A DNA stretch of 64,000 nt from Ophelia neglecta (Eukaryota): NCBI GenBank assembly GCA_965285935.1, contig OZ260661.1:112034001-112098000 (forward strand). The letters are read 5' to 3'. Of the stretch, positions 1-64,000 are shown piece by piece; positions within the stretch are counted from its first letter, which is position 1; every line of letters starts with the position of its first letter. The notes under the pieces were generated by a model. The model was not told where the DNA came from. It saw nothing but the letters and a program-made list of their open reading frames with translations, and made no database searches. Position numbers and translations under genes: made by a program.

Positions 1-584
1 ATATATATATATATCATGTTGAACCCCATTCTCTTCTCTAAGAATATATTGCTTTCACTTGAAGTCTTTTGATATATTTGCCACTAATAGAAACATCATC
101 AATATAAACAAAATGTATCAGTTAAGTCAGTCAGTAGACAAGTCCCTAGAAGATGATATTGTTATTGATATTACAGCAGGTTATCTATAACACTACCTTT
201 ACTGGAGATGCCAGCTGTAATATTGATATTTTATTATGGTTTATTAAAACACAGATGATTTTAGATCATACTTTAATACAGTAATTCTGGGTATGATTAC
301 TTTCAATGGGCAGGTCTACCTCACTACACATAGCCATTCAGCAGGTATTGAAAGTTAGAGAAACTTTGTTCTCAATGACCATAACACGCTTGGCTATGGT
401 TGATCTTCATGCAATGTCAGCATTTTGTTTTAAAAGTGGTTTTTAAGGTAGGAAAACAGTGTTTTATCTAATAAAAAGGTACTTTCTCAGAATAAAATCT
501 GGGAAGATGGGGCTATTTTTGAATTTTAAGAAAGAGTATATTATTGTCTCCATTTTGTATGAGTGTTCAGGGACTTTGCACCTA

Positions 585-761
585 CAGTAAAACTTGTGAA
601 TTGAGACTGCCCAAGGGACTGGAAAATACTTGTCTGATTGTGGAGGTGGTCTGTTAAGACAGGTTATTTACATTGATAATGAGCAGTGTCTTCTTTATAT
701 TAGTGGTCTGAATTGACAGGTTATTTTAATACAAAGGTGGTTTTTGAAGCAAGTTTTAATG
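585..761. mobile_element. Tc1/mariner-pogo type MITE (177 bp)
   Basis: TA|CAGTAAAACTTG ... CAAGTTTTAATG|TA (12-bp TIR with 1 mismatch, TA TSD); internal GTGGTCT...GACAGGTT repeats. Confidence 0.75.
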
Positions 762-1403
762 TATTTATATAAATTATGGGGCAATATTTAGATACAGGCT
801 AGTTGATTGGTTGATTTGTTCCAGGTAATTTTAATTTGTGTAATTCACCACATGTTTAAGGCTTGCATATTAACAGGGTGACAATTGAAAACATTGGCAG
901 CAGTTGAATTTCTTGCTCAATCTAATCTATTGGTACGTTTAAGGTATTGCACGGGAAATTGTTTGCCAGCCTTTGATTTGACAGTAGTCGTTTGGCTCCT
1001 GAAATATCAAACATTCCTTTCTTGTTTAATGTGGTATGTGTTGACAAGTAGTTTTAACTTAAATGCTGACACAAGGAATACTTCAGCTACCTTGTAAATA
1101 AAAGTAGGATTTGCACATGTATCGCACGTCGGTCGAATATCATCACTCAATTTCTAAGGCTATTTAGTAAGATACACTCTCTTTATTAGGTTATTTAGGA
1201 TCTGAGAACTCAATGGCTTGCTTAGTTTCATATTTGATGTAAATAGGGTATGTTTTTGCTGACCGCCTTTTTAACCTCTGTTCAGTGATTCTCAGAGTAG
1301 GATTTGTGTGGCTTTATTGTAATACTATGTAATCCTTGAGATTATAGACCAATGTCTTCAGTCAAACATGCCAGGCATGTATTACATAGTATTACCTGCA
1401 TGT

Positions 1404-1472
1404 TAGTACATGTACATGTACATGTATGTGTACTGTAGGTGTATGTGTACTGTAGGTGTATGTGTATATAGG
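1404..1472. repeat. Short intronic tandem repeats ((TACATG)n and a 17-bp GTATGTGTACTGTAGGT unit)
   Basis: Directly visible. Confidence 0.7.
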
Positions 1473-4400
1473 CAGAAAAGTCTTTGAGCTATAAAACTTT
1501 CCAGATATAAATCTTAGAGGTGAAAGTATGAGAAATTACTAATGGACATAAAGTTTGCCTTTTTGTGTTTATTTGGTATGAATTGCCAGACATACATTGT
1601 ACATTAAATCATCATACACTGTACATGTACATTAATGTAGACCATTCAAATGGGCATGAAGTGAAGGCCATTAGAACTTGAACTTTCCATGAATCCTTGT
1701 ATTCACATTACAGCCTACTGTTGAAAACTTGCAGAGAATCAGTCAGTTAAGATAGCACAAGTGTGTGAGGCACTCTCTACAAAACATGGCACATAAACTG
1801 TAACTATTGGCTAATGTGACATTGTTTTATGTGCATCAAAAAAGATAAAAATTTAATATGCATGGTATAAGTACACCTTGATAAACTGACTTGAACATGA
1901 TGTCACTGCCTAATAAGAGTGTTGCAAATTTGAACAACACGAACACAGGCTCAACTCATTCAATGCTGTTGATAAATGTCTCGTCCAAAATGCCTCTACT
2001 TGCCGAAAAGTCAACTGTGAACAAGGTATTCACCATTGTGCAGAGTGGAATGTTTTGTTGACTGATTTTTTCCAAAGAGAAGTGAAACTTAGGATTAAAT
2101 GACTGGCTTATCTTACTGGCTGTATAGAACCAGGTGATACGAGGCTCTCACTTACCAAGAATAAAATGTAGGTGTGTGGCGCAACGGTGGCCGGCAGAAA
2201 AACCTAACCAATGGAGAGATATTCCTCAGTTGATCAAATCCTGGACTGCCGCTATAGTACTTGTGTTGCTCTGTAACTTGATAGCAATAAACTTCATCTA
2301 TCTACCTAATTCTTGATCTTGAAGGAGTGTTAGTATACATTTGATATGTTCAATGGCACACCAAGACCTAGTTGATCGCATTGCCAGCTCAGGGTTTTTT
2401 CGCTCCATTCAGACGTTATGGCCTGGAGACATATTACACACAGATGGACAATGGTGGGTACTAGTGTTTTCTAGACAAAAGTATTATATAATATACCGAG
2501 CTGGTGAATTAAAAATGGGATAAAATAGGATATGGTCAAATAATGACCTTTTACTGATAAATGACTTCAGATTGTCTTCCCAGGGTAACAAAATTCAATG
2601 AATAAATGGCAAAACTACCATAATGTTAAATGTTCCCTCAAGAAAATTGGCAATATTTCCAGCAGTCACAAACGCCTTGAACATTTTCTTTGAACATACC
2701 TTTTCTTTGTTAGAGTTTATTAAATTTATCTGACCAAGAAGTTACGTTTGTTTACTGAGAAAGAGCATAAAGTAAAAGTCACTTTAATAAATCAAGATGT
2801 TGATTTTACTGATGTAAGTCAGTATATTGTACTTTGATATCAAGATTACTATCAGCAGTACTTTTATCAAATGTTGTGATTTCTCTTATTCTATGTTTTT
2901 TTTTTCTTTTCTAATGACTCTGTATTGAAAACAGGCACTCTAGATGAGATGGACACTTTAATCTGGTTTGATCAAGGTTCACAGTTTGATCTAAAGTTTA
3001 TGATTGTCGGCCAAGTACAAATATGTCATTTTTTTATGACAAAACTCTTTACAAATATAAAACATTACTGTTAGCTGCCACATTTCTGTGTGTAACTCAT
3101 CAGTGCAAAGCATTTCAGATACCAGCTTTTTTTTTGCTAGTAGTATGATGTATGAAGACACACTCTGCTCACAGTGTAATGCTCAGTAGTTGTTGCCACA
3201 TTAACTGCAGTTTGCTGTAGGGGTTTGTGATGAGGAAGGGGATATGTGAAAAGTCACCTTTCAAGAGGGGGAGGAGGTAATTGAATTCATAAAATTCTGA
3301 ATAGCTATGATAGGGGGCTAATGGAAATTTTCAGAATCACAATAATTCCCTCTTCCCTCATTTGTAGCATTTTTGAAAATAAATTACCATAATTCAAAAG
3401 TCATCAGTTTTTAGGGTTTCCTTTATGAGCAGCCTCATCCATTCTCCTCTTGGAATAGCTCAGTTACTGATTGATTGCAGGCCCTGGCTCAAGCAACATA
3501 TAACAGTGTACAATCCTTTGTTTTTTTTTTGTAAGAACCAAGTGCAAGTAAAAAATGTTTATTTTTTGTTATAAATGTTTATATTTTTATAAGTATAATA
3601 ATAATAAAAAGATCTGACTGCCTTGCTCAATTTCAACCCCCTGGATCTCCCATCAGTATGTTTATAGGCAACACTCTTATGCCCGCATACCACTATACCC
3701 CTCCCCCACCCTTCTCATCTAACCCCCGTACATGCACAACAAACTTGTACATGTATGTAAAGTGAGCTTTCACACATAAAGATTGCAGGCTGTGAGAACC
3801 CCAAGCTGATTTTTCAATACAAAATTACAGGTCTTGGACCTCATTATTTAATAGCATAAATAGATGTAAATAAATAAGCTGATTGGTGAAGAGCCAGTAA
3901 AAAGTGTCCAGTTAAGTAACATGTCCCTTTTGTTGGCAGTATTGTCTCTGTCACTGTATACATGATAAAGCAATTCCTTTTACATGTACTAGGTAGGAAG
4001 GGCTGGTGTACTTTTTTTACCTTTTTAAACTTTCTTTTACATACAGGATAACCAGATCCTAAATGATTGTAGCCACGATACCTACTATCAAGTATTTGTA
4101 TAAAAAGCCAGACTTGAGTTACAGTCTTCATCCATTACTTTGAGTATATATTTGATCAGGACCTTCCAGTCTGAATTAATTGATCATTTCATAACTGTGG
4201 GGGCACATCTCTTGGAATTGTTATGTCTAAGTTGCTGCCTAGAAATGGCTGTGTGTGCTTAATAACCGGCCGATTATGTTTGCTGTTCGGTAAAAAAAGG
4301 CTAAGTTTGTTTGCCTTTTGCTCGTCAGTATTCTTTCCTTACTTGCTAGGGGAAGTTGAGTATTGATCAATTTTTTCTTGCTGGTTCATACCATTGTTTA

Positions 4401-5516
4401 CATATTTGTTAATATAAAAGGTTTTTTCAAATTGCAAATCTTTTTGATCATTTGATGTCAGATAAGTATAAAAACTCTCACTAGCTTAAATGTTTATACT
4501 GTCAATCCTTTTCACCTAATACCTATGGCATTGAAAATTATATTGGTTGATCAGGTGTGAGAGTTATAATGTAATCCTTTCCTATTATATCATTGTTATT
4601 CTGTTTAATAAAGATGGCTACTACGTCGTCTTTCCAGTAATACATATATGAGCTTAATCCTTGTCCAGGCCGCTGTCGAGTGCCTTGTTTACTGAGCTAT
4701 GTAAAGAGAAAGTACTCCTTTCTTGTAGTAGCTCCATACAGTCTAGAACTTTCTAGGTATTTTATTTGTTTATTGCGATTTACTAAAAGCTTTGGTTTGC
4801 ATACCTCCACTGGCAGATAATTGGTCCATAGAAAATTCCCGATCGTGCTTAGGTGGCTGTTTTTCATATGTAAATAAGACAGAAGCCACTGGGGGGAGCA
4901 GAAGCGCAATTCCGGAGCACTTTCTCACCTCTGTTTTACTGCTGTGTCCAATGAGTTGATGTATTTGTGATATCACAATTGGAATTAAGTTTTAAATTAA
5001 TCCTGATTCATTGGACACAGTACTCACTTCCAGCCCTGGAACCCTGTTGACGTTTATTTAGTGTGCTAATGAGTTTGCTAGTCATTTGACTGGGAGAATA
5101 GTTGGCATCAGTACACAGTTTAGCACACTTGACACTCAGTAAGAGGGGCTGATTACAGGACTCCCAACAGTCAACCTGTAACAATCAATGGTCACATGAC
5201 ATGATATAGACCGTAGCGGGAGCTAGGCCAGTGAGGTAAACTGAGCGTGTGAGAGGTAAACTCAGATTGTAACACAGTGCACTGTGACTACTAGGCCTGG
5301 TCGGTCACATTTCGGCCTTCTCCGGCACCCACACGCTACTCCTTCCAGACTTTGGACAGTTTTTAAGATGGACAATAGCAGATGATATTTGCTGACTGAC
5401 AATGTGGGTGATTGATTGACAGTGCCCGTAATCCTCAGTCCACCTACAGATCTGTGTAACCAGGTCTCCATTCCAGCATCACTCTTTGACAGCTGTATAG
5501 GAGACTGCCAGGCAGT

Positions 5517-5638
5517 ATGTTTCGACTGTGCTCGCCAAAGAGAAGGTGCAAGTCTGAAAGTCCCAATCGTATTTATCCTGCAATAACTGAGGAGTATGTG
5601 GATGTTCCTCTATATGTATTGGGATACTATGGATCAAG
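5517..5638 (+). CDS. Candidate alternative first (or cassette) coding exon of the giant gene: MFRLCSPKRRCKSESPNRIYPAITEEYVDVPLYVLGYYGS
   Basis: ATG at 5517, 40 open codons, donor AAG|GTAGT at 5639 in phase 2 (matches acceptors at 6732 and 15984), in-frame TGA upstream at 5487, and a locally CpG-richer region at 5200-5340. An acceptor at 5500/5501 is an alternative reading. Confidence 0.5.
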
Positions 5639-8600
5639 GTAGTTTGTCTTAGCTTTAGTCTCTTACAAAAAGGCATCATTAACAATTTATAACCTCTCTG
5701 AATGCACTATATACCTCACCTTACATTGTGAGGAAAATGGTGAAGGTAATAAACCTTTGGTCTAATGAAATGTTGAATATGACATGTGAACTGGTGTTTT
5801 GTGTACAAACACTTCAGAGTCAGTTATACGGTCAGAAAACATTCTCGTTCTTTGCTGCGTATATTTGGTTTTGTTCCTGGTTGAAAAGTGTCTCTCTACA
5901 TTGTAGCAACACTAGAGTTAAGTGACAAGGGTGTTTGAGATTTTAATAACAGATTTAGTAAAGTGAATAGGTTAGGTTCATTACTGGAAATTGACAAGTG
6001 ACAGCAAATTTTCCTCTCCAAATTTTACAGTATCTGTTTATTTTTATTTACAACTGTGACATTGTATAGAATTGTCCATGACCAAGTGCTTTCCTTGGGA
6101 TTAAAACAAACATGGTCATTTTAAATTTTCATTATTTAAGTGGAATTGGTGCCAAAGTTAGCTGGTTCCAAGTATTTAATAATCTGCTGCCAGTTTAAGA
6201 TTATTAGGTTAAGGATGATTGCCCCTGTTATGTACAGGTACCTATTGTGTCTGCTGGTCATTGGACGAACTATTATGTTTATTAGATTATGCAAATCTGA
6301 TTTATTACTATTTCCTATCTGATATATTATCATAATGATAACACTTTATGCCTGATTATCCCTTGTTATGATTCAATTTGATAAAGGAATGAACACGTCC
6401 TGTTTAATCAAGAACAGGTACATGCGAATTAAAGCCAATTTTTAAAAGAAACAATTATTGTAAGTTATAACTATATAGGCCTATTCATCTGATTGGATGG
6501 ATCTTTTTTTACTGTACCTAGCAGTGTAAAAAGAGTCGTTATTTATCCTAGCATAAGCAAGTTCCTTAAAGTAGTACCAGACTTTTCACAGCAGAAACTT
6601 TAATTTTGAGTGCCCAGTCTGACTGCTGTGGAACACAGTTTGGCCTTTATCAAACAAACAACCAATGATTAAGACTATTTATCTATAAAAATGATAATTA
6701 ACGCAAGCCTTGATTACTTCTGTTTTTCCAGGGGATCCAATGCAGAAATTTCAGGGTATGTCTATCAGTGTATAGCATGATTAAAGTTTGAATGAGGTCA
6801 GCATGTACTGTTTGTTTATGGTAATCTTATTATTTGCATCCCTACTATGATAAATAATTGTATTTATGCTGCTGCATTAATTAAAACATGCTGTGCATGC
6901 TTCTATATATATCAGAGAGATCTACTGGATCTTAGTCCATCTCATGTTATTGAATGTGTGATCCAAGTTGAACATCGCAGTTTATTAAAATCTTTCCAAT
7001 CTGTATCAATATTGCATGGACCTCATTGTAGTCTAATACAACAGTCACAAAATCATGTCTTCTCTAAATAGTCAGCATGCCTCGTCTAAATTCCGCCATT
7101 ATTGACCACAACCAGTATATAGAAGTCACTAATACCTGAAATGGTCTTGTAAAGCTCTTGAACGTTCACCCATTGAAGCGTTCATGGCTTATTGTTTATC
7201 AAGCCTGACCAGTTTCACTTGCAGGCTCTTGTAGGCACTTTGTGGATATCCGATTCTTGCGTGATACACTTTGAGATAGGTTTATTGTTATAGCTTCTCC
7301 ATTATGATTTCAAGAGAGGAACCAGAAGCCACTATACTGGTCAGTGTACTCTCCACTGGGCTTTGGTAGAATATTTATAATATGCTGGGCAACGTTATAC
7401 ATGAATACCAGCACTGACCCATTCTGGATTGTGTTGCAAGAAGGGTTATGAATCTACAAGTTTGATATAGTTCCATTCCCTTAATTTTGGAGTCCACCTA
7501 AATAATATTGATCTCAATTAATGTATTGGTTGTTTTGTGGCCTGGTAACTTATCAAGGAACTAACTTAAATACTTATATTATTTATTATCTGCTTTATAG
7601 TGAGTATCTGGACTGTTTATATTATGATAGCCATTGTTCAAGGTACATGTAGTTATGACAGGCAGACACAAATGACCAAGACAAGTGTTTGGTTTGTCTT
7701 ACAGAATAGTATGTCCTATCTCTTATTGAACTGATTGTCTGGTCAGTTGAAAACTATCAGCAAAAACATATATTCATTTAGTCATTATTGACTGTTGCCT
7801 TGAGCTTGCACGCCTGCATTAAGATAAGATAAGATAGGATTTTTGGTTTTGTTATACACACAATTTAAGTCTTCTTGGATATTTTGGTCCTTGAAATCAG
7901 GACTAACTATGTATTTAAGATTCTTGTATTAAGCTGTATATTGATGCTTGAATTTACCAAATCTAATGAAGGGCCATTTAGATAAGTTCCAAATGCTAAG
8001 GATCAACCGAATATAAACTGACCCAAATATATAAAATAATACCATGATAGAGAGGAAAAAATTGGCAAAGTAACACACAATAAGGTCCCCACCCCACCCA
8101 ACCCCAATCCCCCCCCCCCAAAAAAAAAGAGACAGTATCTGGTAGTTGCCTTTGAAAGAAGTAAGGCAATGGTGAAACTACCATTTTCTGTCCAGCTTAT
8201 ATGATGAAACATCTAATTAGAAATAAAAGGGGCCAAATTAAATAACATACTGAATGTACTCACTTTTTTTGACTAGACAACTTGGGTTTCTTAGGCTGAA
8301 ACATGATTTTTATTACAATATAGAAATTCCAGATCTTTTTTTTTTTGAAAATCCACTTAGGGAGAAATAAATGGCTCAAGTATTTTGATGTTACATGTGA
8401 GCCAACCAAAAATAATAATATTTCTTAGGCCTAATGTGAATGAAAATCTAAAAGATGAGAAAGATAATTTTATTGTTAGGCTTGTAAAAGGTTTTTATTA
8501 ATTGTTGTAGTTGTTGTCCTTGTTGGTTTTATATTATAAAAAAAATCCTGCTTGCGAACTTACTAGTTATAAAGCTATTATTTCATAATAATATTGCCTG

Positions 8601-11600
8601 ATTAGAATTTAGCATACTACTTTTTGCATGGCTCTTGTCTATTGATCTACATATCTTGGTGACTATATAAAAGAAGGCATGCACAGGGTACCTTACATTT
8701 TTCATCTGACTGGTGGGAAATTCATTTATGAATTATATTTGAATGTTGGTTTATATGTTCCTTCCTATATATACAGGTAGATAGGCAGGTAGGACATGTG
8801 ACAGAATTAGCATACTCTAGATCAATTAATCTGTTGGTAACCTTATTTTCCAGGTAAACATTCACTGTAATATGTAATGTCTTTAGGATACAGGAAAAAC
8901 ATATCTCCGGTAATCAGGTTACTAGATAAATGTAAAACCCAAGCCCAATCAATGGCGGTGGCAGCTATAGGTAAGTTAGTACTCAACATGTGGTGTTAAC
9001 AGGCCAGTAGAACATCAATATATTAGAGACATATTTTCTGCCACTCATGTAGGTCTACCACTCTGCCAGTTATTTGACATGCCATTGTGACATAGTTTGC
9101 AACAATATTGCAAACATTTTTTTAATGATCATTGAATTTGAACTAAGAATTATTTCGAGCTGAATGCATGTATGCAGTCATGATCTATTAGGCTGCGTTT
9201 GGTTCTTTTTGCAATTTGCTGTTGATATTTGAAGGTAGAAAAGTGTTAATCTTTGCCTGTTTGCCAGCCATTGCCAGATTAGATGTAGCCAGTTGGCATG
9301 AGGTGCTAGGTGATTTGTCAATGGTCATGGCTCATTGATCTCTGCCGTGTTAGAGTAGAGCTATCAGTGTTCCAGGAATCACACCATGTTGACTTGTTGA
9401 CAGAGCACAATGTAGTCATCTCTCTCACAGCAGAGAGGCATGGAGCAGGTGACAGTTTATAGGCTGGTGTTTGTGTAACTCAGATTAGTTGTAAAAAGTG
9501 ATTACCACATATTGATTAGTGGTGTATCAATTTGAACCCTTTTTTTATATCTAAGCAGTAATTGCCAATCACCGGTGCAGATTTCACTGTCTTGTCCTTG
9601 ACTTAAATGTGAACATGAAATGTGACATGAAATAAACACTGATGAGAAAGACAAGTGTAGATGAGGTTAGAAATAACTGACTGTGGCCTAATCATTGTCA
9701 GTAGAATACCAGGGACAGTGTGCTGCTTGACACCCCAGGGAGGATAAGATACAACACTACATGGAATCTAACAGATGAATTTATTATATAATAAAGAGTA
9801 TTATGACTTGCCAAACCATATAAAGAAAGTCTGTTTTTAAATCGATTGTATTGACTTAGCAGCCTATGTTGAAACAATATCTCATGTTGATAAAGGCCTT
9901 GTATCATATACGGCTGTGTGATAAGACATCAAACTATTTCAAAGGCATATTTGTGTATTTGGACGACTTTATTATTGTGCTGAGACAATTGGCACTCTCT
10001 CAATGTTTGTCAATAGAGGTAATTTAGATAAGCTCAGCTATATGATACCTTTAATCCAGTGGGTAAATCCTGGCTGATCCCACAAACATTGTAGCGGACC
10101 ATGTTTATGACCTGGTATACTGGCCTGACTCATCTGGCTCTCTGTTTAGATGTCATTATACATGTTGAGGGCCCTTCACTTGAAGCAGTTGTAATGTCAT
10201 CCTCCAATGCTTTCACTGCTGCTTTCATCACCAGTGATCTGTAGCCATGAGCTTCAACTGAGCACTCTCTTCATCGTAGCTACTTGGTCTAGTGATGCAT
10301 AATTTATTTGGTAATATATATTGGCATTTACTTATATACTTCTATGCTTCTATTAAAATCCACTAAGACATATACATGTGTGTCACATCACCTAACCCAC
10401 CGGTTATGGGGACATTCAGTATGTTGGGGTGCCTATCATATCTTGATAACTGTGGCATGCATTATATCACAATTTGCCAAACACCAACACCTTAAAAGTA
10501 AAGCAAATATTCTCATGGTCCTCAGAGCGGCAGTCACATACACAGATCCATGATTTGGCCATGTTTATGAATTGGTTTATGGGTTAGATTCTGTGTAGTT
10601 TAAATGGCCAAGTTTTAGGACGGAGCAAATTGAACAATGTTGAGGAAAATACTTCTAAAAGCATTTATAGAAAGGCATCTAGAGCTAGGGTACATTCTTG
10701 GATTGGAATTTCACAGCAAACGTCTGAGTAACTGAACTATCAGTATAATGTTATCTTAGTATTGGCCACTAAGTTGCCAGTAATGAGTTTTGGCAGACTG
10801 GCAGTGGTGTTTGAATTTGCAGCTTCTTAATTTGATAGTGTTTAAGCCTGTTCATGTGCCTGATACAGGGAATTAAATTTCATGAAAGCATTGAAAAATT
10901 CCACAATTTTATGAATTTAAAACCAATGGTCAAAATTTTAACTGTTACAGTTTTAAAGGTGGTATGTGTAAACATTTTAGTAAATGAATGTTGACTGATG
11001 AAAAATATGATAATTATATATAAGCTTGCATTTGTATAAAAGTACCAGTTTGACTAAAGTGGTTTTAAAATGCACGCTGTCATTATCAAATGTACCATTG
11101 TGTTCCAGATATTATATCAAATTATATAATATTATAGATATATATATATATATTATTTATTTTATCATAGTTCTTGGCTTTAAATATGGCTTAACATTTA
11201 AGTGTTGATATTGATAATGACTGGTTTACTCTTGTTTCAAGTTGACATCAAGTTATTGAGCTTGCTCTTGCACCCACTGTGAATATTTTGTCCACGTTCT
11301 GAATTCAGTAGTTGGTCGTTTCCTTATCCCACACATTACAACTACCCTGCTCACAGTGCCAAGAACATCCACTCCGTGCACTGCCGCACGAAAACCCAAA
11401 ATAAGAATCAAATAATCCCTAAGCTTAGCACTGCTTCAGATTTGCCCACTTCACCAAACAAGGGAGCTTTTCATGTACATTTTGAGACTTCACAATTTCT
11501 GCTGATTAGAAGCTGATTTGCCATTGGCAATATTCATTTAAGATTGTTTTTAGCTATTGCCATTTACAACATAGCTCATGCATTGATTGAGCTTCCCATT

Positions 11601-14600
11601 GTCTGCTGATTCTTTTGGTGTTTCCATATCTAGTAGAGGGAATCTTTTTTATTAACATGGGGCGAATGCACGGCATGTACAATAATGTATTAATGAGAAA
11701 CTGCTTGTGGTGGTTAGCCAGCAAAATTTGGGAGGACCAAATTTTCTGACCTAATTTATTGTACACAGCACACTCGAAATGAAATATGTTCCCATTTTGG
11801 CATTGGTTAGTGAGGAACATAACTATAACCACTGAGAGCAGGGTACTTACCAACTGGCAGAATAAGTTTGTCGAGTGTTACCAATCAATTTAGTACTAAT
11901 GTAGCACCCTAGGTTGGTTTTATTCATGGAACTAAAGAACAAAATGTAACATGCAAAGCATGGTCTTGCTATGCAATTTCAGAAAAAGCTATAAGTTTCA
12001 CAAATGAAGTTGGTCCTAAAATATTCAACTAAATAACCTGTTAATAGGTAATGAATTAAATCCATATTTAAATTCAGATTAGTACAGCTGACGGCAAAGC
12101 CGTTCATGTTCAATAGAAGGCACGTATACATGTACAGGTGTATGGATTATGGCTAATGGGTAATATTATTATTTCTTACACATTTAAAGTCTTATATGAT
12201 TTTAAACCCTAGACCATATTGAGACAAGTAGCTATGCTATTTAATAGCCTTAACCAGAGAGAGTAGGGAAAAGAAAGTTTAGTTTATAGGGCTGGCTGTG
12301 TTAACGGGGAGTCAAGGATGTAAAATCAACTTCGATACAAGGGTTGTCTGACAGTGTGTTTTTAGATACTGTATACGAGCTTTAACTTCCAATTTTATTA
12401 CCTTTAATTTTTCATGCACAAACTTCGAATAACTTGGTAGTCGTCTCTTAACTTGTGGGTGCTTTTTTTCTTTTTCGGTTCTATCTACCGATGACTAGGA
12501 ATTTGGTGCAAATGGTGTGTTCAATACAGGTTTGTTTGCTGTTCAGTACATGTATAGGTGTAAAACGTCTGATTGATTAAGTAAATAGTGTCATGGGTAT
12601 GGAAAGTTTTAATGAAGTTTTTATCGCTCTATGGTACTGTCTTTCAACTTACACATTACATTAACATTGGTGAAAGTATTCTGTTTGCTTTATTAGTCTG
12701 AAAAGCTATGTAAGTTATCAGTTATCAGACCTTATATTGATTAGCAGTCACTTTCCCTCACTCAGACCTAGGAAGGCCGGTACCACTCAGTAGACATCTC
12801 ATAGCAGCTTTTATCATTCTATTTACCAAATCATATCAATGATCCCTTCGTTTTAAAGTAGGCATCGTAAAGGCTTTCCTTCTTAGCACAGTAGTCAGGC
12901 AACATCAAAAGCTTAAAAAGAAGCTCACATACATCTCGTCAATTAGAAGTATTTCACAAGGTTGCAGTTCTGTATACTAAATTTATAGGTGATTGCTTTG
13001 AGGCAGACATCAATTGGAAATCTATAAATGAAATAGTTTTTTTCTAGAATGAGTATAGTCAGATTCATTTCGGCAGATCAAATAATAAAGTCTACAATAT
13101 TGTAGAGAACAAAGTTTCAGTGTGTAACAAACCGCTGATTAAATGGTCCGTCAAAAACCAAACAAAGAAATGGCACTCGATATCTGAAAAAAGAGAATTT
13201 TCCCCAAACTAGATGGACATATTAATAAGCTCACCCAAGTTGTTTATGAATTTCTAGTGTGTATTTTGTTCAAGTAAACAATATAGCCTTGTGGTCGTTT
13301 TATTGCACAATTGCAAAACTTGGGACAGGAACACTGTAGTTATAAACCCATTCAAAAGATAGCCATCACAACAGTTAGCTATTGTTCTAGGGATTTATTG
13401 ATGATTTTGCACAGACAGAAATGCCTGTATGATGGGATATATTATTGAGTATGCTGTTTATGTAAATTTTTAGAGAGCTATCAGTTATCAGCAAGTCAGG
13501 TACTCTTACTGGTGAAAAGAAAGAGAAAGTACATTGTTCATAATCATACAGGTGTCTTCCCCCAGTGGGGGGTCGGGTTGGGGGGTGGAGATTTTTGGGC
13601 TTGTAGGAACTTCTGGATATGGTAGCCCCAACACCCCTTCATGCTGCATTCCCCTGATAGTACCACCACCCCCAATCCCCCCCCCCCCTTCTACCCCTGT
13701 CCCATTACATAAATTCTAGGCCTGCCAGTGTTTTTACTCATTCACTCTTTATGTTGAGTATTGTATTGCTTTATTTGGTTTTCACAGTATAATCAGCCTC
13801 CCCCACAGAGAAGCTGTGGCAAAACTTTAAATTAGATTATATTTCCCGGTGAATTCCATTGGATGTTGGTAATGACTTTGGAAATCTTAATCCGTCTAGC
13901 CCTTATTCTGACCCTCATTGCTATTAACCAAATCATAAGTGCCATGTCTTAATTCAATCATGTTGATTGCAATGAATAAAACATGCAAACATATCTGATT
14001 TAGTTGACAGCCACAATCACCATAGGTGTTAAAACATAACTAGTCAGATTTTTATTCCTCATGTTTTTTAAGGTGTTAATTACATTACCGTTAGTCTAGA
14101 CTACTGGTGTTACGGAAGCCCATGGCATGAACATTCCAGTTGTGTGAATTTGATCTTTGACAACCTGATACATTAAAATCTCAATGAATAAATTCACTTT
14201 GAATGCTAATGCCTAACTGGTGAAGAATTCGAGATTAGAAAAAAAGTAATACAATTTATCACCAACAATTGTAATCGCACTTACTACATGTTAGAATTTC
14301 AAATAGTATGTTACCACTCCAAATGATCATACTGCGCCTGCCCCACTCAGAGCTTGATCTGATTTGTGGCAAATAAAGTGCTACCAAATCTGTACTGATG
14401 TATAGATCCAATTATGACTTATAGCTTTTCGGATGGCTTGTTGCCCTGAAGCTGATGGTTCTAGCACTCACAATGAGGCTCAGTAATGCTGCTAATAAAA
14501 AGTTGTGGCAAAATCAAAATCAAATTGAAATCTTTAAAAAAGGTTAAATTATCATTTTGTAGTGGTATACTGGTGCACAGCCATATTTCATAGCATGTGT

Positions 14601-17600
14601 TTTGATATGATTATGGCAAATGATATTCTAATGCAGGATGAGGATAGGGACTGTAACATGTAGGTAGGAGTTTCGTAAAAATGGTAATAATATCAAGCCT
14701 GATGCTGTGATTGTGGTGGGACTGGTGTGAAGGAGCAGCGCGTGTGGTGGAAAAAGGGAGATGTTACCAGGGCAGGTAATTGGCAGACCAGAGTGATGGA
14801 TATAATAGTCTATGTATCTACATACAATATCACTCTGATTGACTGGGGTCACATGCATGTTTACTGTCCACCTAATGATGACATGTTATCACATGATTTA
14901 CCTAATAGTTTACTCTCCCCTAATACACAAGGATTAGCCCATGTGCCAATACCTATAGGTCTAGTGTATATATACAAATACATTGTTGATGTAATTGTCT
15001 GATCAACAATAGTAAGAACCTGTGGACCCACATTCACCAGTTTGGTTTCGGTGCTGCCCGGAGGTTTTTCAGATAGACTTCTTTTTAAGGAATATTTGAT
15101 TCATTGTTTACAACGTGTTTTTTTTATTGTGGATTTATTATCATTCTTTAGTTGTTTTTTCAATATCCAAAAATGAATTGTTCAGGGTGCTTTGGGGCCA
15201 GATCTAGGTCCTTAAAACTTTGGGGAAGGTAGGTTTATTTGATTTATTCATAGAAATAAAGGTTATGAGATTTAGTATGCCTACAAGGCACGGTTCGGGT
15301 TGGGCATTGAGAGGTGGGATGTGACCTGTCATCTCTGTCAGATGTTAAGACAATGGTTGTTTGTGATGTGTATACCAAACACCTTTTATCTAGGTTATAA
15401 CACATACCATGCAGTCAAGACCATTTTTTTTTATTCAATCGATATATATGTACAAACATTTCATGCCTAAAATGATATATATGCCTGACAAAATATTCAA
15501 TATGTATTCACTTTGATCCTGAGTGTACTAATATAAAACTCAATAAATTATACCTTTAATTCAGACAGACAATCTTGTACATTGTACCATGAATATCAAT
15601 CAGCTCTTAAACTTCAAACTTGACTTTGGTTTGGATCTTTTTGTGTTAGTTTCTCTCTAGAGTTTTATTTCTCTGAGGTAACCCATATAAACTGGCGCAT
15701 GCCATGATCCCTGGTTGGTGTAATCAATATTCTGTATGGAATTTGGAAGTACACTTAGCTGCCAGTTTTTGTACCACCTTTATAAGAATCTTTGTGAGTA
15801 CTGGTTGGTTAAGTTTGTCACAGATGATTGACTTCTGTCATATTTTCAACTGGTATTTTGTGGCCAGTGGAAGTGTGTAGGATCAGGGTGTGCCAATTCA
15901 TAGTATTGGCATTTGTTTCTGCGTTGTGTTTTAAGATCAAACCGAGTTGCGCCATTCATCCCATTGATACTTTTGACTTGCAGGCACGAGCTTGAGAGGC
16001 TGCGAGAGGAGCACAGGAGGGCTGAGGAGGCACGCCAGGAGAAGGAGGAGGAAGTATACAGGAAACAGGAGGTCAAACGCACGGAGGTGGAAGAACAGAA
16101 GACCCTCCTGGGCAGACAGAGGGAGGAGCTGGAACGGGAGAGGGCGGGACGAGAACTCAAACTGGAACGAGAACGTCAACAGCTGCTGGAGGAGAAACAA
16201 CAAAGTAAAAACATTCTAGCTCTTCACAAGTTTACTGGCTGACGCAAACAGGCTGTTTTCAAACCCTAACTATAACAACCATAGTTATAATTGTCTCTCA
16301 TTGTACAAAGAATTGTTGATGATATTTTTGTGTATGGGAGTGTATGCATAAAACAATTTTAAATACACAATCGTATTAGGCCAAATGCAAACCGAAAGTG
16401 AAAACATTTCATGAGCAATACCCACAAAATTATCTTATTTAGTCCACATGACATTATAACTTACACTTTTTTTTAACTTTATTTGTAAATAGTCTTGTAG
16501 CTGGATTGAATGTACTATGATAAATTTGTTAAAACAGTTTTGTTAAAGGAAAATATATATTTGATCATGTCTGGGTCAGCCATACATATATGTTGTGAAA
16601 GTTGTGTTGACAGGGATACTTGAACATTGGTTATGGGGGCACTTTACATCAACTGTGCTTTTTGTCCTTATGATTTATAAGGCTCTCAATATGTGACTGA
16701 ATATGTGGGGCCAATGTGCTTGTCTTGCTGATTAAATGAACTATTAATGTGCTCATGATCATGGTTTGGTTCAGTGGTTAAAGGAATATGTATTCACTAT
16801 GGTAAAATGGGTAAAACCATAACATGATGATATTCTTTAGCAATCTATGACCAATGTTCTAACTCTTCTGGATGACTATGTCTTCATGCTGTAAAATAAA
16901 AATCATTATATGAATCAATATTTTTTTGAAAATTTAACACATGATAAGCTGATATGAATTTACCCCTCTTAGATTATTTTGATAATTTGGCCCACAGTCA
17001 GCTGCTATGAATATTCTTCATTTTTCTGAGAACCTTAATTGGCCCAAATATTTTTGGTCCTCAGCATCTCATACCAATTGACAGAGCTTGAAATTAACCT
17101 GTAGTGATCCAAATGTTAAAACATTCACTTAGGAATTGCTGGCCACATTCCTAATAGGTTTGGTTTAATTATTTCAGTGGAGGATCGTCTGGCAGAAGAG
17201 ATGGAGAACCTCCGGCAGCTGGAAAATAATGATCCAAAATTCAAAAGGCGCAGTGCTGAGTTTTCCTCCCAAACCACTTACCCAGATCTTGGTAACCTAG
17301 CTATGCAGACAGAATCTCAGCTGGCTTTGGCAAAAGGACAGAAATCTCATGTAGTAAATCTAGGGCCTGATATCAATCAGCACAGATTTACAATAGATGG
17401 CCAGCGAAAGCTGATAGCTCAGAAGGAGCTTATGATGGAGGTGAGTGGGCGAGAAAAGAACAAGGAATTCTCCCAGAGACAGCAAGAAATTGATGACATG
17501 TTTTTGGCTGATTCAGAGAAGCTTCAGCTTAAGAGAAGAAAGATAGAGGAGAAGGAAAAGGAATACAAAACTGAGACTGCTGCTGATTTGGAGGAGATGT

Positions 17601-20600
17601 CCACCCAGACAGATATCATAGACCAGCTGGATCACAAGCAACAGCAGATGGCGATGTACATCCAGGAAAAGCAAAGTCAAGTGCCCCTTTCCCAACATGA
17701 GCGTGATCCTCCTATTGGGGCCGCATACAGCGATGATGCCATTCAGATAGGTGCCAAAGGTTATTCCAAGCCTACCAGGTCCTCCGACTGGCGACATAAA
17801 CGCACTATTTCAGAGTCTGCCGCTCAGGTAAGCGCCTCTACTCCTGGACGTAGGGGATCAAACTCCTCATCACGTGGCACAACCCCTCCTCCACATAGAT
17901 CATCAGCACCTTCCTCCAGAAGCACCACCCCACCTGCCTCAAAGGATGTCAGACCGAAAACATTACCCACAAATACTCAAGGCAAAGTACCCAAGGGGAA
18001 GGAAAAGGGACTGTTTGGAAAACTAAGTCAAAAGATAAAGAGTAGCGCTCTTGCCCAACAGGTGACAGATCGGCTTTACTCCAAGAAAGATGGTTCAAAA
18101 AAGAAAGAACCAAAAGAGAAGAAAGAGAAAACGGTGCAGAAAGGAGAAGAGTCAAAGCCTCGGAAACCACCTGAAGGATTGCACCAAAGGTCACAGTCTG
18201 TTCCACTTTTGAGCAGTCCGTCAGGAATGCAAGTGCCCAGTCCCAGCACCGTGTCCATGCGTGCCATGAGTCCACGTCTTAGACTAAGCAGTAGCAGTTT
18301 GGCCAGTGTACCAGAATCAATTGATGAGTCTGTGGAAGGAGGACACAGACAAAGAGACTTCAGTCCAGATGTTTATCAATCACGAGATATTTCCCCATTT
18401 TCCCCCTCGAGGCCAGAAGGTAGCCCTCATGACTGGGATTTCGGATTTATGCAACCAGATGGGGACGGTAGTATAAATATCCGAGCTAGCCCCCTAAGTA
18501 GCCCCAGTCCATTGGAAGCTGCCCAAAAGTTGGCTCTGATGCAAGGGAATCGTGAAGGGCATTCTCCTATGACCAGTGACAGTGATGGACTTGAAGTGGA
18601 AAAGCTGATGGGTATAAACCAAGGAGCAGTAAGCTCACCTTTGAAAAGATCCAGCCCTGATGGCCATGATGACTCAAACACCAGTCATGTGCTGTCTCCG
18701 AGCCATGTCAACATTCCAAAATCTACTCTCATAAATCAAGATCTTCATTCACATAATGTAGGGCAGCAACAAACCTCCAATACATTCCAGGTGTCAGAGG
18801 ACCAAAGTACCAAGCCAAAAGGCAGGCAGGAAGCTCCATCTCCCAACCCGACCAAAAAGGATGCCAAGCAGTCTCAAGCAAGTTCCAATTCTTCTGGTAA
18901 GACACCTAGTATTGAATCATCAGAAGTCATGAGAAACAGCAGCAGTGGCTTGTTAGCAGACAACAATAGACCAACTGATTCAGCATCTCCAAGTACTAAA
19001 GGTGTACCAGGCGGAGGTAGTCTAAGTGGCTCTACAAGGAGGAGTGTGAGCAGAGAAAGCTTGTCATCTGCTGATGGCAAGTCATCACAGTCAAGCACTG
19101 ACAGTAGAACCAAGTCACGATCAAGTCCAGAAACAAAGGCAAAGGGCCAGAAAGTGGGCAGTAAAACAAAGCTGTCACCCAAGTCTGACCAAAGAAGTAA
19201 GTCTCAAATATCTAGTGGTGCAGAAGGCAGCAGAACTTCTCCCAAACCTAAACCAGGGGTGAAAAGGACACATTCCAAGACGGAGAAGGACAGTAAAATA
19301 TCTCCCCGCCTAGCAAGAGTTCAACCTGCCATAACCAAGCCAAAGAAAATCAAGAAAAAAGAGGGGGATTTATCGGTTGAAATCTACATTCCCAGTCCAG
19401 TCTTGGCCGAGACCAGCCAAGGTGCCTCTTTAGATACAGATCTCAGCAAACTAAGTCCTGACCTCAGTCCTGCTGCTAGGTCTCCACAGAGGAGGTGTTC
19501 AGCGGGATCTGATCACTCCACCCAGTCATTAGATGAGGTCATTTATAATGAAAATGGCACCAAAATTATCCAAAGGGCAAGAAAATGTACCAAAGGGTCA
19601 GAGTCAGATGATCCAGACAAGAAAAAAGTTGTAGAGCAGAGCTTTGTTATATGGAAAACAAAAGAAGGCAGGACCCATTCTCTGGGGGAATCTGAGCCGA
19701 CAACTGCCATTCTGAGTGATGGAGACCAGGAAATGGCTGAAGCTAACAGGAACGAAAACTCTGCAGATTCCATGGAGGAAGGCAGCGGTGGCTACTCGGA
19801 TGACTCTTTGAATGGAGGCAGCAGTGGTAAGAAAACAGCTGATGTGAAAAAGATGCAAGTGGAACAGGCAGTACCAATTGAAGTACTTATCTCTGCTGAC
19901 CCTTTTGATGAGAATATCCCTGAAGATGCAGGGGAGCCAAATGCACCACATAAAGAAGAGCACTTATTTTCAGATGACTCTTTGAATGGGGATAAACAAA
20001 ATACAACTTCCAAACCCAGCTTAGTTTCTGCTGCTCCAGGGGTGGAGTACTCTACAATTGTAGAAACAGAGTTGGATCTTTTGTATCAATCTAACCTTAC
20101 TGATCAGCATGGCTCCAAAATAGCTGGGGAGATGTCTGATATGGTAGTAACTGGCCCTTTGGTGGGAGAAATGGTCGCCCCTGCCAAGTCAATCACCAGT
20201 GGCTTAATGACCTCAGAGAGTGATCTGACAGCCACTGCTGACAGCACAGCCCACAGCAGTACGCTTGCTCCCAGCTCCCAGTCCGAGGTACGGGACAACC
20301 ACCCACGGGGCTGTCCATACGAGGAAGCTGCTAGGTATGCGTAAGTATACACAATTCAAGTCAACTCTATTCTCATTTCTAAAAGAAACTAATAAAATAA
20401 TCCTACATGAAGGAAATCACCTCATTGTAACTTTTTCGGGGTTCTCTAAAATTAAATCTAACATAATCAAACAGACAATAAATTTATTATTACATAATAT
20501 GTAACCTAGCATATATTTCATCCCAGTGGTGCTGATCGGCCAGACAGTGTCAATGCTGTGAGTGCTAAGAAGGCTGGCAAGCGGGTCAGAAGAAGACATA

Positions 20601-23600
20601 CTGTGCCTCAAGAGAGTGCTGTGAGCACCACCGAGTCTGAGGATGTGACCGGGACTCCCTCAGAGGAGGACTCTCTCTCCACAGGTCATTATTCAGTTCT
20701 CTTCACTCTAAACACATGGCAGCTGGAACCTTGATGCAACTATTGTGTCCTCCTAGAATATAAGTTGATGATTAAGTGTATTATTTAATTATAGATTTAT
20801 AGTGGACAGCATATATATATTTAGATCTATTTTTGTCTTCTAAATTTAATAGATTTGAAGTGGCCAGTACATGTTTTCTTTGTATCTTTTTTCTACCTTG
20901 TTTGTAAGTTGATCATTAAATATATTCCAAAAAATGAGATTAAATTGATTTGAAGACACCAGTACATATATTTTACATCTGCTTGGCATATGTGGCAGCA
21001 TTAAACTGTCAGAAGCATTTTTTAAAACATGTCAAATAATTCATTGTTTAACGGCATTATGTTCTCCATTACAGGAGTAGCTAAACCAAAAAATGGATCT
21101 AGGCCAGTATCGGCTACCAAGCGGCGAAGACGAAAACCTCAGAACAGCCTGAGTGGAGAAGCAGCCTTGGCCGCCAGGCCTGCAGACTGCCTCAGTTCTG
21201 AGGAGTGCGTATCATCTGACAACGAGAGTAGTGTGTATTCTGAAGATTCACTCGGCTTCTCCGGAGAATACATCTTAGATCCGGACACCATGCAAGGTAG
21301 CGGGGAGCAAAGTGCCTTAGATTTAAGTCATAGCGGTAAATCCAAAGTGCCAAATTCAGAAATGAGTAGTGCAGACAATGCAACTATGGACAGTGCTGAA
21401 CCCAATATTGTGAGGGATGAGCAATTTACACTTGAAGCAGATGCCAGTCCAAATGTGCCAATTTCAGTCTCTCCCTCTGTGAACATTTATGCACCTAATA
21501 GCACCCCTGTCCAAGGCAAACTTTCGTTATCTGTAAATAAAGTAGAATTATGGAGCAATACAGATGGACTTGGTGATTTAGCCATGAGCAATACATCAGT
21601 TTCGTACAGAGAGGAAGCATCTGTCTTAGAAGACAGTGAGCTAGTGTCCTCTGCACTTGGGGCAAGTCAGGACACTACCAATGCCACCCCTGTGTCAAGG
21701 GCTGTGAAGGCAGCGTCAGGGAGACTCCCACCCAAGTTGACTTTGGGCCGTGTGGTGGTGTGGGACAATACAGCCAGTCTGCACCGCCAGGCTCTACACA
21801 CTGACAGCTTCTCTACGCCAGGCTCTGGGCAGCAGCCTGATGTAGAGATAGCTGAACAGGGTGCTCTTGTGAAAGATGTGGACTTCACATCTGCTACTAT
21901 CAATGTGGACACTTATGTGCCGAATTCTTTGGGTGCGGAGGGTGCACCAATAGACAATTCTTTCCCTGCTAGATCAGGGGAACCTCCTGTAAATAGTGGA
22001 CTTGCCATGCAATCTCCTGGAAATATAATTGATGTACATATAAATGCTTCAAATCAAAGTGCTAGTGAACTGACTGATTCAAATAGGCTTCCATTGGATA
22101 TTAACCATGAGAATACCCAAGGAGAACAGTCAGACTTGAATGAACAATCTTTATCCCCTATCCCCGGGATAGCAGCTGATTCCTACGTTAGTCCCTCAAA
22201 GGGGCTTGAAGGTTCAACAGAAAGCAGCATGAACAATGCCAAGGTAGATTCACTTGGACCAACCTATGTTGAACCTGCTGAGGGACATGGTGAACAGGTA
22301 TTTCCAATACCAAAAGAAGGTGGTGATACTATTACCATAGTGACTGTCAATAATAAAACTAAACAGGTGGATGTGCAAAAGACTGATGTGATTAAGGACA
22401 GAGTGCACTACATACCTACAAATACTGATGAGACATTACAGACCCCCACAATGTCTGCCAGCCAGTCAGCCACTTCTAGCCCAGTGACTGTAGTGATAGG
22501 CGGTCACGACCCACAAAACAAACCTCCATCGAGGGAGGAAGCTGGCACTACTAACCAGGAACTGATTCTGATAGTCTCCAAGGAAAAGTCGGTTACATCA
22601 ATTGAGTCTAAAGCCGTGCCCAGAGCTCAGCAGACGTACCAGTTTCAAGTGCCAGCAGCTCTGGCGGAGTCTAGCCCAGAACCTGAGCATGTACAATGTG
22701 AACAGGTAGAAAGTGACACACACACCGATGTTGAAAAAACAAACACATCTGCAAACAAATGGAATGAATATAATGAATTGTCAGCCCTGCAAACAAGTGG
22801 GAATCTACAACAAATTCCATTATCCACTGGGCATGTGAATTCTGAAGACCAACCACTACAGAACAGAGAAAATGAAGTGAAAAGGGAGGCTGAAGTTTAC
22901 TCAGTTAGTAAACCAAGCCAGGACCATTCATCAGTCAAAACAACCCATGATGAGAGGCAGACTCAAGTGGCAGCTGCAAAAACTACTGAGCTAAGTGCAG
23001 ATTACTACTTGCCAAATAGCACTAGTAATACAGTAGTATTGAAGGCAAGAGAGCCAAGTTATAGTCTAAGTGGCCAATCGATCGATACCTTAGAGGAAAC
23101 GGAACATGTAGACACTTATCAGGTACTTGACAAACCCACAGAGCGTGACCAAGACATGCCTGTCACAGAGCTGACAAGGGGAAAGACTGGGCCTGAGAAA
23201 CTCACAGACTTGGTCAAATCAGAAACCGTACTTGGTGATAAAAGTCAAGATGGCATTAATAAAACAGCTGAATTTTCACTCAAGAGTGAAGTAAGCTTCT
23301 CACCAGACATTTCACATACTACAGATTCTGTAATTGGCCAAATTCAGGTTGATAAAGATCATAAAACAAGGGAGCAACCTAAACAATGCAATGTACAAGT
23401 GGAAAACATTGAAGGCATTCCCTACAGAGTCGGTACCATGTCTGGGGACAGGAAAGCTTCCCACAAAAGTAACAGAGATTCTGGTTACTACAGTGTGTCA
23501 AGCCCACCCACAAATTTGGAAGCCCCCTTATCTAGCCCCAGTGAATCTGATGAAGACCACTTACAGCTGAGTGATGGGGCTTTTGTTGGAGAAACTGGCC

Positions 23601-26600
23601 CAGATACACTTCACAAGGCTTCATTGATAGGCTCACCTGAGATTAAAGCAGACTGTACTATCCAAAACATGGAAGTTGATGTAAGTAGTCAACAGGGGGT
23701 GCCACATGCAAAGCAAACTGGTGTAGACAGTGCTACAACAGTCAGCTTTTATGGTGGAAGTGATAGCAGGGGCATTAGCCTCCCAGGATTACCATCCTGG
23801 AATTCAACACAACCATTTTCCAAGTCCCTAACACCTGAAGTGAGTATTTGCGATAACACAGTGGAAAATTCAAAAGTCATTGAAAGCCAGTCACTTGTTG
23901 GATTAAGCGCAAATATTGAGGAATACAAGCCTGGACAGGCTCAGCCCATTGAGATTGCTTATAGATCAAATAGTGCTTTTGAACATGAATTGGATCATGC
24001 ATTGACAGGAACATTGAACACCAATACAAAGGATAATAGAACTGACTTACAAAGTACACGATACCAAACTACCGCCGAAATACCTGGCCAGCAGCCAGCC
24101 TTGGTAGAGCAGTGTTATGACAGGCCTAGTCAGGATTTAGTGGAAGTTATTGGACTTGGATCAGAACACGAGCAGACTAATACACCTGACAAAAAGAGTG
24201 ACATTATTCAACATGGTGATTTACAAGATTTAAATTCAAACCGGGTGCCAGAGAACGTATCAGATTTCACTGGAACTTCATTGGAGACTGCTCCAATTCA
24301 GACAAAAGGCAGTCCTGATCTGCTGCAGGCAAATCAAACTTTTTCCACATTAACTGCTACTCGGCAACTTTCACCCGAGATATGTGACTTTACCTCAGAG
24401 GAGTTATCAAGGGATCACCCATTGACAGGCTCAGCACATATACAACAGGGGCCTATAATTCATGTTGACTCTTATACTGATCAATATGTGCAAAGTACTG
24501 ATAGGGACATACTGTGTGAAGAATATAATCCTGATAAGCCAGCCGATAGAGCAGCTAATACACAAACAGGCTTACCTACCTTAGAATTACCTGGCAATAT
24601 CAGTGATCTACACAGACAGCAGTCAACCTTTGATGACACTCTTTCAAATACAGACAGTACTGAAGCTACTAGTTTCTCTGATGAGAGTTTGGTGACAGTC
24701 ATAGATAGGAGGAGACTAGATGCTAGTGGACACAGGGGCAGCGCCAGCTCCCAATCCCTCAGTGACTTTGGCAGCACAACTTCCTTGGATAAGATCAGGA
24801 ATCAAGAGACTTTGTCATCCGAAGCCCTTAACAGCGGTGCAGTACCCACCGAACATGACTTAACAGATGTCCATTCTAGTAACTCCAGCCAAGGACCTCA
24901 ACCCCAGACTACTATTACTACTACTACTGACAACACAAGCCTCAACTCAGATTCAACAAGTCCTTTGAAAGGCTACTGCATTGATATTAATGTGTTAGCC
25001 CACTCGGCTGTGTTAGCAGAAAATATATGTGCTGCTGCAATCAGTGAAGTTTCACAAAGACAGGCCAGTGCAACTAGTGAGAAAAAACAGAATGATATTT
25101 CAGGAAATGTAGAAAATGACAATGTTTCTATCTCTGAAATTCCCATTGAGAAGAAAATAGACAAATATATTTCCGAAGACAGAATTTCAACCAGGGTACT
25201 GTCCCAGTCTCTTTTATTGGCTGATGATATAGTCAATAATGCCATCAATGATGCGGGACAAATAAACAGGCAGAGTGCTGACAGAAAAGATGCAGAGCAC
25301 ATATCAGTAAGCCCAGAGAGAGTTTGTTGGTATACTGAGGACTCCGGTAGTAACAACGAGTGTGCTGTTGGAGAACAGGATATCAGTGACTATCAGGCAC
25401 TATTGGAAGGCAATACAGTAAATGACAGTCAGCTTCCTGACGATTCACCGGAAACATCAACCGTAGGATATAATGAAGAAGAAACACCTATAAGTCAGGG
25501 GGATCACTTGGGTGAAGAAAACACCAATGTTGAAGCAATTGGCAGTGACAGTACCTCACTAGAGATGGCTCAGAAGTATAAAGTGGTAGTCGATGTGGAT
25601 GACATGAAGCCACCCTTGTCACCAGAACAGGAAATAGACACAAATATTGATCTGGATAAAGAAAACGCTTCTCTTTTTGCAAAAGCTGTACCCCAAGACA
25701 CTCAAATTGCATATGATGGTGGTATAAATGAACCCTTCTCAGAGGGAGGTAATGTCATGGATATTGACCTTGATGTCGTCCCAGGGAACTCTGAAGGAAC
25801 ATTGAAAAGAGCTAGGTATGAAATGGACTCTGATGGTTCTCTATCTTCGACCGAAGATTTGAAATCATCAGGGGTTAAATATGTCAGAGTCAATGATCGA
25901 TCTGATGAGCAGGTGAAATCAGCTGGTGGAACTAAAACTGAAGAAGAAAGTGTATCAGTTGACCAAACTGTTCCTTCTGATGAGCAAACTATGGAAACTC
26001 TACAGTCATGTCCGGAATCAGATAGTTTCTATACACCAGAAGCAAGACATTTATCCAGCCCTGATGAAAGTATTGAAGATATTAAAGTAGAACAAGTTGA
26101 AGAGAACCTTCCTATAGAAGGGGTGCATTCCCAGCGTGCCAATGAAATTACACCAAATCCTTCCACTGAGTCCCTACCCCTGGAAACATCAATGTCAGCC
26201 GGCACTCCACACCCTAGTCACCACTCCTCTCCCCAGGCTCACTCCACACCAAGGGACCTTGGTCACCAGGGAGCCAGACCAGAGACAAAGAGTGAATCAT
26301 CTCTACTCAGTGATAGTTTAGATGAGGGCTACTTGACCATGGGTATTAGACTGAGCAGTGCTGACACAACTCTTAATGAATCAGAGGCCTCAGAAAGTGA
26401 CAACACTCCGGCCGTAGAATTACAGGATGGAACAACAAATGAACATCAACAACTAGCAACCATTGATCAGTCTGACCAAAATCCACAGAATGCAGAGAAC
26501 ACTCAAAATGGAAATCTGCCAGAAAATCAAGAACTAGCATCATCCTTCCCTGCTAGTGGATTGGCTTCTAATGTTACCTTTCAACAAAATATCAATGCAG

Positions 26601-29600
26601 ACATTAATATACCTGAACAAGTGAGAGGACTTATGAGTGGAGAACTAAATACCCAATCCACATCATCAATAGATCCAGAAATAGCTGATATTGTTTCTTC
26701 ACAAAACCTCTTTACTGATTTTAGTCAAAATCAACAGTTCGAAGAGGATATGCACGATAAACCAACTGCCCAGTCAACAACAACGTCTGCACTTGACTCA
26801 ACATTTGGCACATCGGCTTCCTCAAAATCAGATTCTCAAACCCCAAAAGGGCCTACCACCGACAAGAGTGGTCCAGGAAACAGTGGTGGAAAAGGTGGAT
26901 CTAATGGTGGCAAAGATGGCAGTGAAAATAAAGAACAAACAGGCAGAGAAGATGATGAAGCTTTTGTTTTTGGAATTGAAACAACCGCACCAGGATCCGA
27001 CAAACTTTCATCTACTGTCCCTTCAACAGAATGTATGCTTGATGAAAACAATGAAGATATTGGAACATCTTCCAATGTCAGCACTCTCGGGGACTATTCT
27101 CAACAACACAGCACTCCATCAGCAAGCGAATCATCATCTGAGGAGGAAGACATTGTGCAGGAAGCTAAAATACCTTCTAGAAATGAAGATAAACATGCTA
27201 CTGCCTCGACCCTTGTTAAATCTGCACTCAACTTAGTGCCAGTCCATAAAGAAGACCAATCACTCTTTGAAGGAGGAAGTGATTCCAGTGTCACTGATTC
27301 TCGGGGCGAAGACCCAGGGAGATATGATTTGGTACATTTTAAGGCACCTGAACCAAGGAAGATTTCAGGCAGCACTAATAGTGGTCAAGAACAGAAGGTT
27401 AAGGATCTTGATAAATCCAACCTTGTTTTGATGGAAGATGGAGATTTTGAAAGAATGGAATATGAGATTGAAGAAATGGGCACCACATATGCCACAATGA
27501 AGAGTAGTGATGAAGGTGGTGGAGAAACCAAGCTTACACTGAAACAAACAATAAGCCAAGCTGAAGCTCAAGTCATGACAAATGACCCGGACCATTCTGA
27601 TTCATCACATACAACTGGAAGAGGGGTGAAGAGGAACCTATCTACTGCTGCTCAGGTAGGTGATAATCTTGAAGATATTACAGAAGATGATATTAAAACT
27701 CTACGAGAAGCTGGTCTGGAAGTGGTACCAAATCCAGTTGAAGTTTCTGATAGCAGTGAGGAAATGCATGCAATTCAAGATGAGAATGTGACACAAATTC
27801 TAACACAAGAGGAAGTCATGAGTCTTGCAGAGATAGGAATGAAAGTTAAAACTAAGAAACAAAAAGTTGCTCATGCACTAAGTGGCAACCATGCAGATTC
27901 AACACAGGTTGTGTTAGAAAACCAAGATAAACCAGTATTAGACAAAATTGACAGTCCATCTGTGAATGTTTGCCATCAGGGAGATCAAAATATTGACCAG
28001 TTAGATCAAGAACTGGCAGGAGAGAAACCAGAAGATGAAAAAGATGAACAACTGGCTTATGACTCTGTACAAAACCAAGACCAAACACCTGTCTTTAACA
28101 GAATTGACAGTTCATCATCAATGCTTGTGAATGTCGGCGATCCCGGAGAACAAAACATTGAACAAATAGATGAAGAACTCATAGGAGATCTGGTAGAAAA
28201 TGAAGAAACAGAAACTGGTGAATCACTGCTTGAGGTCTCTGTACAAACCCAAGACCAAAAATCTGTCTTAGAAAGAATGGACAGTCCCTCAGCAGTGCCT
28301 GTGAATGTTGGCAATCAGGGACAACAAAACGTTGGACAGATAGATGAAGAACTGGCAGGACAGCCACCGGAAAATAAAGAAGAATCTGAGAAACCACTGG
28401 ACAAGGTCCCTGTACAAAACCAAACACTTGTCTTAGACAATATGGACAGTCCCTCATCAATGCCTGTGAATGTTGGCAATCAGGGACAACAAAACATTGG
28501 ACAGATAGATGAAGAACTGGCAGGACAGCCACTGGAAAATAAAGAAGAATCTGAGAAACCACTGGACAAGGTCCCTGTACAAAACCAAACACTTGTCTTA
28601 GACAATATGGACAGTCCCTCATCAATGCCTGTGAATGTTGGCAATCAGGGACAACAAAACATTGGACAGATAGATGAAGAACTGGCAGGACAGCCACTGG
28701 AAAATAAAGAAGAATCTGAGAAACCACTGGACAAGGTCCCTGTACAAAACCAAACACTTGTCTTAGACAATATGGACAGTCCCTCATCAATGCCTGTGAA
28801 TGTTGGCAATCAGGGACAACAAAACATTGGACAGATAGATGAAGAACTGGCAGGACAGCCACTGGAAAATAAAGAAGAATCTGAGAAACCACTGGACAAG
28901 GTCCCTGTACAAAACCAAACACTTGTCTTAGACAATATGGACAGTCCCTCAGCAGTGCCTGTGAATGTTGGCGATCAAGGACAACAAAACATTGGACAGA
29001 TAGATGAAGAACTGGCAGGAGAGCCACCGGAAAATAAAGAAGAATCTGAGAAACCACTGGCTAAGGTCCCTGTACATAACCAAACAGTTGTATTAGACAA
29101 AATGGACAGTCCCTCAGCAATGCTTGTGAATGTTGGTGATCAGGGAGAACAAAACATAGACCAGGTAGAGGAAGAACTCACAGGAGAGAAACCTGAAATT
29201 AGAGAAGAAGCTAAGGACCCTCTGGCTAAGGTCCCTGTACAAAACAAAGACCAAAAACCTATCTTCGATGGAAATGATAGTTCTTCGTCAATGCCTGTGA
29301 ATGTTGGCCATCAGGGAGAACAAAATATTGACCAGTTAGATAAAGAACTGGCAGCAGAGAAACCAGAAAATGAAAAAGATGAACAACTGGCTGATGACTC
29401 AGTACAAAACCAAGACCAAAAACCTGTCTTTAACAGAATTGACAGTTCATCATCAATGCTTGTGAATGTCGGCGATCCCGGAGAACAAAACATTGAACAA
29501 ATAGATGAAGAACTCATAGGAGATCTGGTAGAAAATGAAGAAACAGAAACTGGTGAATCACTGCTTGAGGTCTCTGTACAAAACCAAGACCAAAAATCTG

Positions 29601-32600
29601 TCTTAGAAAGAATGGACAGTCCCTCAGCAGCGACTGTGAATGTTGGCGATCAGGAAGAACAAAACATTAACCTTGCTGACAAAGAACAACCCCTAGATGA
29701 TATAGCTGAAAATGATAAAACTGAGAAACCATTGGCTGATGCCTCTGTAGGAAGCCATGCCCAAAAACTTAACTTAAACAGAATTGACAGTTCCTCATCC
29801 ATGCTTGTGCATGTCGGCGACCACAGAGAACAAAATATTGATGAAGAACTCCTAGGAGAGCTACCAGACCATGAAGAAGAAACTGATGAACCACTAGCAA
29901 AAGCTTTTGTTCAGGCAGACAGGCTCATGCAAAGTGGTCTTTCACCGTTCAGCCCCGAAGCTATAGAAATTGCAGAGCAGAAGGCCGCTCAATTTGCCAT
30001 GGAAGAACAAGAAGCAAGATTGTCAAGATCAAGCGAAGGGTCCGTAAAAGAGGACCTGTCAAGACTTGAAGTGAAAGTTAATGACATTGTGTCTGATCTT
30101 GCCAATGCTGCTGAGCAATACAGGATCAATAGCTGCAGCAGACGTAAGACCCCAAGTACTGGCAGTGGAGCTGGTGTGAATGAAGGAAATGACAATGAAA
30201 TATCTGTATTTGAAGAGAAGCGCAGTCCATATGGTCTGCCTGGGACCAATTCAACAGCAGCTACAATGGGAGATGGTGAAACAGTTGAAGAAATAACTGA
30301 AGAAGACATACTGTTGCTGGAAGAGGTTGGCTTGGAGTTGGTTGACTCCATTGGGTTGGTTACCGCAAGTGAACCACCAGAATCTGAAACTGTTACAGGG
30401 GTTGGAGACAAGGAAGAACTCACCAGGAGAAACTCATTAATAGCCTCCGATAATGACCAGTTTGACAAACCGGAAGGTAATGCAGAAAATGACATTGCTC
30501 TCCAAGATGATGAACTAAAGGAATCTGATAGTACACCTGCTTCCCAAAACACAACATTTCATCAGAAACCTGATATCAATGAGCTACCAACTCCACCCAA
30601 GGAAAGAGAATCAGCTGTGGGTGCTGATCATCCAGAGTTTGACCCCATGAGAGCTAACACTCAAAGCCCTTCTCTCATTGTTAATGTGGATGACAACGAG
30701 ACATGCAGTCTTACAAGTCAGGAAGTCCTGGACATGAAAGATGAAGAGAGTTTACCGACACATTCAGATCTTCCAAAACAGGATGGCACCAAAACAAAGG
30801 CTGCCTCTTGGCTAATTGATTCTGAACTCCCTCATCAAAAGCAGGCCTCCATCAGTGAACACTTTGAAACACCTGGTCGAGAAACAGACCAACTGGAAAG
30901 TGTCAATAGGCCTGGTGAAGAAGATATGGCACTAACATCACAAATACCACAGAGTCCTTCCATGCTTATGAATGTTGATGATCAGGAAGCATTAAGTCTC
31001 ACTGAAGAAGACATTGAAGACTTAAAAGCCAAAGGCATTGAAGTTGATTTGTACAGCAATAAGTTTGAGCAACGCATTGAACAAGATAACCACTCGGACC
31101 AGAGTTCTGTATACTCTGAAGAACCTGAGTATGTGCCAGGGAGAATTCCATCACTAGTCATCCAACCACCTTCCTCAGAGTCAGAAAATGATCTTTGCAG
31201 TGGGGTGTCATCCCCAGAAAATGATAGAGAGCAAGAGGAAAATGAATGGCCTACAAGACTGATGGAAGATGATGAAGAAAATTTACACCGAGTGGGTCAT
31301 AGTGTTACCGAATCACCAAAAGGCACACTACTAAAGAATTACTCTATGGATGTCAACATTGGAGATGTAGATGACCAATATATATCAGACGAGGAAATTG
31401 ATTTGATGCAAGCCACTAATTTCCCTGCAGCTGATAACCTCAGCGATGATGCCAGCGCTGAAGAATCTGAACAGAACATGGAAATGAAAGAAGGCATGGA
31501 TTTTGATGCAGGCGTTTCTAAATCTACACCAAAAGGGGAAGATACTCTCGGAAGACATGAAGAAACCATCATTGATCCTATTAATGAAATTACACTAGGT
31601 CAGAGCTCTGATGAGCAGTTAAAGTTTGGAGAGTCAGCTACTTATCTGAATGAGGAGGAGGGAAAGAAATTATTCCCTGCATCAAGTGAAGATGATGAAA
31701 GAGCTTCACATGTCAGTGAACAGAAAAAGGGAGAACTCCATGGAAACCAACAACAATCTGCCAGAACAGATGATAGAAGACCACAAAAAGTGACCGGGAA
31801 CAGCTTGCAAGATCAAGAAAGTGGTAAACCTCCAATAGAAGCAGACTTAGTATCAAAGGTCAGTGATGATGTGACCTCTCTCAATGACCTGACAGACGGT
31901 TCCAAACCAACCCCTGAAGAAGAGAATACTCAAGTTGTTGATGATACAGCTAGGGATAACAGGGACAACTCATTCATTAAAGACAAGGGGGTGGAACACC
32001 AGACAAAAGATAAATTCACTGTTTCAGAGAGCGGAAGTCCTTTGTGTGAGAAAAATGGCACCAATTCTTCTTCAGCAGGACAGCTCCAGCTGGATACTAC
32101 AGACATCTCTGTTAAGCAGGTTAGCCTGGTTGAGGCCAACAGGGAATCAGTCACTGATTTAGAAGGGCCTGAGGCTTCTGTCAGTGACATAGGTAATGCC
32201 ATTTCACTCATGAAGAAATTTGGCCTGGATACTGTTCCTAGTGACTTGTCCTCTTTACAAGCAGTTCAAGGGGATCAATTTCAATTGATCCAAGCAGCAA
32301 CACTCTTGAGGAATGTAGGACTAACAACACTGCCAGAAGTCACTAACATTGAAGAAGACACACAATTTGTGGAACCAATGAACACATTCGAAGACAATAA
32401 CTTAGATAAGCAGCAGCATCAGGATTTTGGCACCATTCCTGAAATTGATACCACACACACTCATGTAAGTCAGCTGCCATCAGCAGCAGCCAGTACAGTT
32501 GACGACAGTGTGAGAGCGGACGCTTTGGGAGGTGACCCTAGTAATTCATCCGTAGGATCACAGAGTACTTATACCTCACCCCTGGTCAGGAGGCAACTGG

Positions 32601-35600
32601 ATGACTTGGAAGATTTACCTCAAGTTGGTGGGGAGGGCATTGTTAATCAGGTATTAGACAACAATATCCCAATTGATATTGGTGAAGTGGAAAACAGGCA
32701 GTCTGTATCTCAAACTGACACTGCCACAGTTCTAGAAAATCAAGGAGAACGGCTCACTCAAGTTCCAGGTGTTGCTAGCCTAGGTGATCGTATTATATCA
32801 ATGGCTGAAGAGACAATACTGGACAGAGTCAAAGAATCTGGTATCACAGCTATATCGCCTGATAAGGTTGATAATATCAGACAAGTGGAACTTGGGGAGC
32901 AGGTGGAAGTTCCAACTGGTGGAGGAATGGATTTTGATGCAAATTCAATAGTGGAAGAACAATGTGAACAAAATTTGGAAGAGGTGAGGTCAGATAAGAT
33001 AATTGAAAAATCTGAAAACCCGGTGCAGCCTAATTACAGTTCCCTCCTGAATCAAACAGAGTCTGGTTATTATTCTGTTAATATCTCTGAAATTGAAAAT
33101 CAATCAGCAGCAGAGTTAGCCAACGATAGTCCAGCAAAGGAAGAAGATGTGCATTTGGAATTTATTGACCAGGCTAAGGTAAGGTCAGTAGAAGAGCTAA
33201 CCGATCCATTTCCTATAACAGATGAAAGGCAAAATGACGAAGGCCAGGACCAGTTCAGGGACAAAACTTACATGGAAATAGAGAACCAACAATACACTCC
33301 TGAAATTCCAGAAGAGATGAATTATAACCAGTCTGTTCAGCATAACCAATTGGACTACACTCCTGATGATAGCCAGCTTCTAAAGGATGGCTCGTATGTG
33401 CCCCTAAGAGAAGATAGTGAGATAGACCCAAGCTTAACACTAAGAAGGGATGAGCCTCATGAAGATTACCCTGATCAACCAAACCGAGACTTCATGGACT
33501 GGACAGCTCCATCAAGTCCACAGCGAAATACACATGTACAGCTGGATGTTGACATAACAACCAAAGACAAGCAAACTACACCAAGATCAGAAGCCAGAGA
33601 AGAAAGTCAACTAAAGTATAAGCCTCAGTACATTAGCACAGAACAACAATCCTTGTATGACTCTGCTTTTAATTCAGACTACACAACCGATGCAGAGGCT
33701 ACCACTGATTTTACTGACACAGAAATGCTGTCACCAAGAAGTCCTACACACCGTGACTACCCTTCTCAAGCTGTTGATTTTGACACCCAGGGAGAAGGAG
33801 AGGAAGAAGAGGTGAATCAAATGGGTGAACTTTTGACACATCAAGATGCAGATGGGGACAAAAAAGATGCTGCAACCATCATCAGTGACACGGCACAATT
33901 GCAGCTTAAAGATCTGGCTACAGCCAATCAGATCTACAGTACAGTAAGTGCAGAAAATGAAGAAGACCAGTCGAACAAGGTTGATGATACCAGGCACAGC
34001 CATGTTCCAGAGAATGTACCAACTGTTGTTGAATATGATAATGGGGTAACAATAGAAAAAGTACCATCCATTGAAGATATGAAAGAAGAGGGTGTTACAG
34101 ATGAAGAGAACAAGTATTTTCTGAAGAATAATGAAGACATTGATGATGCTGCTTCTGGTGAGGAACCATTATATGGAAATGCTGATGACAAAGAGGTAAC
34201 TGTGGGCCATAGTTTGGAAGAACGCAGTGTGCCCCAAACACCTAACATGCCATCAGAAGGGGAGCCAGCTGAACTCAGTTGTAGTCTTGTGATCACAGAA
34301 GTGCCTGAACAGGGAGCTACTGGTTCTGGGGCTGAGAGTCCAGGGACACAATTGCCAATTAAGTCTGTGCTAAGAACTGAAGATTCCTGTCGAAGCAAGA
34401 CAAGCAGTCAAAAGAAGGTTCGATTTATGGACACTCAAATTGTTGGGTTTGATGTTACACCAGACAAAGCCATGGCTAGAGACACTGAAGAAGGATCAGA
34501 AGATGACTTGCATGAAGTTATTTTAGGAAGTAAATCAACTGTGACAACTACCACAGATAAAGTTAAATTGGCTTCTGATATGCAAGTACTTGGGCTCCAG
34601 CCTGCTGGTACACAAAAGGCCCAAATGAGACCTGGTGGACCTGAAGAAGTTCTCAGAGAAGAACCTACATCACCAGCTCATAGCAAACTGAGACATGCAG
34701 CACTCAACATTGAAATCAAGCCATGGGAGAAAAAATCAGTACCTATTCAAGTACAAAAGCCAGAGCAGGTACCATCAGAGGCAAAGCTTAGTGTCTTTGA
34801 CCATGATGACACTTTGGTAGGGTTGCGTAAAGGCAGAGCACCTTTGGCATCAACTGAGACCCTGGGCTCTTCAACTGATGAGATTCACAGAGTTTCCGAT
34901 GATATTGTCATCAGCGAAAGAATCAGAGAGCTGGATGAATTGGAAGAGAGCCCACTGCAGACACCATCACCAGATGGCAGTCAATCTCCCCAAACCACTC
35001 CCGGGTCCTCACCACGACTAGCTACTGAGGGGAAGGAGGGACCATCTGCCAAGAGAGGGATCCAGGTTAAAGTGGCCGAAACAGTAACAAACATTGATCG
35101 CCAAGCCATTGTGAAAAAATCGTCAAGTGACTCTGGTATTTCTGCAAACCCGGCCTCTTCTATAAATCAAGATAGTGCAGTCATTCCACAAACTGATGAA
35201 CAAGGAGATGATCTGGGCATGGAAGTTACTCAACAGTTGGCTGATTTTGATGACCAACTTATGAGATCTGAACATATGGTTAGTGAAGGGTGGGAAAATG
35301 AAGAGCCATCCCATTATGGCTCTGGACAAACAGCCACCCCTGACAAAGACACTAGGGAAGGTCCTATTGAAGAGGGTCCTGATGTATTAGAAGTTACACC
35401 AGAAGAGAACTCTGAACCCAGTGATGTCCAGATGTACTTTGAAACAGAAATACCCAATGCTACCATCACAGAAGTATATCAAAGTAATTCAGAAGATGCT
35501 GCATCCCAAGTCCACGACAACACACCTTTATCTTATTTACATGATGACTATGATAACTCTCTGACTGCTGAGAAAGTACATACACAAACAGACAAACCTC

Positions 35601-38600
35601 CATCTTCCAGTGTGCAAAGCCAGATTTTCAAGGTCCAGGAACAAGACATTCAAAGTGAAGAACCATCCATGGAGGATGTTACAGAGGATTCACAGTCTAT
35701 TCCAAAGTCAGGTATTCCTGGGGCCTCAGGACAAGAAGTGGAGTCTCTTCATTTGAAAGGAATGGAAGAACAACCTGTTGTTTTTGTAGAAGGTGGAGAG
35801 ATTCAGCCAGTGTCAGGAGAACTGCCTGAAGAAACAGAACCATTCGTTTCCAGAGAAAACTACAGTGTTTCTGATGAAGGTCAAGCAAAACGGCTGCTCG
35901 ACGATCTTAAGGAGGTTAAACAAGATTCTGATGAAATTCAAAGACAGCCAGATGAACTGGACATGAGAGAAGAATTCCGCGATCAGGATGAAATGGAGAG
36001 CAGGCCACCTTCATTACCTGGAAGTCAATCCTCACCAACCACTCCCAGGTCCTCTCCACCACCATCCACTGAGATGAATTTGGGACCATCTGGCAAGGAA
36101 GGGATGCACGTTGAAGGGGCCAAACCTGTAACAAGCATTGATCACCAAGACATCTTGAAAAAATCATCAAGTGACTCTGGTATATCTGCTGACCAGGCCT
36201 CTTCTTTACATCAAGATAGCACAGTCATTACAAAAGCTGATGAACAAGGGGATGGTCAGGGCATTGAAGTTACTCAACAGGTGGCCGATATTGATGACCA
36301 ACATTCAATGCCAGAACAACTGGTAAGTGAGGGATGGGAAAACGAACAGCCGTGCCAAGATGTCTCTGGACTGATGGTCACGCCTGTCAAAGGTATAAAT
36401 GTACTTGTTGAGGAGGGCACAGGTGCATTGGAAATTACACATAAAGAGAACTCTGATAACAATTATGTCCAGATGGATATTGTAAAAGGTGACTTCAAAG
36501 AAGGTTGCTTCAAATCACAAAGACTTTATATGACCAGCACAGAAGATGGCCACATTCATGGTACCTCCCGGGAGAATGCCACACATTTAGACCAAGACAA
36601 CACACATTCATCTTCTGTATGTGATGACAAAATAACTTCAGGAACATATGGGGAAGGACATGTGCAAATGGATTTACCTGCAGACTCCAGTGTGAGAAGC
36701 CAGACAGACAAGATCCAAGAAGAAGGTGATAGTGGAGAAGGGCTGTCTATCGAGGATATTCAAGAGGGTTCATCTGGAGAAGAGACAGTTCCTCAGCATC
36801 ATAAAGTGGAGCCTACACCTTTGACAGTAATGGAAGAAAAACCTTCTGTTTTTGCTGAAGGTGAGGCGGTTCACCCTGTGTCAGTGAAACTATCTGGAGA
36901 AACAGAACTAGTTAGGTCAAGAGGAAGTTTCAGTTTGTCTGATGAAGTTGAACAAAAGCAACTCCTGGAATATCCTGAGAAGAGTACACAAGAAAGAGAA
37001 CAAGAATTAAGACAGACTCATGACAAACCATACAAAGATGAAGAACCTGCTCTTCCTAAAGGAAATGTGGCAGTGAGTGAAGATTTCATTAATATGCTTG
37101 ATAGGCAAGAACATCTCAAAACTATCAGTGATGATGTTCATGATACAAGACAAGAGTGTCTTTTGGCCATGTCGCCCAGTGATATTCATGGCGATGAGTC
37201 CAAAGGGTTGGCAGAAGATCAACTGGGGGTAGACACAGGAAAAGGTCACACTGAAATAACTGGCATAGAAAATCAACTAGATACAGAAGACCAAATCAGA
37301 ACCACTAAAACATTTGATAGCACCAAAAATGACCAGGACCAACTTGCCAATGAGAAGGGTAATGTCCAGGAAATAAGATTGGATGGATCTCCTGACATGA
37401 CAACCGAAGGCAGAACAGAAGATATATTTGAGAACAACCAAGAACAGCAGCTATTTGTAGAGAGTGACAAAGAGTGCCATGATGCTGTCTTGCCTAGTAG
37501 TACTCATGAGCTGGAGTCTGAAATATTGTCTGGACATCCACAGGCAGCACTTAGAAATGTTCACATTGTGCCCACTAGTTTAGAAACCCAACCAGATATT
37601 GGTGACGAAATTACAACCACAAAGCTCTTAGATGAACTTGAGCATGAAAGACACCAACATGGAAGCCAGATGATTGTTGTTCAAGAAACAGAAGTGGATG
37701 ATGGCAAGCAAAGTGGAAAGCTGAACAATCTGGAAGAAACCACTCCAATGCCAACTGCTGAAATTTCGAGAAGAGACCAGCTAGCTCCAGAGGAGAGAAC
37801 TTTAGTTAAGGCAGATAATCAGAGAAAAGAAAATGAAGAGTCAGAGCAAAATCAGGACCAGCATTCTCCTGAACCTTGTGATGAAGAAATCACTGTTGAT
37901 GGTGGAGTTCCAGAATCAGAGATAGCTTTTGATTCAGCTCAGAGTCCAGAAAGTGAACAGCAGAAAAACATGAATGAAATTATAGGACCAGAAGATAACA
38001 TGTCACAATTTGTTCCAACAAACTTTGACCAAGCAAATGATAACAATGATGTTGAATACCTTGTGGAAGACCTACTTGATGCCACAGAAGAATTCCTGAC
38101 AGATGGTATTGTTGACCAGTGCATAGAAGAAGTTGAGGGCAATGTAGTTTTCACTGATGACAGTTTTAATGAAGGCGAGATGTCAGATATGGCCTCTCAG
38201 GAAGCTAAATCGCTTAAGCCATTACCAACAGATCAAATTGATCATCCTGATGAGACCCTGGAATATCAGGACAGTGTCAGCAAGGATACTGATGACCACT
38301 TAAGTGGTGGTCCTGTTGACCTCCCCCATAAAGAAGCTGATTTCAAGGTGTCTGAAGTAGACACTGGTCTGCCTAGTATTGAAGTTCACTCTGGTGAACT
38401 AGTTACTGACAGCAGTCATGGTGATAAGAGCCGATTGACTCATGATGTCACAGGCAAAGAACATGAATCAATGGAAGGTGGTGAAAACAACTCAAAGGTT
38501 GATTCTATAAATGATGAAACTGGGACAAGTCTTTATGATCCAGTAAGTTTAGAGTCTACCGAACAGGGAGGCAGGTTGAAGAAGGGGGTATCTGATAACA

Positions 38601-41600
38601 TCAAGGAAAGTGATGCGGGGAGAGAAAATCAAGACTTTGCCAACAGTACTGCAACACATGACCACTTAAGCCCTGTGGACTCAACTTTAATAAAATCTGA
38701 TCTTCACAATTCGGAAACAGAAATTTTTGTGCCAAGCGTAAATGCTGAGATACTTGCCACTGATACCCTACAATGTATTGATGCAGAATTAAAACAACAT
38801 GAACTGATGGAAATTGATGAAAACAGCTCAACACAGACTGGAGGTGAAAATGACTTGCCAAGCCTATATGATCAACGAATTATACCTGAAGGAAAACAGC
38901 AATCAAATGAGATGGGAACTGATCAAATTGGCCCCAGTAATTTGAATGAAGAAGCTGTTGAAATGCCAAAACCAGGAACTGGTCTGCCAGGCATTGAAGC
39001 TAGCACTGGCTTAATAACCATTGACATCCAGTCAACAGATAAGGACCACTTGACCAGTGATATTCATGTTCAAGACCCTTCAGTAATGGAAGATGATGAA
39101 AGCAGGCCCAGTGGGCACCCTAGAGATGAAGGTAGTGAGACATTCTTCGAAGAGTCCTCCCTGGGCGTACCAGAGGAAGAGTTGCCAATGATAGCTCAAG
39201 AACATTATGCAGACCTTGTAACACCAACAGATAAGGAAGATGGGCTGAGGGTTATGACAACATCAGAGCCAAGCAGCAAATCAGAAATTACATGCACTGA
39301 TAATAATAATAAAGACCCAATCATGTCCAAGGCTGAGTCAGATGATTGGGAGCCATCAGAACGGCAGCAAGTTGTAGATGATAATCTTAGCCAGCAAATA
39401 TCAGACAAAGAGCAGATGAATACCGATGAAACCTATAATGAGACTTCAGGCCAAGCAACAGCAAATAACCAAATGCTTGAGAAGTTACCAGGACCATCTG
39501 GGAACCAAGCATCTCCTGAAAAGTACCCAGCAGATGCTGATAAGATGGAGGCTGATATTTTAAATAGAGAACCAGATGAGATGATAGCTGAAAAATTGCC
39601 ATTAACACAGGAGGCAAAAGAGAAAGCTGAAGATCTGGCTGATTTTACAGAAAATGTTTATGGCATGTTACAAACTCTGGATGATCTGACCTCTTCTGAT
39701 GAGCATGAAGGACAAATTACATTAGGACAGATGGAAGATTCTTCCTCAGTGTATCCTAGCATGCCTTCAGAGATCCCTGATATCATGGATGAAGATGATG
39801 ACGAGAGATTGATGGCAATTATAGCCGAACTTGATCAAGCACGAGGCACTTTGAGGGGTGGCTCACCAGTACCAGAGCTCAGTATTTCACTTACTTCATC
39901 TGAAAGCTTGGAAGACTATGAAGCAGAAATGGCAAAGGAAAGGCTTAATGCTAGTCACAACATGACTCAGAGTGAAGCAGATATAGTAGGAAGCCAGGGG
40001 GAATTATTTGAGGGATTGATGCCATCTTTTCAAGATTTGCCAGATGCTGGAGGTTCGCTTGAGAAACATCTTAAAAACTCTTCTTCAGATTTTCAAAACA
40101 GGCAATTAAGCAATGATGAATTGGAAATTGGCCTGCCAAGACAGTTGAGATCTACTCCTAAAAGGAAACTGAAAATGAAGCGACCAGCTCCACTGAGAGC
40201 CAAAAGGCAAATATCTTACAGTGATGGTTCCTCATCAGATGAAGAGACTACCAGTCCGGTCAGCCCTGGAGAGGTAAGAAGGCAGCGAGAGTTGCTCAAT
40301 AGAGACAGATGCCTCACTGTTACAGACTCAGACATTGACTCCAGTGACATTGCTGAGCAGATTGCTCAGCTGCCAGAGATAGTCAACCCTCGTGTCTGCC
40401 GGGAGAGAGAGAACTGGATGGTCAGACACCAGCGCTGGCAGCGCTGCCTTTCCCAGTCAGAGCTGGAGTACCCGGCCCCTGGGGTGTGGGCCAGATGTAA
40501 GTCCATGTCAGCAGACTGTGTTGACCTCTTTGATGAGATAGCTCAGAGAACTTTGTCAAGTGACAGCATCACCTATGTGTTTGTCAGTCAGACCCGCAGC
40601 CTGGATAGACTTATGGCAGACGAGAATGACAGGAGCCAGTACAACACCATGATCAGACCAACATCTGAACCCTCATGGGCTGAAAATGAGCCTCTCAGAC
40701 ATAAATATGGTAAGATCATCTTCATGCTACAAACAGTACGAATCTCCTTTATTAAGTTTATCTACATGTATCCTGTTGGTAATGCTAGACTATTAAATTT
40801 ATTGTTTTCTTTGATACAGGTATCGATGAAGATGTCTTGCCTCTAACATTCAGATCAGCTTCGGCTGAGGTTCTTCCTGAATGTTCCCAGGGTGGAATTG
40901 ATGTGACTGCTGAACGTATTATACTCAAACGATCCCAATCTCTTGATGACAAATTTCTGTCGAAGGAAAACAATGTGGGGAGCGAGGAAGAGGTGAACTT
41001 GGACAATGTGTTTGGAGGGTATTTGGGAGAAGGTCAGCCCTGGGAGGAGACCACAGAAGCAGTCTCAGAGTCCAGAACAGCAAAAAGGGCACCTGGAGAG
41101 AGAAAGGAAAAGAACGGTTGCTGGGTTGTGGACAGTGACGACACACTTTGTGATGGAGAAGAGCCTGGTACTCCCAATACAGCCAGAACACCAAGACCTG
41201 GCCTACTGCCACAGACAGACTACACAGAAATGGGCATCCAGACAACAGCCTCCCTGGAGGAGCTGTATATGGGGGTCAAGGTGTTAGGGCAAGATCCCAT
41301 CACCCCAGGCACTGCTCACAGTCAGCTAAATACAGGCAGATTGGTGGATTCCGCTGTAGGCACTGATGTTGAATCTCTTAAATTTGCTGAAACAAACACT
41401 CCTAGTTCACCCTTAACCTCAGCCATACAGACCCCACAGAACACAAGTAAGGACTCATCCCAGAAACAGCTGGTCAGTGAATCACCAAGAACATCAATTG
41501 ACATGTCAAGTGGTACCAGTGATTTGCTAAAACGAGCCTTAGCCACAGTGCGAAAGGCAATGAGTTCACAAACAGAGTTATCGTCAGTAGCCTACATAAA

Positions 41601-44600
41601 AGAACAAGAACAACATGGTAGCAGCAGTGAGATAATACATGAACCAGAAACTGGAATTTCAACTCAGACTGATGAAAAATCTGATCAAAAACTTGTAGAA
41701 ACAGAGCAGCAAACAGATGCAGCACATATAGATTTCTTGCCAGGGGCTGAGTACACAGGACCTATCACCCCAGAGATTGCCCAGTTAGCATGGGAAATCA
41801 GGAATCAGCACCTTGGAAATGCCTCAGAAGCAAGCTCAAACTACCCAGATCCATCATCCAGTATATTAACATCTATCAGACAGGCCAAAGCAATACTAGA
41901 TGCTCTTGCCGGGAGACCGCACACTATGAACCCAATAGATGGTACCGAATCATCCCCTCAATATGGACAATATTATGTAGATCCAAGTGCTTATCTTCCT
42001 GGCTACTTTTCTGATAGGAGACCTTATGCCAGCCTCAGCAATGTAAATGCGGCCATGAGACCAGCCCATACAGTCCACCCTAGATTTTTGACTGGTGAGC
42101 AGCAGTGGGGACTAGAGAGAAGACCATCAGTCGGTGCACTCAGTGTTCCTGCTCGTACGACTTGGGATGGCATCAACAGTCATCCCACTTGGGAACCTTC
42201 AGGTTATATCAGTCAGCCTACTGGAACCAAAAAACCATATTCTAGTGGCTCAGGCAGTAAAAGAAGCAAGGGAGCCAGGTCAATGGTGAGCAGTACCACA
42301 CAGACAGGCAATTCTATGGATGATCTCAGCCAAGAGGAAGTACCAAGAGAGATAGAGATCCAAACAGACGCACCATCCTTCCTAGCCAGATTGAGAGATG
42401 ATAGGCCTTGGGACCAGATGTCCAATGGCAGTAAAAAGACCACTGAGATGGTGTCCAGTGTGGAGTCCCTTACTGATTTTAGACATAGGACACCCCAAGG
42501 CCAGTGGTCCTTTGAGATGCTCAACCACTCGCCTTCCCCTGTAAGGACCACTAGCAGACAGAGCACCCATAGTCATGGTAGTGCCTCCCTGGCTGGTGAA
42601 GTAACAGAGGTGTTCAGTACCACAGGTCTTGATGGCAACACACCCTTCAGACGACCCTTGAATTATAGGGGCTCTCTTAGAGAAATTGGCTTTTTAGAGA
42701 CAGATATACCTACCCTGAGGGAACAGGTACCAGACCTAACTGAAAATTGGAGCTCCAAGCTTTCTGTCAGTGATGAACACATTGACTATAGAGAAGAAGA
42801 GGCTGGGGATATGCTTCAATCGACCGCAAACACACAGACAGAAAACAAGACACTACAAGATACCCAAACAAACACCAACATGGCGGGGGTCACTTCAGAA
42901 CGATTCGAGGCCAGCATAACTGGATCTACCAGATCAGTCAACTCTGCTACATTTTTGGCAGAGCCAAACAGAAGTATAGAAACACAGACATACCCTCACA
43001 CCAGGGTAATTGAGACTCAGACATCTAGTCCTGTTAAACCAATCCAAACTCAAACAAGCATTGACTTGGAGGCTCTGCAGATTGACCCAGATATAGTTGA
43101 CCTAAATACTGATATGGAGGCTAGCAAGTTCAAACTGCCCGCTATGGTAGACACTGGAGTCAGCTCTAGTCCTCCAAGTGCTTTCAGTCCAATAGAACCA
43201 ACCGTCCAAATGGACAATTTGGAAGCTAATTTATTGGGTGAAATTCAGAATGGACTAGGCTTATTAGAGGACTCTGAGGATTTAGTGATAGGTCCTGAAA
43301 ATGGCTTCCAACCCATAACCCTGGGTGATGAGAGACTCTCCTCTTTTGAAGATCATAGCATGTCCATAGACCTGGATCTAGTGTCCTCCTCTTCTGATGG
43401 TGAAAGAACATCTACTGATGAAAGAGATCTCGCGACCACAAGACCAAAGAAACAGAAATATTCCCCACGGAGAAAAGGAAGATCTGCTGGTCAAGTGGAA
43501 CAACCAATAGTTCCTAATTTTCAAATCAATGTGCCAGGATTGGATGCCCTGAGACAGGAACATGAAAAATTCATGGAGTCTATGGAGAAAGCTAAGAGTG
43601 ACAGGGAAAAGGCTTCTGCTAAAAGAAAAGCCCTTAAGCATAGCCGTACTTCTATAATACATGATTCAGATCATCTGTCATCCTTGTCATCATTTGCTGA
43701 CGAGAGTGGCTCAGGTTCAGAGGGTGGAAGGAGAATCAGAAAACCCAAGCCACAAAGGGTAAGCAGTGAGGAAAGAACAATCATAGGGCCAGGGCAGGGG
43801 GCCCTAGATACCATTGATACAATTAAACCAGTAATAGAAGAGGCCATCCCACTAGGAGCAATATCTGGGCGAGTAGAGCTGTACTCTGAAGTAGATGACG
43901 CCAGTCAAGTACAAGGAGAGGTTAGCCAAGAACTGGAGGTGGTTGTTATGTCCAGAGAAACACCAGCCAAAGAGATGTCACCCTACACTGATGAACTGCA
44001 AAAAACCATAGAAGAAATAAATGAGGCCCTGTCAGGTGATAGCCAGTCATCAATGGCAAGATCATCTCATAGTCACTCCTCTGCCTCAATCTCTCCCTCA
44101 GATACAAGGTCAGAGACAGGTCAGGGGTCAGGAGCAGTACACATTGCTGTCAGAGAAGCTGGGTCTGAAGAACATATCGAAACCAGCTCAGAAGGAATTC
44201 AGGATCAGATGATTCAAGAGCTTGTCAGAGAGCTGCAAGATTCCTCAACATCTCTGTCAGTAGATAGAGAACCAGGCTTGGCTGAGGAGGTGCCAACAAA
44301 ATACATGTCCTCACCAACAAGAGATGTGTCCTCACCAGCAGTAGACAAGTCTTCTCCAACAAGACATACGTCCTCACCAACAAAAGATGTGACCTCACCA
44401 GCAATAGACAAGTCCTCACCAACAATAGATAAGTCCTTGCCAACAATACACATGTCCTCACCAACAATAGATGTGTACACTAGAGACAGGATCACCAGGC
44501 AAGGTAATGGATCATTTGAACTGTATGATGGTTCAGAAGAGGAAGACCAAGATGCTGAACTGAGAACCTCCAGTGAAGAGAGTAAGATGCTCATTGCTGA

Positions 44601-47600
44601 TGGTAGAGACAGCTGGCCTGAGGAAGGTGAAAAACACTTGGATGACTTGCAAATAGAAGATTTGAAGGTAACGTCAGATGTAATTCAGCTGACGGAGTCA
44701 AAGAACCAGTCACACTCCATATGTGACCTAGGTAACGAGTACACAGACAAACCAGAAGATGATCTGGCAGAGGACAGTACACTACTGAAGAGGATGGCTG
44801 CTCCAGATCCCATGTCTGAGACTGAAGTTATTATATCTAGAGCTGAAGTGTCAGCCCTGGGATCAGCAGAACCAAGTATTTGGAAAACAGGCCCTGGCAG
44901 TGAGATGCAGGCCTTAGATGATCAGCTTGACCTAGATAAAAAGAGACAAATAGGAGGCAAAACTTCTCTGTCAGGAGAACCTAAGATGACATCCCTGGAG
45001 ACACAGGAGGATGTAAACCATGTCCATACAGAATCCCCTTCAGAAAGAGAGGACAAAGCTCCTGATGAAGAGCATCTACAAGACATTCCTCCCCAGCAGA
45101 CAGTTGAAGACCAGACAATCAGAGAAGAGCTTCCTAAAGCTGTTGAATCTGTGACCACTTCAATGAAGATACCTCAAGTTTTTGACCTTGCCAGAATACA
45201 ACACCTGATGGAAAGGCCTCCCAGCAGAACTGCTGCCACTCAGTATGAGGCCTTTTCAGAAGATATTGGCCGAGTTTCAACCCCTGGACCTGATGACAGA
45301 CCAATCAGTCACATGACCACAGCAGCCACTCAGTATGACGATGAATACTTTGAGGACATCCGATCCGTCAGTGCTGAGCCCAGGCCGGAGCGCCCCAGCA
45401 GAGCAATGACTGCAAGAAACAGGGACCAACAAAGAAGCCCAACTGGAGAAAAAGGAATTGCTGCCACCTCCACACCAGTGAAGGTCACAGATACATCAGG
45501 AGACATCAATGTTATCATTGAGAAGTATGAAACCATCAAAAAACCAGTAGTAAATGAAACCAAGTCTAAAACCACATCAGCTGGATCCCAATCTCAGGCT
45601 TTTCAAACAACCCAAGTAAACAGTGACTCAGTGAACAGTCTGGAGTCACAGCTACTGAGTCCTAGGTTGCTTGACAGGTCCTATGGGACTGATGACTTCA
45701 CACAGACAGAGGTGGACGTCTCTGGATCATTGGCCGGTGAGACTAGAGAAATGTCCATCAGCACTGATTTCCATGACAAGGAGAGCGAAGAGGAGCTGGA
45801 GAGACTAAGAAGGGAGAGACAGAGAATCCTAGACATGCTGTCTAAGGATATCATGCCTTCCAAACATCAAGTGGAACTGGCTGAGGCTCAGCTCAACTAC
45901 CTGATTGGTCAGACTGACACCCTTCTTAGTACCTTAGACAGCCCCTGGGGCTGGGATGTACGCACCTTGCACCAATTCGCTGTCCCTGAGGAGCACCTGA
46001 GTGAAATCAGCAAGGAATACCTGAGAAGATATCGCACTACACTGGAAAAATCCAAAGAAGAAATTGAGGACAGGATTTCACAGTTAGAACAGAATAAAAC
46101 ACAATCCAGTGAGAAAATGAAAATGTTTGCCAGAATGAGGCATGATGCCTCTGTGGAGGCCTTCAAACTGGAGCGTACAAGGGAGCAGAATAGCTACGTC
46201 AAAACTCGTGGAGTTCCTAATCACTCTAGTAGTATAAGTCCCCACAGTTCACGCCACACCAGTCCCAGCAGCTCCATCCGGGAAGAGGTCCCTAATGCTC
46301 CATTATTTGCTCGTTTCTTGACGCCAACTCGTCGCAAGCAGCATCTGTCCTCGATGAGAAAGGATCTAGTAAGGAGCACCCAGAAGGAGGAGAGGACGCG
46401 CTCCCTGTCACCAGCCCTGTCCAGTCTGTCCGGGAGTGTGGGAGAGCCCAGGTCCCACTCCATGGGAGGCAGTCTGGGGAAATATAAGATGTATGAGGGC
46501 CACCTGGGAGATGAGATAGGCCAGCACTACCTGACAGCTAGCAGCCTGGCCAGAAGACCACTCTACCAGAGCAAGTATGACCAGAGTGACAACGTCTCTG
46601 TGGCCAGCTCTCTGGATGAGGACTCCGCCCAGCTTCTGTCCGAGTACCAGCAGACCCGTGACCGCAGTCAGGAGGAGATTCAAAAGGCAAAGGCTACTCT
46701 GGAGAAGAAAAAACGCAGGGAGACCACCATAGCCGAGTCAGCAGCCAGACCGCAGCAAAATGTGTACTCCTCAACCAGGTAAATACCTTCAAGGTCAACC
46801 TAAAATGGCCACAGTCAACTATTTTCAGTTTAATTTCACCAGACTTAAGTTTTTAAAGCAAAACAAACCAGATGTTGTATATTCATTAGGGAGCTATTCT
46901 CCCAGTATTTCCCAGAAAATTGCACCATTTCAGAGTTATCAAAGTAAGATTTTAAAACTATTCGTTATTTCATTTAAAGATCCTATCTGGAAGACCTTCA
47001 TTCAACGTACAGGGAGTATCCAGACCTCGGCAGCACCTCGCATTCTGACCCGAGAACAAGGGACAGACTGGAAAAGGTATGTAGCCATTTTTCATCACCC
47101 CTCTGTTAGGCTGATTGTGATTTTGGTACAAGCTTATTTTAGCATACTGTGGCTCATTTCACTTTTAAGTTGTGTGCTAACCATTTATGACATTGTATAT
47201 TGTTAATATAAGACTTTTTGATATATCTGCGTTTGTTTGTGTTTCTGTTCAGCATGAGCCTGTCTCTAACAGTGACAATGTAAGTGGCACGGCGTTGAAT
47301 CCTTCTCTCTGGTTTTTTGTGTGATGATAGTGTGTATTGTAGAGTTTGGCTTCAAACTGCTTGGTGTTAACAGATAGTGCATCATTAAAGTCTATTAAAA
47401 TAAATGCATGTCATTGCTTTTGTCTGCTTGGCATATGGAAAGAAAACCTGCATTAAATCATTGATATAAACAAACCCAATGATTAAATAGAATTGTATAG
47501 GTTATTACTGACAGTGATATAAGCATGAACTCAAATGCTTGGAACTGCAGTGCATAACAACACTTATGATATTTTGGAAAGTAGACATGCATAATGAATT

Positions 47601-49101
47601 TACATAAATGAATACACAATTATGTCTCGTGAAAAGTTGAATCCTTGGACTCTGTTTTGCATGTCTATTACAGGATCCCAGGATGGTTAGAGTAATAAGT
47701 AGGGAATGTCTTGAGCTTTTAACAGCTTTCTTCACTGCATCTCTTGTATATGTATATAGACATTCAATTATATATATTGTGTTAAACTCTTGGCAATCTG
47801 TAGTGGAATCAAGAAGGGTATAAAAAGTATAAACAAGCCAGTTGAAATGTATCACAAATAAACAGAAAAACCTCAATTATCATACTGCTATATAGAACCT
47901 GGCTGATATAGATATACGTCTAAATAATTATAGTATTTGTGTTTGTATATATGTATACATACACTTGACATAACTTGGGCTTATATTAATGTAATAATTT
48001 ATTGTTCAGGAGATTGACAGTGAAATTGAGGAGCTAAAGAAGAAGTATGGTATGATGTCAACCAGGACGCCGTCTCAAGGTGGCTCAGAACTCTACAGCA
48101 GATACACTACTAGGTCAGTAGTACATATTACTATGTTCATCTCTACGTGTCAAGTAATAAATTTACCCACTTTTTAATATGATGATTTATTGTGTCTCTC
48201 TTAAGTCTTTGAAGACACACACTAGTTTAAGGGACAAGACTACACACTGTAGTCAGTGAATTGGAGCAGCTAGATTCTTTTCTATTTGCCATGTTGGTTT
48301 ATTTGATATATATATATAAATGATAATGGTAGAGGAAATAAGGTGTTTACCAGACTTTAAAGTGAGCTATTGTCTTTATATTAATGTTGTAAGTAATACA
48401 TTCACATTATGAATTTAGTTTAATTAATATTTTCTTAATGAATTTGCAGTTCATATGTCTCCCCACTGAATTTTGAACGACATGCAGACCCATCAGTGAG
48501 AACCACACAACTCCAGGACTCCACCTCTACCAGGGGCACCGCTGTACGTGAGACCACGCCCACCAGAGGAACATCTCTACATGAGACCACGCCCACCAGG
48601 GGCACATCTCTTCGTGACACCACCCCCACCAGGGGTACATCCCTTCGTGACACCACCCCCAATAGGAGTACATCTCACTTTAACACCACGGTGGGCTCTG
48701 TGCGTGATACAACACCAACTCGTGAGGTCACTCCTACCAGAAGTGGTCTACAGGACTCTTCATTGACCCGAAGTGGCTCCTTTAGGGGCCGCAGTGCCAC
48801 GAGACCTGGGTCCTATCGCAGCGGGCTGGCCAGAAGCGGGTCTTTCAAGGACACCTCTCGGCCCACAGCCTCCTACTCCACTCACTCAGCAGATAGACCA
48901 GGATTAGGGTCTGGGTACCATCCAAGGTATGACACACAAGGCAATAGGACCAGTACTGGATTTACGACCAGTACTCCACAGTCAGGCAAACCAGAGAGCT
49001 ACACGCCCAGCATGGAGAGACTAGCCACTACCCGACCCATTAGGGCCGCAGACATCAAAGCCAGAGTAATGAAAGACAGAGAGAATAAAAGAAAATTCTG
49101 A
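5517..49101 (+). CDS. STARD9: Giant multi-exon gene, STARD9/KIF16A-like kinesin-3 tail region (about 10,000 aa encoded in window; motor/FHA not in window; no START domain seen)
   Basis: Exons 15984-16204, 17178-20334, 20527-20684, 21075-40709, 40820-46778, 46980-47076, (47253-47279), 48010-48113 and 48450-49101 all have AG/GT boundaries and matching phases, totalling 30,010 nt. Motifs VELAEAQLNYLIGQTDTLL, RRKQHLSSMRKDLVRST and LLSEYQQTRDRSQEEIQKAKATL resemble the pre-START region of vertebrate STARD9 (recalled, not searched). The start at 5517 is tentative. Confidence 0.6.
6732..6755 (+). CDS. Candidate 24-nt microexon (GSNAEIS), phase 2-2
   Basis: Acceptor cttctgtttttccAG, donor GG|GTATGT, frame-preserving, five GCATG motifs within about 330 nt downstream. 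Confidence 0.55.
15984..16204 (+). CDS. Giant gene exon encoding an E/R/Q-rich coiled coil (HELERLREEH...LLEEKQQ)
   Basis: ttttgacttgcAG acceptor; donor A|GTAAAA in phase 1 joins the next exon to give ATG GAG GAT; purine-rich coding composition. Confidence 0.85.
17178..20334 (+). CDS. Giant gene exon (3.16 kb): coiled coil followed by S/P/K-rich disordered region
   Basis: atttcAG acceptor at 17177; 1055-codon ORF; two phase-2 donors at 20335 and 20341. Confidence 0.9.
20527..20684 (+). CDS. Giant gene exon (GADRPDSVNAVSAKKAGKRVRRRH...EEDSLST)
   Basis: tttcatcccAG acceptor, CAG|GTCATT donor; phase 2 in and phase 1 out bridges the flanking exons with no stop. Confidence 0.8.
21075..40709 (+). 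CDS. Giant exon, 19,635 bp (6,545 codons), acidic S/E/D/Q/T-rich disordered sequence with internal repeats
   Basis: Uninterrupted 6605-codon ORF; acceptor ttctccattacAG at 21074; donor ATG|GTAAGA at 40710; phase 1-1. Confidence 0.92.
27900..29900 (+). repeat. Coding tandem repeat, 165-bp (55-aa) unit; five near-identical central copies plus diverged flanking copies
   Basis: ATGGACAGTCCC starts at 28277, 28442, 28607, 28772, 28937 and 29102; unit MDSPSSMPVNVGNQGQQNIGQIDEELAGQPLENKEESEKPLDKVPVQNQTLVLDN. Confidence 0.95.
34920..37010 (+). repeat. Diverged tandem duplication of about 1.04 kb inside the giant exon
   Basis: KKSSSDSGISA codons at 35114 and 36158 (offset 1044); EVTQQ.AD.DDQ, VSEGWENE and MEE.P.VF.EG are also paired. 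Confidence 0.85.
40820..46778 (+). CDS. Second large exon, 5,959 bp: TQT motif cluster, SSPT repeats, STARD9-like coiled coils
   Basis: ttttctttgatacAG acceptor at 40819 (110-bp intron, phase 1); donor CAG|GTAAAT at 46779; 1981-codon ORF. Confidence 0.92.
44305..44472 (+). repeat. Coding 21-bp (7-aa) tandem repeat, xSSPTxD/H, 8 copies
   Basis: MSSPTRD VSSPAVD KSSPTRH TSSPTKD VTSPAID KSSPTID KSLPTIH MSSPTID. Confidence 0.9.
46980..47076 (+). CDS. Giant gene exon (SYLEDLHSTYREYPDLGSTSHSDPRTRDRLEK)
   Basis: ttatttcatttaaAG acceptor, AAG|GTATGT donor; phase 2 in, phase 0 out. Confidence 0.75.
47253..47279 (+). CDS. Candidate 27-nt microexon (HEPVSNSDN), phase 0-0
   Basis: tgcgtttgtttgtgtttctgttcAG acceptor, perfect GTAAGT donor, frame-preserving. 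Confidence 0.6.
48010..48113 (+). CDS. Giant gene exon (EIDSEIEELKKKYGMMSTRTPSQGGSELYSRYTT)
   Basis: tttattgttcAG acceptor, AG|GTCAGT donor; phase 0 in, phase 2 out. Confidence 0.8.
48450..49101 (+). CDS. Terminal coding exon: basic R/S/T-rich tail with 11-aa repeats, ends ...MKDRENKRKF*
   Basis: tttgcAG acceptor at 48449 in phase 2, in frame with the 201-codon ORF, TGA at 49099-49101. Confidence 0.82.
48515..48745 (+). repeat. Coding 33-bp (11-aa) tandem repeat R(E/D)TTPTRGTSL
   Basis: gagaccacgcccaccag at 48550 and 48583; about 4-5 good copies plus degenerate ones. Confidence 0.9.
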
Positions 49102-50705
49102 ACACTTTAGCATCCATCTGTCAATGGGTGTAGTATATTTAGTGGAGAGTATGACCTTGTAACACAGGTCTGTTATGCATGGAATAAGAAACCATGTTAC
49201 ACTATTCGTCTGCTCAAACAAGTTCAATCTGTATCAGTATTGAAAGGTATTTAGCAATTACAAGCAGACGAAAAGTGGTTATGATTGGAGATACATGCTG
49301 TAGAAGTTGAAGATATTTAAAGATATAGTCTATAAATTGACAATGCTAAATCTTGTCTCATAGTCAGCATGATTATGCAGAAGCTACAAGAGAGCAAAGC
49401 ATGTATAGAAATGTTTGAGATTAGAAGAAATTGTAGCTTTGAACTTGTGTGCAGAAATGAAGCCATTGACTGTGATAAATGCATTTATCACAATGCATTC
49501 TAATATATTTGTATCATATTTTTCTAAGTGAATCTAGCCTTACTTGTAAATAAACTCCAAAGTTACAAGACTGTTTTGTAGATTAGCTGCAAATATAAAA
49601 TGGTGCATTAATATGTAAAATATTAATATATATATTTCCAGGAGATTGCGTTGCAGGCCATATCAAGCCAAACTATGCTGAAAGTCACTGTACACATTAA
49701 TTATGTAGTCACTTTTTATACCCTAACTATAAGACCTACCAAACTATTATAATAGTTAGTTTGCCAACTAGAGACCGATTTACACCATTCCTTGGAATGC
49801 TGCCCATATATTCAGGGAATGGCATAAATCTTTGTTCTTTGCTAGTTTCCACTTGAAGCTTTCTTCTTTTCAATATTATGAGTTATTTTATCTTAGTTTC
49901 ACTGTCCTATTAACATGTTTTAATACTTTGTAGTTTACCTCACAAGATGTTTCTTGTATGATTACTATTCTCAATGAAACGAGATGGAAACTGTCTCCCA
50001 TAACAATTATACTATGCAAAACAATCTGCTGCTACCCAAATATTGTATGTATCCCAGGAAGTGTTATATCTAAAGTACACAGTCTTAACTCTGATTTACT
50101 ATGTATTTTGTTAACGTTTTTCAGTGGTGTGTTGTGAAGTTTGGTTGGTGCCCATTCTTGGTATTGCATGTTTATTTATTGTTTGTCGTTGATAGTGAAT
50201 CCTATTTCAAGTCACGTTGATCCTGCATGACCTAGTTTTAGAATTAGATTTTGGCTTTATTTATTTATTTTTTATGTAGAAGTATTTATTAAATTCTTTC
50301 AAGACTAAGGCATGTCAGCCCCATGACAGTCCTGCGTAGGTTTTGCAAAGTTTTATAGTTGTGTTTAATCACACTAAAATATGCAACACTTTTTTAAAGA
50401 ATGCCTTGTCATTAAATTCCAATGATTTATGCTTTGAATGTTTTATGCCAAAATATGCCAACTATTTTTTTTCTAGTACTGTAATCCAGAAATGTTGATT
50501 GAATTTTCTTCCTTCATTGTAATAGATTTATCATTTTTACTAAAACCACTTAAAATGTAAATATGTCACTTTTTATACAAGCACTATTATCACAAGGAAA
50601 TGATCTAAAATTACATAAGTTATTTTTTTTGTAAATGTGGGTTAACGAAGAAATATTGTTGAATTAAAAGTGAAGAAACAAGTTTGTGAATCACAAAATT
50701 TCACA

Positions 50706-50711
50706 AATAAA
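50706..50711 (+). terminator. Candidate polyadenylation signal of the giant gene (about 1.6 kb 3' UTR)
   Basis: AATAAA followed by a GT/T-rich tract (tggttttagtgttgagttt). Confidence 0.45.
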
Positions 50712-51942
50712 TTTTGATATTAATGGTTTTAGTGTTGAGTTTATTTCCTACAGACTAGCTTAAACTTATTCAAGGGTTTTTTTATTAATCTTATCTAAGC
50801 ATATCACTGTTTTTAAAACAACATTTAATATGTTATGTTGTTAATTAATCCCGACTGATTTCCTTCCATTTGAACACCTGAAGAGCAGGAACTACCACGC
50901 AGAATTGTTTCCTTGGTTTACAATCTCAACTAGATCTAGTATAATTCCGTTGGGAAGAAATCAAATTTTGCCCCAAAAAAACAACATAATGATATGTGTA
51001 AGCTCAGTCCAACTCAACTTTGATTTCAAACATTCAAGGAAAAAGTTGTCAAGTAAAGCCAGTGAATCGTAGTAGTAACACTTCGTGTAATAATATCTTA
51101 AGGCATGACGGATGCATTAAGTTTTCCACCGGCCACCATTTTTAACGTTTTATTTAGTCATATATCATCTTAAAGGCAAATTTTTGAGTAATTACTGGTT
51201 AAAATTCAAACTATGATGACTAATTAGTTTGCACTGTATAGGTAAGGTGGTTCTCCTATACTACTCTATATGTAAACACAACCAAGTGCACGTCACTTTT
51301 TACTACCCTGGTCTTAATAAAAACACCTATAATGTTATTATTGTCAGTTATTGTTACCAACAAGCGGTCAACCAAAGACCAGACTTGTATCCTTACGTCC
51401 AAATTTGTCCATTATTCTCCTTGAAATCAGAAAATTGAAAAAAGAATATATGTTGATTAGTGCCGGGACTAGCTTGATCATAATGTAGCAAGTAATAGGA
51501 TCACTGCTTGCCCCTTAATAGAGCCACTCTCGATGAACAGGAAAAATGCAGCAGATATTTTCTTAAAAACAGAAGAGCAGCTTATTATTTGTAAAAAATG
51601 TTTTAAATATTTATTGCAGAATATCCATTACCATGTTTTTCTAATGGAGGAAAACCAATTGCATTCCTTGAGCATCAGGGTTATCTTATCTACCTCATTA
51701 ATAGAAAAATTCCTATGGCCACAATTTGATCTTCATTCCGAGGGCTGAGATGCCAATTAAAAAATCAAATTAAATGGAAATTGATTTAAGAATTAATTCA
51801 GAACCCTAATATTTGGTCCCTGTATGCACTTTGAGCCCACAGTTTTATGAAAATAGACTTAAAACTCAAACAGCTAGTTAATCATGATTCAAAAGGGTAA
51901 CCTCATATAAAAGTGAACAAATACATACACAATGTTTATAAA

Positions 51943-51948
51943 TTTATT
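51943..51948 (-). terminator. Candidate alpha-tubulin polyadenylation signal
   Basis: Minus-strand AATAAA about 170 nt past the stop codon. Confidence 0.55.
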
Positions 51949-52118
51949 GTGTAACTCATGTCACATTGAGCATACATTTCCAGCATTTATGAGAAATGTA
52001 CTGTTCAATATTTTTGCAGAGAGGCATTCTATATGAGAGTACAGTGGTGTGTTTCTACCTTATTCCGTATCTTTCAAATTACATGCTACATTCTATCTGT
52101 TTGGTAAGGCTTTTTATC

Positions 52119-57898
<5,780 letters not shown>

Positions 57899-58013
57899 TT
57901 GAAGGATATGTTATCTGCGTTTTCCTAAAAAATACTTTTGCCGCAGGGAGAGCTTGTGCGGAGATTGCAATGGTCTCACAAACTCTTGAACAATGCGGTT
58001 TAGGCGCGTGTAT

Positions 58014-58099
58014 GAATATATATACAGACAATGTAACAATATGCTCTTCCTTGGCAACCGCGGGTGACATTACGAGACATTATTGGGTTCCCTAGCAAC
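58014..58099 (-). promoter_or_regulatory. Alpha-tubulin proximal promoter: TATA-like element and two RFX X-box-like motifs
   Basis: TATATATA at about 58017-58024; CTTCCTTGGCAAC at 58046-58058; GTTCCCTAGCAAC at 58087-58099; CpG-rich surroundings. Confidence 0.55.
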
Positions 58100-58263
58100 A
58101 AATATCGCAAGGTCACATTTTCATTGTTCGCGCGTCGTTTGCGGGGGGGAGGGGGGGGGGGGTTGATGCAGAAGGTGTAGTCGTGCGGGTGGCTGTGGCG
58201 CTATCCCGGGGCGCTATGTAGGGGAGGGGAGGAGGGTAGGGAGAGACTGGGAGGGAGAGGAGA

Positions 58264-58682
58264 CCCGGGGGGGGGGGGGGGGTACTTAAATAGGAACGTA
58301 TACGGGGCTGTGCGGCTCGGGGTCCAAAAAAGGGGGGTCAAAATATAGCGGACCGCTGAAAATGGGGGGTCAAAATATAGCGGACCGCTGAAAATAGGGG
58401 GTCAAAATATAGCGAACCGCTGAAAATAGGGGGGCAAAATATAGCAGACCCTGAAAACAAGGGGTTGTAATATAGCGAAAACTAAATATAGGGGTTTAAA
58501 TAAAGCAGACCGTGTAAGGAGGGTTGAAATACGGACTTCAAGTATCAAAAAAGGGGGTCAAAGTACGGATCTCAAGGCCAAAATGGGGGGTTGACATACG
58601 GACAAGAAGTCTCAAAAAGGGGGGTCACTCAGCGGCACACCCCCGTACACCTAAACACAGGGAGTACCCCACCCCCCCCGGG
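58264..58682. mobile_element. MITE with CCCGGG(G)nTACT terminal inverted repeats, 8-bp TSD and internal 32-bp tandem array
   Basis: AGAGGAGA at 58256-58263 and 58683-58690; ends CCCGGGG...GTACT and AGTACCCCACCCCCCCCGGG; imperfect inner inverted repeat; GGGGGTCAAAATATAGCGGACCGCTGAAAAT repeated at period 32. Confidence 0.85.
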
Positions 58683-60425
58683 AGAGGAGAGGGACACAGG
58701 GGATCCGCCGGGAAGGGGAGAGCAGTGAGGGCAACATTTGGCAAAGCAGGCGAGCATCATTAGGGCCAGTGTAATTTTTTTCCACATTTTTTACGTCAAA
58801 TTATGGGCAGTAAAAGAACACACTTTCGTCAGTAGGGTTGCTGCTTATCTAAATCTGACTTTCATCTACATGGAGCTTCCCAAAGTTAGGGCGACGGACC
58901 CCAAATGTGATCCTCTAGGCGATGCATGCCCATTTAATAGGCCTAAATTATATTGCATACCAGTCAACCAGTAGGACTACATCATAACGACAAGTGCACC
59001 ATCTCCCTCCCCCTCACGCCCCCCCCCCCTTATCCATTAATATTTATCCGATCCGCGGGCGGGGGGAGGGGGAGGGGGGCAAACGGTTGGTGAGAGGTGG
59101 AATATTTTACCGGCCCACTCCATAATGCCCCGGCTAAAGGCTAAAATATAAAGATGAGGTGTAGGGTCATGATTTTTTCAACTGTTGGCAAAGTCTCGCG
59201 GTGTCGGGATTCAAAATATTGGGCTATAAATTCGTGGTCTTAGTGTGTATCACGCGAATTTAATGTCAATGCTTAATATTCTGATGCTGATTAGGCCTAG
59301 ATCTACATCGCGAAACACAAATAATTAATATATTTTATGCCGCATTAAGATTCAAGTAGACCCCCTGTTTCAGGCAACTCAAATCATTGAAAGAAATGCC
59401 ACGAATTGCAATCTTCGGTAATATACCTGCAGGAAAACGAAACGAGATGTGGGCTTGATGAACTTAGATCTAGGCCTATGTCTTTTTTGTGATTCTGAGA
59501 CAGATTATGAGAAGGCTTATAGTCTAGGTCTATGGAATAAAAAAAAGACTAAACAATATTGATAGTTTTTCATATTTTAATTAAATTTCACAAATCTGCT
59601 GAAGTTATCTTCCACCATTACTTTTTTCTTAAGAATCCTGGCACCGGAGCAATACCCTGCAAAAAACAATCGGATCAACGAAGCATGAGATTGAGCACAT
59701 TTTTTCCTTGTGATATAGATCTAGTTCTGATTAACAATGACACATATAGGGGAAATGTGGGTAATTCCGGCCACATTTGTCATGTGGGCACTTTGTCACG
59801 ATAGGCCTATTGTAGATTAGGCCTACTATTTACAGGCAGCAGCGACATTTTATGTGCAACATATCTAATAAAAACAGATTTTCTGAAAAATGTTAAGGAA
59901 AAAACATTACTCTTGCAATTAATTTTTAAAAAAGCACATTGTCAAAATATGTTGGACGTATGTTATTACGGCCACTATATTGGGCAATTACGGCCACTTC
60001 CATTTTGCTCAGCAAGTATCTAGAGTAGTCTGTATATGTAGTTAGGTTAAATAAAAAAGGGGAAAAAAGTTTTAAATATAACATACAGACATGAACTAAT
60101 TTCTTATGTTTATTTTTTCATGAATAATTTGATGTTGACTCTATGTGCGGGTTAATAATTCGCAAGGCTAAATAAGAGGTGGTTTGGCTCAAAATCCCTG
60201 TTTTTACAACATTGTAGAAATGTTTGATAAATTTATTTCCGAAATTTACTATAAATGCAGGTCTTGGTAGATAAATGGATAGCAGAAACAGGTATCAAGA
60301 ACACTTTATTTTACATATTAACAGTTTATCAACAACTCATTAAGTAATAATGCCTTGTGTAAAACAGGTGTCAACAACATTTTTTAAAAACTATTAACAA
60401 TTATTTATCAAAAATGACGTTGAGC

Positions 60426-60577
60426 TTAAGATCCAGAAGCACAAATTACACAATAGAATTTGCCTCTTTTTGCGTACGAGGTGCATTTTTCATGGGCCCA
60501 AAGCTTACATGTAGGCTATCACATTCAATCCAGTCATCGGTAAGTGGTTCCTCATAAAGCTCATCACAAATTATGCA
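60426..60577 (-). pseudogene. C-terminal PHD finger (C4HC3) of the transposon protein, one frameshift
   Basis: CIICDELYEEPLTDDWIECDS, then in the shifted frame TCKLWAHEKCTSYAKRGKFYCVICASGS*. Confidence 0.8.
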
Positions 60578-60639
60578 ATAGAAATTTTCCTGGGTAAGAA
60601 CATCACACAGTTTGTATTGGGCACACCACCCATCTCTGG

Positions 60640-61242
60640 TTAGTTCCTTTGATAGAACCCTTATATAAGCGCAAAGAGAAGCCAAATCTTTGCTTCGCAT
60701 CAGATTGATGTTCCCTTGTCTGAAGGGAGGCCTTCCAAAGTACGGCCATGTGAATCCAAAATAGCATATGTATTATTGGACTGTGGGATTATCGCTGTTG
60801 TGTACCCTGCAATAGTTAGAATGCACCCATTCGCCTGACTCTTTTGAAAATTAGAATACATAGAACTGATTGCGGTCTCGAGTGTAACGGAAGCGCTAGC
60901 AGCATGGTTTGAGGTGCTGGACAAGATGCCATGGCTTGACTGACCTGCGGCAACAAGAAGGGTGTCGTACACACGGGTGTTTTCCGGCAAGTCATCCAAA
61001 TCTAAATAACCTGACTCGTTCCCGACATTTAGGTATGTCGGTTTTGATGGAGTTGTACAAGGCGTCCCCCTTTACCATCACTTCATCTAGATCAGCAGTT
61101 GTCCACGTTGACACTGGCTTGATGACTTTTAAGCCTATACCGGTGACACATATTGGAAGACATTGCCTCCCGCTAGACGAGGCCGAAAATTGAATAGAGC
61201 CTTGGTGAAAGCTTCCCTGGCCATCTGTTAATGGTAGCTGAG
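60640..61242 (-). pseudogene. Herpesvirus large-tegument-like cysteine protease / deubiquitinase domain (peptidase C76, VTD-type), frameshifted
   Basis: GSFHQG...F...GRQC (Cys codon 61162-61160), W...DLDEVMVKGDALY, GYLDLDDLP, GCILTIAGYTTAI...YAILDSHGR (DSH at 60756-60748); frameshifts near 61030 and 60700. Confidence 0.8.
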
Positions 61243-61541
61243 CTGGAACGAACGAAAACATTGTAGACAATAAGCCCTGAAATTTGCAGAACTTCAACAT
61301 GCTAGAGTAAAGAAAGAATATTGCGTTTTCAGATTATCAGTGAAGTAGTGAAAGATAACCATCGAACTTCAAAGATAAATAAAGTAAATTTATACATTAA
61401 CATTATTAATCATAAACACCCTGTCATCTTCCGGTGACTGGGCTAGATTTGTTTCCTTACAGATCCTGCAATGGTTTTTTTTATCTGATTGCCAAATAAA
61501 ATACCATACTCTTAGATAATATTATATAGCCGCAAGCCTAC

Positions 61542-63301
61542 CATGTGTATGTCTTCTATTTATTTTGGGCTCTTTCTTTTTTTTCTTGGCCTCTTCCTTT
61601 CTCAGTTCTTTTTCTACCTTACGCTTCGCTTTTGCCTTCTCTTTCTCAATTTTTACTTCTTGTTTTGCCATTTTCTCTTTTACGACTTCTTCGCTGGTAA
61701 AGAGACGATGCGACTGTTTGGGTTTTGATTTCTGCTTCGTAGTTTCTATGAATCCGGAAGTACTGGGTAAAGGCTCAGCAAAGAAGCCTTCTGGCAGCAT
61801 GGTATCTAAATCGTCAATCGTCACGTCTCTGTCCAGATCGATGAATTTCGGGCCTGTAGGGCAATCTGACTCATTCTCGTTGGTCAAGTAGTGTGAAGTT
61901 GTTGTTAAGGATGGAACGTCTGGAATGTTCCCTGTCGTCGTTGGTATTCCTACTTTGTCACCAGTAGGGATTTGGAAAGAAGCCATAGTTTCTGCGCTGG
62001 GGGCATACGCGGCTGTGAGCAAAGTCTTTCGCATTACCCAGATACCCAGGTGTTCTTCTCGGACGGAAGTTACATGATGGGCGTCCGTGGTAATACTTGG
62101 TGAGAATACCGATGCTTTTGAAAAGCTAACGGGTTCCAGGGAATTATCCCACTTGATCTAAACCCAGATACAATATTGGTTTCCTTAAAGGCTGTCTGGT
62201 AGGCCTCATGGAACAACTTGGGCCATGTCTTTCTGTTTAATGTATGGGTAACATCCTGTTGCAAGTATATTCGGTACAGATTCTATTGTATGCACCCTTG
62301 AGTGTACCGAAAACTGCTAAATCCAAAGGTTGCAATGCGTGTGTGGTGTGAGGGGGAAGGCAAAAAAATAGTATGTCGTTTTTTAATGCCATCTCGATCA
62401 AACCTAAAGTTTCGTGAGAATGATGGCCGTCCAGAATGATCATTTGCGGACGTTTCGGACCACAATTTTTCAGGAACAGTTGCTGAAACCACATCGTCCC
62501 AAGGACTTCATCGGTCCACGCTTTTTCTGCGCAAGTCCACAAAGCACCTTTTGGGCCGTCTTGGGTTGACCAACTATAAAGCACTTTTGGAGATTTCCCC
62601 CTGACGATGACAAGTGGTGGAAGTGCTTATCCCATACCATTGGCGATGCCTATGATGGTCAGCGATTCTTTTGAGTTTGACACTCTTCCCGGCACAGCTC
62701 GTGCCCCTTTTCGAGCCACTACCTTACTAGGGGAGTGCTCCATTGTAGAACTAATTTCGTCCATGTTCCAGATTTGTTGGGGACTGGCGTTCAACCCTGT
62801 GGAGTCAAGCAGTTCTTTTAGTGCAACAAAGTAGTCTCCGACCACCGTAGGGTTAAGTCCTCGCGCCCTGACGCTTGACAGACCCTCTGGTTTTCGCAGG
62901 GTTATGGATGGATTTCTAGCAAGTAAACCCCTATACCACGCCTCGCCTGCTTTGGTTTGAAATGGTGTCGGTTTTTGAGGCGTGCTAAGACTTCTAGCTA
63001 TACGTCCGACTCTTGTTAGTAGCTGTGATTTGGTAAGAGCCATGCCCTGCTCAGCTGCTGACAGTACTTGGGTCGTTAACATATTTTCTTCATCAGGCGT
63101 GAATACAGGAGGACGCCCGGCTTTTCGCCCATATTTACATTTTCCCGATAATTTGTCCCCGATGGTACTTCGGGGAATGCCAAATCTTTCAGATGCCTCT
63201 CTCTGAGAATAAACCCCAGACCTGACGGCTTCTAAACCGTTTTTAAGCGCCGAGTCATCATATCGAATGTATATATCTTTTTTTCTGTTTTTCTTGGTCA
63301 T
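61542..63301 (-). pseudogene. Transposase pseudogene: HTH_psq + CENP-B-type HTH + DDE_1 (WNMDE...ILDGH...QPLD) + lysine-rich tail
   Basis: Motifs SQREASERFGIPRSTI, WYRGLLARNP, WNMDE, LDGHHSH, LPPHTTHALQPLD, SGFRSSGIIPWNP; in-frame TAA at 62629-62627; frameshifts near 62266 and 62120. Confidence 0.92.
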
Positions 63302-64000
63302 CGTCGCTGAATCTGCAAAAAGGAATCATTGAAAACGAGAAGCTGGTTTTATTTAATTGATCTTTTTTATAAATCTGACTTAAATACAGTATCCCCCCCC
63401 CCTCTATGCCCGAATAGATAGTTTCTTTGACGTTATTGCACTTACTTTAATATGGCATAAAATCAAAACGAACGGGCCTTGTTAAGGTAAAAACCATTTA
63501 ATGCAAAACGGGAACCATTCATTAGCTTTGTGTGTTGTAACTTTTGGAATAGACTTCTTATCAAATGAGAAAGACAGCAGCTTGACTGGAACCCTCCCCC
63601 AATCACCCCCCTACCTGTTACATATGGCGGGCCCCAGTGCAGTAAATAATACATTCTTTTTTACAGAAATATACAATCTCCGTTGAGCAAGCAGTTGTGC
63701 ATTGAATAAGTGTAGAATAATCTAGCAAACAGATTATTTTACTGCTTTATTAATAATTAGACACTTGCTGGATTACAATATCTTTTCTGAAAATTGACCA
63801 TCTAGCTTAGGCCTATGATGCAATTCAGCCTCTGTCTGGTATAAATAATCAAAAATGTTCACTGGATCATTTAATTACATTGAAACCCACCGTAATAATA
63901 AATCACGTCGTGACTGATCGCAAGAGGCCACTGTGTAAGTGTGCCCTTAGAGCAGATGTATGTGGCCGTAATTGCAACATATAGAAAAAAACTGCATATG

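What the first reader, a model, noticed from the sequence alone, without database searches (positions are those of the whole stretch)
21075..40709. 19.6-kb single coding exon that is frame-symmetric and so skippable
Seen: 19,635 bp (3 x 6,545) with no stop, bounded by phase-1 splice sites on both sides, so joining 20684 to 40820 keeps the frame. Established: this is longer than titin's largest exon (about 17 kb), and giant ankyrins use one huge alternatively spliced disordered exon to make neuronal isoforms. Inference: the gene may switch between a normal form and a >1 MDa form with a 6,500-aa acidic spacer.
Basis: partly seen in the sequence, partly recalled or inferred. Interest (0 to 1): 0.85.

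Follow-up and report, generated by a model that had tools for sequence, protein, structure and literature searches.

The report
Giant 19.6-kb exon of a kinesin
The 19,635-base exon is real and is kept with the same borders in a sister species; it encodes a 6,545-residue acidic, probably floppy middle part of a roughly 10,600-residue kinesin motor protein of a mollusc/annelid-type animal, but nothing yet shows that it is ever skipped.

Summary
Observation confirmed. Window 21075-40709 (+) is 19,635 nt (3 x 6,545) with no stop. It has an AG acceptor, a GTAAGA donor and phase 1 on both sides, so joining 20684 to 40820 keeps the frame.

It codes throughout. A codon model trained on the neighbouring exons is positive in 99.9% of 60-codon windows. 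The other five frames hold 203-783 stops each.

A sister-species contig has the same exon with the same borders and phases, at 20,559 nt. More distant spiralians also have 10-20-kb open frames in this gene, but they lack the 3' intron:
- Owenia fusiformis;
- two related contigs (probably haplotypes) of one unnamed assembly.

The gene is single-copy. Upstream on the same strand lie a complete kinesin-3 motor with a long Ser-rich loop 12, as in STARD9, and FHA-type exons. The protein ends in a conserved basic tail with no START domain. The summed model is about 10,600 aa (about 1.15 MDa).

The product of the exon is uniformly acidic (net charge -799), has no Pfam domain, and its best-conserved block is predicted to be disordered.

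The comparative evidence leans towards inclusion. At 19.6 kb the exon is longer than titin's largest exon but shorter than human MUC16 exon 3.

Verdict: a new member of a known kind, of moderate interest. Another first-reader note on this same window had already proposed the STARD9 resemblance.

The parts
21075..40709 (+). Giant coding exon G: 19,635 nt, 6,545 codons, phase 1/1. It encodes an acidic Ser/Glu/Asp-rich chain with net charge -799.
   Evidence: The orthologous exon of 20,559 nt in the sister species has the same borders.
20527..20684 (+). Exon B: 158 nt, phase 2 to 1. Its donor GTCATT is weak; the sister species has GTCAGT.
17178..20334 (+). Exon A: about 1,052 codons, phase 1 to 2, Ser/Lys-rich with no net charge. 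An alternative in-frame donor lies 6 nt downstream, at 20340|GTAAGT.
   Evidence: Orthologue P0044 is 48% identical over the full length.
15984..16204 (+). Charged coiled-coil-like exon (Glu/Arg/Lys-rich), ending in phase 1.
   Evidence: The sister species has a counterpart at L021:4176-4475.
40820..46778 (+). Exon N: 5,959 nt, phase 1 to 2. It follows the 110-nt intron. Its C-terminal ~300 residues are conserved across Spiralia.
46980..47076 (+). Small conserved exon: 97 nt, phase 2 to 0. It is needed to keep the frame between exon N and the next exon.
   Evidence: 76% aa identity to the sister species.
48010..48113 (+). Exon S: 104 nt, phase 0 to 2.
48450..49101 (+). Last coding exon: a basic Thr/Ser/Arg-rich tail ending KRKF plus a stop. 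There is no START domain.
   Evidence: The same C-terminus and stop are present in the sister species.
28076..29668 (+). In-frame tandem array inside exon G: 165 nt (55 aa) x ~9.5 copies. At protein level the array spans aa 2277-2951.
39773..40708 (+). The best-conserved block of exon G (last 312 aa). It contains the motif W..R...WQ..LS.SELEY ... DSITY. It is predicted to be disordered.

Best explanation
This is a genuine single internal coding exon of 19,635 nt. It belongs to a single-copy gene for a giant kinesin-3 of a spiralian (mollusc/annelid-type) animal.

Shown:
- The exon codes along its whole length.
- A sister species keeps its borders, phases and open frame (20,559 nt there), although about 40% of the residues no longer align.
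- All downstream exons fit one frame, to a conserved stop.
- On the same strand upstream lie a complete kinesin-3 motor with a long Ser-rich loop 12, a neck, and FHA-type exons.

Inferred:
- The motor and the giant exon are in one transcript, giving a protein of about 10,600 residues (about 1.15 MDa).
- The exon encodes a polyanionic, intrinsically disordered tether of 6,545 residues. It sits between the motor/FHA/coiled-coil head and a C-terminal coiled-coil plus basic tail.
- Selection keeps the frame, the length and the acidic composition. It keeps the sequence itself only in a few short islands, which serve as docking or regulatory motifs.
- The exon grew partly by internal tandem duplication.
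- It is most likely included in the main product. Whether it is also skipped is unknown.
For: Exon and frame.

Sister species (contig ERZ25069296:ctg21496, loci L020/L021):
- Exon A orthologue P0044, 48% identical.
- Exon B with the same ending.
- Acceptor tatag|GC and donor ATG|GTAAGT at the same codons.
- Exon length 20,559 = 3 x 6,853.
- A 118-nt intron, then the exon N orthologue P0010.
- HMMER aligns about 57% of the exon colinearly with the orthologue.

Composition is conserved: net charge -12.2 per 100 aa here and -13.3 in the sister species.

No Pfam domain is found in any large exon. The AF2 model of the best-conserved 203 aa has mean pLDDT 48 and almost no secondary structure.

Motor and FHA:
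- Kinesin Pfam hits on upstream exons.
- The motor motifs beta1, P-loop, switch I, switch II and neck are all present.
- The best PDB matches are kinesin-3 members.
- The last FHA exon matches the KIF1A FHA domain.
- Loop 12 is about 48 aa and Ser-rich, against ~15 aa in KIF1A from my memory of its sequence, not measured here. This compares with the insertion reported as unique to STARD9 (PMC4310736).

The gene is single-copy in the genome. Internal duplications. The frame-consistent exon chain to a conserved stop.
Against: So single-exon usage, linkage to the motor, and inclusion level are all inferred.

No relative's annotated protein contains a kinesin domain. About 28 kb separates the last FHA exon from the coiled-coil exon, so a motor-less transcript from an internal promoter is possible.

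Disorder is inferred from composition, the lack of domain hits, and one shallow-alignment AF2 model.

Orthology to vertebrate STARD9 was not tested by a tree, and the C-terminal START domain is absent.
Confidence: 0.62

Rival explanations
1. One reading: the exon is a regulated cassette. Skipping (20684 joined to 40820) gives a kinesin of about 4,050 residues, and inclusion gives one of about 10,600 residues. Splicing would then set the length of the tether, perhaps tissue by tissue.
For: The phase 1/1 symmetry is real and is kept in the sister species. It is the only one of the six in-window internal exons with both phases determined that is symmetric. The donor of the upstream exon B is weak in both species, GTCATT and GTCAGT. 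In humans, large internal exons are alternatively spliced more often than small ones, and only ~40-45% look constitutive (PMC3467050). The skipped product would be close in size to vertebrate STARD9 at 4,700 aa.
Against: Symmetry is expected by chance in about 1 of 3 exons. The most conserved element of the entire disordered region lies at the 3' end of this exon and would be lost. In Owenia and in the ERZ25069859 lineage the 3' intron is absent, so the cassette is not ancient. No junction read or isoform was seen, because RNA data could not be reached.
Confidence: 0.27
2. The giant exon belongs to a separate, motor-less gene or transcript that starts downstream of the kinesin motor and FHA exons. 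On this view the kinesin is an ordinary-sized neighbour.
For: All database relatives are domain-less fragments with no kinesin domain. About 28 kb lies between the FHA exon (window coordinate about -12,060) and the coiled-coil exon at 15984. Another first-reader note proposes an internal promoter at 5160-5640 (not tested).
Against: The exons are on the same strand, and no other gene or terminal exon was recognised in between. A charged coiled coil after the FHA domain is, from memory of KIF16B, the usual kinesin-3 layout; this is a lead, not a test. The database relatives are ORF calls or 'partial' models that could not span introns, so their missing motor says little. The motor has the long Ser-rich loop 12 that otherwise marks the giant kinesin STARD9.
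Confidence: 0.15
3. The open frame is not a functional exon. It would be an assembly artefact, a repeat expansion that happens to stay open, or a decaying pseudogene.
For: About 20% of the exon is detectable internal repeat. Much of it does not align with the sister species.
Against: 6,606 codons have no stop, while the other frames have hundreds. The coding signal is uniform. The same ~20-kb open frame with the same splice sites occurs in an independently assembled sister species. Giant open frames persist in two related contigs (probably haplotypes) that differ in length (6,745 against 6,552 aa) and in Owenia.
Confidence: 0.02

Closest known systems
STARD9 (also called KIF16A), the giant vertebrate kinesin-3
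   Same: Both have an N-terminal kinesin-3 motor followed by FHA. Both have an unusually long Ser-rich insertion in loop 12 of the motor, reported as unique to STARD9 among mammalian kinesins (PMC4310736; here). Both have a multi-thousand-residue domain-free central region encoded in a very long stop-free stretch.
   Different: There is no C-terminal START domain here: the protein ends in a conserved basic tail. It is about 2.3 times longer (about 10,600 against 4,700 aa). The conserved motif of the giant exon found no vertebrate protein in 1.8 billion representatives. Orthology was not tested by phylogeny. PMC4310736 states that STARD9 is not conserved outside the lineage it studied.
Giant exons of ankyrin-B/G (440/480-kDa neuronal isoforms)
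   Same: In both, one very large exon encodes a mostly disordered insert within a cytoskeleton-associated protein (papers listed).
   Different: The ankyrin exons are shown cassettes with tissue-specific inclusion, and they are 6-8 kb (from my own knowledge). Here inclusion or skipping is untested, the exon is 19.6 kb, and the protein is a motor.
Largest known internal exons: human MUC16 exon 3 (>21 kb) and TTN (>17 kb)
   Same: They are in the same size class, and this exon falls between the two (PMC3467050).
   Different: MUC16 is a tandem-repeat mucin domain and the TTN exon encodes folded Ig/Fn3 arrays. This exon is about 80% unique, non-repetitive, acidic sequence with no domain hits.
Uncharacterised spiralian proteins: Owenia fusiformis 'unnamed protein product, partial' (P0015), Elysia chlorotica EGW08_005679 (P0018) and Pomacea canaliculata C0Q70_13486 (P0026)
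   Same: They are homologous to the C-terminal part of exon N (E-values 9e-33 to 2e-14; 29-37% identity). They are acidic and Ser-rich and have no Pfam domain.
   Different: They are fragmentary models. In Owenia the genome holds one open frame of at least 5,060 codons, of which only part is annotated, and it lacks the intron that bounds this exon on its 3' side.

Membership tests
Kinesin-3 family | Kinesin motor domain with P-loop, switch I and switch II, and a kinesin-3-type neck | tested here: met
   PF00225 hits on three upstream exons on the same strand. Motifs found: VAVRIRP, GQSGSGKT, SSRSH, LVDLAG and YRDSVLT..LGGN, plus the neck exon. The best PDB matches are kinesin-3 members: a KIF1C-related protein, KIF13B, KIF14 and KIF1A. 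Linkage to the giant exon is inferred, not shown.
Kinesin-3 family | FHA domain after the neck coiled coil | tested here: inconclusive
   The domain is split over at least 3 exons. The last exon aligns to the end of the KIF1A/KIF1B FHA structures (4ejq, E = 0.017). Pfam FHA gave no hit on the separate exons. The first piece gave no PDB hit.
STARD9 / KIF16A | Long Ser-rich insertion in loop 12 of the motor | tested here: met
   The loop between alpha4 and FIPYRDS is about 48 residues, against ~15 in KIF1A from my memory of its sequence. It is rich in Ser/Thr and contains an NSGSVSS stretch. The feature is described in PMC4310736. The canonical DSGXXS degron itself is not present.
STARD9 / KIF16A | C-terminal START lipid-transfer domain | tested here: not met
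   PF01852 hits in the genome lie only at C7:65.0 Mb and C1:96.5 Mb, about 15 Mb away. The frame-consistent exon chain ends KRKF plus a stop at 49099-49101, the same as in the sister species.
STARD9 / KIF16A | Multi-thousand-residue domain-free central region encoded largely by one giant exon | tested here: met
   Exons A, G and N are 1,052, 6,545 and 1,986 codons, with no Pfam domain.
STARD9 / KIF16A | Orthology of the motor by phylogeny | not tested
   No vertebrate STARD9 or KIF16B sequences were retrievable within the length limits of the search tools. The exons were searched apart, as required.
Alternatively spliced giant cassette exon (ankyrin-type) | Frame-preserving (symmetric) exon | tested here: met
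   Phase 1/1, length 3 x 6,545. The sister species shows the same.
Alternatively spliced giant cassette exon (ankyrin-type) | Transcripts observed both with and without the exon | not testable with these tools

The most novel reading that the evidence does not exclude
The exon is a true splice-controlled switch. The same kinesin-3 gene would make a motor of about 0.45 MDa, or a motor of about 1.15 MDa whose cargo end sits on a 6,545-residue polyanionic tether (contour length of the order of 2 micrometres). The reach of the motor would then be set by alternative splicing. The largest kinesin known would be a spiralian-wide family, so far unannotated and START-less, related to STARD9.
Probability: 0.22. 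Interest if true: 0.7.

Novelty: new member of a known kind. Interest (0 to 1): 0.42.

Why it matters
The exon is among the longest internal coding exons documented in any animal. It falls between titin's and MUC16's, and unlike those it is mostly unique, non-repetitive, acidic sequence.

It shows that spiralian genomes carry a kinesin-3 gene with 10-20-kb open frames, which current annotations reduce to domain-less "hypothetical, partial" fragments. If the model holds, this is the largest kinesin described. It would also extend the STARD9-like design (motor plus an enormous disordered chain) outside vertebrates, without the START domain.

The case is also a clean natural example of selection on frame, length and charge with little selection on sequence. 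That is useful for studying what very long disordered tethers do in motors.

The splice-switch idea, the part that made the finding exciting, remains open and is cheap to test.

Tried and rejected
- Pfam on all large exons gave nothing beyond one sub-threshold chance hit.
- Rfam on the window and 80 kb upstream gave no family.
- ESM Atlas look-up of the exon N C-terminus gave no usable hit.
I reached that contig through P0010 and P0044 instead.
- The look-up of encoding contigs on Pomacea P0026: not on record.
- FHA Pfam search of the genome and of single exons gave no hit near the gene. Only the PDB comparison gave a weak, position-correct match.
- A tblastx search for START-like or other conserved exons downstream, against the ERZ25069859 relative, found none.
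- AKAP lead: an amphipathic helix in exon G (around aa 1375-1393) looked to me like a PKA-RII-binding helix. Pfam gave no RII-binding hit. Complex prediction with this genome's own RII docking domain gave "no answer" (score 0.19 against a mark of 0.34). That is no evidence either way, and I make no binding claim.
- A self-BLAST of the whole exon returned only the identity hit. Chunked BLAST worked.
- dN/dS against the sister species was not attempted. At 33-61% amino-acid identity, synonymous sites are saturated.
- The joined (spliced) protein was not assembled or searched. Exons were searched apart by reference.
- No contig looked human, and no masked stretch was met.
Full report
**1. The observation**

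The window has a stop-free frame from 21026 to 40843, 6,606 codons. The proposed exon borders are exact.
- The acceptor is ttacag|G, so the exon starts at 21075.
- The donor is ATG|GTAAGA, so it ends at 40709.
- After a 110-nt intron, the acceptor is atacag|G, so the next exon starts at 40820.
- The exon is 19,635 nt = 3 x 6,545 and is phase 1 on both sides.
- The upstream exon B (20527-20684) ends with one base of a codon. G+GA gives Gly if the exon is included and G+GT gives Gly if it is skipped, so the frame is kept either way.

This cannot be chance.
- The five other frames of the same DNA hold 203-783 stops.
- Codon positions are strongly asymmetric: 37% G at position 1 and 40% A at position 2.
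- A codon model trained only on the neighbouring exons A and N, against intron and intergenic DNA, is positive in 99.9% of 60-codon windows along the exon. In intergenic control DNA it is positive in 0.1%.
- So there is no intron-like island of 180 nt or more inside the exon.

Only one tandem array was found by Tandem Repeats Finder, 165 nt x 9.5 at 28076-29668. At protein level, about 1,320 of 6,544 residues are detectable internal repeat: a 55-aa array at aa 2277-2951, and a ~345-aa duplication (4601-4942 against 4952-5298). The rest is unique sequence.

**2. The gene around it**

All downstream exons fit one frame:

| Exon | Coordinates | Phase |
|---|---|---|
| Exon N | 40820-46778 | 1 to 2 |
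| Small conserved exon | 46980-47076 | 2 to 0 |
| Exon S | 48010-48113 | 0 to 2 |
| Last exon | 48450-49098 | ends KRKF plus a stop |

Upstream in the window lie a charged coiled-coil exon (15984-16204), exon A (17178-20334, about 1,052 codons) and exon B. The in-window coding exons sum to 9,993 codons.

Further upstream on the same strand I fetched 100 kb. It holds a complete kinesin motor, with these positions in window coordinates:
- the start MSNVKVAVRIRP at about -65,016;
- the P-loop exon at -34,188;
- SSRSH at -29,248;
- switch II at about -25,900 and -25,460;
- YRDSVLT..LGGN at -23,767;
- the neck at -22,740.

The best solved-structure matches of the loop-12/alpha5 exon are kinesin-3 members.

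Exons at about -16,050, -12,900 and -12,250 read like a kinesin-3 FHA domain. The last one aligns with the end of the KIF1A FHA structure (E = 0.017). Pfam did not pick up the fragments.

Loop 12 of the motor is about 48 residues and Ser-rich, against ~15 in KIF1A from my memory of its sequence, not measured here. Such an insertion is reported as unique to STARD9 among mammalian kinesins (PMC4310736).

No START domain lies anywhere near. The conserved stop rules out a START-bearing C-terminus. The conserved blocks occur once in the genome.

With about 600-650 residues for the head, the full product would be about 10,600 residues, or about 1.15 MDa. Without exon G it would be about 4,050 residues. 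Linkage of the motor to the giant exon is inferred from position and strand only.

**3. Relatives**

Searching with the exon found one protein, P0001. It is a 6,832-aa ORF on a 45-kb ENA contig. It matches both ends of the exon and 5-7 colinear blocks at 33-61% identity. HMMER aligns about 57% of the exon.

Through the neighbouring ORFs P0010 and P0044 I fetched that contig as loci L020 and L021. It has:
- the exon A orthologue (48% identity);
- exon B ending ...EEDSLTSG with donor GTCAGT;
- the acceptor tatag|GC at the same codon;
- the donor ATG|GTAAGT at the same codon;
- a 118-nt intron, then the exon N orthologue.

From the record coordinates, the orthologous exon is 20,559 nt = 3 x 6,853. 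So the giant exon, its borders and its phases are conserved in a sister species. Composition is conserved as well: net charge -12.2 and -13.3 per 100 residues.

Deeper relatives tell a different story about the borders.
- A profile-free HMMER scan of 1.8 billion representatives with the last 312 residues gave only six hits. Two of them looked like low-complexity matches, one being a Giardia ankyrin-repeat protein.
- The true relatives share a motif, W..R...WQ..LS.SELEY, followed by DSITY.
- On a 1.25-Mb contig (L016) and a second contig of the same assembly (L018, probably the other haplotype), this motif lies inside a 3,304/3,430-aa ORF. That ORF runs on without an intron into the exon N homologue. 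It is preceded, 7-8 kb upstream, by a 6,745/6,552-aa ORF whose end matches residues ~2042-2100 of this exon.
- In Owenia fusiformis (GCA_903813345.2) one open frame of at least 5,060 codons, running off the fetched locus, holds both the motif and the exon N homologue.

So giant open frames are a family trait across Spiralia, but the 3' intron that makes this exon a separable unit is lineage-specific.

The only named relatives are fragmentary and domain-less: Owenia (annelid), and Elysia and Pomacea (gastropods). From this I infer that the window comes from a spiralian animal.

**4. What the exon encodes**

- Composition: 11% Ser, 11% Glu, 9% Asp. Asp+Glu is 19.9% and Lys+Arg is 7.7%. Net charge is -799, and every 250-residue bin is acidic.
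- No Pfam domain was found.
- The best-conserved 203 residues, folded with their five-sequence alignment, gave mean pLDDT 48 and one short helix. This fits conserved linear motifs in a disordered chain. The shallow alignment limits this conclusion.

My reading is an entropic, polyanionic tether that carries a few docking or regulatory motifs. This is inferred, not shown.

**5. The cassette idea**

Points in favour:
- The symmetry is real, and it is the only one of the six in-window internal exons with both phases determined that is symmetric.
- The upstream donor is weak in both species.
- Large human exons are alternatively spliced more often than small ones, and only ~40-45% look constitutive (PMC3467050).

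Points against:
- Symmetry has a prior of about 1/3.
- The most conserved element of the whole disordered region would be lost on skipping.
- The unit is not separable in Owenia or in the ERZ25069859 lineage.

I put skipping at an appreciable level at roughly one in four.

**6. Comparison with what is known, and novelty**

The closest system is STARD9. It shares the kinesin-3 motor, the FHA domain, the loop-12 insertion and the giant stop-free middle. One defining feature, the START domain, was tested and is not met. So I file this as STARD9-like in design, not as a START-domain family member. Orthology was not tested.

In size the exon lies between TTN (>17 kb) and MUC16 exon 3 (>21 kb).

Another first-reader note on this window (s1-734181) had already proposed the STARD9 resemblance and the basic tail. 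My tests agree with it.

The joined spliced protein was not built or searched, as required. Exons were handled apart by reference.

**Verdict:** a real and well-conserved giant exon in an unannotated giant kinesin, a new member of a known kind. The splice-switch reading remains open.

Noticed in passing
window 25199-25255 (exon G aa ~1375-1393); P0001 aa ~1326-1345 and ~1521-1540: A conserved amphipathic helix motif, LSQS(L/V)(L/V)LA(D/E)(D/N)I(V/I)..AI. It occurs once here and twice in the sister species. From memory it resembles PKA-RII-binding (AKAP) helices. Pfam gave no hit and the complex test gave no verdict.
   Followed up: partly
L010:4723-6375 (window coordinates about -15,277 to -13,625; intron between FHA exons): A long minisatellite that stays open in one frame for ~550 codons. 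It reads as a 20-residue unit (PPGIGHSHVLPQGEIPIHPQ) repeated many times. It is probably intronic repeat DNA rather than an exon.
   Followed up: no
L016 and L018 (assembly ERZ25069859): Two contigs of one assembly, probably haplotypes, carry the homologous gene with giant ORFs of different length: 6,745 against 6,552 aa, and 3,304 against 3,430 aa. All are intact, so the length variation is in-frame.
   Followed up: partly
L019 (Owenia fusiformis GCA_903813345.2, CAIIXF020000008.1:24481793-24513154, reversed): An open frame of at least 5,060 codons runs off the start of the locus. The public model (P0015, 2,308 aa, 'partial') begins about 10 kb into it. The annotation of this gene is clearly incomplete.
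   Followed up: partly
L025:1465-2574 (G000:C8, around 43,909,277): An intronless 370-codon open frame encodes a complete PKA type-II regulatory subunit, with the docking domain and two cNMP-binding domains. It exists besides a separate RII docking-domain exon on C1 (L022). It may be a retrogene.
   Followed up: no
window 46980-47076: A 97-nt exon, 76% identical at protein level to the sister species, that an ORF scan overlooks. Without it the frame between exon N and the next exon breaks.
   Followed up: yes
flank, window coordinates about -77,500 to -68,500 (L004-L005): The upstream neighbour on the same strand is a multi-exon gene of long charged coiled coils. It ends ~3.5 kb before the start of the kinesin. 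I did not identify it.
   Followed up: no
window 51996-52976 (+): A 326-codon ORF downstream of the gene with a weak coding score. It has no obvious relation to the kinesin and may be a repeat or an antisense reading of something.
   Followed up: no
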